Assembly: GCA_944358895.1 (NCBI GenBank)
Contig: CALVSB010000002.1
Coordinates: forward strand, 2,969-66,968
Source: an uncultured Bacilli bacterium
Lineage (GTDB): Bacteria; Bacillota_I; Bacilli_A; RFN20; CAG-826
Reading direction: 5' to 3'
Length of the DNA stretch: 64,000 nucleotides
This document shows positions 1 through 64,000 of the stretch, in pieces. The notes under the pieces were generated by a model. It saw only the letters and a program-made list of their open reading frames with translations, did not search any database and was not told the origin of the DNA. Each line of letters begins with the position of its first letter. Within the stretch, counting starts at the first letter, position 1. Made by a program: the position numbers and the translations under genes.

Positions 1-154
1 CGAGATTCCCGAAGATGAAGTCATAGCTCGTCGCGTAGTTGGCCGCGGTTCCGGCATAGACAGCCGGGGCGGCGAAGAAACCGAAGCCGGCGCCAGCCCC
101 GATGAGAAGGGCTAGAATGCCAAGCATTCCGTACACATTGTTTGCTTTTTTCAT
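1..154 (-). CDS. small hydrophobic protein, N-terminal fragment (gene continues past the left edge)
   Basis: Minus-strand ATG at 154-152 with GAGGA about 7 nt upstream. Reads MKKANNVYGMLGILALLIGAGAGFGFFAAPAVYAGTAANYATSYDFIFGNL with no stop before position 1. Too short for the ORF track. Confidence 0.3.
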   Translation of the reverse strand, partial: MKKANNVYGMLGILALLIGAGAGFGFFAAPAVYAGTAANYATSYDFIFGNL

Positions 155-226
155 GCTGTAATCCTCGTTCAGACGGCTAATAGTTTACTTTCGTGGTTAC
201 CGACATGCAATAACGCGTTCGCGCGC

Positions 227-1807
227 TCACGCACGGGTGAAGTTGATCGTCGCTTCGGAGCCGTCGCTTGCAATGCTCGCCACTTCGAAGGAATAGGTGA
301 ACCCTTTTTCGTCGTTAGAAAGAAGCTGCTTCCCCTGCCGCCCGTTGGGGAACTGTTTCTTGATCGCCGCGTCGGCGTAGTTAATTCCTTCGCCCGCCAT
401 GAAGAGGCAATCGGAGACGCCGTCGATCACCGTTCCGCCCAAGCCGCCGGCCTTGCTCGCGCAGATGTTCTCCGTTTCGAAGGAGACGCCGACGCGGGAC
501 GGGGCAATGAGGCTGATTTGGCGGAAGGCTTCACTCGCGTCCGCTTGGCTCGATATCGTGTTGCTAGTTCCCATGTAGCAGCCTTCCGGCGGAATCTCGT
601 TCACGTAATCGTAAAGGTAGTATTCCCCGTTGATCTCGACGATGCGCTGAAGTCTCGCGTCCACGTGGTAGACCCGGATGCCCGGGCGGGAGAAGCCTTG
701 GATGCCGTTCCCGGGATAAGGCGAGGCTGCATCCTGCCGATTGAGCCCGACTGGGGCATAAAGCTCAAGCAGGAGGTATTCGCCAAAGCTCGAACCGCGG
801 TAGCCGGCTTTCGTCGGGACGAGGACCGCGTCCCCCGCTTCGGCCAGGTTCCCGATGGTGATCGAGCCTTCTCCGGTCACGACGTAAGGCGAAATCCAGC
901 CGAGCGAGAACTTCGTGTAGGCGCAGTGGTCGATGATATTGGCGTCCATCATGTCGACATAGCCGGTCGGGGAGGTCAAACCCGAGGTGTCGTAATAGTC
1001 GTTGAGGCCCAGGAGGTGCCCCGTTTCGTGGACGAAGGTATGGGCATCGACGCTGCTACGGCCGTATCCCTCATAAAGGAACTCGTAAGAAGCCCAGCTG
1101 TAGGCATAGCCGACCGGGGCGCTGTAACTCGCGTCCGTCGCGGCTTCGTAGTCCCAGAAGGTAAAGGCCCATTGGACGGTCGAGGCCCCGCTTCCGTCGT
1201 AAGGGGCGCTGTAGACCATCCAGACGGCATCGAGGAAGCCATCGCCATTGGAGTCGAATTCCCTAAGGGAACTCCCACTTTGGCTGCGGTAATGCTCGAC
1301 GGCCGACCGCATGAGGTAACTCACCCCTTCGGCCGAGTCGGAAGAAACATTCTGCCTCTCGATTTCGGCTACCGTGAGGCCAGAGTCGTACCACGGGGCA
1401 ACCGTCGCGCGGAAGTTCAGCTTGCCGTAACTCGACTCTTCATAAAAGCTCGAAACCGACTGCCAGCCGGTCTCTTCGGCCTGCCCGTTGAAGGCTAGGT
1501 CGAGGGCGGCGAGAACCTTGCTTTTCTCGGAGGACGAGAGGTCGTAGTCCTCGATGACGATCGGGAGGACAAGGATATTGACGTTGCCTTCCGCCGGCGT
1601 CGGAACGATGCCGGTATTGAGGGAGTAGTCTTCCATCGAGATGGTGTTCATCGCCTGCCCGTAATTTCCGTCGGGGAGGCTGATGACATAGTCGCTTTCG
1701 CCCGGGATGCCGCCAAGGCCCCCGACGATGTCGAAAATGGTCTTCTGGCATGAAGAAAGGGCGAGAGAACTCGCCCCCAGAAGCAAAAGAAGAAACTTCT
1801 TGTTCAT
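227..1807 (-). CDS. lipoprotein, M6 (immune inhibitor A-like) zinc metalloprotease family
   Basis: ORF 227..1885, trimmed to ATG 1807, which gives MNKKFLLLLLGASSLALSSC (signal peptide plus lipobox). HExxH motif in HTFVHETGHLLGLNDYYD, followed by MMDANIIDH and GIRVYHVDARL. Clear paralog of 12265..14373. Confidence 0.8.
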   Translation of the reverse strand: MNKKFLLLLLGASSLALSSCQKTIFDIVGGLGGIPGESDYVISLPDGNYGQAMNTISMEDYSLNTGIVPTPAEGNVNILVLPIVIEDYDLSSSEKSKVLAALDLAFNGQAEETGWQSVSSFYEESSYGKLNFRATVAPWYDSGLTVAEIERQNVSSDSAEGVSYLMRSAVEHYRSQSGSSLREFDSNGDGFLDAVWMVYSAPYDGSGASTVQWAFTFWDYEAATDASYSAPVGYAYSWASYEFLYEGYGRSSVDAHTFVHETGHLLGLNDYYDTSGLTSPTGYVDMMDANIIDHCAYTKFSLGWISPYVVTGEGSITIGNLAEAGDAVLVPTKAGYRGSSFGEYLLLELYAPVGLNRQDAASPYPGNGIQGFSRPGIRVYHVDARLQRIVEINGEYYLYDYVNEIPPEGCYMGTSNTISSQADASEAFRQISLIAPSRVGVSFETENICASKAGGLGGTVIDGVSDCLFMAGEGINYADAAIKKQFPNGRQGKQLLSNDEKGFTYSFEVASIASDGSEATINFTRA

Positions 1808-1820
1808 AGCCGATCGACGC

Positions 1821-2525
1821 TTATTCCTCGCTGCTATCCTCGATGATGTTGCCGAGTTCATCGACCATGATCGGATGGGGATCATAGTCGGAGGTCATCG
1901 ACACGTAACCAGCGAGGCAGAACGAGATGAGGAGGAAGAAGCCGGTCATGAAGCCGTCCCAGAAGAGGGCGTCGCCGATATGGGCGAAGGCCTCGAGGAC
2001 CTGGTAGGAGAAGAAGGCCGCGATCACCATGAAGGCAATGTCGAGGCCGATGACCGTTTTCATGAGCCAGTTGCCGTTGCCGTCGATCGCTTTCTTCACG
2101 AAGTAGCCGGCACTCCAGAGGGAGAAGGCGGCCGTGAGGGCGAAGAAGACGGCGCTGGCCACATCCATCCCGTTTTCGAAACGGTAGATGCTCTGGGCGA
2201 GGGCGTAAGCCGCGTTGGCCAGGGCAATGAGAACCGTCACGAGGATGTGGGAGGAATTCCGCCGCCAGGCAAGGTCAAGAGCAAGCATGAGGAAGAGGAC
2301 GCAGTTGATCCAGCCGAAGACGAGGGTCAAGAGGTGCTCGGTCAGACTCTCCGCGGCGATGGCCTGGGTCCCGAAGTGGGTGGCCGTGCAGAAGATGCAA
2401 TAGGCGAGATAGACGAGGAAGGCGAGGAACGAGAGGATCGCCACGACGCTGACACGCGGGCGGTAGCTCTTTTCCCCGATCTTGATCGTAAAGATATCTC
2501 CGACTTGCTTAAAGAAGGAATTCAT
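1821..2525 (-). CDS. integral membrane protein, about six TM segments, unknown function
   Basis: 234-aa ORF with repeated hydrophobic stretches. Its start overlaps the oppF stop (2522-2525), and it lies 13 nt upstream of the M6 lipoprotein gene, so it belongs to the opp transcription unit. Confidence 0.65.
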   Translation of the reverse strand: MNSFFKQVGDIFTIKIGEKSYRPRVSVVAILSFLAFLVYLAYCIFCTATHFGTQAIAAESLTEHLLTLVFGWINCVLFLMLALDLAWRRNSSHILVTVLIALANAAYALAQSIYRFENGMDVASAVFFALTAAFSLWSAGYFVKKAIDGNGNWLMKTVIGLDIAFMVIAAFFSYQVLEAFAHIGDALFWDGFMTGFFLLISFCLAGYVSMTSDYDPHPIMVDELGNIIEDSSEE

Positions 2526-4165
2526 TCGCTTTTGCCTCCTTTCGCGGCCGATTTGCGGGCGTTTTCTTCATTTTCCTCGGCGCGGGCTTTCCGGTCGTCC
2601 TCGGCGATTTCCGCCTTGTAACGCTCGACTTCGCTCGGCGAGGCATAGACGAAGTGGCCCGGGAGAATCTCGACCATCGAGGGATGCTCGACTGAATAGT
2701 CGTGAGCGGTCGAGGGGTCGTAAACCAGACGGGTCCGGTTCTTCTCGTAATAGGGGTCGGGCTTCGGGATGGCACTCAAGAGAGCCTTGGTGTAAGGGTG
2801 GAGCGGATGGCGGAAGAGCTCGTCAGAGGTCGCCAGCTCGACGATCGAGCCGAAGTACATGACGGCAATCCGGTCGCAGAAGTATTTGACAACCGAGAGG
2901 TCGTGGGCGATGAAGAGCATGGTGAGTCCCATCTCCTGCTTGACGTCGTTGAGGAGGTTCAGGATCTGAGCCCGGATCGAGACGTCGAGAGCCGAAATCG
3001 GCTCGTCGCAGATAAGGAGCTTCGGGTTCATGACGAGAGCTCGGGCAATGCCGATCCGCTGCCGCTGGCCGCCCGAGAACTCGTGGGGGTAACGGGAGGC
3101 ATAGTCGGCGAGCAGACCGACCTTCTCGAGCATCTCGACACACTTGGCGTGGTTTTCCGCCTTGTTGCGGTGATGCTGGATCTTGAGGCCTTCCTGGATG
3201 ATGTCCTCGACCGTCATACGGGGATCGAGGGAGTCGATCGGGTCCTGGAAGATCATCTGGATGTTGGTGAGGAGCTTCCGATCCCGGTGCTTGTTGTCGT
3301 AATCGATCCGCTTGATGTACTTCTTCTGGATCTCGCAATGGACCTTGAGGGCTTCGCGAAGTTCCTTGATCTTCGCTTCGTAATCGTCCTCGATCCGCTT
3401 GATGGTGTAGCTCATCCCGTCCTCGCCGCCGCTTTCGACGGAGGGGCCGTCGGTTTCCATCGCCTTGACCTTGGCCTTACACTCTTCCTTGAGGCGTTTG
3501 ATTTCCTCGTTGGTCCGAATGCGGCTCCACTTGATTTCCTTGCGGTTCCAGCGGTCGCCGGCCGAGATGCGGTAGCCTTCGTAGTAAATCGAGCCGGAAG
3601 TGATGTCGTAAAGCCCGATGATCGAGCGACCGGTCGTCGTCTTGCCGCAGCCGGACTCGCCGACGAGGCCGAAACACTCGCCTTCCTTGATGTCGAAAGA
3701 GATGTCGTGGACGGCTTTCGTCTTGTAGTTGCCGCCCATGTCGAAGAATTGTTTCAGGTGGATGACCCGGAGGGCCACGCCTTCCTTCAGCATTTCCGGC
3801 TTGTAGGAGACGAAGAAGTGCTTGTAGCGATGAAGCTTCTTCTCGAGTTCGTCGTTGATTTCCTTGACCTTCAGATCAGCTGCCTTGAGGGCGTCGGCAA
3901 ACTCGGCCCGAGCCTGCTCGGCCGCCTTTTTGGTCGCTTCGCGAAGGGCGCCCCGGTCGCGTTTGTGGTCCTTGATGGCTACCTTGAGGAATTCCTTCAG
4001 GCGGTCGTTGAGGGCGGCTTCGACCGTCGCTTTTTCGCCTTTGGCGATCTTGAGTTCGCGGCGGAGGCCTTGAATTTCTTCGCCAAGAGACGCGTAATCG
4101 GCCTTGGCTTTCGCCTCTTCTTGTTCGAGGCGGGCGAGTTCCTCGCGGTCTTTAGCGAAGTCCAT
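2522..4165 (-). CDS. oppF: oligopeptide ABC transporter ATP-binding protein OppF-type, with N-terminal coiled-coil extension and internal insertion
   Basis: Walker A GESGCGKTT, Q-loop IFQDP, signature FSGGQRQR, Walker B LLICDEP, and C-terminal oligopeptide-type tail HPYTKALL. Overlaps the oppD stop. Confidence 0.9.
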   Translation of the reverse strand: MDFAKDREELARLEQEEAKAKADYASLGEEIQGLRRELKIAKGEKATVEAALNDRLKEFLKVAIKDHKRDRGALREATKKAAEQARAEFADALKAADLKVKEINDELEKKLHRYKHFFVSYKPEMLKEGVALRVIHLKQFFDMGGNYKTKAVHDISFDIKEGECFGLVGESGCGKTTTGRSIIGLYDITSGSIYYEGYRISAGDRWNRKEIKWSRIRTNEEIKRLKEECKAKVKAMETDGPSVESGGEDGMSYTIKRIEDDYEAKIKELREALKVHCEIQKKYIKRIDYDNKHRDRKLLTNIQMIFQDPIDSLDPRMTVEDIIQEGLKIQHHRNKAENHAKCVEMLEKVGLLADYASRYPHEFSGGQRQRIGIARALVMNPKLLICDEPISALDVSIRAQILNLLNDVKQEMGLTMLFIAHDLSVVKYFCDRIAVMYFGSIVELATSDELFRHPLHPYTKALLSAIPKPDPYYEKNRTRLVYDPSTAHDYSVEHPSMVEILPGHFVYASPSEVERYKAEIAEDDRKARAEENEENARKSAAKGGKSE

Positions 4166-5666
4166 TCTTCCGTTCCTCCTCTCGCTTTAAAGAGTTCTTG
4201 ATGCGGGTCGAGACAATCTTCGGCATCTCGGCTTCCGGAGCCCTTTCGTCAAGGAGCCAAGTGGAAGCGTAGTGGGTCGATGAAAGTTCGTACATCGGCG
4301 GCTCTTCCTTGAAGTCGATGCCGAGGGCATAGCGGCTCCGGAGGGCAAAGGCATCGCCCTTCGGCGGGAAAAGCATGTTGGGCGGGGTGCCCGGGATCGC
4401 CTCGAGGCGCTCCTTGCTGTCGACGTCGGGGATTGAGGAGAGAAGAGCCCAGGTATAAGGGTGGGCCGGACGGAAGAAGATGTCTTCCGATGTGCCGTAC
4501 TCGACGATCTTGCCGGCATACATGACGGCGACGCGGTCGGCCATGTTGGCGACGACCCCGAGGTCGTGGGTGATGAAGATGACCGACATGTCCCGGGCCT
4601 TCTTGAGCCGGTTGATGAGCTCGAGGATCTGGGCCTGGATCGTCACGTCGAGAGCCGTCGTCGGCTCGTCGCAGATGAGAACGTCGGGGTCGGCCGTGAG
4701 GGCGATGGCGATGACAATGCGCTGCCGCATGCCGCCCGAGAACTCAAAGGGATACTGGTTGTAGCGGCGTTCCGGATCGCGGATGCCGACTTCCTGCATG
4801 ATGGTGAGGGCCCGCCGCTTGGCTTCCTTGTGGGAAACGCGGAGCTTCGAGACATAGCGGCGATGGGCGCCGATGAAAGCGCCATAGGCTTCCGAGAAGC
4901 CGCCGGTGACAAGGGAGACCGCTGCTTTCCAAAGAAGAGGCAAGGCGTTTTGCCGGTAGTCCTTGAAGCAGGCCAGGCGGTAGGCCCGTGCCTTCTTTCG
5001 GCCTTCGGCTTTCTTGGCGCGAAGGGCCACTTTGTCTTCTTTGATCTTGGGGGCCATCTTGGCCTTCATCTCGCGATAGGCCTCGACGTTGGCGGCTTTC
5101 TCCTCTTTGGAAAGGGATTTGCTGCCGTTTTTGAGCTTGAGCTCACTCTTGGCGAGGGAGACAAGGCGCTGGTCGTTCTTGAGGCGGATGAGAGTATCGT
5201 TAATGGTGTCGAGGTAGATCTTCTTGACCCGGTTGCCGTTGATAAGCATGACCTCGGTAATCTGCTTCCCGACCTTCATGATCGGGTTGAGCGAGGAGAG
5301 GGGGTCCTGGAAGACCATGCCGATCTTCGTGCCGCGGATCCGGTGGAATTCTTCCTCCGAGATCTTGGTGAGGTCCTCGCCCTCATAGATGATCGAGCCC
5401 GAGTCGATGTGGGCCGAGGGGGCAAGGATGCCCATGATGGTTTTGGAGGTAACGGACTTGCCCGAGCCCGACTCCCCGACGATACAGAGGGTTTCCCCTT
5501 TGTAGAGGTCGAAGCTCACGCCCCGGACGGCCCGGACGCTGCCTTCGTCCGTCTTGAAGGAGACAGCGAGGTTGCGGACCGAAAGAACGGGCTTTTTGCC
5601 CTCGGGGACGGGACCGACTTCCTTCGGATAGTCGATCGTGCGGAGAGCTTTGGCATTCTTTTCCAT
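4152..5666 (-). CDS. oppD: oligopeptide ABC transporter ATP-binding protein OppD-type, with large internal insertion
   Basis: ORF 4152..5735 trimmed to ATG 5666 (MEKNAKALRT). This ATG overlaps the oppC stop by 1 nt. Walker A GESGSGKS, VFQDP, FSGGMRQR, LICDEPTTALD, HPYTWALL. Confidence 0.9.
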   Translation of the reverse strand: MEKNAKALRTIDYPKEVGPVPEGKKPVLSVRNLAVSFKTDEGSVRAVRGVSFDLYKGETLCIVGESGSGKSVTSKTIMGILAPSAHIDSGSIIYEGEDLTKISEEEFHRIRGTKIGMVFQDPLSSLNPIMKVGKQITEVMLINGNRVKKIYLDTINDTLIRLKNDQRLVSLAKSELKLKNGSKSLSKEEKAANVEAYREMKAKMAPKIKEDKVALRAKKAEGRKKARAYRLACFKDYRQNALPLLWKAAVSLVTGGFSEAYGAFIGAHRRYVSKLRVSHKEAKRRALTIMQEVGIRDPERRYNQYPFEFSGGMRQRIVIAIALTADPDVLICDEPTTALDVTIQAQILELINRLKKARDMSVIFITHDLGVVANMADRVAVMYAGKIVEYGTSEDIFFRPAHPYTWALLSSIPDVDSKERLEAIPGTPPNMLFPPKGDAFALRSRYALGIDFKEEPPMYELSSTHYASTWLLDERAPEAEMPKIVSTRIKNSLKREEERKNGLR

Positions 5667-7741
5667 TATTCGTTCCCTCCTTTGAGCGACGGGTTGAAGG
5701 CGTCGCGGAGACCATTGCCGAAGAGGTTGAAGCAAATCATGACGATGGCCATGATGATGGACCCGCTGATGATGAGGTAAGGATAGGTATAGATGTAGGC
5801 TTGGGCATTGGAGAGGGAGACGCCGAAGCTAGTGCCTTGGAACGAGAGAACGTTCGGGAGGATGTAGCTGATCGTCGCTTCCGAGAAGATGACCGACGGG
5901 ATCATGAGAGCCGCCGAGGTAATGATCGTGCCGATGCCGTTGGGGAGAATGTGGCGGAAGATGAGCCGGCCGTCGCTCGCCCCGAGGGTCCGGGCCGCCA
6001 GGACGTATTCCCGCCCTTTGAACCGGTAGAACTGGGCCCGGGTCGTCGCGGCCGTCCCGATCCAGCCGGTAAGGCACATGGCCAGGAGGAACGTCCAGAA
6101 GTTGGACCCGAGAAGGAGAACGATGAGGGTCATGAGGACCGTCCACGGCATGCCGCCGAGAATTTCGGTAAGGCGCTCCATGAAGAGGTCGACGTAACCG
6201 CCGAAGTAGCCCGAAATCGAGCCCCAGACGACGCCGACGAAGATGTTGATGATCGAGGCGAGGGCGCCGAGTTCAAGGGAGGTCAATAGACCCGAGAAGA
6301 TGAGCTTGAAGTAGTCGCGACCTTGATTGTCGGTCCCGAAAAGGAAGCTCACCGGGGAGCATTCGGCAATGTAACCGTGATAGTAGAAGTCGCGGTAACG
6401 GGAACGGGTCCCGATGACCGTCGTGATGGTGTAGGTGACGTTGTCCGTCGAGGTGAAGGACACACGGGTGATGGCCGAGATGTCCCGTAGCGGGCAATAG
6501 TTTTCACCCTCGGCCGTCAGCTTGAAACCGAGCTGGGTCGCGGCATCGGTCACCTCAAAGGTTCCCATGAAGCCTTCGGGGAGGATATCCGTGTAGCTGA
6601 AGCCTTCTTCGATCCAGCCGCGCGACACGAAGGTGTCGACGTCGACATTGTTGAAGGTGTAACCAGTCTCTTCGCCATAAACGCCCTTGTAGTAGTCGTA
6701 ACGGAAGGACCCGGTCGTGACCACCGCTTCCTTGATGGCCGCGCTGCCGTTGGTCATCTGCCACCGGTACTCCGTCGGGACGGCCGTCGAGGAAAGGACG
6801 TTGTTGAGAAGGTATTGGCTGGGGCTGCTGAAGCCATAGGAAGCCGTAACGAGTTGCTCGTCTTCGTCGAGATAGGAATAGGTGGCTTCCTGGTCATCGA
6901 TTTTGATCGAGAGGCTGGAAAGCCAAATGTCGCCCTCGTTGACTTCGACGGCAACGTCAGTCAGAAGACGCTCCTCGCTCGTCGGGACGACGAAAGTGGC
7001 TTCGTAGAGGCCCGTCTCAGCGTTTTTGTTGAAAGTAAGGGGGTTTTGCGTGACTTCTGCACCTTCCGTGACTTCGACGAAAATCTGGAAGTTTTCTTCC
7101 GTCACCGAAGATTTGTCAAAGTCGGCCCCATAGGTGACCGTGAAAGTCTTGCCCGAGGAATTGCTATCGAGGGACGGGGTCCGGAAGTAAGCCGGCTCGT
7201 CGAAAGTGAGCGGCGCCATCGAAAGATAGCCGCCCTTAGCATAACGGAGGGCGTTTTCGGCCAAGGTGTCGCTGATGGTCGTTTCCTTCTCGACGATGTC
7301 GAGTTGGCCGTCCGCCGTTTTCTGGATGGCGTCCTCGTAGTAGACGGCCGAGCCGCTGCCGGTGGCCGGAAGGCCGGTCGCTGGATCGAGGACGACGTTC
7401 TCGATGTAGCCGGTCCCGTCCATGAAGCCATTCGCGTCGTTGAACCATTTCGGCGGCAGGAATCGCATTTCCTGAACGGAAGCAGTCGCGTTGTTCTGGT
7501 CGAAAATCGGAACGAAGATGGCCATGAGAACCAAAACGCCAAGGATCGAGGCGGCCACCACCGAGCTCTTCGATTTGCAGAAGCGCTTGAGGGCATCCTT
7601 GAAGTAGGTCGTCGGCTTCGTCTCGAACTTATTGTCGTGGATCGACTTGTCGAGCTGAACGAACTTGAAGTCCTGGTCCTTGTTGAAAGCGATCTTCGTT
7701 TCGGGCTTTTCCGGGGTCTGTTCTATAACTTTCTTTTTCAT
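5666..7741 (-). CDS. oppC: oligopeptide ABC transporter permease OppC-type, with about 400-aa extracytoplasmic insertion after TM1
   Basis: 691 aa. The C-terminal third is a canonical BPD-transport permease core (ARTLGASDGRLIFRHILPN). TM1 is near residues 60-80, followed by a long hydrophilic segment. Confidence 0.85.
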   Translation of the reverse strand: MKKKVIEQTPEKPETKIAFNKDQDFKFVQLDKSIHDNKFETKPTTYFKDALKRFCKSKSSVVAASILGVLVLMAIFVPIFDQNNATASVQEMRFLPPKWFNDANGFMDGTGYIENVVLDPATGLPATGSGSAVYYEDAIQKTADGQLDIVEKETTISDTLAENALRYAKGGYLSMAPLTFDEPAYFRTPSLDSNSSGKTFTVTYGADFDKSSVTEENFQIFVEVTEGAEVTQNPLTFNKNAETGLYEATFVVPTSEERLLTDVAVEVNEGDIWLSSLSIKIDDQEATYSYLDEDEQLVTASYGFSSPSQYLLNNVLSSTAVPTEYRWQMTNGSAAIKEAVVTTGSFRYDYYKGVYGEETGYTFNNVDVDTFVSRGWIEEGFSYTDILPEGFMGTFEVTDAATQLGFKLTAEGENYCPLRDISAITRVSFTSTDNVTYTITTVIGTRSRYRDFYYHGYIAECSPVSFLFGTDNQGRDYFKLIFSGLLTSLELGALASIINIFVGVVWGSISGYFGGYVDLFMERLTEILGGMPWTVLMTLIVLLLGSNFWTFLLAMCLTGWIGTAATTRAQFYRFKGREYVLAARTLGASDGRLIFRHILPNGIGTIITSAALMIPSVIFSEATISYILPNVLSFQGTSFGVSLSNAQAYIYTYPYLIISGSIIMAIVMICFNLFGNGLRDAFNPSLKGGNE

Positions 7742-7746
7742 AAAGG

Positions 7747-8793
7747 TTACCTCTGTCCCATCCGGATGCGCGGGTCGACGACACCGTAGGAGAGGTCGAC
7801 GAGCAAGGTGGCAAAGAGCCCGATGATGGTGTACATGGCCATGTCGACCATGACGACGGCATAGTCACGGGAGTTGAGGGCCGTGACGAAGAGCTGGCCG
7901 GTGCCCGGGATGGAGTAAAGCTGCTCGAGAACCATCGAGCCGGACATGATGGAAATGAACTGCCCAATGATCATCGGGACGATCGGCACCATCGAGTTGC
8001 GAAGAGCATGGGAGAGAATCGACTGTCCCTTGGTAAGACCCTTGGTTCTAGCAAGGAGGAGGAACTCGGAGTTCATGACCTCGCAAAGCTCGGCCCGGGT
8101 GTAGCGGCCGAAGCCGGCAATCGAGCCGAAGGAGAGGGCCAAGACCGGGATGATGAGGCCGCGGAAGAAGAGCGATGGATCGGCCGCGATGGCGATGGCG
8201 CTCGGCCAAGCCTGCGGGAGCCAGTCGTTGTAGTAGGTGAACCAGAGGAGCATGAAGGAAATGAGGACGAAGCTCGGCACCGAGATGAAGATCATGATGA
8301 GCGTCGAGATGATCGTGTCGGTCGGCTTGTTTTTCTTGAGGGCCGCCCACACGCCGATGGCAATGCCAAGCGGCGTCGAAAGGATGATCGAGATGACGTT
8401 CAGCTCGATGGTGATCGGAAGGCGTTCCATGATGATTTCCATGGCACCGCGGTTAACCGAAATCGAGGTCGAAACGCCCCAGTTCCACTGGGTGAAAATG
8501 TTGCCAAGCCAATGAATGTAACGGTCGAGGACCGGAACGGCTTGGTAATAGGTGGTCGCCCCGTTGGCATCGATGACCGGAATGGCGTCCGGATACTTCT
8601 CGATGACCTCGGCCAAAGTGACCTTCATGTAATATCCGAGATCGACTTGCTGATCGTAGAAAGCGATCTGAACGGCCGCACCGCCTTCAGGCGGGGCAAC
8701 CGGCAAAGTCTGGATGAGAATGTAAGAGATCGACAGGATGATGAAGGCCGTTAGGACGATCAACCCGATTCTCTTGAGAACATATTTCCACAT
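7747..8793 (-). CDS. oppB: oligopeptide ABC transporter permease OppB-type
   Basis: ORF 7747..8856 trimmed to ATG 8793 (MWKYVLKRIGLIVLT, the typical OppB/DppB N-terminus). Contains LARTKGLTKGQSILSHALRNSMVPIV. Confidence 0.9.
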   Translation of the reverse strand: MWKYVLKRIGLIVLTAFIILSISYILIQTLPVAPPEGGAAVQIAFYDQQVDLGYYMKVTLAEVIEKYPDAIPVIDANGATTYYQAVPVLDRYIHWLGNIFTQWNWGVSTSISVNRGAMEIIMERLPITIELNVISIILSTPLGIAIGVWAALKKNKPTDTIISTLIMIFISVPSFVLISFMLLWFTYYNDWLPQAWPSAIAIAADPSLFFRGLIIPVLALSFGSIAGFGRYTRAELCEVMNSEFLLLARTKGLTKGQSILSHALRNSMVPIVPMIIGQFISIMSGSMVLEQLYSIPGTGQLFVTALNSRDYAVVMVDMAMYTIIGLFATLLVDLSYGVVDPRIRMGQR

Positions 8794-8917
8794 GCTTATA
8801 TCCTCACGTGTCTTTCCAATGGGCATTTTCTCACGAAAAGCCCACCGCGGCACCACTTTTTGATTAAGAAAGGGTGGGGAGACGACTCCCCACCCATGAA
8901 GCCGATATGAGAGCTAA

Positions 8918-11608
8918 TCAGGCAATACCGGCGACTTCCGGCGTGACGTAGAGGTCAGTGACCATTACCGTCCGGTGGACGCCGGAGTCGAAGATAGCTT
9001 CGATGCCGACGTAGATGCAGAGGTTGCTGTAGTTCGAGCCGTTGATGGCAAGCAGCTGCGTGTAGTAGTTCTTGAGCGTCGAGGTCGGGATCCGAATCTC
9101 AATTCTCAAGGTGTTCTCGTTGAACGAGCAGTACTGTTCGGCTTCGCTCGAAGTAGCGGCGAAGGGGAAGTAGCTCGTGCCGATGGCCGTATTATCGGCC
9201 GTCGCGGTGAGAAGCCACACGTAGTTGAACTTGAACTGGATGGCCGGAGAGCCGTCTTCGCGGATGAGCGAATCGGGCACCGTCAGGATGAACACCGTGC
9301 TGGCGCCGTCGATTTCAGCCCGCTCGTCCATGTTCTCAGGAACGCCGGCAAGCGGGACGTTGATGCCGTTTTGGACGACAGCCGAGCCGTTGCAAGCCGT
9401 GTAGAAGGCATCGTAGGAGAAGCGCTCTTCAACGCCGTCGCCATCTCCGTCGAAGAGAATCGGATAGGTTTCGGAAACGTGTTCGGTCGGCTCGCCCCAC
9501 GAGCAGGTGAAGCCCTGAGAGAGGTTGTTGGTGCAGATGACCGACATGAACTCAAGCGGGTTGAGAACGTTGCCGGTGATGGCGCCTTCGGCAAGGTCGA
9601 ACTCGCCGCGGTCCATGGCGTTGTAGGCCTGGGTGTAGTCTGAAACGGCGTGGTTGTTGATGTTGAGGGTGATGCCCCACTCCTTGCAGGCGGAGTTGAA
9701 GACCGTCTCGATCTGGTTCTTGATCTCGTTGCCGACATTTTCGATCGAGGTCAGGTAACGCCAGGTGAAGTCGATCATGATCTCGGTATTGCGCTCAAGC
9801 TCGCCCGTGCCGACGCCAGTGGCGACTGCGCTCCGGAAGAGCTGGGCTGCCATAGAGGTCGAGTAGCCGTTCGGGTCGACGGCCGTGTAGCGGGAGACGG
9901 CCTTCTTGCCGGCATCCGTGTCGCGGTAGGAGATGTTGTTCTCCGGATCGATCTTGTAGGCGTCGGAGAGGTAGCCGACGGCCGGGTTGCGGCCCATCGT
10001 GCTGGCGATCTTAGCCCGGTCGATGGCGAAGAACATGCCGTCGAGGAAGTTGTCGTTGCCCATGATCCACTTGACGTCCCAGGAGAGGTTGCTGGCATGC
10101 GGATACTGCGTGCCGTCGGGGCCGAAGAAGTAGTCCCACTCGTCGTAGGTGCAAGTGTTAAGGTTGATTTTGAGAATCGTCGACCCCTCGGCGCGGTGGC
10201 CATACGGGTCGTTCGCGTGTTCCTTTGTGTGCTCGGACGGGCAGGTGACGTTGTCAAGCTTGCCAGATTTGAAGCGCTGGTAGGCGTCCTCGTCGTTCTG
10301 GACCTTCGTCTCGACATAGCCTTGGAAGTTGATTTCGCTGGCGAGCGAGTAGTTCGGGTTCTTCTGGTAGACGGTAACGACGTCCTTCTGCCACGAGGTC
10401 ACGATGTAGGGGCCGGTGGAGAGGAGGTTGTCGACGGTCGTCGTATAGTCGCCGCCCTGGGCGGAGCCAATGGCGCCGAACTGCCGGCAGCCATTCTTCC
10501 AGATGGTCGACCAGTTGGCGCTCTCCTCGGTGAGGGTCTCCGGGTCGCCGCCGCCGAGCTCGATGAGGTAGTCCTTCGGGAGCGGGCTGTAGAGGCTGCT
10601 CGAGAGGTTGTACATCGCGTAGAACTGGGTCTGCGGGGTGACGAACTCGAAGTCGATCGAGCCTTCTTCCTCGTTCAGCTGGATGCCGACGTTGGCCCAG
10701 GTTTCTTCGTTGTGGGTAGGGGCGTAGACGTAGTCGTTGGCCCCGGCAAAACCGGAGGCGTCGGTCGTCAGGCCACTAGTCCGGAAGAGGTTGTTGTCGA
10801 GGATGGCCCGGAACGGGGTGAGGTAGTCCTCAAGCGCGATCGGCCGGCCGTTGTACTTGGCGTAGTACTTGCTGGTCGGGGCGATGGCGTAGGAATACTG
10901 GGCGCCGTCTTCGCCGGTGTGGAGGCGGACCCTCCACTTCCGGTAGGTCGTGCCCTCGACGTACTCGACCTCGTCGCCGTTGTCGTCGAGCGGGACCGGA
11001 CGCGCGTCCTTCGCGAGCACGTTCCGCCAGACGTAGCCGTCCTTGGTCGCGTTCATGGTCACGCTATAGTAGCTGTTGGAGATCATGCCGTTCCTTCCGC
11101 CCACGTCCTCGCCGGAAGAGTTCCAGTAGTTGAACGTGCCGGAGTCGGTCGTCGTGTAGCCCTGGAAGTAGTTCGGGTAGGTGACGCCGCTGATCGGCTG
11201 CCCGTTCCACATGTTGCCCTGCGGGTTCAGCTTGGATTCGTTGATGCCGAAGCCGTAGTTCTCAATATAGGTGTCGCTCGCGAGGGTGATGCGCGGCGAG
11301 AAGAGCTCGAGGCTCGCGTCGTCGTAGAGGGGGATGCCCGCCAGGTGGTGGCGCATCGCGTAGTCCTCCATCTTGTAGAGGAGGTTGGATTGATAGTCTA
11401 CCCAGTCGCTCTGGCTCATGTCAGCCGGCTTTTCGGTCCAGTCGTAGACGCCGTTGGCCAGCGGATTCTTGCTGTAGTCAACGCCCGTAGAACTACTGGT
11501 CGTCGATCCAGCGCCGCCGCCTGAACTGGAGCTAGAAACGATTTGCTCATTGCAGGCCACGAGGGCGAAACCCCCGAGAAGACCTAGGAAAATCAGACTT
11601 TTCTTCAT
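8918..11608 (-). CDS. oppA: oversized (896 aa) family-5 peptide-binding lipoprotein, OppA-like
   Basis: MKKSLIFLGLLGGFALVACNE (lipobox) followed by an S/G/T linker. First gene of the opp operon. Its size and position match the large OppA proteins of Mollicutes-like organisms. The family assignment rests on context and general composition only. Confidence 0.75.
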   Translation of the reverse strand: MKKSLIFLGLLGGFALVACNEQIVSSSSSGGGAGSTTSSSTGVDYSKNPLANGVYDWTEKPADMSQSDWVDYQSNLLYKMEDYAMRHHLAGIPLYDDASLELFSPRITLASDTYIENYGFGINESKLNPQGNMWNGQPISGVTYPNYFQGYTTTDSGTFNYWNSSGEDVGGRNGMISNSYYSVTMNATKDGYVWRNVLAKDARPVPLDDNGDEVEYVEGTTYRKWRVRLHTGEDGAQYSYAIAPTSKYYAKYNGRPIALEDYLTPFRAILDNNLFRTSGLTTDASGFAGANDYVYAPTHNEETWANVGIQLNEEEGSIDFEFVTPQTQFYAMYNLSSSLYSPLPKDYLIELGGGDPETLTEESANWSTIWKNGCRQFGAIGSAQGGDYTTTVDNLLSTGPYIVTSWQKDVVTVYQKNPNYSLASEINFQGYVETKVQNDEDAYQRFKSGKLDNVTCPSEHTKEHANDPYGHRAEGSTILKINLNTCTYDEWDYFFGPDGTQYPHASNLSWDVKWIMGNDNFLDGMFFAIDRAKIASTMGRNPAVGYLSDAYKIDPENNISYRDTDAGKKAVSRYTAVDPNGYSTSMAAQLFRSAVATGVGTGELERNTEIMIDFTWRYLTSIENVGNEIKNQIETVFNSACKEWGITLNINNHAVSDYTQAYNAMDRGEFDLAEGAITGNVLNPLEFMSVICTNNLSQGFTCSWGEPTEHVSETYPILFDGDGDGVEERFSYDAFYTACNGSAVVQNGINVPLAGVPENMDERAEIDGASTVFILTVPDSLIREDGSPAIQFKFNYVWLLTATADNTAIGTSYFPFAATSSEAEQYCSFNENTLRIEIRIPTSTLKNYYTQLLAINGSNYSNLCIYVGIEAIFDSGVHRTVMVTDLYVTPEVAGIA

Positions 11609-11631
11609 GGGTGCTGCACTCCTTTCTTTCT

Positions 11632-11661
11632 AAAAAAGCAACGGGCGTAATCCTCGCCCGC
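11632..11661 (-). terminator. terminator-like hairpin plus T-run about 25 nt upstream of the oppA start
   Basis: Minus strand reads GCGGGCG-aggatta-CGCCCGT then TGCTTTTTT. It lies downstream of a TTGACA box and of the 11725 gene stop. Confidence 0.45.
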
Positions 11662-11724
11662 GCAAAGAAGTATCCACTTACCCAATAATATGTCAATAAT
11701 TATTTTTAACAACTTCCGAGCGAG

Positions 11725-12135
11725 TCAGATACTCAGCCAAACAAGGAGCAAAATGACAGCAAGGACAAGATAGACACCGGCATTGATAAGCCACGGCAAA
11801 TAGTGGGCTTTTCGACGTTTTCTTTTCTCGTTCATCCCCTGCTGGTAGTCGCCTGCCGTCTTGTAGCGGCGCTCGGTCGGCCGGGGTCGGAAGGACAAAA
11901 AGAGGGCGTAAGCGGAATATCCAAGAACGTCAAAACTACCACCCCTAGTAGCCAGGCGGAGGCCGCAAAAGGCCAAGAGGAGCCCGGCGCTCAGGAAAGC
12001 CCCGTCGGAGTAGTAAGCGATATAGGTCGGAGTGTGGTAGCCGCCGCAAATGAGCCAAAAGGCAATGAAGAAAACGAACCCGAGGGAAGTCGAGACGATG
12101 ATCTCCGTCAACAAAGCTTTTTCGTGCTCGCTCAT
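11725..12135 (-). CDS. small membrane protein, DUF3899-like
   Basis: 136 aa. Has TM segments flanking GGSFDVLGYSAYALFLSFRPRP and a basic loop KRKRRKAHY. This pattern is recalled from DUF3899 proteins of Bacillota. Confidence 0.55.
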   Translation of the reverse strand: MSEHEKALLTEIIVSTSLGFVFFIAFWLICGGYHTPTYIAYYSDGAFLSAGLLLAFCGLRLATRGGSFDVLGYSAYALFLSFRPRPTERRYKTAGDYQQGMNEKRKRRKAHYLPWLINAGVYLVLAVILLLVWLSI

Positions 12136-12264
12136 CGATGGGCTATTTTCCTTTTCCTTGACGAAAAAGACAAGGCCCGAAAAATAACGATTGAAGATTT
12201 CTTTGTCTTGAGTATTTTAAGAGGCGCGTTAAAGCGCGTTTCTTTTATAAAGGAGGTTATAGAC

Positions 12265-14373
12265 ATGAAAAAGAGCAATGTCCTCGGCGCTGCCTTCCTC
12301 TTAGCCGCCATGACGCTCGTCTCTTGCACGCAGACGGGCACGAGCGGCGAAAGCAGCGAGAGCAGCTCGGAGGAAACCAGCTCATCGGAAGTCGTTTCCC
12401 CGCGTCGCCTCGAAGTAGCCCTCGAGCATTCGAGCATTCCGGCCGGAACAACGTTCTACGATGGCTGCATCCCAACCATCACCTACATTGACGAAACGGC
12501 CGGCGAGACGACCGACGTCAGCAACTACTTCAATCAGCTGCGCTTCCAGATCTCGCCGATCGTGAACGGCGAAGCTGATACGACCACCGTCTACAATGCC
12601 AGCACCGCCCTGCCGGCCGGCGAGTACCAAGCCAAGATCACCGCTCGGTCCCGCACTGCTACCATCAAGTTCACCGTCACCGACGAAACGGTCGAGACGG
12701 CAAGCGAAGGCAACGGCTACAAGACGATCTACGGCACCGACAAAGACTTCACCCGCCTTGCCCTTTCCAACGGCGATGTGACGCTCGGCACCCTCGGCGA
12801 AGGCAACTTCCCGTCCAAGGGCACGGTCAACGTCCTCGTCATCCCGGTCATCTTCTCGGAAATGGTCGGCACGTCCTCGGCCTTCAGCCAACCGGAACTC
12901 GACCTTCTCGAGCGGGCCTACAACGGCTCCGACGCCAACGGCGACGCCGGCACCAGGACTGCTTGGGAGTCGCTCCACAGCTACTACCAGAAGTCCTCGT
13001 ACGGCAAGCTCGACGTCGAAGCGACGATTGCCCCGGTCTACGTTTACGGAACCAAGTCGACCGACCTCAATCCCAGCGACGGCAGCAACGCCCACAAGAT
13101 CGTTCAGGCTGCCCTCGACGACTATGAGAAGAGCCATCCCGACATGTCGAAGTTCGACGCCAACAAGGACGGCTACATCGACTCGGTCAACGTCATCTAC
13201 AAAACGCAGGCCCCGATCGACTCTTCCAACCCGAGCGATCTTTGGTGGAACTTCACCTCGAACGCGAGCAATCAACCCAACGTCTCCCATCCGACGCTCC
13301 ACCGCTTCTTCTGGTCGGCCTACTCGATGATGGAAACCGGCTACTACCCGGATGTCCCGCCCGAAGCCAACGTCGACCCTCACGTCCTCGTCCACGAGCA
13401 CGGCCACGCCATGGGTCTCAGTGACTACTACTCCTACGACCAGGATTCCACGAGCGGCCAGAAGAGCGAAGCCCCGGCCGGCTGCGCGGACATGATGGAC
13501 ATGAACGTCGGCGACCATAACGCCTACTCCAAGATGAGGTTCAACTGGCTCCGCGACAACGCGGATGACGAAGGCCTCAACGTCATGTACGTCGACGGCT
13601 CGAGCGACAACTTCACGGTCACTATCAACTCGTTTGCCGACGAAGGCGACGTCCTCATCGTCCGCAACACGACGACCGATCCGTGGAACAAAACCCCCTA
13701 CGATGAATATCTCATCGTCACCTACTACACCCCGACCGGTGTCAACGCTCTCGACTCCCTCGGCTATGGCGAATGGACCCAGTACAACGAAAGCACCGGT
13801 ACGTCCGGTGCCGGCAACGGCGGGCCGTACCGCCATCCGGGTGTCCAGATCTTCCACGTCGATGCCCGCGTCGGCGCTGAAGTCGGCAAATTGACCGCCG
13901 AGGGCAAAGTCGACGAAAGCACCCTCAAGTGGGAGTACACCGACAACATCTACACCACCGACCACTACGATACCGAAACTGGCACCTACGAATCGGCGGC
14001 CAAGTTCCTCACCGACAACACCCCGTCCCGCTCCAACAAGATCGTCGACGGCAAGCTCGTCGGCGGCGGCGATGCCGAAATCGAAGCCGTTCTCTCGAGC
14101 GGCGACGACGGTTTCCGCTCCACTTCCTACGCCAACCTCATGGGCATCCAGAGCAACCTCTTTGGCACCAAGGAGTACGCCGATGCCAACAACTTCGAGG
14201 ATAAGGAAATGTACGGCGGCAACACCTACTCCAACTACCTCGGCTGGCGCTACTTCGAAAACCAACTCGTCTGGAACGATGGCTCGACCTTCAACTGGAC
14301 CTTCTCGGTCGAAAGTCAGACCGACACGACGGCTACCCTCCACTTCGTCAACAACGCTGCCATTGAAGGATAA
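12265..14373 (+). CDS. lipoprotein, M6 (immune inhibitor A-like) zinc metalloprotease family, with N-terminal Ig-like module
   Basis: ORF 11803..14373 trimmed to ATG 12265, with AGGAGG at 12251-12256. MKKSNVLGAAFLLAAMTLVSCTQ lipobox and an S/E linker. HExxH in HVLVHEHGHAMGLSDYYSYD, then MMDMNVGDHNAY and GVQIFHVDARV. Confidence 0.8.
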   Translation: MKKSNVLGAAFLLAAMTLVSCTQTGTSGESSESSSEETSSSEVVSPRRLEVALEHSSIPAGTTFYDGCIPTITYIDETAGETTDVSNYFNQLRFQISPIVNGEADTTTVYNASTALPAGEYQAKITARSRTATIKFTVTDETVETASEGNGYKTIYGTDKDFTRLALSNGDVTLGTLGEGNFPSKGTVNVLVIPVIFSEMVGTSSAFSQPELDLLERAYNGSDANGDAGTRTAWESLHSYYQKSSYGKLDVEATIAPVYVYGTKSTDLNPSDGSNAHKIVQAALDDYEKSHPDMSKFDANKDGYIDSVNVIYKTQAPIDSSNPSDLWWNFTSNASNQPNVSHPTLHRFFWSAYSMMETGYYPDVPPEANVDPHVLVHEHGHAMGLSDYYSYDQDSTSGQKSEAPAGCADMMDMNVGDHNAYSKMRFNWLRDNADDEGLNVMYVDGSSDNFTVTINSFADEGDVLIVRNTTTDPWNKTPYDEYLIVTYYTPTGVNALDSLGYGEWTQYNESTGTSGAGNGGPYRHPGVQIFHVDARVGAEVGKLTAEGKVDESTLKWEYTDNIYTTDHYDTETGTYESAAKFLTDNTPSRSNKIVDGKLVGGGDAEIEAVLSSGDDGFRSTSYANLMGIQSNLFGTKEYADANNFEDKEMYGGNTYSNYLGWRYFENQLVWNDGSTFNWTFSVESQTDTTATLHFVNNAAIEG

Positions 14374-14432
14374 TTGTTGAAAAACAAATATCCCGTTCTA
14401 TAGTGGCAAAGCATCAAGAAAGGAAAACACAC

Positions 14433-16376
14433 ATGAAAAGCAAAGGATTGCTCGTTCTGACGGCTCTTCTCGGCACCGGTCTCGTGCTCGGAAGCTGCGG
14501 CGGGACGACTACCAGCTCTTCCGAAGACGTCGAGACTTCCTCGAGCTCGGAGAGCCAGCCCTCCACTTCAGAAGGGAGCGAGAGTTCCTCTGAAGCAACG
14601 TCGGCCTACACGGCAACCCGCGTCACCATCAGCAGCAAGACGCCGGACAAAGTCGTCGTCGGCGAAACCATCGACTTCGGCCAGTACATCACGGTCACGG
14701 CTCCGGAAAACGGAACCTTCGGTCTCCGCGTCCGCGAAGGCTCGACCGGCGAGGCCGCCATCGACGGCCACAACGTCACTATCACGAAGGCTGGCTCGAT
14801 CGGCATCCAGGTCGTCGGCGCCAACGACGCCAACCTCCGTCTATGGACCGTCACGGCCCTAGCGGCCGAAAGCAAGGAGATTGCCGACTATCTCACCGGA
14901 CTCTCCTACAACTACACGGTCGATTGGCGCGACGGGACCGGCAACATGCTCTACGGGCTCACCTACCACAACGAGAACTACTGGCTTGCTCTTAGCGACA
15001 TCAAGAACAGCCAAGATCAGACGTCCTCGACCTGGAGTTACTGGGGAGCCATCCAAGCCGGCGATTACCGCTACGAAATCGACTTCTACGAGAATTACGA
15101 TTACGTCGGCCAGAAGGTCACCTATGACTACAAGGCCCACCCGGGCATCTTCGACGACTCCCTCTACTACGCGGCTGCCGAGATGGCGTTCAACGACGAT
15201 ACCATTTCGACCGATCCGGAGACGGGCCTCACCCTCATCACTGATGCTGGCGTTTCGAGCCTCATCCAGACCGGCGTCGGCACCAACTACGAGGCGATCA
15301 AGGAGAACGTCCTCGATCCGGACGGCTACAAGCAAGCCTTCCTGACCCCGCTATATGCCAGTGAGGAAGACACCCAAATCTACGGCGTCCGCATCATCTT
15401 CGCCGATGCTTCCTACCAGGTGATCTCGACTTGCCAAATCTACGCCGCTGGCGAGACCCACTTCGAACCGCTCGACGAATTCGTCGAGGCCGGGGTTGCT
15501 CCTTCCTACCTTACGTTCGACGACCTTGGCAATTACCTTGGCGGCAAGACGGCCGAAAAGGCTTCCACCACCATCGAGGCGGCCATCTCCTACGGTACCT
15601 ACCTCACCAATAGCGAGACCGGCGAAACCACCTGGAAGGATGCTTCGCTCTCCGGTGTGAGCGAAATGGAAGAGCGGCTTGGCGTCAGCAGCTCGGCCCC
15701 GGCCGGCACCTATGTGGCGACTGTCGACGGCGATAGCTACTACAGCACCGCGACGCTCAGCTCTCTCTACTATAAGAGCAGCGATCCGACCTACACAGCC
15801 ATTGGCAAAGACACCGACGGGCACTACTACCGCATGTCGGGCGACGATCCGGCGGCTTGGAAGACCAAGTCTGATCTCGGCGCCGACTTCGTCCTCTGGG
15901 ATGCTGACGGCATCACGACCGTCTACGATGAGGAACACAATCTCACCGGGACCGAATACCTCACCCCGGCGGCTCTCACGACTGAGTACCTCAAGAGCCT
16001 CCCCTACACCTCGGTGACGACCAGCGGAACCGTGACCACGGCGACCGTCGATGCCATCGAAGACGAGGGCAAACTCATCAGCATCATCGCGGGCCTCATT
16101 CCGGAAGTCGGCACCTACGTCGTTGCCGGCATCCTCAACGGCATCACCGGCTCCTCGGGCGCCCCGTGCTACACCCTCTTCGAGTCTCCGAGCGTCAGCT
16201 ATGACACCGCCACTGGCGACGTCAGCTTCGAGGCTGTCCTTGCCAACCTTGCCGAGGATGCCGAGCTTAACGCTCTCGTTGGCCTCCGTCTCCAGGTCAC
16301 CCTCAAGAACTTCGGCACCACCGAAGTTCCGGCCTTCGGCTTCGCTCAAGCCGAAACGACCGAGCCGGCGGCCTAA
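14433..16376 (+). CDS. lipoprotein with N-terminal Big_2-like Ig domain, remainder of unknown fold
   Basis: ORF 14403..16376 trimmed to ATG 14433. MKSKGLLVLTALLGTGLVLGSCGG lipobox and a long S/T/E linker. The segment VVVGETIDFGQYITVTAPENG...ITKAGSIGIQVVG resembles bacterial Ig-like group 2. No terminator separates it from the M6 gene, so the two are probably co-transcribed. Confidence 0.75.
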   Translation: MKSKGLLVLTALLGTGLVLGSCGGTTTSSSEDVETSSSSESQPSTSEGSESSSEATSAYTATRVTISSKTPDKVVVGETIDFGQYITVTAPENGTFGLRVREGSTGEAAIDGHNVTITKAGSIGIQVVGANDANLRLWTVTALAAESKEIADYLTGLSYNYTVDWRDGTGNMLYGLTYHNENYWLALSDIKNSQDQTSSTWSYWGAIQAGDYRYEIDFYENYDYVGQKVTYDYKAHPGIFDDSLYYAAAEMAFNDDTISTDPETGLTLITDAGVSSLIQTGVGTNYEAIKENVLDPDGYKQAFLTPLYASEEDTQIYGVRIIFADASYQVISTCQIYAAGETHFEPLDEFVEAGVAPSYLTFDDLGNYLGGKTAEKASTTIEAAISYGTYLTNSETGETTWKDASLSGVSEMEERLGVSSSAPAGTYVATVDGDSYYSTATLSSLYYKSSDPTYTAIGKDTDGHYYRMSGDDPAAWKTKSDLGADFVLWDADGITTVYDEEHNLTGTEYLTPAALTTEYLKSLPYTSVTTSGTVTTATVDAIEDEGKLISIIAGLIPEVGTYVVAGILNGITGSSGAPCYTLFESPSVSYDTATGDVSFEAVLANLAEDAELNALVGLRLQVTLKNFGTTEVPAFGFAQAETTEPAA

Positions 16377-16399
16377 GCGCTCCTTCATCCAAACCAAAG

Positions 16400-16427
16400 G
16401 CGGGTCCTTACGGGCCCGCTTTTCTTA
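16400..16427 (+). terminator. rho-independent terminator after the 12265-16376 operon
   Basis: GCGGGTCC-ttac-GGGCCCGC (8 bp including one G-U pair), followed by TTTTCTT. Confidence 0.8.
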
Positions 16428-16729
16428 TGCGCGAACGGACATTTGCGATTAGTTTCGGCGACGTTTCCCTCGATGGTCGCCTTCGTGCCTATACCAGGCT
16501 TCTTATGCAAATCGGAAACCGGCCTCTTACGGTAAAAGAGAGCCCCCGCCTGCCTTGCTGATCGAAATTAGAAGCCAACGAAAACCGGCTATGGGAAGGC
16601 AGGCGGAAGAAAGTTTCAAACCGAAGATGAGATCGTTCGGCACCTCGAATGGCTAAAGAGCCGAAACGGTAATGCCTCGGCCGGCCCGTGGGAATTCTTG
16701 CCAATGGCCTAAAAGCAAACCATCCTCTT

Positions 16730-16802
16730 CGCTCCGGATAGCATCCCCCTAGACTTTCCGGCCAATCAGGTCCGTCCTTTGCCGCCGCTCCGGATAGCAT
16801 CC
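16730..16802. repeat. 17-nt direct repeat pair CGCTCCGGATAGCATCC (16730-16746 and 16786-16802)
   Basis: Exact copies 56 nt apart inside a region with no credible coding sequence. Each copy contains the small palindrome GGAT-agc-ATCC. Confidence 0.85.
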
Positions 16803-16980
16803 AAGTTGCCATATGGGACTGCGAAGGCAAGGCCCTCGAGACCTTCTATGCCAATCCACATGTTCCTCCGATCGAGTTTCTCTCAATCGATAAAGTAAAA
16901 AAAGATGGGGGTTTTGGGGTCACTAAACTGATTAAGGGCCGCAAAAGCCGCCTATCTTTTTTTCTTTCTGGCCAAGGCGC

Positions 16981-17024
16981 AAGAAAAGCCGCCCTCCCGG
17001 CTCATTGGCCGGATGAAGGGCGGC
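16981..17024 (-). terminator. rho-independent terminator after the 17042-21175 operon
   Basis: On the minus strand GCCGCCCT pairs with AGGGCGGC (an inner CCGG/CCGG pairing is also possible), followed by TTTTCTT. Confidence 0.75.
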
Positions 17025-17041
17025 AATTCGTATGGATGAGG

Positions 17042-20000
17042 TTAGGCCGCGACCCAGCTAATCGTCTGGTAACCAGTGACGGTCGCCGTGCCGATAACGG
17101 TTCCGTAGGCCGTGACTTCCATCACCGTTCCTTCGGCTTCAAGCGAAGTCCCTTCGACGAATTCGAGCTCGACCGTCGGAAGGAATTCGCCCTCGACGAT
17201 CGCGCCATAGACCCGGCCTGGGTTCGGTCCGATGTCGGTCATGACGGAGATGAGGGTGACGCCAGTGCCGACCGTCCAGTCGGCCGTCTTAGCGTATTGG
17301 GCGTCGATATTGCCGGAGTTATAGACGGACTGGTACTTGCTCAGGTAATACGGTCTATCGGTGCCTTCCCGAATGATAAGGGCGTTCCCATTCTGATCGA
17401 CGGTGACATCGTAGATGCCGGCCGTGAAGTTCAGGATGCCGCGCGCCTCGTCATAGCTGTTGATGACCGGGACGGCATCGACAGTCTTGCCCTCCCAGCT
17501 GAATTCGTCGGAACCGACGCCGAACTTGTAGTAGCTCGAGCCAGCCAGGGTTCCGATGTAGGTTCCCTGCGCCCAAGCATAGTCGGTGGAGAAGATGCCG
17601 ATGTTCTGCTCGAGAGTAAGGACCACGTCGGCGCCGGTCTCGGAATCGACGGCAATGACGTAGTCGGTCCCGGCTTCGAGCACGTACTTGAGCACGCCGG
17701 TGCCGGTGGCAAGCTCGGTTTGGCCAAGTCCGTCGTAGAGGGTCAAGGCCGCGTCGGGATCGCTCGCCGTAAGCTTGGTGTCCATGCTCGTTTCAGCCGT
17801 GAAGCGAGCGTAGGAGACGGTCTGCCCTTCGACCGGCTGGACCGTAATCGTCCCGTCGACGATGGCGACGTCAGAGGCAAAGGCCGGAGTGAAGCCCGGA
17901 ACGCCTTCGGCCATGAGGAAGGTGAAGGAACTCGTCGAGGTTCCGCCAGTATAGCCGACCTCGATGGTGTAGGTGCCCGGTTCGAGCCGGAGATCGAGTT
18001 CGACCTCGGTCCCGTAATAGACATCCCACCAATCTTCTTCGCCCTCTTCGACCACGGAGCCGAGTTCATTGCCCTCGGCATCATAGACGATGATCTGCTT
18101 GGCGTAGTACTCGGTGCCGCCGTCGAGGATCAAACGGTAGAGGGCCGTTTCCTCGACCGTGATCTCGTAGAAGTGCGAGCCTTCGTAGAAGGTCGAGACG
18201 GTAATCGGCTCGCCCATCGTAAGGCTCAGGGCTTCGTTGACTTCCGGCGACGTCATGAGGAGGCCGTCGGGCGGCACGCCGATCGTCACGTAGCTTGAGG
18301 TTTCGCCCGCGGCGTACTCCTCGAACTCGTTGTCGTAGAAATTGCTCGAGAAGACGAGGTAGTAAGTGCCGGCCAGATCGAGGTCCTCGAAGAGCTGCAC
18401 GGCTTCGGTCGTCGCGGAGCTGGCGCTGAAGTCAGCGACTTCCTCGCCCGCCTCGTCGTAGATCGTCACGCTCGTGTAGACTCCATCCTCCCCGCCGATG
18501 GTGATGGCCGTCGGCAGTTCCGGGATGGTATTCGGCATGATCTTGTAGACGGCATAGGCCTCTTTCGTCCCGTTCCAGTTGATCCGGGTCTTCGCTTCGT
18601 AGTCGAGAGCGACCGCTTCGTCGGCGGTGTCGTTTTCGGCCGTCGTGATCTCGACCGGGATCTTGCCGTAGAGGACGTCATCGGGGTCGTAGCTGCTGTA
18701 GTAGCCGGTAACGCCGAGGTAGACGGTCTCGCCTTCAAGAAGGTCAAGCGTCCAGATGGTGCTGTAGCTGCTCTTGCGGTGCGGCACCAGGTGGTCGACT
18801 TCGTAAGTCGCCGAATTGACGGTCGTGAGTTCCGTCTTGTCTTCGCCATAAAGGAAGAGATAGGGCTCGTCCTTGGTGTAGGCGGTCGTCGACTCTTCGT
18901 CAATGTCGTAAGGCTTGCCGAGGCTGATGTAGTAGCGGTCGTCGGCCTGGGCCGTGAACTTCAGGTAGTAGACTTCCATGCCCGGGACGGTCGAGGCGTC
19001 GCCCTTGAAGGTCGCTCCTTCGATGACGAAGGGGTCGTCGAGCGAATTGCCGGCCGGGAACGCGGTCCAATAGGCGTGGAGAGTCACGTCGGCTTCCACG
19101 GTATAGGTAGCCATGTCGAGCGGCTCCGGATTCTCGAGGTCGAGGACCCAGCCCGCCATGAAGTAGCCGTCTTTCCGGGGTTTCGGAACATTGGGCACCG
19201 TCCGTCCGACAATGACGTCCATCACGATGTTTTCGTTCGTCTCGGCTCCGTCGACGACGGCCGTGCCGCCGTTGAGGTCGAAGGTCACCGTCGCGACTTC
19301 GGTATCCGAGCAGATCGTCCAGTCGGAGACGATGTGGTTGCCCGGGGCCGCGGCCGTGAGGGCCGCCCACTCGGCTTCCGTTCCCTCGTAGGTAATCCGG
19401 ACGATGAGGCCGTCAGAGGTGAAGAGGGCCATCTGCGGAAGGGCCGTGACCGTATAGGGGACGACGAACTCGTTGACCGCGGTCCGGATGCCCGACTGGA
19501 TGCTCGTGAGGTTCGAAGCCTCGAAGAGGATGCGGTTGATGCTGGTGCTACTGCCGAAGCAGCTTGACCCGATCGTCACAAGGCTGGACGGGAAGTTGAC
19601 CGTGCCGGCGATCTTGGTTCCCGAGAAAGCCCAGCGGTTGAATTCCACGATGGTGTCCGGAAGGGTCACGTTGCCGAGTCCACTCTTGTTTTCAAAGCAG
19701 CCGTTGGTGCTGTCGATATCGCCGGCAGTGACGACCTTGCCGAGCGATTCGGCCAGGTGGTCTTCCTCCGGGACGAGCGACCAGACAAACGGGGCAACGA
19801 CGATGTCGCCGGTACCGCCCCCATAGAAGTAGTAGTCGCCGTAGTAGGTGTCGCCTTCGTCTTCGTACTTGGTGTAGGTGACGCTTCCGACCGTCGGGTC
19901 GCCGAGAACGCCCCAGACATTGGCCCGGTCGTCCAGCGAATCAACAAGCCCGCCGGCCAAGTCGTAAGTCTTGAGGGAGACGTCGATCTCGCTCCACCAG

Positions 20001-20470
20001 TTGGCCTCCGGGATATTGTTGATGGTGTACGTCATGTAATAGTAGGTCTTCCCTTCCTCGAGAGGGGTCGTCCATTGGACGTCCGCGGCCCGAGGCAGCT
20101 CAGTGTAGACATACTTGAGGTCAAAGCTCGCTTCTTCCTTGATGACGGCATCGGCTTCCTTGACGCTTCTCGTCCAGGTCGCCTTCGAGAGGCCTTGATA
20201 GCCGTCGATGGCCGCGACGAAGCGGATGGCCTTGTTTTCCCCGACGTCGGTCACGTCGATCCCGAGGACCGGATGGGCGGTGTCGACTTCGTTGGCTTTC
20301 TTGACATGATTGCCGAAAGCAATCGCCCGGCCTCCGTCTTCGGTCGTCACGATTTCGTCTTCAAGAAGCGGGTCCGCCTCCGGCGCCCGGTCAGCCGTCA
20401 CGGCGACGATCAGGCCGAGGGCCATGGTCGAAAGAAGAAGGAAAGGGACGGTTTTGCGTGTGTTTTTCAT
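17042..20470 (-). CDS. 1142-aa secreted mosaic surface protein: BspA-type leucine-rich repeats, Listeria-Bacteroides (Flg_new) repeat, four PPC-like modules
   Basis: Signal peptide MKNTRKTVPFLLLSTMALGLIVAVTA. LRR-like segment NVTLPDTIVEFNRWAFSGTKIAGTVNFPSSLVTIGSSCF. Flg_new-like segment VTFDLNGGTAVVDG...RKDGYFMAGWVLD...VTLHAYW. Four modules of about 110 aa end in GETVYLGVTGYY, GTYYLVFSS, GTYTIEVGY and TDYVIAVDS, typical of pre-peptidase C-terminal domains. Confidence 0.75.
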   Translation of the reverse strand: MKNTRKTVPFLLLSTMALGLIVAVTADRAPEADPLLEDEIVTTEDGGRAIAFGNHVKKANEVDTAHPVLGIDVTDVGENKAIRFVAAIDGYQGLSKATWTRSVKEADAVIKEEASFDLKYVYTELPRAADVQWTTPLEEGKTYYYMTYTINNIPEANWWSEIDVSLKTYDLAGGLVDSLDDRANVWGVLGDPTVGSVTYTKYEDEGDTYYGDYYFYGGGTGDIVVAPFVWSLVPEEDHLAESLGKVVTAGDIDSTNGCFENKSGLGNVTLPDTIVEFNRWAFSGTKIAGTVNFPSSLVTIGSSCFGSSTSINRILFEASNLTSIQSGIRTAVNEFVVPYTVTALPQMALFTSDGLIVRITYEGTEAEWAALTAAAPGNHIVSDWTICSDTEVATVTFDLNGGTAVVDGAETNENIVMDVIVGRTVPNVPKPRKDGYFMAGWVLDLENPEPLDMATYTVEADVTLHAYWTAFPAGNSLDDPFVIEGATFKGDASTVPGMEVYYLKFTAQADDRYYISLGKPYDIDEESTTAYTKDEPYLFLYGEDKTELTTVNSATYEVDHLVPHRKSSYSTIWTLDLLEGETVYLGVTGYYSSYDPDDVLYGKIPVEITTAENDTADEAVALDYEAKTRINWNGTKEAYAVYKIMPNTIPELPTAITIGGEDGVYTSVTIYDEAGEEVADFSASSATTEAVQLFEDLDLAGTYYLVFSSNFYDNEFEEYAAGETSSYVTIGVPPDGLLMTSPEVNEALSLTMGEPITVSTFYEGSHFYEITVEETALYRLILDGGTEYYAKQIIVYDAEGNELGSVVEEGEEDWWDVYYGTEVELDLRLEPGTYTIEVGYTGGTSTSSFTFLMAEGVPGFTPAFASDVAIVDGTITVQPVEGQTVSYARFTAETSMDTKLTASDPDAALTLYDGLGQTELATGTGVLKYVLEAGTDYVIAVDSETGADVVLTLEQNIGIFSTDYAWAQGTYIGTLAGSSYYKFGVGSDEFSWEGKTVDAVPVINSYDEARGILNFTAGIYDVTVDQNGNALIIREGTDRPYYLSKYQSVYNSGNIDAQYAKTADWTVGTGVTLISVMTDIGPNPGRVYGAIVEGEFLPTVELEFVEGTSLEAEGTVMEVTAYGTVIGTATVTGYQTISWVAA

Positions 20471-20485
20471 GTTTTTCGTTCCTCC

Positions 20486-21175
20486 TTACCACTCTTCGAC
20501 GATGCCGCCTTCGCCGGTCACGACATTGATCGGCTCAACCTTGATGTCGATCGTCATGTCGGCCTCGCCCATCGTTACGGTGAGGACTCCGTCGGCCAAG
20601 GAGGCTTCCTCTCCGTCGACGGTGATTTCGATGATGCGGTATTCCTCGTCGACTTCGACGGTCAACTCGATGACCTCGCCAGCCACGCCGGTAAGGTTGC
20701 CGTCCACGGTAACGACATCCGGAGCGGTGACGATAATGTCGTGAAGTTCGGCCGTCGCGATGACGATGGTGGCGTTCACGTCCGGCATCGTGAACGTGAT
20801 CTTGCCGTCCACGATTTCCACGGCCTCGCCATTCAAGGTAGCTCCCGTGATGCGGTAGTCGGCCTCGGCCGTTACCTCGATCGTCACCTCGTCCCCAGCC
20901 TTGGCCTCGGCCGGGCCGGTCGTCGTAATGTGTTCGCCTTCGATGGCAATCGCGTAGGTCGCGACCGTCGAAGAAGCGATTTCGCTATCCGGCGTCGAAA
21001 CCACCGGTTCGCTGCTCGAATCGGGCGCGGGAATTTCCGAAGAGGCTACTTCCGAGGTTCCTTCGGAACCGCCGGTTGAAGTTACCGGTCCTGACGACTC
21101 AGTCACTTCTCCGCACGACGCGAGCAAGGCGAGAAGCCCCAAAACAAGGACTCCCTTTATTTTCTTGCCTTTCAT
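20486..21175 (-). CDS. lipoprotein with three tandem beta-domains of about 55 aa (divergent InlB B-repeat-like)
   Basis: ORF 20486..21289 trimmed to ATG 21175. MKGKKIKGVLVLGLLALLASCGE lipobox and an S/T/E linker. Repeats include ITGATLNGEAVEIVDGKITFTMPDVNATIVIA and IIEITVDGEEASLADGVLTVTMGEADMTIDIK. Lies 15 nt upstream of the 1142-aa gene. Confidence 0.7.
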   Translation of the reverse strand: MKGKKIKGVLVLGLLALLASCGEVTESSGPVTSTGGSEGTSEVASSEIPAPDSSSEPVVSTPDSEIASSTVATYAIAIEGEHITTTGPAEAKAGDEVTIEVTAEADYRITGATLNGEAVEIVDGKITFTMPDVNATIVIATAELHDIIVTAPDVVTVDGNLTGVAGEVIELTVEVDEEYRIIEITVDGEEASLADGVLTVTMGEADMTIDIKVEPINVVTGEGGIVEEW

Positions 21176-21432
21176 TGTCGAAAGACTCCTTTCTTCCGGA
21201 TGGCAAATGGCGCGCAAGGAACTCCGGAGCAATCGCATGGCGCCAGGCCCCAAATAACCTCCCCCCACGGGCCTCGTATGGGGGCACAATATGAAAGATT
21301 GTCAAATTTTCAATAAAAAGGTGCATATGTTTAATGAAAAGTGAAAAGTCAGCCGTCCATCGAAAAAATTTTAAGTAAGTATCTAAACATTTTGATTGAC
21401 ATGAAGCGTTCTTGACCTAGTCTTGACGCGCG

Positions 21433-21446
21433 TAGATGCGCATCTA
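21433..21446. promoter_or_regulatory. perfect 14-bp palindrome TAGATGCGCATCTA (candidate operator) in the divergent lipoprotein promoter region
   Basis: Seen directly in the sequence. It sits 16 nt upstream of ATG 21462 and just downstream of three TTGAC boxes (about 21405-21428). Confidence 0.4.
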
Positions 21447-21461
21447 AAAGAAAGGATATTC

Positions 21462-22316
21462 ATGAAGAAAGCATTAATTGCCCTTCCGATAGCCTTGGCC
21501 CTGCTCCTCCCTTCGTGCGGAGGCGAAAGCCAGTCGACGTCGTCCGTCGGCCCATCGGAAGAAACCTCTTCGACTTCGCCGGACAGCTCTTCAGAAGTGT
21601 CAGAGAGCGAAGAGGAAAGCCAAAGCAGCTCGGCAGAGGAGGTCGTCTTCCCCTCCTATAGCGAAATTCAGGAAGACATCGTCATGGGCGGCTACCTCAC
21701 CGAAGTGGGGATCGGCATCGCCTTCATCGCCGGCCGGGATTACACAATCAGCTTTTACTTCTCGGTCGCCGACATGGGCGGGGTCGAAGTCTTCTCGACC
21801 CACCCCGAGTACCTCGAGGTCGAGCCGACCGACACGGCCGGGACTTACATCCTCCACTGCAAAAAGGTCGGCGATCCCGGCCTCTTCATCCGGGATGCCG
21901 AAGGGAGAACCCATTACCGGAACAATGTCCACATCCGGGAAGCCATCCCCCTCGAGGAGATGGAAGACTACCTCGTCGGGATCGACCATTACCAAAGCTG
22001 GGGCATCAACGGTGGCAACATCCAGTTCACCTTCCTCGGCAATTCGACGGCCATGCTGACCGGGACCGACGAAGGGAACATCCCCCTCGGGAAAAACGGC
22101 ATCCAGTTCACCTACGAATACGACATGACGATCGAAGATGCCGGGATGTACGTCTTCAAAATCCTCGACTGGGAAAACCCCTACACCGGGCTTACCGCGA
22201 ATGCCTTCCACGTGAGCATGGCCGGTGACATCATCCATCTTACCAACGGAACCATCGGGACGACCTCCTTCTATACCTGCGAGATCTTCCAGGTGGCTGA
22301 AGCGGCTGCCCAATAA
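21462..22316 (+). CDS. lipoprotein, unknown function
   Basis: ORF 21423..22316 trimmed to ATG 21462. MKKALIALPIALALLLPSCGG lipobox followed by an S/E-rich linker. Confidence 0.7.
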   Translation: MKKALIALPIALALLLPSCGGESQSTSSVGPSEETSSTSPDSSSEVSESEEESQSSSAEEVVFPSYSEIQEDIVMGGYLTEVGIGIAFIAGRDYTISFYFSVADMGGVEVFSTHPEYLEVEPTDTAGTYILHCKKVGDPGLFIRDAEGRTHYRNNVHIREAIPLEEMEDYLVGIDHYQSWGINGGNIQFTFLGNSTAMLTGTDEGNIPLGKNGIQFTYEYDMTIEDAGMYVFKILDWENPYTGLTANAFHVSMAGDIIHLTNGTIGTTSFYTCEIFQVAEAAAQ

Positions 22317-22328
22317 AGGAGAACCATC

Positions 22329-25106
22329 ATGAAAAAAGCCAACAAAGCCCTTCTCGTCGCCTTGCTCGGAGCCGGTCTCACCCTAGCTTCCTGCGGAGGG
22401 ACGGAAACTTCGTCTTCGACTCCGGCGGAAAGCACGACGACTTCCGCTTCCTCGGAAGCCGAAGCCTCTTCCGAGACCCACGGGGAATCTTCCTCGGAGT
22501 CGGTCTCCCTCCCTGATTCGAGCGATACCTCCTCGACCCCGGATGTCGTCGAAGACTACCTCGTCGACATTGTCGAGACGACCGGCGTCCACATCACTTC
22601 GAACCTCGAAAGAGCCAAACCAGGCGACACTGTCACTTTGACCGTCACCGTCGATCCGGGCTACGTTCTCACTTCCCTTACAATGAACGGCGAGACCCTC
22701 ACGGCGAATAGCGACGGCACTTATTCCTTCACGATGCCGGACCGCGATGCGAAGATCCGGGCCACCGTGACGGTCGAAGGCGAAGTGACGATCGGCGGCT
22801 CGGTTTCCGCGGCCTTCACCGAAAACGGCGACGGGACCTGGACCGCCCGAAACGTCGAAATCCCGGCGGCCGGCGGCCAGATTTACATCCGGGTCAGCCC
22901 CAAAGGCGGAACCTCCGACCTTCTCGGCTATAGCGACCTCGACATCTACAAGTGCTTCGGGAACATCACCTACTACTATTCATCCGACACGGACATCGGC
23001 TCGGTGGCCGAAGACCTCGGCATCCAGGTGAGCGAGGACAAGGGCCGCGGCTCCTTGATCCTCCTCGGCGGCAATGCAGCCTATGACATTACCTACGACC
23101 CAGCCGCGGAACTCAAGCTTTCGGTCCAGCGGACGAAGGTGACTTCCCTCCCGACGACCTCCGAGCAGCTCTACAGCCTCTTCGACGGCTCGGTCCTGAG
23201 CGAGGCCCCGACTTATCCGGCAGGCGTTACGGGAGTCGACTACTACGATTCGGCAGCCGGCGTCAACGGCGAGGACTACCACTACGTCAAATACGCGGAC
23301 GGCTCCTCCCACGCGACGGTCAAGGACCACGACACCGGCGAGACAACCGCGAATGTCTACAAGGAAATCGTGACCAAGGACGGGCGAAAGCAGCTCATCG
23401 TCGTCGACAACTATCTCCGGGGACGGACCTATACCGACCTGAGCGGCGGGACCGCTTCCCTCGAAGGCGATAGCCTCGCCGCGGCTGACGTCGAGGCCTA
23501 TAGCGGCCGTTACGACATTGTCGACGCGGTCGCGGAAGGCTACAGCCGTTACCAATACGACGAACGCGACGCCGCCTTCTTGGCCGGGAGCTACGACCAC
23601 ACCATGCGGGAAATCGACATGGTTCAGTACCAAGCCTACCGCCACTCCTTCGAAATCGCCGACGATCTTATCCGGACCGAACTCGACATCGTCCCGACGA
23701 AGCACGAAGACGGGACCTTCACCGTCACCATCGACTCCCTCAAGGAATGGAACCCGAGCGCTTCGGGCACCATCTACAACACGATGGATGTCGACACGGT
23801 CGGCACTTGGCACGTCGAGATGACCTTCACCGAGGCCGGCGCCATCCTGAACGGCTCTTACCTCCTCAAGAAGTACACGGCGACCAATTACAATTTCAAG
23901 ACTCACGAGTTCATCGGCGATCCGGAAACGACTGGGACCGTCCTCCGGGAACTCCGCTACTCCTATACCTACGGCGAGGCCGCGGCCAATCCGCACGACT
24001 TCGACTACACGCCTTATTTCGCCACCTCGATCGACCCCTACATCGAAGTGACGGACGGGGAGCGGAACGTCCTCTCGGCCGGCTGGAATTCGATCGAAGA
24101 CGAGGATTCGATCCACATCAATCCTTCGCCCTCGACGGCTCTCGATGCCTGGCAGTACGGCATCATCGGCTCCGACAACCCCGACATCTGCCGGAACGAA
24201 GACGGCAACCCGACGGCCTACCAGATGTACGGTACCGGGGCGGTGACCCTCACCTTCGGCAACCACACCGACAATTCGGTCACCGGTTCGGTCGAGGTCA
24301 CGATCGACGGTTCGACCTTCCATAGCCTTGCCTGGATCCCCTACTACGAAGGCGGCATCTACTCCGACGAGAACATCATCACGGCCAGCAACCTCCAGAT
24401 CTACGGCAACAGCAGCCACACCGTCACCCTTTCGCCGACGCCCAATAACGGCACCCTCTTCGGCCTCGAATGGACGAGCGACCACGAAGGCCTCATCGAC
24501 CTCGACCTCGACGCGGCAACCGGCCGCTGCACGGTCACGGCCCTCAAAAACATCGCGGAAACGACGACCGTCAACCTCACCTTTACCTCGCCCTACATCG
24601 ACAATGTCGACGGCGAGTGCGTCCTCCAAGTTACCGTCGTCCCGGGAAGTGGCGAAGAGGTCTCGATCGCGACCTTGGCCGGGACCTATCGGGTCGAACT
24701 CGGCGAAGACACGACCGGCTACGACGAAAGCGACCCGACGGTCCTCACTTTGACCGCCGATCCGTCCAAGGACCACGAAGGGGCCTATGAAGCGACGATC
24801 GAGATGTTCGACGAAGACGCCACCTTCAAAGTCGGCTTCGACTATACCTACGATCCTGACAACTTCGCCCTCAAGGTCGTCTCCGGCAGCGCGGAGCTCC
24901 TGAGCGGGTCGCTCGGCTCCTACGACGATATTACCGTCAGCCTCAACTTCGAGATCACGACCGGCAAGGTAGGCGTCTATCTTGCGACCGAGACTTACGA
25001 CTGGAACAGCTACGGCGCGACGATCACGCCCTACCTCGGCGAATACACCGACGAGGAGGATTACTCCTACATCTCGGCTTACGTCTTCTTCGTCAAAGTC
25101 GAATAA
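22329..25106 (+). CDS. 925-aa lipoprotein, N-terminal InlB B-repeat-like module, remainder unknown
   Basis: MKKANKALLVALLGAGLTLASCGG lipobox and an S/T/E linker. The module VLTSLTMNGETLTANSDGTYSFTMPDRDAKIRATV resembles the repeats of 20486..21175. Lies 12 nt after the preceding gene. Confidence 0.75.
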   Translation: MKKANKALLVALLGAGLTLASCGGTETSSSTPAESTTTSASSEAEASSETHGESSSESVSLPDSSDTSSTPDVVEDYLVDIVETTGVHITSNLERAKPGDTVTLTVTVDPGYVLTSLTMNGETLTANSDGTYSFTMPDRDAKIRATVTVEGEVTIGGSVSAAFTENGDGTWTARNVEIPAAGGQIYIRVSPKGGTSDLLGYSDLDIYKCFGNITYYYSSDTDIGSVAEDLGIQVSEDKGRGSLILLGGNAAYDITYDPAAELKLSVQRTKVTSLPTTSEQLYSLFDGSVLSEAPTYPAGVTGVDYYDSAAGVNGEDYHYVKYADGSSHATVKDHDTGETTANVYKEIVTKDGRKQLIVVDNYLRGRTYTDLSGGTASLEGDSLAAADVEAYSGRYDIVDAVAEGYSRYQYDERDAAFLAGSYDHTMREIDMVQYQAYRHSFEIADDLIRTELDIVPTKHEDGTFTVTIDSLKEWNPSASGTIYNTMDVDTVGTWHVEMTFTEAGAILNGSYLLKKYTATNYNFKTHEFIGDPETTGTVLRELRYSYTYGEAAANPHDFDYTPYFATSIDPYIEVTDGERNVLSAGWNSIEDEDSIHINPSPSTALDAWQYGIIGSDNPDICRNEDGNPTAYQMYGTGAVTLTFGNHTDNSVTGSVEVTIDGSTFHSLAWIPYYEGGIYSDENIITASNLQIYGNSSHTVTLSPTPNNGTLFGLEWTSDHEGLIDLDLDAATGRCTVTALKNIAETTTVNLTFTSPYIDNVDGECVLQVTVVPGSGEEVSIATLAGTYRVELGEDTTGYDESDPTVLTLTADPSKDHEGAYEATIEMFDEDATFKVGFDYTYDPDNFALKVVSGSAELLSGSLGSYDDITVSLNFEITTGKVGVYLATETYDWNSYGATITPYLGEYTDEEDYSYISAYVFFVKVE

Positions 25107-25122
25107 AGACGCACGGAACTTA

Positions 25123-25146
25123 GGCGGGCTTCGGCCCGCCTTTTCT
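25123..25146 (+). terminator. rho-independent terminator
   Basis: GGCGGGC-ttcg-GCCCGCC followed by TTTTCTT. Confidence 0.85.
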
Positions 25147-25180
25147 TGTCGTTTTGATAAAGATAAGGGGGTTTTGCATG

Positions 25181-25206
25181 AAAAAAGAGGCCCTCGATGG
25201 GGCCTC
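25181..25206 (-). terminator. rho-independent terminator after 25225..26613
   Basis: Minus strand reads GAGGCCC-catcga-GGGCCTC followed by TTTTTT. Confidence 0.8.
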
Positions 25207-25224
25207 CTTGCGGTACTTGAGTCT

Positions 25225-26613
25225 CTAGGAAACCTGGTAGGCCAGGATCTCGTCGGTTGCTTTTTCGACCTCGGCCACGTTGGCCTCCCCAAAGCCGAAG
25301 AAGGAGAAATGGGTAGCCCCGGAAATGAGGTTGACATTTCCGACCGAGTAATTGACCGCGAAGTCGATGTAAGACTCGCCGCCTTCCTCGCGGGGAGTGA
25401 TCATGATCGACCGCGGATAATACCCGGCGCTTTGGATGTGGCCGCCGTTCAAGGTGTCGAAGTCGATGGCGAGGGTCGAGTCGTCGATGAGATAGGTCCC
25501 GTCGCCCATCGGATCGGCGAATTCGAGATAGTCCCAGAAGAGGGCTTGCTTGATGTAGCCGAGGCCGGACGAGACATCGGTCAGGTCGCTGGTCGTGATG
25601 TAGGGATAGGAAATGACGGGGCTGACCTGAAGCCCATCATCAAGGTTGCTCAGCATGTAGAGATAAGTGCCGTCGAGGACGTGGCTGACGTAGGTAATGC
25701 TTCCGTCTTCCCCGGACTGGGGAAGCGAAAGTTCCACGTGGGAGAAGGAAACGAAAGCCTGGTCGAAGGCTCCTTGGGAATGGCCGTAGTCGTTATAGAG
25801 GCCTGCCCAATAGGTCGGCATGAAGTACTCGGTCCCGTAGGAGAGGGTGGGATCGCCGATGTCGAGAACGTCCCGCTTGTAGTTGTCTAAGAAGAACTTG
25901 TCCCGATAGGAGGCAAGATCGTCGGGGACGGCATAGAAGGAGCCGCCGCGATCAAGATAGCTGTCGACTGCTTCCGCGTTTCCTTCGAGGGAGGCGACGG
26001 ATAGCGAATAGACTTGGCCGTCGATCGTCACTTCGATCCGGAAATCAGTGAGGGCGGAACCGGCTTTGACGAGGAAGGAGGTCGCCTTCAGGAAGTCGGA
26101 AGACGGCCGTTCGAGGAGGGTCAGGACCGCCAGTTTGTTGACCTTGTTGGTCAAAGCGTAGCTCTCCTCCCCTTCCCAAATGCTTTCCTTGGAAAGATCG
26201 ATGTCGGCAAGCGAGGGGAAAAGGCCGCTTCCGTAAAGTTCCTGTCCCTCTATCAGTTCCGAGCCGCGGAGATTCCCCCGCTCGTCGAGGAGGAGACGGT
26301 AAACGCCTCCTTCCGAGGCGACGTAGCCGATGCTGGTAATCCCTTCGTCGAGGTAGAAATACCCAGGCGCGTAATGGAGGGTAAATTCCCCTTCGTCCGC
26401 CTTGAGGGTGTAATCGTGGTTCGACTGAAGATAAAGAAGGGAGGCCTTGACGTCATTCGGGGCCGGCATTTCCGGCTGGGCAACCGAGGAAGAAGGAAGA
26501 GACGAGGTTTCCTCTTCCGACGGGCTGCTAGAAAGGGAAGAGACAGTTTCCCCGCCGCACGATAGCAAAAGCAAAGAGAGAGTCAAAGCCAAGACTGGAT
26601 GCGCTATTTTCAT
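25225..26613 (-). CDS. lipoprotein, unknown fold, probable distant paralog of 14433..16376
   Basis: ORF 25225..26634 trimmed to ATG 26613. MKIAHPVLALTLSLLLLSCGG lipobox and an S/E linker. Collinear motif matches with 14433..16376 were found by eye. Confidence 0.7.
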   Translation of the reverse strand: MKIAHPVLALTLSLLLLSCGGETVSSLSSSPSEEETSSLPSSSVAQPEMPAPNDVKASLLYLQSNHDYTLKADEGEFTLHYAPGYFYLDEGITSIGYVASEGGVYRLLLDERGNLRGSELIEGQELYGSGLFPSLADIDLSKESIWEGEESYALTNKVNKLAVLTLLERPSSDFLKATSFLVKAGSALTDFRIEVTIDGQVYSLSVASLEGNAEAVDSYLDRGGSFYAVPDDLASYRDKFFLDNYKRDVLDIGDPTLSYGTEYFMPTYWAGLYNDYGHSQGAFDQAFVSFSHVELSLPQSGEDGSITYVSHVLDGTYLYMLSNLDDGLQVSPVISYPYITTSDLTDVSSGLGYIKQALFWDYLEFADPMGDGTYLIDDSTLAIDFDTLNGGHIQSAGYYPRSIMITPREEGGESYIDFAVNYSVGNVNLISGATHFSFFGFGEANVAEVEKATDEILAYQVS

Positions 26614-26670
26614 TAATCGTTTTCCTCCCGGCATGCAAGGAGACTAGCACAGGTCCGGGAAATCTCAACA

Positions 26671-26694
26671 AAAGAAAAAAGGCCCAAAGGCCTT
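26671..26694 (-). terminator. terminator-like hairpin in the leader of the 26613 lipoprotein gene
   Basis: Minus strand reads AAGGCC-tttg-GGCCTT followed by TTTTCTTTTG. It lies about 60 nt upstream of ATG 26613. Confidence 0.55.
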
Positions 26695-26815
26695 AGACAG
26701 CTGGACCGCGCCGTGGGAACTTCCGTCGAGATCCAGCCGTCACCCTATAAAAGCGAATAGTTGGGGTTTTATTGGCAGACGCGAAAATTTTCTTTCTACA
26801 GATGTTCAAAGAATG

Positions 26816-26848
26816 AAAAAGGCCACCCGTAGGATCATGGGGCGGCCT
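26816..26848 (-). terminator. rho-independent terminator after the PIN-domain gene
   Basis: Minus strand reads GGCCGCCC-catgatcctac-GGGTGGCC (one G-U pair) followed by TTTTT. Confidence 0.7.
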
Positions 26849-26853
26849 TTCCT

Positions 26854-28563
26854 TTATTTGGAGGTGGCTTTGAGGTCGCGGACGGCTTTTTGAAGGCCCC
26901 GGACCGTGTAGTTCAGGTCTTTCAGTTCCGACTGCTTGAGGGTCCGAACCAAGGCTTCCTGAGCCTGAAGGTCCTTGATTTTGCTCTCGAGGGGATAGGT
27001 CGGATTGTTGATCTTCGCCTTGAGGTCGCGGTCGGCCTTGAGCGCTTCTTCGTAGGAAGGGCTATGGACGGCCTTGCGGCCGGGATGGGGCTTGGCCCCG
27101 CTCTTCGGGGCGGAAGCTTCCGCGGCTTCCTGGGCCTTCGGAGCGGCGGGCCGGCTCTTCTTGGCCGCCGGCTTCTTCGCCGGAGCGGTTTCCTTTTTCG
27201 GAGCGGGCTCTTTCCTAGCCGGGGCCGGGGCTTTCGCCGGTTCGGCCTTCGAGGCTTCATCGAGGGTCACCCGGTAATCGCCTTGGTTCTTCTCGATGTG
27301 GAAGACGAGGTTTTTGACCGTGGCGTCCTTCTTGCTTCCAATCTCAAGCATCGCCACTTCGTGGACGAGTTTCGAGAAGTCGGAGCTGACGAGGTCGTAA
27401 GGCCCGTGCACCGCGGCAACGTAAGGTACTCCGTCGTCGCGAATCATCGTGCCGTAACGGCCGAGAAGGTCTTTGAGAGCCGAGATGAAGGTATCGCCTT
27501 TCCCGAAGGGCGAACGCTTTTTGGGCGCTTCCGGGGCCGGCTTAGAAACCGGTCGGGACTCCGGGGCGGGAGCAAGAGGCTGAGACTGGGAAGCCGGCTT
27601 GGCTTCCTTCGCGGACGGAGCCTCTTTCTCTTCGAGGGTCTTTTCCTGAAGGGCGATGACTTCGGCCTTGGCTTTGAGCAAATCGTCGGGTCCATAGAGC
27701 AGGTTCCAGGAGGAAATGTCGGAACTGCTGTAGGATCCTAGGTTCTTGAGCTGGCGATCGAGATCGTCGAGCTTTCTAGCCAAGGGGTAGGTCGAATTGC
27801 GGATGTTGCTCGAGATGGCGCGGTCGAGGGTTTTGATGTCGAGGGGCACAAGGCTCTTCGGCGTCTCTTTCCGAGCGGCCGGCCGAGGGAGCGGCTGGGC
27901 TTCCCGGATGTTCTTTTCCGGGAGTTTGGAAGGAAGGTTGCGGCTGCTCTTGGCCTGGGCACGGACTTGGTTTTGGTAAACGTTTCCTTTGTTCTCGAGG
28001 AGATCCCCGAAGGGATCGACCTTGTAAACGTTCACGAACTTCCCGTGCTGGCTATCGAGGTTGTTCAGGCTTCGCACATCGTCGGCCAGCTGCTTGTCTT
28101 GGCTGATGAGAATGATTTTCTTGTTGATTCTCTGGGCCGAGATTGAGGAATAGATGGCCGGATCCGCAAAGTCTTCCGTACTCCGCACTTTTTCTATCGT
28201 GAAGAGCTTGTTGCCTTTTTTGTCGAGCTTGAGGAAGCGAAGGGCCCGCTTGGCATCGATCCTTTGCTCAAGCGTCTCTCCTTTCTTTGCGTGCTTCTCG
28301 AGTTCGTTGACCACTTGGCCAACCACGATGAACTCGGGACGATGGTCTTCGAAGTATTCCGTCGACAGATTGAGCATGTCGAGGAAGGGGCCGAAGCTTT
28401 CTTCCATGAGGGAACAAGTATCGATGTAGCATAGGTCGATTCCGGACAGGAATTTGGCTAGCTTCGAGGCCTTCGTTTCCTCAGTGAATTGATTTCTTTC
28501 GATGATGGTTGTTTCCTTTCTTTTCCTCCTAGGCTTAATGATACCGCAAAAAGAAGGGACCAT
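26854..28563 (-). CDS. PIN-domain protein with long Lys/Pro/Ala-rich disordered regions and a duplicated helical motif
   Basis: N-terminal part of about 170 aa carries PIN-like acidic positions (CYIDTCSL, VNELEKH, FADPAIY, LISQDKQL). Basic AKP-rich tracts such as AKAPAPARKEPAPKKETAPAKKPAAKK. The motif N[SP]TYPLxxK[LI]xDL occurs twice. Start ATG 28563 is preceded by AAGGAAAG. Confidence 0.55.
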   Translation of the reverse strand: MVPSFCGIIKPRRKRKETTIIERNQFTEETKASKLAKFLSGIDLCYIDTCSLMEESFGPFLDMLNLSTEYFEDHRPEFIVVGQVVNELEKHAKKGETLEQRIDAKRALRFLKLDKKGNKLFTIEKVRSTEDFADPAIYSSISAQRINKKIILISQDKQLADDVRSLNNLDSQHGKFVNVYKVDPFGDLLENKGNVYQNQVRAQAKSSRNLPSKLPEKNIREAQPLPRPAARKETPKSLVPLDIKTLDRAISSNIRNSTYPLARKLDDLDRQLKNLGSYSSSDISSWNLLYGPDDLLKAKAEVIALQEKTLEEKEAPSAKEAKPASQSQPLAPAPESRPVSKPAPEAPKKRSPFGKGDTFISALKDLLGRYGTMIRDDGVPYVAAVHGPYDLVSSDFSKLVHEVAMLEIGSKKDATVKNLVFHIEKNQGDYRVTLDEASKAEPAKAPAPARKEPAPKKETAPAKKPAAKKSRPAAPKAQEAAEASAPKSGAKPHPGRKAVHSPSYEEALKADRDLKAKINNPTYPLESKIKDLQAQEALVRTLKQSELKDLNYTVRGLQKAVRDLKATSK

Positions 28564-28820
28564 GGACCCGGCTTTCCTTGAAAGGGGAAAGACACGGTTT
28601 CGATATATATGAAACCGTTTTCAAAGAGATGAAAAGAATTGTTGTTTCGATGGCATCAAATCTTTTGTTTAAGAGAAAAAGTTCCGATAATTCCTGAAAG
28701 CGCTTAATGTAAGCACTTTCTGAAAGAGGTTTCATAGCCAGGTGCCTTGAATGGGATTTTCAACTCTCTATAGTGATGGCGTTCCCGCAAGGGAGCGATT
28801 GGAAAAAGGAGGTAGAATCC

Positions 28821-28964
28821 ATGATGTTCTTCAACAAGAAAGACGATTCCGCCCTCGAGACCCAAGAAGGCGCGGCCTACAGCGAAAAGCTGGCCGAGCT
28901 CGCCGAGCAAGGTCCGATCTTCGGAAACGACGACGAGAACGAAACCAATATCATCGAGTTCTAA
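28821..28964 (+). CDS. 47-aa acidic small protein
   Basis: AGGAGG at 28807-28812, ATG at 28821, and its own terminator at 28989-29010. Sequence MMFFNKKDDSALETQEGAAYSEKLAELAEQGPIFGNDDENETNIIEF. The longer 28773 start has no RBS. Confidence 0.45.
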   Translation: MMFFNKKDDSALETQEGAAYSEKLAELAEQGPIFGNDDENETNIIEF

Positions 28965-28988
28965 GCGTCAGCTATCTAGCAACCATGG

Positions 28989-29010
28989 CCGTCCCTCGGG
29001 GCGGTTTTTT
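28989..29010 (+). terminator. rho-independent terminator after the small acidic ORF
   Basis: CCGTCC-ctcg-GGGCGG (one G-U pair) followed by TTTTTT. Confidence 0.65.
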
Positions 29011-29063
29011 CGTCCTGAAACTTTCCTTTTTCCCGTGCCGAAACTATTATCCTTGTTAGCCAA

Positions 29064-29702
29064 ATGATTGATTTGACACCGACCGTCGGGCGCAATCTCG
29101 CCCTCCTGAGAAAACATCGAGGCTTGACCCAAGGGCAGCTGGCCGAACGCTTTGCCTATAGCGACAAGGCCATCTCCAAATGGGAACGCGGCGAGGCCCT
29201 ACCCGATCTCAATACCCTTTTCGAGCTGGCTGACTTCTACGGAGTGACCCTCGATTTCCTGACCCACCCCCAAAGCGAGGCGACCCTCCGGGAAATCGGG
29301 CAGAACGATCCAAGGAAAGTCATGTCCAACCGGATCATCATCACCCTCTTGGCTGTCTTGACGATTTGGACATTGGCGACCGTCCTTTTCGTGAGCGATC
29401 TCATCATGAAAACCGCCTGGAGCGGCTGGATGGCCTTCGTGTGGGCAGTTCCAGCGTCTCTCCTTCTTCTCTTGCCTTTCAACCACATATGGGGCAAGAA
29501 GGAATGGCTCTTTCCTTTGACGACCACCTTGATCTGGACCCTTCTCATCGCCGTCTACGTCGAAATGGGGATCGACATTGCCAACAATGCCGGCTGGGAG
29601 CTTGGCTATGTCCTCATCCTCGGAATTCCCGTAACGGCCATCAGCTTCCTCATCCACCGCTACCGGATGCAAAAAAAGCAAAGAAACCCGAAGGAAGAAT
29701 AA
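29064..29702 (+). CDS. membrane-anchored XRE-family HTH regulator (HTH plus four TM segments)
   Basis: N-terminus LALLRKHRGLTQGQLAERFAYSDKAISKWERGEALPDLNTLFELADFYGVTLDFL is a classic Cro/C1 HTH. The C-terminal 130 aa are hydrophobic. Confidence 0.8.
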   Translation: MIDLTPTVGRNLALLRKHRGLTQGQLAERFAYSDKAISKWERGEALPDLNTLFELADFYGVTLDFLTHPQSEATLREIGQNDPRKVMSNRIIITLLAVLTIWTLATVLFVSDLIMKTAWSGWMAFVWAVPASLLLLLPFNHIWGKKEWLFPLTTTLIWTLLIAVYVEMGIDIANNAGWELGYVLILGIPVTAISFLIHRYRMQKKQRNPKEE

Positions 29703-29704
29703 AA

Positions 29705-29732
29705 AGAAGCCGCAAAAGCGGCCTCTTTTTTC
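29705..29732. terminator. bidirectional terminator between convergent genes
   Basis: GCCGC-aaaa-GCGGC flanked by an A-run and a T-run. Confidence 0.6.
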
Positions 29733-29740
29733 GCTTATCG

Positions 29741-30610
29741 TCAGAAAGAAGCAAGGAAGCGCTCGCTGTCAAAGCGGGCTTTCCGCGCATCTTCGGTATC
29801 GACGTCCAGATGGAAGACATGCCCCAGAGGTTCTCCTTTTCCGACGAAATCCTCATAAAGAAGTGGGACGCCGGCCTCCTCGAGTCTTTTCTTGAACGGG
29901 GCGTTCTCGGCATGGAGGAAGTCCCCGTCCGACGTCATGAGGTAAGCGGGAGGGAAAGACGGGCCGATGTGGCAAACCGTTTGAAAGCGCGGGTCGCTTT
30001 TCTTGGAAAACCGCGGCAGGAAATACTTCCACATCCACCACGTCTGCGACACTTCGGAAGTGCCGAGATTCGAGTAGAGCCCGCAATTGAGGGAGAGGCC
30101 GTTCACCCGGAGATCGAGGCAAAGGCCCGGAAAGAGTTTCCGGTACTCCTCGCTCGACTGGACGAGCCCGAAGACATAAGAGAGATTGGCTCCGGCCGAA
30201 TCGCCATATAGATAGACATGCGACAAATCAGCGCCCCACTCCGCGCCATGGGTCTTTGCAAAGGAAAGAACTTCATCCAGGCAATAGAGCTGAGTCGGGA
30301 AGCGATGTCCCGGGGCCAAAGGATAGTTGAAACAAATGACGACATAGCCGTCATGGGCCAAGGCTTTCGCATAGCGGGAGTAGATTTCCTTCGTCCCGTA
30401 TAGATAGCCGCCTCCATGGACGACGACGATCGTCGGGAGCGGGCCGTCGACGTCTTTGCGGTAGACATCGAGGAGCCCCCACTTGCCGTGACGCTTGTCG
30501 TAGGAAAGGTCCTTCCACTCCTTGAGATCGGTCGGCAGGGGTTTCCCGGCATCGCGCTTCGTGTCGTTTTTGAGACAGCCTTTTCCGAAGAGGTAATTGA
30601 TCAGGGCCAT
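29741..30610 (-). CDS. alpha/beta hydrolase, hormone-sensitive-lipase-type esterase
   Basis: ORF trimmed to ATG 30610, with AGGAGG 8 nt upstream. Oxyanion motif VVHGGGY and nucleophile elbow GDSAGANL. Confidence 0.8.
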   Translation of the reverse strand: MALINYLFGKGCLKNDTKRDAGKPLPTDLKEWKDLSYDKRHGKWGLLDVYRKDVDGPLPTIVVVHGGGYLYGTKEIYSRYAKALAHDGYVVICFNYPLAPGHRFPTQLYCLDEVLSFAKTHGAEWGADLSHVYLYGDSAGANLSYVFGLVQSSEEYRKLFPGLCLDLRVNGLSLNCGLYSNLGTSEVSQTWWMWKYFLPRFSKKSDPRFQTVCHIGPSFPPAYLMTSDGDFLHAENAPFKKRLEEAGVPLLYEDFVGKGEPLGHVFHLDVDTEDARKARFDSERFLASF

Positions 30611-30633
30611 ACGAAGTCCTCCTTCGTTAATAT

Positions 30634-30662
30634 AAAGCAAAAGCCCGGCGGAAAACCGGGCT
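30634..30662 (-). terminator. rho-independent terminator after clpB
   Basis: Minus strand reads AGCCCGG-ttttccg-CCGGGCT followed by TTTGCTTT. Confidence 0.7.
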
Positions 30663-30667
30663 TCGCT

Positions 30668-32779
30668 TCATTTGAGGAGCAAACCTTCTTTCTTGTCGAA
30701 GGAAAGGACGTACTTCTTCTCGGTCGAGAGGCTTCCCTCCACGATCTTCGTCGCGAGGAAGGTCTCGATTTTGTCGGAGATGAAACGCTTGAGCGGCCGC
30801 GCCCCGTATTTCGGGGTGTAGGCGGCATCGAGCACATAGTCGACGAGCGATTCGTCGAAGTCGACGGTGTAGTACCTCTCGGCGAGACGCTTCCCGAGTT
30901 CGGAGAGCATCTTCTTGACGATGAGGCGCTGCATCGACTTGTCGAGCGGGTTGAAGTAGACGATCTCGTCGATCCGGTTGAGGAATTCCGGCTTGAAGGT
31001 CTGGTGAAGGAGCGGCTCCACCATTTCCCGATGTCCCTCGAGGATATAGTCGCTCCCGAGGTTGCTCGTCATGATGATGATGGTGTTCTTGAAGTCGATG
31101 AGGCGGCCTTGGCTATCGGTCAAGCGGCCTTCGTCAAGGATCTGAAGAAGCAGGTTGTAGACCTCCGGGTTGGCCTTTTCGATTTCGTCGAAGAGGACGA
31201 TCGAGTAAGGATTCCGGCGGACCTTTTCCGTCAGCTGGCCTCCTTCTTCATAGCCGACATAGCCAGGCGGGGCTCCGATGAGGCGGCTGACCGAGTATTT
31301 TTCCATGTACTCGGACATGTCAATTCGGATGATGTTGTTCTCGTTGTCGAAGAGAGCTTCGGCCAAGGCTTTGCTGACCTCGGTCTTGCCGACGCCGGTC
31401 GGCCCGAGGAAGAGGAAGCTCCCGATCGGGCGGTTCGGGTTTTGGATCCCGGCCCGCTGACGGAGGATGGCGTTCGAAACCAAGGTGATGGCTTCGTCCT
31501 GGCCGATGACCCGCTTCTCGAGGGTCGACTTGAGATCGAGAACCTTTTCGCGGTCCCCTTTCTCGATCCGGCTCACCGGGATATTGGTCATCCTAGAGAC
31601 GATTTTGGCAATGAGGTCTTCGTCGACCACCTCGTTGACGAGACGGTCTTCGTCCTTCCCCTTGGCCGCGATGGCGTTCAGCCGCTTCTCCATCTCCGGG
31701 ATCGTTTGATACTGGAGACGGGAAGCATTTTCGTAATCGCCATGCGCGAAATACGTCTGCAAATCGAACTTGGCTTTCTCGATTTTGCCCTTGAGGTCCT
31801 TCGCGTCCTTGATCTCGGCCTTCTCGACTTCCCACTTCTTGGAGAGTTCGTCGAATTTGGCTTTGCAGTTCGCTAGTTCCTTTTCGAGGTCCTCGAGGCG
31901 GCGTTTGCTCGACTCGTCGGTTTCCTTCTTGAGGTTGACCCGCTCGACCTCGAGCTGACGCATCTTGCGGTTGACCTCGTCGAGCTCGACCGGCATCGAC
32001 TCGATCTCGACCTTGATGGTCGCGCAGGCTTCGTCGACCAGGTCGATAGCCTTGTCGGGGAGGAAGCGGCTGGTGATGTAGCGGTTCGAAAGGACGGCGG
32101 AGGCGACGAGCGCTCCGTCGGTAATCTCGACGCCGTGGTAGGACTCAAAGCGTTCCTTGAGTCCCCGCAGGATCGAAATCGTATCCTCGACCGTCGGCTC
32201 GCCAACCATCACCGGCTGGAACCGCCGCTCGAGCGCGCGGTCCTTTTCGATGTAGTTGCGGTACTCGTTCAGGGTCGTGGCCCCGATGCAGTCGATCTCG
32301 CCGCGGGCCAGAAGGGGCTTCAGCATGTTTGATGCATCCATGGCCCCGTCGGTCCGTCCGGCCCCGACGATGAGGTGAATTTCGTCGATGAAGAGAATGA
32401 TCTTGCCGTTGCTGTCCTTGATCTTGTTGAGGACGGCTTTCAGCCGTTCCTCGAACTCGCCGCGGTACTTCGCGCCGGCCAAAAGAGCTCCCATGTCGAG
32501 CTCATAGACTTCCTTGTCCTTTAAAGAGGAGGGGACGTCGTCTTTGACGATCCGTTCGGCTAGGCCTTCAACGATGGCCGTCTTGCCAACGCCCGGCTCG
32601 CCCAAAAGGATGACGTTGTTTTTGGTCTTGCGGGCCAAAATCTGGATGACTTTCCGGATTTCGTCGTCGCGCCCGATGACGGGGTCGACTTTGCCCTTTT
32701 TGACGTCTTCGTTGATGTTGCGACCGAACTTCTCGAGGATGTTCTCGTCGTTTTGATAATCCATCATTCCGTTATCCAT
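30668..32779 (-). CDS. clpB: AAA+ disaggregase ClpB lacking the N-terminal domain
   Basis: Two Walker A motifs ([16 protein letters not shown]). Coiled-coil middle domain ([19 protein letters not shown]...) between NBD1 and NBD2. The protein starts only about 25 aa before the conserved [12 protein letters not shown]. 703 aa. Confidence 0.9.
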
Positions 32780-32821
32780 ATGGCAAAACCTCCTTTGCGA
32801 GGCATACTCTATACCATATGT

Positions 32822-32848
32822 TTGGCACTCGCAAGTGGTGAGTGCTAA
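32822..32848. promoter_or_regulatory. CIRCE (HrcA operator) upstream of clpB
   Basis: Minus strand reads TTAGCACTC-accacttgc-GAGTGCCAA, compared with the consensus TTAGCACTC-N9-GAGTGCTAA (one mismatch). A putative extended -10 TGGTATAGA lies at 32808-32816, and AGGAGG lies 9 nt before ATG 32779. Confidence 0.8.
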
Positions 32849-32857
32849 ATGAAAAAG

Positions 32858-33208
32858 TCAATTGTCGTCGGTCTCGATCTCGGAAATCTCGAATTCGGTC
32901 CCGTCGATGGTATCGAAATCGTCCATGGACCCGCATTTGGGGCATTTCCGGTCGTTTTCGGCAATCGCGAAGACGAAGCCGCATTGGCGGCAGCGCCCGT
33001 GCGCTTTCGTCAGATTCAGCTTCAGGGAGCAGTCTTTGTAAGGGGTATCGGCTTTCGCCGCTTCCCAGCAATCCAAAAGGAAACGGGGGACGACCATCGA
33101 GGCCTCCCCCACATCCAAGGTAATGGAAGTGATGTGGCTCACTCCCTCTCGTTTCAAAAGGTCATCGAGCGTCGACATGAGCTCGAAGCATAGACCCATC
33201 TCGTGCAT
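32858..33208 (-). CDS. hypA: nickel insertion metallochaperone HypA
   Basis: 116 aa. MHEMGLC N-terminus (MHE Ni site) and Zn ribbon CRQCG...CPKCG. Confidence 0.85.
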   Translation of the reverse strand: MHEMGLCFELMSTLDDLLKREGVSHITSITLDVGEASMVVPRFLLDCWEAAKADTPYKDCSLKLNLTKAHGRCRQCGFVFAIAENDRKCPKCGSMDDFDTIDGTEFEISEIETDDN

Positions 33209-33210
33209 GG

Positions 33211-36057
33211 CTAGCGGATCGTTTCCTTCTTCTCGTCCTGAGAGTCGAGGTCGTCTTTGTTGACCAGCTTGGATTTTCCCTTGCCAGTGAAGACGATCTT
33301 GAGGTTCCGGGAGAGGAGGTGGGGCGCGGCGTTGACCGTCGCCTTTTCATAAACGACCCCTTGGGCATCGAAGCGCCGCTCGAGATGGATGGCATCGAAT
33401 TCGCAACGGGTCGTGCAGAGGCCGCAGCCGACGCACATCGTCTCGTCGACATAGGTCCGCCCGCACTTGAGGCAGCGGCCCGCTTCTTTCTTGGCCTCGG
33501 CCTCGGTGAGAAGGACGCGGTCGTCTTTCATCTCGTCCTCGCCCTTGGCCCGCTTGACCTCGACCCGCGGAGCGTTGTCGAAGCCCTGGACGACGATGTT
33601 GTCCTTATCGAGCATGTAGGAAGCGAGGTACGGGTTCTGAGCCCGGCCGATCGTGAGCGATTGCCCCGGATGGACATGCCGATGCATCGATTCGGCGGCT
33701 TCGTGGCCGGCCGCGATGGCGTCGATCACGAAGCGGGGGCCATAGTAGCAGTCGCCGCCGGTGAAGATATCGGGATCGTCAGTCTGGAAGGTGAGCCCGT
33801 CGGCTTTGATCCGGCCCGACTTCGTGAGGGCGCAGGACGTAGTCTCGAGGAGATGACCCCACTCGCAAACTTGGCCGATGGCCGAGATGAAGTAGTCGCA
33901 TTCGACTTCTAGGAGGTCGTTCTCGTCGTAAGAAGGATTGAAGCGGTAATTCTCGTCGTAGACCGAAACGCACTTCTTGAGGATGGCTTTCTTAAGGACG
34001 CCTTTTTCGCCTTGGAACTCTTTGACGCCCCAGCCGTTATGGATGATGATGCCCTCTTCCTCGGCTTCGTCGATTTCTTCCTTGGCGGCCGTCATGATGT
34101 TCCGGCTTTCAAGGCAATAGAGGTCGACGGCCGAAGCTCCGTAACGGATGGCCGTCCGTGCCACGTCGATGGCGACATTGCCGCCGCCCATGACCGCCAC
34201 GCGGCCGCGGAGGCGCGGGGCTTTGCCAAGGTTTACGCCCTTGAGGAAGGCAACGCCCGAAAGAATACCCTGGTTTTCTTCCCCGGCTACCCCGAGCTTC
34301 CGGCTTCCCTGAGCTCCGATGGCCAGATAGAAAGCTTGGTAGCCCTCATTCTTCAGCTCTTGGATGGAAACGTTCTTTCCGACCTCAACCCCGGTTTTGA
34401 ACTCGACCCCAAGGTCGCGGAGGACGTCGATTTCGGCTTCGACGACTTCCTTTTCGAGGCGGAAGGACGGGATGCCAAGCGTCAGCATGCCGCCGAGGCG
34501 GTTCTCCTTTTCGAAGACAGTGACCGAATAGCCCATGGCTGCGAGGTAATAGGCGCAGCTGAGACCGGCCGGGCCGCCGCCGATGACGGCCATCTTGATA
34601 TGGTGGAACTCCGGGTGCTCAATTCGCGGCAAAACCCGGCTCTTTTTGTTCAAATCGAGTTCAGCGACATACTTTTTGACCTCGTCGATCGAGACCGCTT
34701 GGTCGATGCTTCCCCGGGTGCAGGCATCCTCGCAGCGCTTGTTGCAAACGCGGCCGCAGACCGCCGGGAACGGGTTCTTTTTCTTGATGAGGCGAAGCGC
34801 GTCTTCGTATCTACCCTCGCGGGCCAATTCGAGATAGCCCTCGATGGCGATATGGGCCGGGCAGGCGACTTTGCATGGAGCGGTCCCCGTTTCGGCCATG
34901 ACATAGTCGCGGTTATAGCGGTAGTCGGGGTTCCACTTGTCGCTTCCCCACTTGTGGTCGAAAGCGCTTAGCGGCGTCTTGATCTTGATCGGCTTCTTGT
35001 TTTCTAGCCGTTCGCCGAGCTTGAGGGCGTTCATCGGGCAGGCTTCGACACATTCGCCGCAGGCCACGCATTTGTCGGGATCGATTTTGGAGATGTAGTT
35101 GCTCCTGATCATCGTGGCGGTATGGAAATACTCGCCCGTCCGGAGGGAGAAGCACGAGCAGCCGCAGCAATTGCACATCGCGTGGGTGGATCCGGGGCCG
35201 TCGGTATTCGGCATCTCGTGCATGAGGCCGTTGTCCTCGGCCTTCTTCAGGATCTCGTAGCATTCTTCCTTGCTGATCCGCCTTCCGCGCCCGGCATGGA
35301 TGAAAGCCCGGGCTGCCTCGTTGAATTGGATGCACATATCATCTTCAAGGTGGCCGCAGCCTTCGCCTTGGATCCGCCTGGCCACCCGGCAGGAACACGG
35401 GGAAACGCAAATGTCGGTCGCCGTTTCAACGTAATGGGAAATCTCTTCGTCGACCGTGTGCTTCGGGTCGTCCTTGATGGCACTTTCGATCGGAATGACC
35501 CGCATGACGCCGCCGCCGACCGGGAGGTTGCCCGCCAGCGGCATGATCCGCTTGATCGTGTATTCGTTGAAGGCCTTTGGGATTTCCGGATGGGCCTCGG
35601 CTAGCTTCACATTGTCGACCAGGCATTCCATGATGCCAGGGACGAAGATCGGGATCCAATAGCCACCCTGCTTCTGATTGTTCTTGTCGGGCCCGGCTTC
35701 CGGATCCTCGGGGTCGAACATCAGGATGCCCGTCATCGCGAGTTCCTTCAGCATCGGTTCGACTTTTTCGACCGGCATTTTGTTCTTCTTCGCGATATCC
35801 TCGAGGGTGTAGTGCTTCCGCAGCTTCATCGAAAGGACGAGCTTGGCTTCGTCGTCGCTCACGCAGCAAGCCAGGGCGTTGTACTCGGGGTCGCCGGCAA
35901 TGACCTTGACCCCGGGCAGGGTCTGGATGTGGTTGGCAAGCCTCGTAATGAGCTTCCTTTCCTTCTCGCCGGAAGGCAGGACGTTCTTTACCGGGCCGTC
36001 CTTATAGACTCCCTCGGCGTAGTCCTGTTTGTCGACGCGATACTTTTTCTCGTCCAT
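33211..36057 (-). CDS. 948-aa multidomain Fe-S flavoprotein: Cys-rich N-terminal module, 4Fe-4S ferredoxin motifs, GltD-like NAD(P)H/FAD oxidoreductase domain, C-terminal ferredoxin motif
   Basis: Cys clusters CVSPCSCRVARR...GCGH...MC and CNCCGCSC. Ferredoxin motifs CVACGECVEACP and CVGCGLCTTRC. GltD-type Fe-S motif CGRVCNKRCEDACTRG. Dinucleotide folds VIGGGPAGLSCAYYL and VMGGGNVAIDVA, plus FTGGDC. Confidence 0.75.
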   Translation of the reverse strand: MDEKKYRVDKQDYAEGVYKDGPVKNVLPSGEKERKLITRLANHIQTLPGVKVIAGDPEYNALACCVSDDEAKLVLSMKLRKHYTLEDIAKKNKMPVEKVEPMLKELAMTGILMFDPEDPEAGPDKNNQKQGGYWIPIFVPGIMECLVDNVKLAEAHPEIPKAFNEYTIKRIMPLAGNLPVGGGVMRVIPIESAIKDDPKHTVDEEISHYVETATDICVSPCSCRVARRIQGEGCGHLEDDMCIQFNEAARAFIHAGRGRRISKEECYEILKKAEDNGLMHEMPNTDGPGSTHAMCNCCGCSCFSLRTGEYFHTATMIRSNYISKIDPDKCVACGECVEACPMNALKLGERLENKKPIKIKTPLSAFDHKWGSDKWNPDYRYNRDYVMAETGTAPCKVACPAHIAIEGYLELAREGRYEDALRLIKKKNPFPAVCGRVCNKRCEDACTRGSIDQAVSIDEVKKYVAELDLNKKSRVLPRIEHPEFHHIKMAVIGGGPAGLSCAYYLAAMGYSVTVFEKENRLGGMLTLGIPSFRLEKEVVEAEIDVLRDLGVEFKTGVEVGKNVSIQELKNEGYQAFYLAIGAQGSRKLGVAGEENQGILSGVAFLKGVNLGKAPRLRGRVAVMGGGNVAIDVARTAIRYGASAVDLYCLESRNIMTAAKEEIDEAEEEGIIIHNGWGVKEFQGEKGVLKKAILKKCVSVYDENYRFNPSYDENDLLEVECDYFISAIGQVCEWGHLLETTSCALTKSGRIKADGLTFQTDDPDIFTGGDCYYGPRFVIDAIAAGHEAAESMHRHVHPGQSLTIGRAQNPYLASYMLDKDNIVVQGFDNAPRVEVKRAKGEDEMKDDRVLLTEAEAKKEAGRCLKCGRTYVDETMCVGCGLCTTRCEFDAIHLERRFDAQGVVYEKATVNAAPHLLSRNLKIVFTGKGKSKLVNKDDLDSQDEKKETIR

Positions 36058-36060
36058 CCT

Positions 36061-36735
36061 TCACTCCTCCTTGTAGGTTTTGACGAGCCCCAATAGATAG
36101 GTGGCTAGGTCGTCGATTCCTTCGCCCGTCTTGGCCGAAACCGGGAAGAAGCGGGCCTTGGAATTGAGGCGCAGGATGTTTTCCTTTGCCTGGTCGATGG
36201 AGAAATCGAAATATGGCAAGGTGTCGATCTTCGAAAAGACGAAAGTCGAGCAGACCTTGAACATCAAGGGATATTTGAGGGGCTTGTCGTCGCCCTCGGG
36301 AACGGAAAGGATGTTAAGACTGGAGACAGCACCGGTGTCGAATTCGGCTGGGCAGACTAGGTTGCCGACGTTCTCGAGGATGACGAGGTCGAAGCCTTCG
36401 ATCCCGAGGCCATCGAGACCCTCCTTCGTCATTTCGGCATCGAGGTGGCAGGCTCCGTTGGTGTGGAGCTGGATCGTTTTGACCCCGGTTTTCTCGCTGA
36501 TGGTCTCGGCGTCGAGGGCTCCGTCGATGTCCGCTTCCATCACCGCAATCTTAATTTGGTCCTTGAGCTTATTGATCAAAGAGACGAGGAGGGTGGTCTT
36601 ACCGCTGCCGGGAGAGGACATGACGTTGAGTAAATAGACGCCTTTCCCTTTTAGGAAGTTACGAAGTTCCTCGGCCCGCTTTTCGTTATGGGAAAAAACG
36701 GATTCCTTGACGCTGATAACCTTGAACTTATCCAT
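36061..36735 (-). CDS. hypB: nickel metallochaperone GTPase HypB
   Basis: SSPGSGKTTLL P-loop and ENVGNLVCPAEFD, a HypB/UreG-type motif. 224 aa. Lies 3 nt upstream of the oxidoreductase start. Confidence 0.85.
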   Translation of the reverse strand: MDKFKVISVKESVFSHNEKRAEELRNFLKGKGVYLLNVMSSPGSGKTTLLVSLINKLKDQIKIAVMEADIDGALDAETISEKTGVKTIQLHTNGACHLDAEMTKEGLDGLGIEGFDLVILENVGNLVCPAEFDTGAVSSLNILSVPEGDDKPLKYPLMFKVCSTFVFSKIDTLPYFDFSIDQAKENILRLNSKARFFPVSAKTGEGIDDLATYLLGLVKTYKEE

Positions 36736-36816
36736 ATGTATGCTCTTTCATTGTAGGGCAACGGGGTTATAAAGGCCACCTGATAAAGGCAGCCGGAATG
36801 GGCATCAAAATAGCGG

Positions 36817-37455
36817 TCAATCGGTAAGTTCGTCGACGAAACGATAAGCCGACAAATAGTCGTCAAAGACGACTACTTTCGGGGCAGCGCCTTTTCCTTT
36901 GACCATGAATAGGTGGCTCGGGCGGCCGTTGTGTTTCAAAAAGGTCTTTACAAAGTCGCCCCCGTAAGCCCCCGTCATGGAAAATGTATCGTCTTTTGTC
37001 ACGGCCACTTCCACGAAGCCGAAAGCTTCGCGGTAGAGTTTAGGAAGCGGCGACTTTTCCTTGTCACCGGCAATGATGCAAACGAGTTTCGTCGCTCTTT
37101 CTGCGGCGAAAGGCCCGATCATTCTCGCGAAGCCGCCCCATGGCTCGTTGGAGAATAGAGACATCATCCAACCGGTGCGACCGATGGCGAAGCCGGCTTT
37201 TCCATCATCCAAGAGAAAGCAATTCGCTTTTTCATAATCGTTGTCGGAGGCCGGAGCCAGAAAATCCCCGTGGAGAAGATACTCTCGGTTGATGGTGAGA
37301 GCTTCGGAAAAGGCCTTGCCGGCTACGAGGCGAAGCTCCTTTTTCCCCTCTGGCGTCAATAATTCGAGGAGAGACGGGCCCCTAGCCAAAGACTGGACGA
37401 TAGCCGCTTTCTCGGCGGGAAGGGCAGTTTTAACATGCCAGGCTCTGCTAATCAC
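36817..37455 (-). CDS. hypothetical protein (possible GNAT-like fold); start uncertain
   Basis: ORF 36817..37656 cannot use its first ATGs because they lie inside the TPP riboswitch and the thiT start on the other strand. GTG 37455 is the first plausible start. The core FAIGRTGWMMSLFSN...LYREAFGFVEVAV is acetyltransferase-like by eye only. Confidence 0.4.
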   Translation of the reverse strand: MISRAWHVKTALPAEKAAIVQSLARGPSLLELLTPEGKKELRLVAGKAFSEALTINREYLLHGDFLAPASDNDYEKANCFLLDDGKAGFAIGRTGWMMSLFSNEPWGGFARMIGPFAAERATKLVCIIAGDKEKSPLPKLYREAFGFVEVAVTKDDTFSMTGAYGGDFVKTFLKHNGRPSHLFMVKGKGAAPKVVVFDDYLSAYRFVDELTD

Positions 37456-37502
37456 GAAGCAATCATAACGGTATCTGTTGCTTTGGGAACGAAAGACACA
37501 AT

Positions 37503-37638
37503 AATATCGGTGCCCGGAGCTTCCCCTAGGAGGCTGAGAGGAGCCGATAATGGCGGCTCGACGGTACCTGATCCAGGCAATGCTGGCGGAGGTAACCCTT
37601 TTTATTTGGTAAGCCTCCCCACGAAAGGAGGCTTTTTG
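37503..37638 (+). promoter_or_regulatory. TPP (THI-box) riboswitch with terminator/RBS-sequestering expression platform
   Basis: Contains TCGGTGCCC, CTGAGA (37534-37539) and ACCTGATCCAGGCAATGCTGGCGGAGG, matching the conserved THI element core. It is followed by AGCCTCC-ccacgaaa-GGAGGCT plus TTTT (37612-37638). The 3-prime arm of that hairpin contains the AAGGAGG RBS of ATG 37640. Confidence 0.85.
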
Positions 37639-37639
37639 C

Positions 37640-38767
37640 ATGGAACATGTCGTCACCCCATCCGAAAAAAAGAAAGGCTTTGACTACGAAGGCTTCGTCA
37701 AGAAATGGCTTTGGCTCATTGCCATCGTCTTCGCGGCCATCGTCTTCATCGGCCTCGCCTTCCCCCAGTTCGAGGCCAACGCAATCGAAGTGACTGGCGG
37801 GCCGATCGTCGTCGACGGTGAAACGACGAGCGGATACACTTTCACCGCCCTCGACGAAGTCGAATATGGTTTCGGGGCCCTTTTTGCCAACGGCGGCAAC
37901 TGGATGGTCCTCTGGCTCTATTTCCTGCCGCTTATCTCGTTGATTTTGCTCATCATATCCCCGTTTTGCGGCAAATATTCGGCTTGGCTTTCCCTTACGG
38001 CAGCCATGACGAGCCTCGTCGCCGGCATTCTCTTCTTCATTTCGCCGACCCTCTTCGCTTATGGCGAATGCTGGCAAGCCATCGGTAACGACATTGCCCT
38101 CGATTGGGGCGACCCGGGCTTTATCTATCTAGACGCGGCGGCCCCGCAGTTCCTCCCGGGAACGATCGTCATCGCTTCCCTCTCCCTTCTATCCTCGCTC
38201 ATCAGCTTCTCACTTTCGACGAGCCTCGTCTCCATCAGCATCCGGGACATCTCGGAAATTGGCATTCTCTCGGCCCTCGCCATCGCCCTCCAGTTCATCA
38301 AGATCCAGGTCGGCGCTGACGGCGGATCGATCAACCTGGGCCTCGTCCCTCTTTGCATGATTGCCCTCCGGCACGGCCCGACCAAGGGATTCATCGCCGG
38401 TGGCCTTGTCTACGGCATCATCACCTGCCTCACCGACGGCTATGGTTTCCAGACCTACCCCTTCGACTACCTCATCGGCTTCGGCTCGGTGGCCGAGGTC
38501 GGCTTCTTCTCGAAGCTTGCCTTCAAGGGTGAAGAGGGATGGAACCCCCTCGGCTTCCTTTATGTCTTCATCGGCGTCGTTTTGGCCACGGCCGTCCGTC
38601 TCGTCGGCTCCACCATTTCCTCGATGGTCATCTATGGCTACGATCTCGTCGCGGCCCTCGCCTACAACGGGGTCTACATCCCGGTCACCGGTCTTGTCAC
38701 CCTCGTCTGCCTCGAGGCCCTCTACGTCCCGATTGCCAAGGTGAACAAAATATTCCCGGTCAAATAA
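37640..38767 (+). CDS. thiT: ECF-type thiamine transporter S component (ThiT-like) fused to an N-terminal membrane extension of about 190 aa
   Basis: The C-terminal 185 aa (IGILSALAIALQFIKIQVGADGGSINLGLVPLCMIALRHGPTKGFIAGGLVYG...) match the ThiT pattern. It is controlled by the TPP riboswitch. The N-terminal half has about four further TM segments. Confidence 0.65.
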   Translation: MEHVVTPSEKKKGFDYEGFVKKWLWLIAIVFAAIVFIGLAFPQFEANAIEVTGGPIVVDGETTSGYTFTALDEVEYGFGALFANGGNWMVLWLYFLPLISLILLIISPFCGKYSAWLSLTAAMTSLVAGILFFISPTLFAYGECWQAIGNDIALDWGDPGFIYLDAAAPQFLPGTIVIASLSLLSSLISFSLSTSLVSISIRDISEIGILSALAIALQFIKIQVGADGGSINLGLVPLCMIALRHGPTKGFIAGGLVYGIITCLTDGYGFQTYPFDYLIGFGSVAEVGFFSKLAFKGEEGWNPLGFLYVFIGVVLATAVRLVGSTISSMVIYGYDLVAALAYNGVYIPVTGLVTLVCLEALYVPIAKVNKIFPVK

Positions 38768-38857
38768 GAAAGTCAGAAAGATTCTCCTAAGGCTCCTGCC
38801 CATGCAAACTGGACCCCGTAATTCGGAGTCCAAAATAAAAGGGTTAAAAAGGAACGG

Positions 38858-38893
38858 CCTCCGGTTACACCAAAGGCACCGGAGGTTTTCTTT
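38858..38893 (+). terminator. rho-independent terminator after thiT
   Basis: CCTCCGGT-tacaccaaaggc-ACCGGAGG followed by TTTTCTTT. Confidence 0.75.
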
Positions 38894-39058
38894 ATGGCAA
38901 AAGGCGTCATCGACCCCAAGCTGGCCGAGGCCCTGAGGTCCAACCCCAACGTCCTCAGGGTCACGCCACGCGCCGTCGTCTTCGCGCCGTCGTCCATCGA
39001 GTACGCCCTGTCCCAGTACCTGAACGCCGGGAAGGCGAGGCTAGGCAGCGCTGCCTAG
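38894..39058 (+). pseudogene. 54-codon remnant resembling the N-terminal HTH repeat of an IS3-type transposase OrfA
   Basis: MAKGVIDPKLAEALRSNPNVLRVTPRAVVFAPSSIEYALSQYLNAGKARLGSAA. The NPxV..V....I.Y...F...Y..G pattern is recalled from IS3-family OrfA proteins. There is no RBS (the ATG abuts the thiT terminator) and no downstream transposase. The segment is visibly more GC-rich than its flanks. Confidence 0.3.
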
Positions 39059-39060
39059 CC
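39039..39060. repeat. 22-nt perfect palindrome GGCTAGGCAGCGCTGCCTAGCC
   Basis: Seen directly in the sequence. It overlaps the stop codon of the remnant ORF. Confidence 0.9.
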
Positions 39061-39266
39061 CGTTCGTGGATGTGAGCCCTTTTTGTTTTCCCCTTATAGG
39101 CTACTTGACATGGGGTCCGCTTCATCGAAAGCAATGACCTAATTTATAATTCCACGATGGTTTACATGCGAAAACGCTTAAAATAACAAACTTTTGCGAG
39201 AGTTTTCTCGATACTGTTTCCGCTTACTTCAAAGCCCCCTCTCCACCGAGAGGGCTTTTGACTACA

Positions 39267-40973
39267 ATGGAGGCCATGAATCTCCAAGCCATCTATCACG
39301 ACCCCGACTTCCCCTATGTCGATCCGGTCGACGTCCATCACCTCCGCTTCCTTTTGCGGGTTGCCCGCGGGGAGAAACTCGCCAAGGTCGTTCTCCATTA
39401 CGGCAACAAATATCTCTTCGAGCGCGGCCATCACGAAATCGAGATGAAGCTCGAGCGCTCGGATGCTCTTTTCGACTTCTATAGCTGCCTGGCTCCGCTC
39501 GATGACCAGCGGATCGGCTACCTCTTCGAAATCGTTTCGCCAGAAGGAACGGAATACTTCCTGACGGAAAAAGGCCTTTCGATCGGCTTTGACATGGCCG
39601 AGGCCTACAAATGGTATTTCCAATTCCCCTATGTCCACGAAAGCGACGTCGTCCACGTTCCCTCTTGGGTTCATAGCGCCGTTTTCTACCAGATTTTCCC
39701 CGAGCGTTTCCGCCTCGGGAACATCTACAAGGACAAGTCCTATATCAACGTCAAATGGGGCGGCAAGGTCGGCGTCGCATCCTTCGCCGGAGGCGACCTT
39801 CGGGGCATCATCGACTCCTTGGATTACATTCAGGGCCTCGGAGTGAACGCTATCTATCTCAACCCGATTTTCGCGGCCACGACCAACCACGCCTACGACA
39901 CGATGGATTATTTCCAGATCGAGCCGCGGTTCGGGACCGAGGCCGATTTGAAGGAACTGATCGAGAAACTCCATGCGCGCGGCATGCATCTCGTCCTCGA
40001 TGCCGTGTTCAATCACGTCTCCTACTTCTCGCCTTATTTCCAGGATGTCGTCCATAAAGGCGAGGAGTCGGAAAACGCTTCGCTTTTCATGCTCCACCCG
40101 GGAACCGGAAAGCCTGACATCAAGAAACGCAACTACGAGACATTTGCAAGCGCTGGCTACATGCCAAAGATCGACGTCAACAACGAGAAGGCAGCTGCCT
40201 ATCTCGAAAGCGTAGCCCTCCATTATCTGGAACTTGGAATCGACGGCTGGCGGTTCGATGTCGGTGACGAAATCTCCCATCGCTTCTTCAAGCGCCTCCG
40301 CCTCAAAATCAAGGAACGTTTCCCCGAAACCCTGCTCATCGGGGAAATCTGGCACCGCTCGGAGCCCTTCATGCGCGGGGACGAATTCGACGGGATCATG
40401 AACTATCCGCTTTACTACACCATCATCGACTATTTGGCTCTGAAGAAAATCGATACCAAAGAGACGGCCGACCGGCTCAACGGGATCTATTTGCTCTACC
40501 GCGAGAGCATGCTCCCAATGATGTACAACCTCATCGATAGCCACGACACGGCTCGTTTTTACACGGATTCGGGCAAGAATCTCGCGGCTCTTGAAAGTGG
40601 AATCGCCCTCATTTGCTTCAACCCGGGGATGACGTCCATCTTCTATGGCGATGAAATCCCGATGGAAGGCGACCGCGATCCCGATTGCCGCCGCTGCTTC
40701 CCTTACGAAGAGGCCGTCAAGGGCACGCCCCATCAGGAACTCGTCAAAAAACTCTTTGCCCTGCGGAAGGGCCGGGTTCTCTCCTATGGGTCTTTTGCTG
40801 CTTGCGAAAAGAACGGCCTTTTGGTCGTCGAACGGGAATTTGAAGGCCAGAAAGCCACTCTCTACATCAATGGAACATCATCAAAAATCGACGTGCCTTT
40901 TACGCCGGATATCTCTGCTTCCTTCGATGGCGCTGGCCTTTTGCCGAGCGGCTTTGCGATAAAAATCTCCTAA
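39267..40973 (+). CDS. GH13 alpha-amylase family enzyme (neopullulanase / cyclomaltodextrinase type)
   Basis: Conserved regions DAVFNHVS, GIDGWRFDVGDE, IGEIWH and LIDSHDTARF. N-terminal domain AIYHDPDFPYVD. The start is ambiguous (TTG 39258, ATG 39267 or ATG 39276). Confidence 0.85.
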   Translation: MEAMNLQAIYHDPDFPYVDPVDVHHLRFLLRVARGEKLAKVVLHYGNKYLFERGHHEIEMKLERSDALFDFYSCLAPLDDQRIGYLFEIVSPEGTEYFLTEKGLSIGFDMAEAYKWYFQFPYVHESDVVHVPSWVHSAVFYQIFPERFRLGNIYKDKSYINVKWGGKVGVASFAGGDLRGIIDSLDYIQGLGVNAIYLNPIFAATTNHAYDTMDYFQIEPRFGTEADLKELIEKLHARGMHLVLDAVFNHVSYFSPYFQDVVHKGEESENASLFMLHPGTGKPDIKKRNYETFASAGYMPKIDVNNEKAAAYLESVALHYLELGIDGWRFDVGDEISHRFFKRLRLKIKERFPETLLIGEIWHRSEPFMRGDEFDGIMNYPLYYTIIDYLALKKIDTKETADRLNGIYLLYRESMLPMMYNLIDSHDTARFYTDSGKNLAALESGIALICFNPGMTSIFYGDEIPMEGDRDPDCRRCFPYEEAVKGTPHQELVKKLFALRKGRVLSYGSFAACEKNGLLVVEREFEGQKATLYINGTSSKIDVPFTPDISASFDGAGLLPSGFAIKIS

Positions 40974-40981
40974 GCCGCCAA

Positions 40982-42391
40982 TCAATGAGGCCAAGGTCCT
41001 TCGTTGTAGACTTCGTGGACATCCTCAATGGAAGGGGGCTCCTCATAGAGCCCTCTTTTCTTGATCAAATAGAGGATAACCCCAATGGTAACGAAGGCCG
41101 AGGCCACACTGGTCAGAGGGAAGTTGAGCCAGATGCCCGACAGGTTGAGCGGATAAAGAATGCCGACCAGGACGAGAGGGAATACGAGGTTGTAGGCCAT
41201 TGAGATGATGAGCGAAGCCCCGGGCCTTTCGAGGGCCGAAACATAGCTTTGGCCCGAGTAGGAAATCCATCTCAGGAGGTAGGAGAATCCGAAGACAAGC
41301 AGGGCTTGCGAAGCTAGCTCAATCGCTTTTTCCGCGCCGGCTGTGCCACTGGAAGTGCTAAGGAAAACCTCGGCAATCGGGCCGGGCAGAGCTAGGCAAA
41401 GGGCAAAGGAAATCAAGCAAACAATCCCGGAGGCAAGGAAGCAGGAAACGCCAAGTTTCTTGACCCGGTCCATTTTCTTGGCCCCGTAGTTATAGCCAAT
41501 GGCGGGCTGAAGGGAATCGCACATCCCGTAAAGGAGGGAGAGGACGAAGCCGTCGACATACATCATGACCCCATAGGCGTTGATCGCGGCTTCTCCACCC
41601 ATCGAGAGAAGAAGCGTATTGAAGACAATCGAGGTAATGCGGCCGGCGATGTTGCTAAGGAAAGAAGGAAGACCGTTCCGCCCCATCGCCCAGGTTTCCC
41701 GCCACTCGAAACGGGGCTTTTGGAAGCGAAGGGGCAGTTTCTTAAGAAGGAAAGGCATGGCGCTTGAAAAGCTGCCGAGCGAAAAGGCAATGCAGCTAGC
41801 CAGTGCGGCCGACCATAAAGGCAGTCTAAGAGCAAACAAGAACAAGGCTTCGAGACCAATGATAAGGAGGGATGAAGCAACGTTGATCGACATGCTCGTC
41901 TTGATCTTTCCGCAGATCCGAAGGTAGTTGTCGAAAGCGAAGAAAAGGGCGGTTATAGGGAGGAAGGATGCATAAATCCGAAGGTACCACGAGGCCATTT
42001 CGAGAAGTTCGCCTTCCGCTCCCATGATTGAAATAAGCCAGGTGGCAGAGGAGGCAAAGAAGATTCCGAGGACGGCCGTAACCGCCAAAATCAAAAGAAC
42101 CGCGTTCGTAAAAAGGCGGTTGGCGTTCACAGCATCCTTCTTGCCAAGCCGTATGGAGATGAGAACAGCTGAGCCGACAGCGATCATGTCCGAGACAGCA
42201 AAGGAAGCAATGACAAAAGGAAAGGCTAAATTAACGGCTGCGAAAGCCGTTTGCCCGAGCGCTCGCGACACAAAAATGGCATCGATGAACTGGTAAATGA
42301 CCGAGGCAAACATCCCGATCGCACCCGGGATCGCAGCCATGAAAAAGAGCTTCGAGATTTTCGTCCGCTCGAAAAAGGCTTGGTCCTTCAA
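40982..42391 (-). CDS. MATE family efflux transporter
   Basis: 469 aa, about 12 TM segments. N-terminus KISKLFFMAAIPGAIGMFASVIYQFIDAIFVSRALGQTAFAAVNLAFP is typical of the MATE/NorM family. Confidence 0.8.
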   Translation of the reverse strand: MKDQAFFERTKISKLFFMAAIPGAIGMFASVIYQFIDAIFVSRALGQTAFAAVNLAFPFVIASFAVSDMIAVGSAVLISIRLGKKDAVNANRLFTNAVLLILAVTAVLGIFFASSATWLISIMGAEGELLEMASWYLRIYASFLPITALFFAFDNYLRICGKIKTSMSINVASSLLIIGLEALFLFALRLPLWSAALASCIAFSLGSFSSAMPFLLKKLPLRFQKPRFEWRETWAMGRNGLPSFLSNIAGRITSIVFNTLLLSMGGEAAINAYGVMMYVDGFVLSLLYGMCDSLQPAIGYNYGAKKMDRVKKLGVSCFLASGIVCLISFALCLALPGPIAEVFLSTSSGTAGAEKAIELASQALLVFGFSYLLRWISYSGQSYVSALERPGASLIISMAYNLVFPLVLVGILYPLNLSGIWLNFPLTSVASAFVTIGVILYLIKKRGLYEEPPSIEDVHEVYNEGPWPH

Positions 42392-42608
42392 CGTATCACC
42401 TCACAAAAACAGGAACTTTCCGAAAAAAGCCCGAGCAAGTGCTCTGGCTAAAGGTAGGGTAACATTTGCCAAAAAAGAGTCAAGTTTTCAGCCGGTTACA
42501 AGAGGAGATAGAAAACATATTTTTTCTTAGGAACTTCTATTTTAAGTATGTCTTCACATACTTTTTCCCATGTTTTGTTCGCTTTCGCTAACCTGCTATA
42601 ATCGAGGT

Positions 42609-43445
42609 ATGATAACTATAAGCTACTCTCCACTTGAGCAGATACTCGCCACCCGGGGCATATCAAAAGGCCAGTTAGCCCGCGGGGCTGACCTTTCAAA
42701 AGCAACCTTAGCCAAGATAGGAAACAATGAGCCTCTGTCCCTTGAGGTACTAGCTAGGATAGCTGTCTATCTCAATGAGTCGCTGGGTAGCCTAGTTTCC
42801 ATTACAGATAACAAGTCTCAAGGCTTTTCGTCCATTCTCTTAGACCCGGCCAATAAAGATTTTCGGAAGAGTCTCTTATCGTCTCTCGTCTATTCCGCGT
42901 CCTTGCTCTCCGGCTGCCGCTGGACGCTCAAGGAAATAGATTCCTATCTTTTCGGTCAGGCTGATCCGACGGTCTCTAAAGATGATTTCTCCGTTCTCGT
43001 GAGCCTTGCCAAAACAATTGCCGAAATCGTTGCCAAGCCACGCCAAACCTTTGACGCGATGCTCGTCAACGAAATCATGAGCCGCTTTCTATCTTATTCA
43101 GACACAAATGTAGATAAAGCAACTCGGAAGAAGCTGTCCCGTTTCGCCTTCAAATGGACTGCTGTTTCAAGCCTTTCGCCCGAAGAACAAGCCGCTTTCA
43201 TAGCCGATGCTGCCGAAGTGATAGGGAGCAACCCGGCCGTCTCGACCATTTCTTACATCCTGCTTTTGAAGCTCTGCCTGCTTTCAAATTCCTATGTGCC
43301 GCTCCTCAGCGAAGAATTGGTCGTCTACTTTTCCGATGGAATTGCTTCCTATCAAAGCGAACCGACTTACCTCATCGCGGCCATTGAATCGGGGATTGAG
43401 CAAACAAAAAGCCTCATGAAGAGGCATTTTGTCCCGCTTCTCTAA
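42609..43445 (+). CDS. XRE-type HTH protein with C-terminal Fic-like domain lacking the catalytic motif
   Basis: ORF 42570..43445 trimmed to ATG 42609, which lies 7 nt after a TATAAT box. HTH segment LATRGISKGQLARGADLSKATLAKIGNNEPLSLEVLARIAVYL. The Fic-like reading of the C-terminus is by eye (see findings). Confidence 0.6.
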   Translation: MITISYSPLEQILATRGISKGQLARGADLSKATLAKIGNNEPLSLEVLARIAVYLNESLGSLVSITDNKSQGFSSILLDPANKDFRKSLLSSLVYSASLLSGCRWTLKEIDSYLFGQADPTVSKDDFSVLVSLAKTIAEIVAKPRQTFDAMLVNEIMSRFLSYSDTNVDKATRKKLSRFAFKWTAVSSLSPEEQAAFIADAAEVIGSNPAVSTISYILLLKLCLLSNSYVPLLSEELVVYFSDGIASYQSEPTYLIAAIESGIEQTKSLMKRHFVPLL

Positions 43446-43450
43446 GAGAA

Positions 43451-44809
43451 CTATTTCCGGTTCAGCACAACTAGCGTCTCGACATGCGGAGTGTACGGGA
43501 ACATGTCGAACGGCTGAACGAGCCGGATGAAATAGTGGTCCTTGATGACGGCCAAATCCTTGGCTAAAGACATCGGCGAGCAAGAAACATAGACAATCTG
43601 ACTCGGGGCCAAGGAAAGTATCTGATCCATCGTCCGTTGGCCGCAGCCTCTCCGAGCCGGATCAAGCACGGCTACATCGATATGGCCGCCGTTTTTGGCC
43701 AAGACTTCGAGATAATCGCCGACATCAGAACAGACAGCTTCGAAATTGGTTACGTGGTTGAGCTCCGCGTTCTTCTTCGCGTCTTCGGTCGCCTCGGGCA
43801 CATTCTCGACCGAGATGACTTTCTTCGCCTTATCGGCCACGATGAGGCCAATCGTCCCAATGCCGCCATAAGCATCGAGGACCGTTTCTTCGCCCGTCAG
43901 CTCAATATGGTCGAGGATACTTTGATAGAGCTTCTCGGTGACATAGGGATTGGTCTGGTAGAAAGAACGGGACGAAACGAGGAATTCGCGGTTGAGAATC
44001 CGGTCGCGAAGATAAGGGCTTCCTTTGATCGTTTCTTCTACCGCGCCGAGGATTACGTTCGTCTTATCACCGTTGACGTTATGAATCAGATGATCGTCGG
44101 GTCCTAAACTCGCAGCCAGGGCTTTGAAGAACTCATCCTTGCCTTCGAAGTCCTTGTCTTTGGTAACGATGGTAACCATCGCTTCCTCATAAGCGCGGCT
44201 CGCCCTCACGACCGCATGTCGAAGTTCGCCGCGGCCGCTCTTTTCGTCATAAGACGAAATCTTAGCCATGACCGCCGCGTCTTTGACCTTATGAAGAATC
44301 TCATTGGCTCGGGGATCGGCATTCACGCAATCAGGATAAGGAACGATGTCGTGGGAAAGCTCTTTGTAGAAGCCATAGATAAGTTCGCCCCATCGGCCGC
44401 GGCCAAAAGGAACTTGAACCTTGTTGCGCACGCCGAGGCAAGGCTCGCTTGCCACTGGGTCGCTCACTTCGAAGGAAAGCCCTTCGACTCTTCCAAGCTG
44501 AGAAGCCACGAGGTCCTTCTTGAAAGCTAACTGCCGCTCATAGGAAACGTTTTGGAAGAGGCATCCTCCGCAAGAAGTGTGGACCGGGCAAAGAGGAGTG
44601 ACACGGTCTTTGGAAAGAACGCTCAGCTTTTTGATTTTTCCAAAGCAATTCCCGGCTCTTTTATAGGAAATTTCAACTTCGCCTTCGTCGCCGGGGACCA
44701 TTCCCGAGACGAGGATCCGCTCCGGAAATTGATCCGTGACGAAAACGCCCATCCCCAAATGGGTATAGGAAACGCACTTCCCGCAATAGAGAGAAGAGGT
44801 CTTTTCCAT
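43451..44809 (-). CDS. 23S rRNA (uracil-5-)-methyltransferase, RumA/RlmD family (TRAM plus SAM methyltransferase)
   Basis: Fe-S Cys cluster CPVHTSCGGCLFQNVSY, FYQTNP, SAM motif LDAYGGIGTIG, DPARRGC, YVSCSP and DMFPYTPHVE. Confidence 0.85.
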   Translation of the reverse strand: MEKTSSLYCGKCVSYTHLGMGVFVTDQFPERILVSGMVPGDEGEVEISYKRAGNCFGKIKKLSVLSKDRVTPLCPVHTSCGGCLFQNVSYERQLAFKKDLVASQLGRVEGLSFEVSDPVASEPCLGVRNKVQVPFGRGRWGELIYGFYKELSHDIVPYPDCVNADPRANEILHKVKDAAVMAKISSYDEKSGRGELRHAVVRASRAYEEAMVTIVTKDKDFEGKDEFFKALAASLGPDDHLIHNVNGDKTNVILGAVEETIKGSPYLRDRILNREFLVSSRSFYQTNPYVTEKLYQSILDHIELTGEETVLDAYGGIGTIGLIVADKAKKVISVENVPEATEDAKKNAELNHVTNFEAVCSDVGDYLEVLAKNGGHIDVAVLDPARRGCGQRTMDQILSLAPSQIVYVSCSPMSLAKDLAVIKDHYFIRLVQPFDMFPYTPHVETLVVLNRK

Positions 44810-46422
44810 CAGGCTGCCGCCTTCTCTTTCGGGGCAGCCATGAGGGCCTTGATGAATTCAATTTCCTTGGCCGCGTCGAGCCGCGGGAAGAGAGGCGAGC
44901 CTTTGACTACATGGTGGCCGCCGAGGCTGCAAAGCGATACGGCCTTCTCGTAGGTCCGCTCATCTTCGTCAAGACCGAGTTGGTCAAAGAGTTCCTTGCT
45001 CTTCGTGATGAGAATCGGGCTGAGGAGTTCCCCGGCAAGGAACAAGACGCTAGCCAGATGGGCCATGCAAGAAGCCAGGAGCGGCTTCTTATCCGGATCC
45101 TTGGCCAAAGCCCAAGGAGCGGATTCCTCGATGTACTTGTTGGCTTTCGAAACAAGGTCCATGACCGCGGCATAGGCTTCGGTCACCTTGAGGGAATCCG
45201 AAAGCGTTTCGTAGTTCTTAACCGTCTCCCGAGCCGCCTCATAGAGGTTCTTGTCGAGATCGTTGAGATCGCCTTCGTAGGCCGGGATCTCGCCTCCGAA
45301 ATACTTCTCGATCATCGAGACCGTCCGGTTGAGGAGGTTCCCGAGGTTATTGGCAAGGTCGACATTGAGCCGTTCGACGAACTGCTCCGGGGTGAATTCG
45401 CCATCCTGCCCGAAGATGATTTCGCGGGTGAGGTAATAACGGATGGCATCGACGCCGAAATGATCGACGAGCGGAGGAACCGGGATGACGTTGCCTTTGG
45501 ACTTCGACATCTTGCCGTCCTTCATCATCATGAGGCCGTGGACGAAGACGTGACTCGGTTCCCGAAGGCTCAAAGCCATGAGGAACATCGGCCAATAAAT
45601 CGTGTGGAAACGGTTGATGTCGGCGCCGATGACATGGACGATTTCCGTATCGGGATCTTCCCAGAAATTCTTAAATAGAGCGTCGTTTTGCTGGAGATAT
45701 CCAAGAGCCGAGATGTAATTGGTCAGGGCATCGAGCCAGACATAAATGACATGGCCGGGCGCTTCTTCCACCGGGATGCCCCAGTCGAAAGTCGTCCGGG
45801 TGACGCAGAGGTCGGTGAGCCCCGGCTTAATGAAGTTATTGATCATCTCGGTCTTGCGGCCTTCGGGGATGACGAAATCCGGATGCTCGTCGTAGAACTT
45901 GAGGAGGCGATCGACGAACTTGCCGCAGCGGAAGAAGTAAGCCGGTTCTTCTTTCTTTTCGACCGGCCGTCCGCACTCGGGGCAGAGGTGCTCGGGGCCA
46001 ACCTGGGTCTCAGTCCAATAGCTTTCCTCGTGGACACAGTACCAGCCGGTATAGCTCGAGAGGTAAACGTCGTCCTGCTTCAGGAAGCGGGAGAAAATCT
46101 TCTTGACCGTCTCGACGTGGTAATCGTCGGTCGTCCTAATGAAGTGGTCGTAAGAGATGCCCATGATCTTCCAAAGATCAGTGAATTTGACCGCCACTTC
46201 ATCGACAAATTCCTTAGGCGTTACACCCTTGGCTTTGGCATTGTCCTGGATCTTCTCGCCGTGCTCGTCGAGGCCCGTCAGGAAATACGTATCGAATCCC
46301 CGCATCCGCTTGCCGCGGGCCAAGACATCGGCCAACGTCGTGCAATAAGCGTGCCCAAGATGAGGGGAAGCGCTCGGATAATATATCGGGGTCGTCACGT
46401 AAAATTTCTTGCTCATGGTCAA
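44809..46422 (-). CDS. metG: methionine--tRNA ligase
   Basis: Class I signatures PHLGHAY (HIGH) and KMSKSKGNV (KMSKS), plus a Zn knuckle CPECG. Its stop overlaps the methyltransferase start. Confidence 0.9.
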   Translation of the reverse strand: MTMSKKFYVTTPIYYPSASPHLGHAYCTTLADVLARGKRMRGFDTYFLTGLDEHGEKIQDNAKAKGVTPKEFVDEVAVKFTDLWKIMGISYDHFIRTTDDYHVETVKKIFSRFLKQDDVYLSSYTGWYCVHEESYWTETQVGPEHLCPECGRPVEKKEEPAYFFRCGKFVDRLLKFYDEHPDFVIPEGRKTEMINNFIKPGLTDLCVTRTTFDWGIPVEEAPGHVIYVWLDALTNYISALGYLQQNDALFKNFWEDPDTEIVHVIGADINRFHTIYWPMFLMALSLREPSHVFVHGLMMMKDGKMSKSKGNVIPVPPLVDHFGVDAIRYYLTREIIFGQDGEFTPEQFVERLNVDLANNLGNLLNRTVSMIEKYFGGEIPAYEGDLNDLDKNLYEAARETVKNYETLSDSLKVTEAYAAVMDLVSKANKYIEESAPWALAKDPDKKPLLASCMAHLASVLFLAGELLSPILITKSKELFDQLGLDEDERTYEKAVSLCSLGGHHVVKGSPLFPRLDAAKEIEFIKALMAAPKEKAAA

Positions 46423-46450
46423 TCCTCGCCTTAATCGTAATTGTCTTTCC

Positions 46451-46482
46451 TTATAAAGGAAAGGCCGCGGATAACCGCGGCC
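46451..46482 (-). terminator. rho-independent terminator after rpmE
   Basis: Minus strand reads GGCCGCGG-ttat-CCGCGGCC followed by TTTCCTTTAT. Confidence 0.7.
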
Positions 46483-46500
46483 CTAACTTTCAATAGTCCC

Positions 46501-46725
46501 CTACTTCTTTTCGGAAGCGGCCTGGGCCTTGGCAAGTTTCTTGTTGAACTTGTCAATCCGACCATCGGTCTGAACGTTGCGCTGCTTGCCGGTGTAGAAC
46601 GGGTGGCAGTTGCTGCACGTTTCAACCTTGATGTCCTTGAGAACCGAGCCGGTCTTGAAGGTCGAGCCGCAGCTGACGCAGGTGACCGTGCACTCGTGGT
46701 ACTCAGGATGGATGCCTTTCTTCAT
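46501..46725 (-). CDS. rpmE: 50S ribosomal protein L31 (Zn-binding type A)
   Basis: ORF trimmed to ATG 46725. [23 protein letters not shown]...[19 protein letters not shown] lies upstream. Confidence 0.9.
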
Positions 46726-46859
46726 GTCTTTCACTCCTTTCAGCCTTGTGGACCGTGCCACAAAGAGAGTCGCGGTCAAGATAATACAGGCTTGAAAGAC
46801 GTTTTGCAACGAACCATTTGAAAAGGCCCCCATAAAGGGGGCCGTCGGGAACAAGTTCC

Positions 46860-47726
46860 TTAGCGGGCAATCGACTCGCGGATACCCTTGCGAACCGAGC
46901 GGAGGAGGCAAGCGGACACGATCGCGAAGATCAGTTGGAGAACGGTGAGGCCGATGGCGACGTAGGTCATCAGCATGTTGTCCCATTTGAAGTCGACGAT
47001 CCGGAAGGTGCCTTCGCTATAGATGAGCGCCGTCATGAAGGCGAGCCAGTTGTAGAGGAGAGCGCCGACGAAGATGAAGGTCCAAGCCGGGAAGACATGG
47101 GCATTCACGCCGTGGCCGCGGCGGCCAGCAAGGGCCTCCGGGGTGGCAAGGCGTCCAACCGTCTCGTAACTGCGCGCGGCGTAAACGATGAGGATAATGA
47201 GGTCGACGATGCCGAAGATCACGCCGATGGCAGCGATGAGGAGCGGCACGCCTTGGACGAAGAGGCTGATTATGTCGGCGCCGCTTCCAGTAAAGCCGTT
47301 GATCGTGGCAAGGAGATGATTGAGGACGGTTGTCGGGTCGTTGACCCCGACGGACCAAATGCCGCCTTGATTGCGAATCGGGAGAATGGTGACGAGCAGG
47401 ACGGCGACGACGGCGCAGGCAATGCCAAGCAGGTTGGCGATGATGCCCCAGACCGCCGAAGCAATGTATTTCTTCCGGAGGTCGTTACTGGCCGTGACCT
47501 TGACTTCCTCGGCCGGGGCAGCGGCTTCTTCTTCGACCGGGGCCTCGACGTACGGCTCTTCCTTTGCTTTTGCCGGCTCTGGCTTCTTCTCGTCATAGGC
47601 ATGGTGGACGACAACGTGAATCGTCTTAGTCTCTTCTTGGTCGGGGTAGACGAAAGGCTGTCCGCAGTTGGGGCAGAAGCGAGCCTTTCCTTGGAACACT
47701 TGTCCGCATTTTGGGCACTTGTACAT
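46860..47726 (-). CDS. zinc-ribbon membrane protein, unknown function
   Basis: [25 protein letters not shown] zinc ribbon, an acidic linker, then four to five TM segments. Confidence 0.65.
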
Positions 47727-47785
47727 GCTTGTCTCCTCCTATCAATCAAGGACAATTAGAAATGACAGTGCATTCCTTGTTTCTG

Positions 47786-48307
47786 TCACTCATTGTAATC
47801 ATGAGTGGAAGCGATTTCATTGTTTTCGTGCGCGGAAATTGAATCTTTTTTTATTTTTTCTTCCTTTCGAATCCCGAAAAGAACTATTCCAGCATAGAAA
47901 AGTTCGCCAAGAGCAAGGACCAAAAGAGGCAGAGACGGGACGATCAGAAGGGCGATTGATGGCATGCCTTCCTTGATGGAAACCCCGCCTACAATCAGCA
48001 TAATCGCCGTTATTGCCAGATGGAAAAGAAACACCACAACTAGCGCCCAGGCATAGACCTTCCGTTCAAAGAGAGGACCCGGTTTCTTGATGAAGGTGAA
48101 TTGGATGAGGAGAGCTACCCCCAAAGACAGGAAAGCGTAAAGATAAGGGAGCAATACATTGTTAAGAACCCTTTCTTCAGTAAGAGGCCATGCCCCCTCG
48201 TGGAAAAAGGAGAGGGCAGCGTCGCTAACGAAATAGAAGAATGTAACGACGAGAACGAAGTAGAGAAGGTAGTAAACGAGTCTCCTTACCAACTTGAGGG
48301 CTTCCAT
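47786..48307 (-). CDS. integral membrane protein, unknown function
   Basis: 173 aa with four to five hydrophobic segments. Its start lies 2 nt after the stop of the preceding MBL gene. Confidence 0.6.
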   Translation of the reverse strand: MEALKLVRRLVYYLLYFVLVVTFFYFVSDAALSFFHEGAWPLTEERVLNNVLLPYLYAFLSLGVALLIQFTFIKKPGPLFERKVYAWALVVVFLFHLAITAIMLIVGGVSIKEGMPSIALLIVPSLPLLVLALGELFYAGIVLFGIRKEEKIKKDSISAHENNEIASTHDYNE

Positions 48308-48309
48308 CG

Positions 48310-48906
48310 TTATTTCTCCAGGACGATTTCGTTTCCAGGCCGCATGAGCATCGCGTAGGGCGAACGGACTTTCATGGCTTGTGACATCACAAAGTCCATC
48401 CCCGGCTTCATATGCATCGGGATAAAATGCTTGGGTTTGATAAGATCGGCCGCCTTATCGGCGTCTTCCGGCGCCATGGTATAGAAGCCGTCGATCGGAA
48501 GAAGGGCGTAGTCGATTTTCTCGCCTTCGAGGCCCTTCATTTCTGGAATGAAATCAGTATCGCCCGAGTGGTAGATCTTGATGCCATCAACCTCAATGAC
48601 ATAACCGACGCCAAAGCCTTTTGGATGGTGAGAGTTATAGGCGGGAACAGCCTTTATTTTGAAGCCTTTCTCCGCAAAAGTCCTGTATATTCCTTGATTT
48701 AGAGCATCCTTGCTTCGGATGGCGACGCAGTTGTCCTTCATCTTCACTTTGTCGATCGCATTGTGGTCGTAATGCTCGTGAGTGATGAGAACGAGGTCAG
48801 CTTCCTTATCGTATCCTTCGCCGGCAAAAGGGTCGATATAGCAAACTTTCCCTTCATTCGAAGTAAGGCGGAAGCTCGCGTGTCCTTGATAGAGAAGTTT
48901 GGTCAT
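48310..48906 (-). CDS. MBL-fold metallo-hydrolase
   Basis: LITHEHYDHN (HxHxDH) and SGDTDF. 198 aa. Confidence 0.8.
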   Translation of the reverse strand: MTKLLYQGHASFRLTSNEGKVCYIDPFAGEGYDKEADLVLITHEHYDHNAIDKVKMKDNCVAIRSKDALNQGIYRTFAEKGFKIKAVPAYNSHHPKGFGVGYVIEVDGIKIYHSGDTDFIPEMKGLEGEKIDYALLPIDGFYTMAPEDADKAADLIKPKHFIPMHMKPGMDFVMSQAMKVRSPYAMLMRPGNEIVLEK

Positions 48907-49535
48907 TTGTTGTCTCCTTTCACAAACGGATTTTTCCCTTCGGAGAAAGCCTTTCGCTCTTCCTCAGGCCAAAACGGGGACGGCAGGAGGACGATTTCCT
49001 TGCTGACCGAAGGGTTCATGAGAAAAGGATAGACCCCCAGACGGAAACCGTCATTGATGTCATAGGGCCTTTCGACGACGGAGAGGTAGATAAGTTTGCC
49101 GTCGGTCTTTTCCGAAGGGACCTGAAGATAGGCAGCATCGGCCAGCGGTTTGAAGAGGGCGTCGTGAAAACGACGGAGGACCTTGTCTTTGGGCCGTTCG
49201 CTTTCGCCTTTCAAAAGGGTATCGGCCACTTTCAAAAGGATTTGCGGGTTCTCACTTATCTCCGCCGACGGCGAAAAGAGAATCCAGTCGCGGAAGTAGT
49301 TTCCGGTCTCGGCCGGGCTGCCGTGCCATTCTTTGAAGACAAGCCCGAGAACGACATCGGAGCTTCTTATCAATTTCTCGCGTTTCCAATAAGCTGCCGT
49401 GAGAAAGCCCTTCAGCCGCTTGGCAAAAGTGTCTTTCCGGGCCAGAACGGATACATCGGCTTTGGTCAGAAGCCCGCGGCGATGCAGCCACTCGTTCTTG
49501 AGTCTTTCGTAGGCCGTTTCGGTCATCCCCGACAT
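48903..49535 (-). CDS. hypothetical protein
   Basis: 210-aa ORF whose stop overlaps the MBL gene start. No motif recognised. Confidence 0.5.
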   Translation of the reverse strand: MSGMTETAYERLKNEWLHRRGLLTKADVSVLARKDTFAKRLKGFLTAAYWKREKLIRSSDVVLGLVFKEWHGSPAETGNYFRDWILFSPSAEISENPQILLKVADTLLKGESERPKDKVLRRFHDALFKPLADAAYLQVPSEKTDGKLIYLSVVERPYDINDGFRLGVYPFLMNPSVSKEIVLLPSPFWPEEERKAFSEGKNPFVKGDNK

Positions 49536-49615
49536 TTTAGACGATAAAGGGCAAAGAAGAGTCTTTCCTTTGAAGGAATTCTTGCTAGCATTGCTTCCGG
49601 AGGTTCAGCAATAGA

Positions 49616-51022
49616 ATGATTAGTAAATCTCTTATTTTCGCGATACTGAACGCCGCTTTGGCAACCGGCGCTGACTACGCGGAAATCTTTTATGAAGATA
49701 CCGACTCCGAGGCGCTTAAACTTGACAACGGCATCGAAGAACCAGCCGCGATCAACAAATCGAACGGCCTCGGCCTTTACCTCGTCAAAGGGGTTGAGAC
49801 CGCCTATGGCTACACGGCTGATCTAAGCAAAAAATCGCTTCTCTCCCTGGCTGAAAACCTGGCTGGGCGTTTCAGCGGAGAAAGGCTCTTCACTGTCACT
49901 TCTATCGAAAAGAAGAGCCACCGGACCGTTACGAAGACGACGGATCCGGTCATCGAAGTTCCGCTCGAGGAAAAACTAGCCTTCCTCAAGCGGATGAACG
50001 ACGGGGCCAAGGATTACGATCCGCGTCTCATCCGCATCGTCGTGCGAATCGCCTCGTCGACATCCACTCGTTACGTCGTTGGCGCTTCATCCGAAACAGC
50101 CTTCCTCAGCAAGGACGTCGTTTCCCGGGCGAGGTTCTCAGCCATGGCGATAGCCAAAGACGGGGAAGATGTCGAAACCGGCTACGCCGCGCCTGGCATC
50201 ACCGGAGGCTGGGGTTATTTAACTGAGCACTTCGATCCGTATGAAGTCGGCAAAAAGGCTGCCAAGAAAGCCGTGGTCATGCTCGGAGCAAAGGAATGCC
50301 CCTCAGGCCGCTATCCGGTTGTCATCGGAAACGGATTCGGAGGCGTCCTTTTCCACGAGTCCTGCGGTCACCCGCTCGAAGCCAGTGCCACAGCCAAAGG
50401 TCTTTCGGTCTTCTCCGATAGCATCGGAAAGCAGATTGCCTCGCCTCTCGTTTCCGCTTTTGACGACGGAACGATTCCTGGCGCTTACGGAACCAACAAC
50501 ATTGATGACGAAGGCCATGAAACCCAGCGAAATCAGTTAATTAAAGACGGGATTTGCGTGGGATTCTTGGTCGACCCGGTAAACGGCAGACGGATCAATA
50601 CCGAGTCCAACGGCGCTTCGCGGCGCGAGAGTTATCAATATCAGCCGACGAGCCGGATGTCCAATACGTTCATCGATAATGGCAAGGACAATCCGGAAGA
50701 CATCATCAAGGATACGAAGCTCGGCCTCTACATCCCGGATTTCGGCGGCGGATCGGTTTCGCCGGCCACCGGCGAGTTCAATTTTTCGGCGACTGAAGCT
50801 TATATCATCCGCGACGGCGTCATCTCCGAACCCGTGAAGGGCTGCACCCTCATCGGACGGGGAGCCGAGGTTCTCCTCAATATCGACCGGGTAGGAAACG
50901 ACCTAGAAATCGCCCCGGGAACCTGCGGGGCCTCGTCGGGCATGATCCCAGTGTGCGTCGGGCAGCCGACGATTCGAATCAAGGAAATCACCGTCGGAGG
51001 ACGGGGAGGCAAACTCGAATGA
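49616..51022 (+). CDS. tldD: TldD-type metalloprotease
   Basis: HESCGHPLE metal motif and a TldD/PmbA-family C-terminus. 468 aa. Confidence 0.85.
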   Translation: MISKSLIFAILNAALATGADYAEIFYEDTDSEALKLDNGIEEPAAINKSNGLGLYLVKGVETAYGYTADLSKKSLLSLAENLAGRFSGERLFTVTSIEKKSHRTVTKTTDPVIEVPLEEKLAFLKRMNDGAKDYDPRLIRIVVRIASSTSTRYVVGASSETAFLSKDVVSRARFSAMAIAKDGEDVETGYAAPGITGGWGYLTEHFDPYEVGKKAAKKAVVMLGAKECPSGRYPVVIGNGFGGVLFHESCGHPLEASATAKGLSVFSDSIGKQIASPLVSAFDDGTIPGAYGTNNIDDEGHETQRNQLIKDGICVGFLVDPVNGRRINTESNGASRRESYQYQPTSRMSNTFIDNGKDNPEDIIKDTKLGLYIPDFGGGSVSPATGEFNFSATEAYIIRDGVISEPVKGCTLIGRGAEVLLNIDRVGNDLEIAPGTCGASSGMIPVCVGQPTIRIKEITVGGRGGKLE

Positions 51023-52338
51023 AATACCAGGAATTCTTTGAAATAGCGAAAGAAAAGGGTTTAACCAGCGCCCAGATCATCCTGAGCAGGAGCAAGGCTA
51101 CGACCATCGTCTCTTTCAACAAGAGCATCGACAAGTACAAAATTGCCGATGATCAAACCGTCATCGCCAGCGGCATTTACGAAGGCCGCTACGGGAGCTG
51201 CACCACCGACCATTTGGAAAAGAGCACTTTCCCGTGGCTCGTCGATCAGATCATCAAGGCAGCCAAAACCAACGGTCAGGAATCGAAAATCGACTTCTTC
51301 GAAGGCTCGCCCAAATACGCTAAGAAGAATGTCTTCAAAAAGGAATTGGCTCTGAAGACGCCAGCCGAAGCCATCGCCGACCTTGCCTCCCTCGAGGAAA
51401 TGGCCCGAGCCAAAGATGACCGGATAACCGATTTCATGGCCGAATACATGTACGCGGAAGATTATCGAGAGCTCTACAACTCAAAAGGCCTCAATTTGAG
51501 GAACAAGTCCAACTACTACCTGTATGCAGCCTCGGCTTTTGCCAACGACGGTGAAAACAAGAAGTCGTGGGATAGTCTCATTTGGGGCAATGATTTGGCG
51601 ACATTCTCAAAGGAGAAAATGGTCAATGAAGTAATCGACGGACTCTTCAAGCAGTTTGGCGCGGCGCCATGCAAGAGCGGCCAATACCCTACAGTCTTGA
51701 GCCACGACGTGTTCTCGAACTTCGTCGAAGTAATGGTTGGCTCCGCCGATGCCGAGAGCATTCAAAAGGAGAGTTCGTTCCTCGTCGGAAAGCTTCGCGA
51801 AAAGGTTGCGTCCAGCAAAATAACGATTTCTGAACGGCCTCTCGATAAAAATCAGCTCTTCACCTCTTTCGATGCAGAAGGAGTAGCCAGGCAAAATAGG
51901 GACATAATCAAGAAAGGCATCCTTCAAACCTATCTATACAATCGCGAAACAGCTTTAAAAGAGGGGGTCGAAACGACCGGAAACGCTGCTTACCGCGGGG
52001 GTAAAATCGCCACTGCCTACACGAACTTGGTTGTAAAGCCCTCTAAAAAGAGCTTCGAGGAGATGATCGCCCCTATTAAGGAGGGGGTTTACATCACCAC
52101 CATCCAAGGTCTCGGAACCGGCATGAATGAGACCAACGGCGACTTTTCGTGCCAAGCGACCGGTTACATGATCAGGGACGGAAAATTAGCCGAGCCATTA
52201 ACCCTGATCACGCTGGGCGGAAACGTCCTTAAGATGTTCGAAACGATCAAGGATATCGATTCGAAACGTGAGTTCCTCCCGCAAGGAATCGTTTGCCCGG
52301 ACGTCTATATCAAGTCGATGTCCATCGGCGGCAAATAA
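51019..52338 (+). CDS. pmbA: PmbA/TldE-type protease partner
   Basis: ORF 50953..52338 trimmed to ATG 51019, which overlaps the tldD TGA (ATGA). Paired TldD/PmbA family member. Confidence 0.8.
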   Translation: MKYQEFFEIAKEKGLTSAQIILSRSKATTIVSFNKSIDKYKIADDQTVIASGIYEGRYGSCTTDHLEKSTFPWLVDQIIKAAKTNGQESKIDFFEGSPKYAKKNVFKKELALKTPAEAIADLASLEEMARAKDDRITDFMAEYMYAEDYRELYNSKGLNLRNKSNYYLYAASAFANDGENKKSWDSLIWGNDLATFSKEKMVNEVIDGLFKQFGAAPCKSGQYPTVLSHDVFSNFVEVMVGSADAESIQKESSFLVGKLREKVASSKITISERPLDKNQLFTSFDAEGVARQNRDIIKKGILQTYLYNRETALKEGVETTGNAAYRGGKIATAYTNLVVKPSKKSFEEMIAPIKEGVYITTIQGLGTGMNETNGDFSCQATGYMIRDGKLAEPLTLITLGGNVLKMFETIKDIDSKREFLPQGIVCPDVYIKSMSIGGK

Positions 52339-52353
52339 CCATTGCTGATCTCA

Positions 52354-52385
52354 AGAGCCTCAGCTTAGTTGGGGCTCTTTTTGTT
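52354..52385 (+). terminator. rho-independent terminator after pmbA
   Basis: AGAGCC-tcagcttagttgg-GGCTCT followed by TTTTTG. Confidence 0.65.
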
Positions 52386-52781
52386 TTCCCCAAAAATAGT
52401 GTCAGTCAAAAGATCCTATCTAAGCCAAAGAAAGCACCTCAGATAGCAAAGCAGCCAGGTTCCATGGCCCTGACCCAATTGAGATAATCAGCAAGACCAT
52501 CAACCAAATTCAGCAATTCGTTGGCCCGCTTCAACAACCTTCTGAAGATATTTACCAAGCCATCATTGCTTGAGACGGTTATAAAACCCGTCGCTTCAGC
52601 AATAGCAATTCATCCTCCAAAAGGGTTTAACAAAGTCGGCAGAAGACCAGATGCGAGACCTCAAATTCCAGAGAAGATGAGCACCGAAAAGCAAGGAACA
52701 TATGCTCTATAATTAATGAATTCGAATATTGTTTCACATGAAAACAACAATGGAAAGTCCAGTAATACTCGATATATTTTA

Positions 52782-52800
52782 ATACCTATTTTTTAGGTAT
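52782..52800. promoter_or_regulatory. inverted repeat ATACCTA-ttttt-TAGGTAT overlapping a TATAAT box (52800-52805)
   Basis: Seen directly in the sequence. The TATAAT box lies 6 nt upstream of ATG 52812, which has no Shine-Dalgarno sequence. Confidence 0.5.
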
Positions 52801-52811
52801 ATAATATCAAC

Positions 52812-53429
52812 ATGAGCAAACTAGATGACGCCTTAAAACGCCGAGTCAAACCGGGTCAGCTTTTTGAACCAGAGACGTTGGAAACCAAAGGCTACAGCCT
52901 CTCCGAGATCAAGTTGGATATTAAGGCAGCCTTAGGCGAAAGGCGCCTCGTCTCTTTTGCATATGGCATTTATTACCAGCCTTCCAAAAGCGGGCTTAAG
53001 CCAAGTCCTTTGGACGCGATAAAACTTCGCTATATCGGAAACGGCGACATCACCTATGGCTTCTTTTATGGCCAATTCTTTATCAAGGATTATCTCGGGC
53101 AACCATTCGATGACCGTCAATTGATTGAGGTCGTCACCAACAAAGCGACCTCGGTTAAGAAGGCCGTCTATATGTTTTCGAGACGCTTCGTCATCCGTCG
53201 CTCATATGCTCCGATCAATGCCGATAATGCTGGTTCGTTAGCCTTCCTTACCTATCTTTCTTCGGCCAGCGATTCCGAAGTCGAAGCCAATATGTCTGTT
53301 CTCTCGACCTATATCCGCGACAAACACTTATCAAGCGATCTCTTGATGAAATTCTCGGACAAAGTCCCGAGCAAAGCCTACCGCCGGCTCTATTCGACCG
53401 GTCTCTATCGCTCCCTCTGGAAGCGTTGA
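52812..53429 (+). CDS. AbiEi-like (type IV toxin-antitoxin antitoxin family) protein, with no toxin partner
   Basis: 205 aa. The segments LGERRLVSFAYGIYYQPS and RYIGNGDITYGFFYG...IEVVTNKATSVKK follow the AbiEi antitoxin pattern recalled from family descriptions. Sits in a low-GC patch. Confidence 0.45.
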   Translation: MSKLDDALKRRVKPGQLFEPETLETKGYSLSEIKLDIKAALGERRLVSFAYGIYYQPSKSGLKPSPLDAIKLRYIGNGDITYGFFYGQFFIKDYLGQPFDDRQLIEVVTNKATSVKKAVYMFSRRFVIRRSYAPINADNAGSLAFLTYLSSASDSEVEANMSVLSTYIRDKHLSSDLLMKFSDKVPSKAYRRLYSTGLYRSLWKR

Positions 53430-53590
53430 GTTCTCCAGCCCGTTAGAACGGTAAATGCAACTCTAAAGGCCTTTCTCCCCTTTCTATGGGGCTTCGGCCA
53501 TTCAGTCCAGCACGCAAAAAAACCTTTAGGGAATAACGCCGCCAAAAAAGCCGCCGCGACGAGCGCGACGGCCCTTCAAGTGCCTAGAGT

Positions 53591-54880
53591 TTATTCAGCC
53601 TTTTCGTCTTTCTCTTCGGGCTTAGATTCAGTTTCTCCAGCCTTCGGCCCGGCTTCTTTGGCATCCGGTTCAGCCGCTTCGGCTTCCGGCGCCTTTTCCT
53701 CAGTCTCGGCCGGAGCAGCCTCTTTGGCGGCTTCGCCTTCTTCGAGATTCAGATTGTAGCCAGACATATCCCAATCCTTATGGGCCTCAAGAACCTGCTT
53801 GATGGCCTTTTTGATGAGGCGAGTGTCGCTTTCCCGGGTCTCTTCCGAACCTTTCTTCAAAACGGCGTTGACGCGGCCGAGGGCGTTTTCGAGTTCGCCC
53901 TTCGATTCATCGACAAGGCCGCTGACGAGGATATAGGCCCGGACGGCCGCCGGGGTCGACATCGAAGCGATATGCTTTTTGACTTCGAGCGGAAGATCGA
54001 TGTATTCCTTCTTTCCTTCCTCGAAGCGCCCGGAAAGCATAAGGAGCGAGACGCGCTGGGCGCAGGCATCTTCGTAAACAAAGGAAGAGACATTGGCTTT
54101 CGAAGCAATCGTCTTGTCGATGATATCGATGGCCTTGCCGTAATTGCCTTCGTCGAGAGCCTTGGCCATCGCGATGGCGTTGATGCGGCTCGTGAAGTTG
54201 GTAACGTTGTCGTAAACCTTGCTTTCGAGAAGCGGCTTGCCCGTCGCCAAGTGATATTCGCTAACGAGAAGATCGTTATAGGCTTCGATGTTCGTCTTGT
54301 TCGTGAGGACAGTCAAAAGATAGCCGTCGTTTTTGGAGTCGAGGGCAGCCGGGAAAATGTCGTAGATGTAGATGACGCCGCCGACAGCAAGGATGACGAT
54401 GGCAAATGCTTTCCACCATTGCCAGACCGGATCGCTCGCAGCCACGCCGTCAGCAAAGGCGATGACGACAACCAGGGCGACAACCTCGAGGAGGAAAAGG
54501 ACGAGCGGCATATAGATATAGGCCCGAGGCGAGCTCTTTTCGCTCGTCGGGTAGATTTTCGTTTCGCCCGTGAGGCCGTCGAAACTGCGAACCGCGCCTT
54601 TCATCTTGCCGTCTTTCTCGGCAAAGCCGAGCCAGAAAACGATCCAGCTATAGACCTTGTAATGGCCGATCAAGGCGCCGAGCAAGTGGCCAAGCTCGAC
54701 GAGAATGGCATTGAAAAGACCGCCGACGACAATCGCCAAAATGATAAATACGATTGAATTGAGCGGGGCATAGGCCGCATAGTCGGTCATGATGGGGCGG
54801 ACAGCGAAGAGGCCGACCAGGACGATCACGGCTAGGATGATCGCGTAGACAAGGTAGCTCATCAATTCGCTTTTTTTCAT
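53591..54880 (-). CDS. membrane protein with degenerate zincin-like motif, helical-repeat cytoplasmic domain and acidic tail
   Basis: ORF trimmed to ATG 54880, with AAAGGAGG upstream. Five to six TM segments including ILVELGHLLGALIGH. C-terminal tail EAAKEAAPAETEEKAPEAEAAEPDAKEAG. Confidence 0.65.
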   Translation of the reverse strand: MKKSELMSYLVYAIILAVIVLVGLFAVRPIMTDYAAYAPLNSIVFIILAIVVGGLFNAILVELGHLLGALIGHYKVYSWIVFWLGFAEKDGKMKGAVRSFDGLTGETKIYPTSEKSSPRAYIYMPLVLFLLEVVALVVVIAFADGVAASDPVWQWWKAFAIVILAVGGVIYIYDIFPAALDSKNDGYLLTVLTNKTNIEAYNDLLVSEYHLATGKPLLESKVYDNVTNFTSRINAIAMAKALDEGNYGKAIDIIDKTIASKANVSSFVYEDACAQRVSLLMLSGRFEEGKKEYIDLPLEVKKHIASMSTPAAVRAYILVSGLVDESKGELENALGRVNAVLKKGSEETRESDTRLIKKAIKQVLEAHKDWDMSGYNLNLEEGEAAKEAAPAETEEKAPEAEAAEPDAKEAGPKAGETESKPEEKDEKAE

Positions 54881-55062
54881 AAAGCAAAACCTCCTTTTGA
54901 GAAACGCCAAGCTCGGCGTCCCTCGGCGCTAGTGACTGGCTTGGCCAATCACACGTGTTCCTACACTAGCCGCTACCGCCGAAGCAAAGGGGTTAATCTC
55001 GATTGATATGTCTGCCCTGAGGGCACGCCCATTATAAAACAATCGCTCGCTGCTACTAGTTT

Positions 55063-55620
55063 TTAGTGCTTTCTTTCTTCGGCAGTTGCCTCGACGATGG
55101 CCGGAAAGAGCTTTTCCTTGGCCACGTTGAGGTAACGGTTCATCAAACGGTCGAAGCGGAGAGGCGTGACTTCTTGGTTATGGAAAAGATAGCTATATTC
55201 GTCGGCCACCATACGGGCGAAGCGGCGGCAGGCTACCCTGGCCCCTTCCTTGCTTAGCGTCCCGAGCGGATGCTTGGAATAGTAACCGAAATAACTCGTC
55301 ATGACTTTTGAGAAGAAGAAGTCGTCGGGAAGCTCGCTGGCCGCCGAGTTGTAGGCTGCCCTTAAAAAGGCAAAATTGTCTTTCGCGTAGGCTTGGATCG
55401 CCTTCAGGTTGGCATCGGGCTCGGCCGCCTCGGAAAAGCCCGGTACCTGTTCGCCAAGAAAGACGGAATTCAAAAGGTCGTAGATGTCTTGGTAATGGTA
55501 ATAGAAAGTCTGGCGGTGGCTCCCGCAGTATTCGCATAGAGCCCGAACCGTGATGTCCCTAAGGGGAGAGGATAACATCATTTCCCGAAGGGCCTTTTTG
55601 AACTTGGCCTCGGTAATCAT
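55063..55620 (-). CDS. TetR/AcrR family regulator (DhaS-like subgroup)
   Basis: LRDITVRALCEYCGSHRQTFYYHYQDIYDLL is the TetR HTH of the dihydroxyacetone-kinase-regulator-like subgroup. Confidence 0.75.
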   Translation of the reverse strand: MITEAKFKKALREMMLSSPLRDITVRALCEYCGSHRQTFYYHYQDIYDLLNSVFLGEQVPGFSEAAEPDANLKAIQAYAKDNFAFLRAAYNSAASELPDDFFFSKVMTSYFGYYSKHPLGTLSKEGARVACRRFARMVADEYSYLFHNQEVTPLRFDRLMNRYLNVAKEKLFPAIVEATAEERKH

Positions 55621-55624
55621 TGCC

Positions 55625-56527
55625 TTACCTCAACTTGCTGTAGCTAAGAGCAATCTTCGCGGCGAGGCGGGCGTTGTTCTTGACGAGGGCCATATTGGTC
55701 TCCAAAGACTCGCCGCCGGTGATAGTCGCGATTCTCGAAAGCAAGAAAGGCGTGACGGCTTTGCCGGTGATTTTTTGCTCTTCGGCCTCTTTGACTGCCT
55801 CTTCGATGGCCTTTTCGATGTATTCGTTCGGGAGAGCCATTTCCTCGGGGCAGGGATTGCTGACGAGGATGCCGCCGGTAAGACCCAGGTCGCGCCGGGC
55901 CTTGAGGATGGCTGCCGCTTCGGCGGGATCGTGGAAGACCGCGTCGACCGGAAGGCCGGAGGAACGCGAATAGAAGGAAGCAAAAGTTTCGCTCTCGTAG
56001 GAAAGGACGCTCACGCCTTGGGTCTCGAGGACTTCAATCGTCTTTGGGAGGTCGAGAATAGCCTTGGCTCCCGAGCAAATGACCATCGTCGGCTCGCTTC
56101 CGAGCTCATAAAGGTCGCGGGAAACGTCCCAGGTCTTTTCGGCTCCGCGGTGGACGCCCCCGATGCCGCCGGTCGCAAAGATGTCAATGCCGGCCATCGC
56201 CGAGCAAAGGATGGTGGCCGAAACGGTCGTCGCGCCCCATTCCTTCCGGGCCATGACGATCGGAAGATCGCGTTTGGAAACCTTCCTGATGCCTTTCCGC
56301 GTCGAAAAAGCCTCGATTTCCTCTTCGTTCATGCCGATGACGATTTCGCCATCGATGATGCCGATCGTCGCCGGCACGGCCCCTTCCTCGCGGATGATGG
56401 CCTCAAGGGCGAGAGCCGTCTCCTTGTTCTTTGGGTAGGGCATCCCATGGGAAATGATCGTGCTCTCGAGAGAGACGATCGGGCGCCCTTCGGCTTTGGC
56501 TTTCTTTACTTCGTCGGAATAGCGCAT
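55625..56527 (-). CDS. psuG: pseudouridine-5-phosphate glycosidase
   Basis: PIVSLESTIISHGMPYPKN and GGIGGVHRG, the IndA/PsuG signatures. Confidence 0.85.
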   Translation of the reverse strand: MRYSDEVKKAKAEGRPIVSLESTIISHGMPYPKNKETALALEAIIREEGAVPATIGIIDGEIVIGMNEEEIEAFSTRKGIRKVSKRDLPIVMARKEWGATTVSATILCSAMAGIDIFATGGIGGVHRGAEKTWDVSRDLYELGSEPTMVICSGAKAILDLPKTIEVLETQGVSVLSYESETFASFYSRSSGLPVDAVFHDPAEAAAILKARRDLGLTGGILVSNPCPEEMALPNEYIEKAIEEAVKEAEEQKITGKAVTPFLLSRIATITGGESLETNMALVKNNARLAAKIALSYSKLR

Positions 56528-59004
56528 GCGTCTTTTTCCTCTTTCCTACCTAGTTTAGCAATTAGAACGACCGAGACGAAGTAAAGAGCAAGGGAAATTG
56601 CCAAGATGGCCGCCATGAGAAGAACGACCGCCCACGACCCATATGGGTTGTTGCCGATTGCGCCGAAACTGATGTTGAAGAGTTCGGAGCCGGGGGGGTA
56701 AAAGACGAAGCGGTCGAGAATTATCGCCCCAACGACCCCAATCGTGATGAGGATGAAAACAGCCGTCCGGTATCGGTCAAAAGGCAGGCACGTGCGGAAG
56801 AGGGTGAACAGCGAAATAAGGGTAAAGCAAATGGTCGAGATTGTGAGGATGAGCGGCTCGTTCCAGAGCCCCGGGATCAGGTAGCAGAAGAGATAGGAAA
56901 GCCCGACCGAGAGAATCGCCACCCCGCCAGCCGGCAAGGCTTTGGAAAGAATGTTCCAGAAAACCGTTCCCTTGAGCGGCTCGTTCGAAGGCTGGAGGGC
57001 CAATAAGAAGCCGCCGACGCCAATCGAGAAGAATTCCCAAATCGTGAGGTTGCGGGTCTCGAAAGGGTAGGAAGCGTCGATTGCCCAGTCGGCAATCAGG
57101 AAGACAATAGAAAGGACGATCGCAAAGATCGTCTTAGCCAAGAAGAGGGAAGCGGTTCGCTGAATGTTATTGATGACGCGCCGGCCTTCGCGAACAACGT
57201 CCGGAAGTTTGCTGAAGTCGTTCTCGAGGCTGACGATGTGGGCGGCGTTTCGCGCCGCAGCCGAGCCGGAGGCCATGGCAATCGAGCAATCGGCTTTCTT
57301 GAGGGCAATGATGTCATTGACCCCGTCCCCGGTCATCGCAACCTTGTGGCCTTCCTCCTGGAGGGCTTGGACAATGAGGGCTTTCTGCTCGGGCGAAACC
57401 CGTCCGAAAACGACTTTGTCCTTGACGAGCTCGGGAATCTGCTCGTCTTTGACCCCCTCCATCGAGACGAAGCGGTCGGCCCCGATCACTCCGCATTCGG
57501 CAGCGATGTGGCTGACGGTCAAAGGATTATCGCCCGAGATAATGCGGACGGAAACGCATGATTTTTGGAACCACTCGATGTTGGCCTTCGCATCGCTTTT
57601 GATATTGTCGGAAAGGGAAATCTGGCAAATCATGGTCGATTTGCTGGGGATTTTCCCCTCATAAATCTTGTCTTTGCTGTAGAAGAGCCCCAAAACACGG
57701 TAGCCCGACTTCATGAGCCGTTTGGCATCCAGGGAGGCGATGGGCGGGACTTTGCCGCCGATGAATTCGCTGGCCCCGAGAATGAAGGTCCCCTTTCCCT
57801 CGAGCGTCGCGGCCGAGTACTTGCGTGCGCTATCGAAAGGCAGGGCGAATTCGTAGGCAATGCTCTTCCCGCTCGCCGCATAACGCGACACGGCCTCAGC
57901 CGTCGCGTTGCCATCCCCCGTCGCTTGAACGAGGCTATGGAGAATGTCGCGGATCTCCCCATCGGTGAAATCACTGTAGTGGTATAGGTCCTGAACGGCC
58001 AGCCGCCCATCGGTCAGGGTTCCGGTCTTGTCGAAGCAAAGGACGTCGACCCGGGCTAGCATCTCGATGCAGTAAAGCTCCTGCACGTTCATTTTCTTCC
58101 GGGAGAGGTTGTAAACGCCGATGGCCAGGGTAGTCGAAGTAAGGACGTAGAGGCCGGCCGGGATCATCGCTACGAGCGAGCCGGAAAGCGACTTGATGAA
58201 TTCTTGGTAAGAGGAGAGATCCTTGAACCAACCATTTTGGGCCAATTCGGTCGCGAACATCGCGATACCCATGAGAATGGCGATGATGCCGGTCGTCCAG
58301 AAGATGACGAGGCACGTTCTTTTGATTTCGCTTTTGGGCCGGGTGAAGAGGCGGGCTTGGCTTTGAAGGGTTTCCGCGTAATTGGCCGCCCCCACCTTCT
58401 CGACCCGGACGTAGGCCTTGCCAGCCCGGACGAAGGAGCCGCTATAGACATGGCTTTCTTCGTCTTTGCGCACGGCCTCGCTCTCCCCGGTCAGGAGGGA
58501 TTCGTCGACGTCGATATAGCCGCTTACGACCTTCGCGTCGCAGGGAATCTGGTCGCCGGAAGAAAGGACGACGATGTCGCTTAGGACGATCTCGTCGACC
58601 GGGATCGTCACTTCTTTCCCGTTCCGCATGACCTTGGAACGCTCTTCGGTCACGACCCGGAGCTTGTCGGTCAAGAGGCGCACCCGGATGTCCGCGATGA
58701 GGCCGATGAGAATGTTCAAGGAAAGGGGAGCGAGGAAGAAATAGGAAGTGATGGGCAGGCCGCCCGCCATCATGAGGCCGGCAATCACGAAGAAGACGAT
58801 ATTGAAAAAGGTCAGGAAGTTGTCGAAGACGATGCGCGCATACGACTTGGTGACCTTTTTCTTCGTTTTGTTGGCCAGCCCTTCCTTCCGCCGGGCTTCC
58901 GCTTGTCCATCGGTCAAGCCGTACATGAAATCGGCTTCGATGGGCGCGGCTTCTTCGATTTTCCGAAGGAGGTTTTCTCCCCGGTGGGAAAGAAATGGCT
59001 TCAT
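56506..59004 (-). CDS. cation-transporting P-type ATPase, substrate undetermined
   Basis: ORF 56506..59253 trimmed to ATG 59004 (MKPFLSH), which overlaps the stop of the upstream ABC gene. Phosphorylation motif CFDKTGTLT and hinge TGDGVNDIIALKKAD. Confidence 0.85.
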   Translation of the reverse strand: MKPFLSHRGENLLRKIEEAAPIEADFMYGLTDGQAEARRKEGLANKTKKKVTKSYARIVFDNFLTFFNIVFFVIAGLMMAGGLPITSYFFLAPLSLNILIGLIADIRVRLLTDKLRVVTEERSKVMRNGKEVTIPVDEIVLSDIVVLSSGDQIPCDAKVVSGYIDVDESLLTGESEAVRKDEESHVYSGSFVRAGKAYVRVEKVGAANYAETLQSQARLFTRPKSEIKRTCLVIFWTTGIIAILMGIAMFATELAQNGWFKDLSSYQEFIKSLSGSLVAMIPAGLYVLTSTTLAIGVYNLSRKKMNVQELYCIEMLARVDVLCFDKTGTLTDGRLAVQDLYHYSDFTDGEIRDILHSLVQATGDGNATAEAVSRYAASGKSIAYEFALPFDSARKYSAATLEGKGTFILGASEFIGGKVPPIASLDAKRLMKSGYRVLGLFYSKDKIYEGKIPSKSTMICQISLSDNIKSDAKANIEWFQKSCVSVRIISGDNPLTVSHIAAECGVIGADRFVSMEGVKDEQIPELVKDKVVFGRVSPEQKALIVQALQEEGHKVAMTGDGVNDIIALKKADCSIAMASGSAAARNAAHIVSLENDFSKLPDVVREGRRVINNIQRTASLFLAKTIFAIVLSIVFLIADWAIDASYPFETRNLTIWEFFSIGVGGFLLALQPSNEPLKGTVFWNILSKALPAGGVAILSVGLSYLFCYLIPGLWNEPLILTISTICFTLISLFTLFRTCLPFDRYRTAVFILITIGVVGAIILDRFVFYPPGSELFNISFGAIGNNPYGSWAVVLLMAAILAISLALYFVSVVLIAKLGRKEEKDACAIPTK

Positions 59005-61889
59005 TGCTCGCTCCTGATGGCTTTGGCCGGGTCTTTCTTGGCTGCCAGGCGGGAAGGGACAAAGCCGGCAACCAAAGCCAAGACAATCGCGGAAGCGACG
59101 AGGGCAAGGGCAATCCACGGCGAGAGGACCGCCATGTCGGGCAAGGCAATGACCGACGAGAAGAGGGTTCGCACGATGACATTGAGCGGAATGCTCAACA
59201 AATACGCGAACAAAACCCCGAAAAGGCCGGCGATGCCACCGACGAGGAAACACTCTGTTTCAAAGAGCGTCGACACGTCTCGCTTTCTGGCTCCGCAAGC
59301 TCTAAGTATGCCGATTTCCCTTGTCCTTTCAAGGACGGATACGTAAGTGATGACAGCCATCATAAGTGAGGAAACAACAAGGGAAATCGAGGCGAAGATA
59401 ACAAGGACGACCGAAATGATTGTAACGAGGCTAGCCAGTCCGTCTGTAAAGTCCCCCATCGCGTCAAGGAAGGTTACTTGCTCGCTTGCGGGCCGCCCGA
59501 TGTTGTAGGCTTCGAGATAGCTTCTCAGCTCGGCCTTGGTCGTGAGGGAAGAAGGGAAAACAAGGATCGAGGTGACGAGGGAATAGGCTTCGGAGTAGGC
59601 AATGATGTCCATCGCGTCGATCGCGTCAGGCGTCGGGGCAAAGAAGTTGGAAGCAAGGAAGGCTGAGAAAAGGGCCGGAACGTTGCTCATGTCGCCAGCC
59701 AGAACGGGATCGACCAGGGCGGCCACGTCGTCTTCCTCGTAGTCGGCCCCGACGCGCCTCGAATAAGCCAGCATCCCATAGGGGGTAAGAAGGTCGGGGT
59801 TTTGGACGCTCGAACCAGATATGTAGCTTTCGTAAGTGAAGAAGCTTCGATAAGCCAATAGATCGGCCAATTGGTCGACGAGGCTCGACAAGGTCGCGGA
59901 TGTCAGGCCGGAACTCAGGTCGCCCAAGGAATCGAAGAAAGACTGAAGGGCCTCCAAGCCGTCGACCTTGTCATAGTTGCGGGCTGGGACATACCAATTG
60001 CTTCCCTGCATGGACCGCATGTCGGCAATGGAATCGTTATCTTCCTCGAGGAAGAGGTCCTCGAGGCTCGAAAGGTAACCGATGGAAGAAGGCATCGTCG
60101 TGATGACGCTGCTCTGGCTCGGCCGAACGACTCCGACGATTCGAAGCTCGATGGGGTTATGGCTGTCGTCGAAATAGAATTCCTTATAAGAGGCGCTCGT
60201 ATTCCCCGGCGCAACATAGGCTTTCATCTCTTTGGTGACGATGCCAGAGGAGGTGACCTCAAACTTCTCAGCAAGAGGGTCGTAGGTCACTTTCACGTTG
60301 TCGTAGACTTGATCAGTATAGGTAAATTCCGGTTCGCTTCCGTAGAAATCCTGCCGCAAATACGCCTTATATGTTTTCTTTTCGAGCAAATCGGCAAAGG
60401 AAATGGCATCGCCGCCCTCGGCCGAATCGTCGACGATCCCGAGGGCTTTGAGGGTCGAATAATCAACCTGGTTATACCGATCGACGATGAGGACGAGGTC
60501 GGTCGGCTTTTGCGGGTAGGAACCGTAGATGAGGTCGTACTGGCTCGACGGATCTTCTGACGTGCCAAGGCCGTAAAGCGGGTGGAAGACGCTCGTCGGA
60601 AGGGAGGCGGCCGAAGTCACCATCGAGGTCAACGAGCCAATGGAAGCCCCGGCTCCTTGGTCGAGGACGAAGAACTTGGCGTCGGGGTCGTTCGGATCCA
60701 AAGTCGAGGAAGTGATGATGTTGAAATTCATGTTCTCCCGCTGGACGACGACGTCGCTCGCGAGGTTGCGGGCGATCAGCTCCGGATCTTCGACCAAGGC
60801 CCGCACGTACGACACGTACTCGTTGGAAAGGTTGTTGGTCGAGGCGACATAGGAATAGCCGCTATTCCGGATGACGTAGAGTTCCTCGTCGTCCGGGTAC
60901 TCCTCTCCGCTTTTCGATCCGCCGCCCGTCGATTGGTAGGCCAGCGTCTTCTTGCTGATCGAAATCGGTACCGAGGAAGCGAGAGCCGACTCGACACTGT
61001 TGGTATAGGAAGAGAAGCCGGTCGATAAGGCAAGGACGAGCCCGACCCCGACGATTCCGATGCTGGAGGAAAGGGAGACGACGAGGGTCCTTCCCCACTT
61101 GGCCGCCACGTTCCGAAAGGAGTTCTTCACGGCTGCCCAAAGGCCCATGGACGTCCGTCCTTCCTTCGAGGCCATCGAAACATCGTCTTCGACGGGAAGG
61201 GGGTCGCTGTCGGAGACGATCTCCCCGTCTTCCATCCTGATGATCCGGTCGCTATAGCGCTCAGCCAGCGCCTCGTTGTGCGTCACTAAAACGACGAGGC
61301 ACCGTTCGCTGATCTTCTTTAGAAGGTCGGCCACGATTTCGGAGGAACGGCTGTCGAGGGCGCCCGTCGGCTCGTCGGCCAAGACGATTTCCGGTTTTCC
61401 AGCCAAAGCCCGGGCAATGGCCACGCGCTGCATCTGGCCGCCGGAAAGTTCGTTCGGTTTCTTGTGGGCGATTTCTTCGAGCCCGACTTCCCTCAGAGCC
61501 TCGAGGGCAGCTTTCTTCCTTTCCGAGGCCGGCATCCCCGAAAGGAGAAGCGGCAACTCGACGTTGAGAAGGGCCGATTGGTAATCGAGGAGGTTGTAGT
61601 TCTGGAAGACAAAGCCAAGCCGCTTGTTCCGATAGGCATCCCAGTCGCGGTCTTTGTAGGAAGAGGTCGAGCGGCCGTCGACGAGGAGTTCGCCCCGGCT
61701 CGCGCGGTCGAGCCCGCCGACAATGTTGAGAAGCGTCGTCTTGCCGCAACCCGAGGGGCCGAGAATCGAGACGAAGCCAGTCCGGGGAAGGGCAAGCGAA
61801 ACGGACTTGAGGGCCGCAAACGGCTTCCTGTTGACGTAATAATCTTTTCCTAGGCCTCTCAAAACGAGCCGCGGCGCTTCTTTTTCCAT
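59001..61889 (-). CDS. fused ABC ATPase / FtsX-family permease (MacB-like) with extracytoplasmic domain of about 480 aa
   Basis: [27 protein letters not shown] and [11 protein letters not shown] at the N-terminus. One TM segment, a long hydrophilic domain, then three C-terminal TM segments with the FtsX-type motif [11 protein letters not shown]. Confidence 0.85.
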
Positions 61890-61895
61890 CTTCGC

Positions 61896-62345
61896 TTATT
61901 CCCGCCGTTTGGCAAAAAACGCCTGCAAAAGGGCTTTCGATTCTTCTTTTTTGCTGCCGATTTCGAGAAGGGGCACTCCCTCGTCCGTAACTTCGTCGAA
62001 AACGTGGAAGCGGCTGCGGATGGCTCCGGCTTTGGGATCGTCTAGAGCGTAGACGAGCCGGTGGATCCGGCTTTGGATAATCGCCCCGGCGCACATGAGG
62101 CACGGCTCGAGGGTAACGTAGAGGGTACACTCGGAGAGGCGAACCCGGCCCAGTTCCTTTTCAGCGGAAAGAAGGGCTTCGATTTCGGCATGGGAGGCAA
62201 TCGAAAGCTTGGCCTCCCGCTCGTTGTGCCCCCGGCCGACGACTTTCCCGTCCAAAGCAACGACGGCGCCGACCGGAACCTCACCCGCTTCGAGGGCTTT
62301 CCGAGCCTCTTTTAGCGCCTCTTCCATCAACTCGACATCGTTCAT
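61896..62345 (-). CDS. tadA: tRNA adenosine(34) deaminase
   Basis: ORF trimmed to ATG 62345 (MNDVELMEEALKEA). Contains HAEIEAL and PCLMCAGAI. Confidence 0.85.
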   Translation of the reverse strand: MNDVELMEEALKEARKALEAGEVPVGAVVALDGKVVGRGHNEREAKLSIASHAEIEALLSAEKELGRVRLSECTLYVTLEPCLMCAGAIIQSRIHRLVYALDDPKAGAIRSRFHVFDEVTDEGVPLLEIGSKKEESKALLQAFFAKRRE

Positions 62346-62400
62346 GGCTAGATAATACCAAACCCGGGGCCGATTCAACTTTCTTTATTCAAAGAAAAAA

Positions 62401-62477
62401 CCACCGCGCATGTTCGGTAACCTTAAGGCTGCTCGGTTCCCCGCCTGACCTGGTTCGGAAACGTCCCATCGCGATGG
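62401..62477 (-). ncRNA. ffs: signal recognition particle RNA (small 4.5S type), ends approximate
   Basis: Minus strand reads CCATCGCG...CCGAACCAGGTCAGGCGGGGAACCGAGCAGCCTTAAGG...CGCGGTGG. It carries the conserved domain IV core (AGGTCAGG..GGAA..AGCAGCC) and closing-stem pairing. A TATAAT box lies at 62490-62485 and a T-run at 62400-62395. Confidence 0.8.
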
Positions 62478-62511
62478 CTCGTCCATTATACCCTCTTCCC
62501 TCCTTTTTCCT

Positions 62512-62548
62512 AGGAAAAGGAAAAGCCGTCCCCCGGAAGGGAACGGCT
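62512..62548 (-). terminator. rho-independent terminator after serS
   Basis: Minus strand reads GCCGTTCCC-ttccg-GGGGACGGC (one G-U pair) followed by TTTTCCTTTTCC. Confidence 0.7.
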
Positions 62549-62561
62549 GAGCGACGAATCC

Positions 62562-63842
62562 TTACTTTTTCGGCGTGATGACCTCGAGGCCGCCCATGAA
62601 GGGACGGAGGGCCTCCGGGATCTTGACCGAGCCGTCGGGCTGCTGGTTCTCCTCGAGGAGAGCCGGGAAGACGCGCGAGGTGGCAAGGCCCGACCCGTTG
62701 AGGGTGTGGCAGTAATGGGTCTTGCCTTCTTCGTCGCGGTAGCGGATCATGCCGCGGCGGGCTTGGTAATCGCGGGCGTTCGAGACGCTCGAGACTTCCT
62801 TGTAGATGCCCATCGACGGGATGTAAACCTCGATGTCGTAGGTCCGGGCCATCGAGTGGGAGCAATCGGCGGCAGCCAGTTTGTCGATTTGGTAGGCGAG
62901 GCCGAGCCCTTCGATGAGCTTCTGGGCCTTCTTGACGAGTTCCTCGAAGGCGGCGTCGCTGCCGTCGTCGGTCGTGTACTGGACCATTTCGACTTTATTG
63001 AACTGGTAGCCGCGGATCATGCCGCGCTCCTCGGTCCGGTAGCTGCCGGCTTCCTTCCGGTAGCACGGGGTATAGGCAAAGAACTTCTTCGGAAGATCCT
63101 TGTAGGAGAGGATCTCGTTCCGGTAGAGGTTCACGAGAGCCGTCTCGGCCGTCGGGAGGATGAACTTCCGGGGCTCGAGGCCTTCGAGCCAGAACACTTC
63201 GTCCTTGAACTTCGGGAACTGGCCGGCCGTATAGCCGCTTTCGTAGTTGAGGATGTGCGGCGGGAGGATCATCTCGTAGCCGTCGGCCAGATGGTTGGAA
63301 ATGAAGTAATTGATGAGGGCCCATTCAAGCCGGGCGCCGAGGCCGGTGTAAATCCAGGTTCCGCTTCCCGAGATCTTGGCAGCCCGCTTGTAGTCGATGA
63401 GGCCAAGCGATTCGGCCAGTTCGACGTGATCCTTCATCGTCTTCGGGTCGAAAGTCCGCGGATTGCCCCATTTGTAAATGGGCTCGTTATCTTCCTTGCC
63501 GCCCGGGGCCAAGTCAGGGTCGGGAAGGTTCGGGAGGACTTCGATGAGGCCTTGGAGGTCAGCTTCGATTTTCTTGAGTTCCTCTTCCTTGGCCTTGTTG
63601 GCCGCGCCGAGTTCCTTGACCTTGGCGAAGATGGCCTTGACGTCGCCGCCGGCCTTCTTGACTTCCGGGACCGATGACGAGAGCTTGTTCTGCTCGGCTT
63701 TCGAGGCTTCGACCTCTTTTAGAAGCGTCCTCCGCTTCTTCGAAAGTTCGAGGACCGGAGCCGGATCGAAATCCCAGTTCTTCTTGGCGAGGCGTTCCTT
63801 GACTTCCTCGGGGTGCTCCTCGATGTAGCGAATGTCGATCAT
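62562..63842 (-). CDS. serS: serine--tRNA ligase
   Basis: MIDIRYIEEHPEEVKERLAKK coiled-coil N-terminal arm. Class II motifs FRKEAGS-like (CYRKEAGSY), TEERGMIRGYQFNKVE and GSGLATSRV. Confidence 0.9.
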   Translation of the reverse strand: MIDIRYIEEHPEEVKERLAKKNWDFDPAPVLELSKKRRTLLKEVEASKAEQNKLSSSVPEVKKAGGDVKAIFAKVKELGAANKAKEEELKKIEADLQGLIEVLPNLPDPDLAPGGKEDNEPIYKWGNPRTFDPKTMKDHVELAESLGLIDYKRAAKISGSGTWIYTGLGARLEWALINYFISNHLADGYEMILPPHILNYESGYTAGQFPKFKDEVFWLEGLEPRKFILPTAETALVNLYRNEILSYKDLPKKFFAYTPCYRKEAGSYRTEERGMIRGYQFNKVEMVQYTTDDGSDAAFEELVKKAQKLIEGLGLAYQIDKLAAADCSHSMARTYDIEVYIPSMGIYKEVSSVSNARDYQARRGMIRYRDEEGKTHYCHTLNGSGLATSRVFPALLEENQQPDGSVKIPEALRPFMGGLEVITPKK

Positions 63843-64000
63843 GGGTTTCCTTTCTGCTCGCCTTCGATCGCTTCCATGTAAAGCGAGACGAGCTTTCGCC
63901 CCAGGACGGCGAGCGAATTCTTCCGTGCGAGGCGGTACGCCTCGATTATAGTCGGCTGTCCCTTGCCCTGCGCAAGAGATTCGACGGCTTTGGCCAGCCG
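63839..64000 (-). CDS. C-terminal 53 codons of an unidentified protein (gene enters from the right edge)
   Basis: Minus frame reads ...RLAKAVESLAQGKGQPTIIEAYRLARKNSLAVLGRKLVSLYMEAIEGEQKGNP. It ends in a TGA that overlaps the serS ATG (ATGA). Confidence 0.4.
   Translation of the reverse strand, partial: RLAKAVESLAQGKGQPTIIEAYRLARKNSLAVLGRKLVSLYMEAIEGEQKGNP

What the first reader, a model, noticed from the sequence alone, without database searches (positions are those of the whole stretch)
32858..36735. hypB / 948-aa Fe-S flavoprotein / hypA packed as one unit, with no known nickel enzyme gene in 64 kb
Seen in the sequence: hypB (36061-36735), a 948-aa Cys-rich oxidoreductase (33211-36057) and hypA (32858-33208) lie on one strand, separated by only 3 nt and 2 nt. 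Established knowledge: HypA and HypB are Ni-delivery chaperones for [NiFe]-hydrogenase large subunits, and in Helicobacter also for urease. They normally travel with hypCDEF and the structural genes. None of hypCDEF, a hydrogenase, urease, CODH or LarA is visible in this window. The sandwiched protein combines three parts. The first is an unusual N-terminal module of about 330 aa with CxxCxC and CNCCGCSC clusters. The second is a pair of ferredoxin CxxCxxCxxxCP motifs. The third is a GltD-like NAD(P)H/FAD domain. Inference: either this protein is a previously unrecognised client of the Ni chaperones (a new Ni- or mixed-metal redox enzyme), or it supplies electrons for metallocentre maturation elsewhere in the genome.
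Basis: partly seen in the sequence, partly recalled or inferred. Interest (0 to 1): 0.7.

Follow-up and report, generated by a model that had tools for sequence, protein, structure and literature searches.

The report
IsrA-type reductase flanked by nickel chaperones
The hypB / 948-aa flavoprotein / hypA cassette is real and widely conserved, but it is an ordinary member of the "putative isoprene/diene reductase" (IsrA) family, which a 2023 paper already proposed, without biochemical proof, as a new nickel-dependent enzyme served by HypA/HypB.

Summary
hypB (36061-36735), a 948-aa Fe-S flavoprotein "X" (33211-36057) and hypA (32858-33208) lie on the minus strand with 3-nt and 2-nt gaps, and no known Ni enzyme or hypCDEF was found in the 64 kb.

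The arrangement is not chance. Of 64 informative reference-genome loci from several phyla, 57 have hypA and/or hypB within 3 kb of the X homolog, and 31 show the exact hypB-X-hypA order.

It is not new. Kronen et al. 2023 (PMC10134865) described this family as IsrA, the isoprene-induced putative isoprene reductase of Acetobacterium wieringae. They reported the same HypA/HypB/DUF5692 co-occurrence and proposed the Cys-rich N-terminal site as the nickel acceptor. In the papers I could search, this was still untested in 2026.

Added here:
- The Cys-rich core (residues ~125-325) has no Pfam model and no relative in the PDB by sequence or fold.
- Chaperone linkage persists in variant enzymes lacking C234/H236/C298/C300, so the shared candidate site narrows to C221, C223, C242, C295, C297, C302, H280 and E274.

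The substrate of this gut-lineage copy is unknown. Verdict: a new member of a known, uncharacterised kind.

The parts
36061..36735 (-). hypB: Ni-metallochaperone GTPase of the short type. It has no His-rich stretch and no N-terminal CxxCGC motif. P-loop SPGSGKT; Cys96-His97 and Cys128 form the CH...C Ni/Zn motif.
   Evidence: TIGR00073 218.7 bits (cut-off 121.2) and PF02492. Motifs read from the sequence.
33211..36057 (-). X: 948-aa IsrA-family Fe-S flavoprotein, a putative NAD(P)H-dependent (diene) reductase.
   Evidence: Domain scan. 48-81% identical full-length homologs in 80 genomes. Architecture and motif positions map onto the published IsrA with a constant +41 offset.
35713..35895 (-). 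X residues ~55-115: winged-helix-like sub-domain of the N-module.
   Evidence: AF2 model with pLDDT >90 in this stretch. Only weak Foldseek hits, to MarR/TFE-type winged-helix folds (E 0.015-0.3).
35083..35685 (-). X residues 125-325: Cys-rich core, the putative catalytic and metal-acceptor domain. Invariant in 81 genomes: C221, C223, R224, R227, C234, G235, H236, C242, E274, H280, C295, N296, C297, C298, C300, C302, R306.
   Evidence: Alignment A3. No Pfam family. Profile search of PDB sequences gave 0 hits at E<=10. AF2 pLDDT 86.8, Foldseek best E=2.6.
35020..35088 (-). X residues 324-346: ferredoxin-type [4Fe-4S] motif C330-x2-C333-x2-C336-x3-C340-P.
   Evidence: PF00037. The Cys are nearly invariant.
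34648..34884 (-). X residues 392-470: DPD domain II / NfnB-type domain that binds two [4Fe-4S] clusters.
   Evidence: PF14691 75 bits. PDB sequence hits 9bov, 9n5u, 8oh5 and 5jca over residues 390-870.
33706..34596 (-). X residues 488-784: FAD/NAD(P)H-binding GltD/NfnB-like domain.
   Evidence: PF07992 98.9 bits. NF009410 428.8 bits over residues 383-892, below that subfamily's cut-off of 516.
33379..33474 (-). X residues 862-893: C-terminal ferredoxin-type motif (C862, C865, C875-x2-C878-x2-C881-x3-C885).
   Evidence: PF14697 weak hit at 870-893. Cys positions. Matches the second ferredoxin site reported for IsrA.
32858..33208 (-). hypA: Ni-metallochaperone with the N-terminal Met-His-Glu Ni motif and a Zn site formed by CRQC(73-76) and CPKC(89-92).
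   Evidence: PF01155 97 bits. Below the TIGR00100 equivalog cut-off. Motifs.
36817..37455 (-). 212-aa ORF 81 nt upstream of hypB on the same strand. It is lineage-specific and matches no family. [quoted passage not shown]
   Evidence: Called as a gene in L001-L005. No Pfam or NCBIfam hit. Absent from all 80 other loci.
30640..32779 (-). clpB (30668-32779), 78 nt downstream of hypA, followed by the first strong terminator-like hairpin (30664-30640). This is context and a possible 3' end of the transcription unit.
   Evidence: Pfam AAA/ClpB domains. Terminator scan found none on the minus strand between hypA and clpB.

Best explanation
X belongs to the IsrA family of large, cytoplasmic, oxygen-sensitive Fe-S flavoproteins ('putative isoprene / conjugated-diene reductases').

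Proposed mechanism:
1. NAD(P)H reduces FAD in the GltD/NfnB-like domain.
2. Electrons pass along a chain of four ferredoxin-type [4Fe-4S] clusters: two in the Fer4_20 domain and two formed by the 330-340 and 862-885 motifs.
3. They reach a Cys-rich metal site in the N-terminal core domain, where a small, probably hydrophobic, unsaturated substrate is reduced.
4. The co-translated HypB (GTPase) and HypA (MHE-motif Ni carrier) load nickel into that N-terminal site. X is therefore their client, not a [NiFe]-hydrogenase or urease.

Shown here: the domain architecture, the invariant residues, the conserved gene linkage, and the absence of known Ni enzymes nearby.
Taken from the literature: induction of the orthologous operon by isoprene in organisms that reduce it.
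Inferred only: nickel in the site, the direction of electron flow, and the substrate class. The substrate of this particular gut-lineage copy is unknown.
For: Domains.

Linkage in reference genomes: of 64 loci with at least 1.5 kb on each side, 38 have hypA and hypB, 15 have hypA only, 4 have hypB only and 7 have neither. The canonical hypB-X-hypA order occurs in 31. The median distance from the X match to the hypA match is 46 nt.

Other recurrent neighbours are DUF5692 membrane proteins and GntR/AraC-type regulators. No hypCDEF or Ni enzyme recurs.

Variant enzymes also carry the chaperone genes: hypA-hypB after X, cobW-cobW-hypA after X and hypA alone. In human-gut metagenome contigs, every locus with a complete variant gene and at least 400 nt of downstream sequence has hypA immediately downstream.

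The 3-nt and 2-nt gaps and the embedded RBS point to translational coupling.

Literature:
- PMC10134865: the IsrA operon proteins rise by 6-11 log2-fold with isoprene; that genome lacks [NiFe]-hydrogenase; among 988 homologs HypA co-occurs at 0.73, HypB at 0.56 and DUF5692 at 0.40.
- bioRxiv 10.64898/2026.02.25.708027: Pelotomaculum hypA and hypB transcripts rise 373- and 585-fold with isoprene.
- PMC12509576: the same cluster is present in a 1,3-butadiene-reducing strain.
Against: - No metal analysis of any family member turned up in the literature I could search. Nickel is inferred only from the chaperone genes.
- 7 of 64 loci have neither chaperone gene nearby.
- A special [4Fe-4S] cluster alone, as in IspH, could in principle do this chemistry.
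By analogy with other family members, identity is probably only about 45-50%.
- The rest of this organism's genome could not be checked for a [NiFe]-hydrogenase, urease or CODH.
- This window lacks the DUF5692 and GntR/TetR neighbours common elsewhere.
Confidence: 0.7

Rival explanations
1. HypA/HypB mature a conventional Ni enzyme encoded elsewhere ([NiFe]-hydrogenase, urease, CODH). X merely shares the operon, for example to supply reducing power for metallocentre assembly.
For: HypA and HypB are canonical hydrogenase/urease chaperones. Pelotomaculum, which has an IsrA-like gene, also has [NiFe]-hydrogenases. The rest of this genome is unseen.
Against: The tight X-hypA/hypB linkage persists across several phyla, and no hypCDEF or hydrogenase genes recur in +/-10 kb. 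A. wieringae ISORED-2 has the operon but no [NiFe]-hydrogenase, and its other Ni enzymes have their own maturases. The neighbours are substrate-type regulators and a membrane protein, which is typical of a catabolic operon.
Confidence: 0.1
2. The HypA/HypB paralogs next to X do not deliver Ni. They deliver or gate another metal (Zn, Fe, Co), or they act as a GTP-dependent assembly factor for an unusual all-iron Fe-S cluster in the Cys-rich site. X would then be an Fe-S-only reductase with IspH-like or heterodisulfide-reductase-like chemistry.
For: HypA scores below the TIGR00100 equivalog cut-off, so it is a diverged subfamily. The universal site is six Cys plus His and Glu, and CxC motifs are known Fe-S ligands, e.g. 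in ferredoxin:thioredoxin reductase. CobW/HypB-class GTPases serve several metals (established knowledge).
Against: HypA keeps the Met-His-Glu Ni-binding N-terminus and HypB keeps the Cys-His...Cys Ni site. HypB passes the HypB equivalog threshold.
Confidence: 0.15
3. The N-module is a sensory or DNA-binding module (a winged helix plus a redox-sensing Fe-S cluster), which would make X a regulator or redox sensor and not a catalyst.
For: Residues ~55-115 resemble MarR/TFE-type winged helices.
Against: The Foldseek hits are weak (E>=0.015). The module is fused to a complete NAD(P)H-FAD-4x[4Fe-4S] electron-delivery chain. IsrA is among the most strongly induced proteins under isoprene (log2 fold change 10.7) and is the only redox candidate for isoprene reduction.
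Confidence: 0.03

Closest known systems
IsrA, putative isoprene reductase of Acetobacterium wieringae ISORED-2 / strain Y, and its 'clade 9' homologs (Kronen et al. 2023, PMC10134865; 'putative diene reductase cluster', PMC12509576)
   Same: - About 900 aa with the same order of modules: unannotated Cys-rich N-terminal domain, Fer4, DPD domain II, FAD/NAD(P) domain, C-terminal Fer4.
- Two CxC motifs 74 residues apart: IsrA C180/C182 and C254/C256 correspond to X C221/C223 and C295/C297.
- The first Fer4 motif has the same +41 offset.
- hypA and hypB are adjacent.
   Different: - Gene order: hypB-X-hypA here, against isrA-hypA-hypB-ferredoxin-hypA in A. wieringae.
- This window has no second hypA, no stand-alone N-module ferredoxin, and no DUF5692 or TetR/GntR neighbour.
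- X has about 41 extra N-terminal residues.
- The host is an uncultured gut Bacillota lineage, not an acetogen.
- The substrate is unknown and need not be isoprene.
- Direct identity to IsrA was not measured.
NfnB / GltD / DPD-PreT-type NAD(P)H:FAD + 2[4Fe-4S] electron-input modules (PDB 5jca, 4ylf, 6s6s, 1h7x, 9n5u; fused forms in formate dehydrogenase 8oh5 and 9bov)
   Same: Residues 390-870 align to these with E 1e-45 to 1e-87. As in YgfK, AegA, DPD and the NADPH-dependent FDH, this module feeds electrons to a separate catalytic domain.
   Different: The catalytic partner here is the N-terminal Cys-rich domain, which has no relative among solved structures. It is not a molybdopterin, flavin/pyrimidine or glutamate-synthase domain.
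HypA/HypB-dependent Ni insertion into [NiFe]-hydrogenase (and urease in Helicobacter)
   Same: The same two chaperones with their metal-binding motifs intact.
   Different: No hypCDEF, no hydrogenase large subunit or endopeptidase, and no ureABCEFGH appear in the window or recur in 80 related loci. The presumed acceptor is a different protein.
Ni-Fe-S active sites of CODH (C-cluster) and acetyl-CoA synthase (A-cluster)
   Same: Only a conceptual resemblance: a Cys-rich site at the end of an Fe-S wire, with a CxC-type motif that could bridge Ni to a cubane. This comes from memory of the ACS Cys-Gly-Cys motif and is a lead, not a test.
   Different: No sequence or fold similarity. Those enzymes use CooC/AcsF-type maturases, not HypA/HypB.

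Membership tests
IsrA-type ('clade 9') putative diene reductases | About 900-aa single polypeptide: unannotated N-terminal ~270-320 aa + Fer4 + PF14691 + PF07992 + C-terminal Fer4 | tested here: met
   compared with the description of IsrA.
IsrA-type ('clade 9') putative diene reductases | Cys-rich 'cluster V' site with two CxC motifs (IsrA C180/C182 and C254/C256) | tested here: met
   C221/C223 and C295/C297 have the same 74-residue spacing and a constant +41 offset. They are invariant in 81 genomes.
IsrA-type ('clade 9') putative diene reductases | hypA and/or hypB within a few genes | tested here: met
   Immediately adjacent on both sides. 57 of 64 informative homolog loci show the same.
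IsrA-type ('clade 9') putative diene reductases | Direct full-length sequence similarity to VUZ27132.1 and placement in its clade | not tested
IsrA-type ('clade 9') putative diene reductases | Reduction of isoprene or a conjugated diene; induction by the substrate | not testable with these tools
   Needs culture or enzyme work. Even for IsrA the activity is inferred from proteomics.
IsrA-type ('clade 9') putative diene reductases | Frequent but non-defining DUF5692 membrane protein and TetR/GntR regulator nearby | tested here: not met
   None in the window by tblastn. Present in 23 and 17 of the 80 related loci.
GltD/NfnB-like NAD(P)H-FAD-2[4Fe-4S] module | PF14691 plus PF07992 above their gathering scores, with homology to solved NfnB/GltD/DPD chains | tested here: met
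   75.1 and 98.9 bits. PDB E-values from 1e-87 to 1e-45.
HypA | PF01155 above gathering score; N-terminal Met-His-Glu; two CxxC forming the Zn site | tested here: met
   97 bits. MHE, CRQC73 and CPKC89.
HypA | NCBIfam equivalog TIGR00100 cut-off (88.1 bits) | tested here: not met
   66.5 bits: a diverged HypA subfamily.
HypB | TIGR00073 equivalog cut-off; P-loop; Cys-His...Cys metal site | tested here: met
   218.7 bits against 121.2. SPGSGKT, C96-H97 and C128.
Known Ni enzymes ([NiFe]-hydrogenase, CODH/ACS, urease, LarA, MCR, Ni-SOD, glyoxalase I, ARD) | Sequence or fold similarity of the presumed acceptor domain to any of them | tested here: not met
   No Pfam or NCBIfam hit for residues 1-320. 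PDB profile search gave 0 hits at E<=10. Foldseek against the PDB gave no hit at E<=1e-3.

The most novel reading that the evidence does not exclude
The N-terminal core of X and its relatives is a catalytic domain with a fold that has no solved relative. It would carry a HypA/HypB-installed Ni (or Ni-Fe-S) centre ligated by the universally conserved set C221, C223, C242, C295, C297, C302, H280 and E274. That would make the family a new class of nickel enzyme that uses NAD(P)H to hydrogenate unactivated or conjugated C=C bonds. The gut-lineage copy in this window would act on a diet- or host-derived unsaturated compound, not on isoprene. The idea is already published as a hypothesis. What would be new is the proof, the ligand set and the substrate range.
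Probability: 0.5. Interest if true: 0.8.

Novelty: new member of a known kind. Interest (0 to 1): 0.45.

Why it matters
If nickel is confirmed, the IsrA family would be a new class of Ni enzyme, and the first HypA/HypB client other than hydrogenase and urease. Its chemistry, biological hydrogenation of non-activated dienes, is relevant to the isoprene budget, to pollutant (1,3-butadiene) turnover and to biocatalysis.

The family is widespread in anaerobes, including human-gut bacteria, so its substrates may include dietary or host compounds. This window adds one more example, in an uncultured gut Bacillota lineage, with the compact hypB-X-hypA core cassette seen in 31 of the 64 informative homolog loci. 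That cassette is convenient for heterologous co-expression.

Tried and rejected
1. Structural or sequence analogues of the N-module. Two AF2 models (pLDDT 82.8 and 86.8) searched with Foldseek against the PDB, and a profile of 81 core sequences searched against PDB sequences and Pfam, found nothing beyond a weak winged-helix match. The idea that it resembles the ACS/CODH, FTR or HdrB CCG domains therefore stays an untested recollection.

2. Hypothesis that C234/H236/C298/C300 form the Ni site. These residues are present in the 9-Cys type and absent in variants. If they formed the site, chaperone linkage should be lost in the variants. It is not, so the hypothesis is rejected.

3. NiCo riboswitch or other RNA element near the cassette. 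Rfam found only the SRP RNA, far away.

4. Stand-alone ~360-aa N-module proteins. Three were sampled and none had hyp genes nearby, but two lay on short contigs, so this is inconclusive.

5. The many homologs of about 550-620 aa. A selenocysteine stop was considered but not pursued. tblastn gives contiguous full-length matches in genomes, so most are contig-end fragments.

6. P0061, which reads from X into a HypB C-terminus, is most likely a frameshift or assembly chimera and not a true fusion.

8. The Opp/Nik-family ABC transporter at 2.5-11.6 kb was considered as a Ni importer. No NCBIfam model assigns its binding protein to Ni, so it is left open.

Full report
**1. The observation**

| Gene | Coordinates | Length |
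|---|---|---|
| hypB | 36061-36735 | 224 aa |
| X | 33211-36057 | 948 aa |
| hypA | 32858-33208 | 116 aa |

- The intergenic gaps are 3 nt and 2 nt. A strong AAGGAGG ribosome-binding site lies inside the end of hypB, which points to translational coupling.
- HypB passes its NCBIfam equivalog threshold (TIGR00073, 218.7 vs 121.2 bits).
- HypA passes Pfam PF01155 (97 bits) but not the TIGR00100 equivalog cut-off (66.5 vs 88.1).
- Both keep their metal motifs. HypA has Met-His-Glu at the N-terminus and two CxxC. HypB has the P-loop and Cys96-His97...Cys128. It is the short type, with no His-rich or CxxCGC N-terminus.

Domains of X:
- Residues 1-320 match no Pfam or NCBIfam model.
- A ferredoxin motif lies at 330-340.
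- The DPD-domain-II dicluster domain covers 392-470.
- The FAD/NAD(P) domain covers 488-784.
- A second ferredoxin-type motif lies at 862-885.
- PDB sequence matches cover only residues ~390-870: NfnB, GltD, DPD, and NADPH-linked formate dehydrogenase.

**2. The window**

Pfam scans of the other large ORFs, plus the precomputed annotation of an identical metagenome contig, show no hydrogenase, urease, CODH, LarA or hypCDEF.
- The cassette sits between a lineage-specific 212-aa ORF with no family (81 nt upstream) and clpB (78 nt downstream).
- The first terminator-like hairpin on that strand follows clpB.
- Rfam finds no riboswitch.
- The closest relatives of X are in uncultured gut Bacillota: Ca. 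Alloenteromonas pullicola, 'Mollicutes' UMGS1337 and Bacilli MAGs.

**3. Is the arrangement meaningful?**

A scan of one genome per species returned 80 loci with an X homolog (43-81% identity over the N-module used as query). Going by the record titles, they come from:
- Clostridia, Bacilli, Negativicutes and Erysipelotrichaceae;
- Spirochaetota (Treponema, Sphaerochaeta, Leptospirales);
- Acholeplasmataceae and Izemoplasma;
- Leptolinea, Owariibacterium, Desulfobacterales and others.

Of the 64 loci with at least 1.5 kb on each side:

| hypA / hypB within 3 kb of X | Loci |
|---|---|
| both | 38 |
| hypA only | 15 |
| hypB only | 4 |
| neither | 7 |

- 31 loci show the exact hypB-X-hypA order on one strand.
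- The median distance from the X match to the hypA match is 46 nt.
- Clustering all flanking ORFs gave only three other recurrent neighbours: a DUF5692 membrane protein (23 loci), a GntR/FadR-type regulator (17 loci, mostly divergent upstream) and an ABC ATPase (18 loci).
- Smaller clusters were a FecCD permease, flavodoxin-Fer4, MBL-fold, PDR-type reductase and AraC. None was hypCDEF or a known Ni enzyme.

**4. It is already described**

A full-text search for HypA + HypB + FAD-dependent oxidoreductase, and separately for DUF5692, led to a single paper: Kronen et al. 2023, mSystems (PMC10134865). Its main points:
- In an isoprene-reducing Acetobacterium wieringae, a five-gene operon is strongly induced by isoprene: a 901-aa FAD-dependent oxidoreductase (IsrA), hypA, hypB, a 350-aa ferredoxin, and a second hypA.
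- That genome has no [NiFe]-hydrogenase, and its other Ni enzymes have their own maturases.
- About 900-aa 'clade 9' homologs occur in Firmicutes, Spirochaetes, Tenericutes, Chloroflexi, Bacteroidetes and others.
- Among 988 homologs, HypA co-occurs at 0.73, HypB at 0.56, DUF5692 at 0.40 and TetR at 0.21.
- The authors explicitly propose that IsrA is the nickel acceptor, at a 'cluster V' Cys6 site containing two CxC motifs (C180/C182 and C254/C256).

X has the same modules in the same order. Its CxC motifs (C221/C223 and C295/C297) have the same 74-residue spacing, and the first ferredoxin motif has the same +41 offset. I therefore file X in this family, with one caveat: I could not obtain the IsrA sequence for a direct alignment.

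Later work:
- The same cluster is reported in a 1,3-butadiene-reducing strain (PMC12509576).
- hypA and hypB transcripts rise 373- and 585-fold in isoprene-reducing Pelotomaculum (bioRxiv 10.64898/2026.02.25.708027).
- No paper in the searchable library reports purification, metal analysis or a structure.

**5. What I could add**

(a) The N-module is a broad superfamily.
- An exhaustive search found 1,473 representative clusters at E<=1e-3, including stand-alone proteins of about 360 aa.

(b) The N-module has two parts.
- A confidently predicted winged-helix-like sub-domain covers residues ~55-115.
- A Cys-rich alpha/beta core covers residues ~125-325.
- Model quality was pLDDT 82.8 for residues 1-390 and 86.8 for the core alone.
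- The core has no Pfam family, no PDB sequence hit with a profile of 81 sequences even at E<=10, and no Foldseek hit better than E=2.6.

(c) In 81 genomes the core keeps nine invariant Cys and other invariant residues.
- Cys: 221, 223, 234, 242, 295, 297, 298, 300, 302.
- Others: H236, H280, E274, R224, R227 and R306.

(d) The candidate site can be narrowed.
- Across the wider superfamily, one variant group lacks C298 and C300, has Asp or Glu at position 236, and is variable at 234. It keeps C221, C223, C242, C295, C297, C302, H280 and E274.
- I tested whether chaperone linkage tracks the extra residues. It does not.
- Variant enzymes are followed by hypA-hypB, by cobW-cobW-hypA or by hypA alone.
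- In 80 human-gut metagenome loci of the variant type, every locus with a complete gene and at least 400 nt of downstream sequence has hypA directly after it.
- If the chaperones load a metal into this domain, the ligands should therefore come from the shared Cys6/His/Glu set.

(e) Three stand-alone N-module proteins showed no hyp neighbours.
- One sits beside two glycyl-radical enzymes.
- The sample is too small to conclude anything.

**6. Mechanism**

Best reading (confidence about 0.7): NAD(P)H -> FAD -> four [4Fe-4S] clusters -> N-terminal metal site, which reduces a small unsaturated substrate, with HypB and HypA installing Ni in that site.
- Shown: the architecture, the conservation and the linkage.
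- Inferred: nickel, the direction of electron flow and the substrate class.

Rivals:
- The chaperones serve another Ni enzyme elsewhere (about 0.1).
- They handle a different metal or assemble an all-iron cluster (about 0.15).
- The N-module is a sensor (about 0.03).

The substrate of this copy is unknown. It lacks the DUF5692 and regulator neighbours and lives in a gut lineage, so isoprene is not assumed.

**7. Verdict**

- Novelty: a new member of a known, biochemically uncharacterised kind.
- Interest is moderate (0.45). The family is an unresolved candidate for a new nickel enzyme class, but this window only rediscovers it.

Noticed in passing
window 2522-11608 (-): Five-gene Opp/Dpp/Nik-family ABC transporter: two ATPases with oligo_HPY domains, two BPD_transp_1 permeases (one of 691 aa) and an unusually large 896-aa SBP_bac_5 binding protein. 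This family includes nickel importers, but no NCBIfam model assigns the binding protein to any substrate.
   Followed up: partly
L091:1053-8182 (locus of P0231): A stand-alone 367-aa N-module + Fer4 protein, with all nine Cys of the X core, lies directly after two tandem glycyl-radical enzymes (PFL-like) and before an SDR, with no hyp genes within 6 kb. The same Cys-rich domain may therefore serve other, chaperone-independent systems.
   Followed up: no
L042, L071, L010: Some genomes carry two X paralogs in one locus: L042 has X, hypB, a second X and hypA; L071 has X, hypA, hypB, a partial X and a second hypA; L010 has two convergent copies. This suggests duplication and substrate diversification.
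   Followed up: no
L087:8820-10469 (locus of P0156): A variant X (S234, E236, A298, G300) is followed by two consecutive CobW/HypB-type GTPase genes and then hypA.
   Followed up: no
P0061 (alignment, columns ~575-700): A database protein reads from the X flavin domain straight into a HypB C-terminus (ENVGNLVCPAEFDTG...). This is probably a frameshift or assembly chimera of adjacent genes.
   Followed up: no
window 37640-38767 (+): 375-aa membrane protein transcribed divergently from the cassette. The ThiT/YuaJ ECF S-component domain occupies only residues ~200-365, behind a ~200-aa N-terminal extension with no family match, and it scores below the ThiT equivalog cut-off.
   Followed up: partly
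window 11803-16376 (+), 17042-20470 (-), 20486-21289 (-), 22329-25106 (+): A run of large ORFs. Three are probable surface proteins with Listeria-Bacteroides (Flg_new / Flg_new_2) repeats, one of them also with BspA-type LRR repeats. Two others, of 856 and 657 aa, have no Pfam match.
   Followed up: no
window 62395-62480 (-): Bacterial small SRP RNA (RF00169, 48.4 bits), just downstream of the seryl-tRNA synthetase gene (62562-63842).
   Followed up: no
window 49616-52338 (+) and 55625-56527 (-): A TldD/PmbA metallopeptidase pair with overlapping ORFs, and a pseudouridine-5'-phosphate glycosidase-like gene (Indigoidine_A, 420 bits).
   Followed up: no
L024 (CAVGWF010000018.1) and L026 (CAVFCI010000010.1): Contigs labelled 'Escherichia coli' and 'Hallerella sp.' carry X homologs nearly identical in architecture to Oscillospiraceae ones. 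These 'cleanbin' records are probably mis-binned.
   Followed up: no
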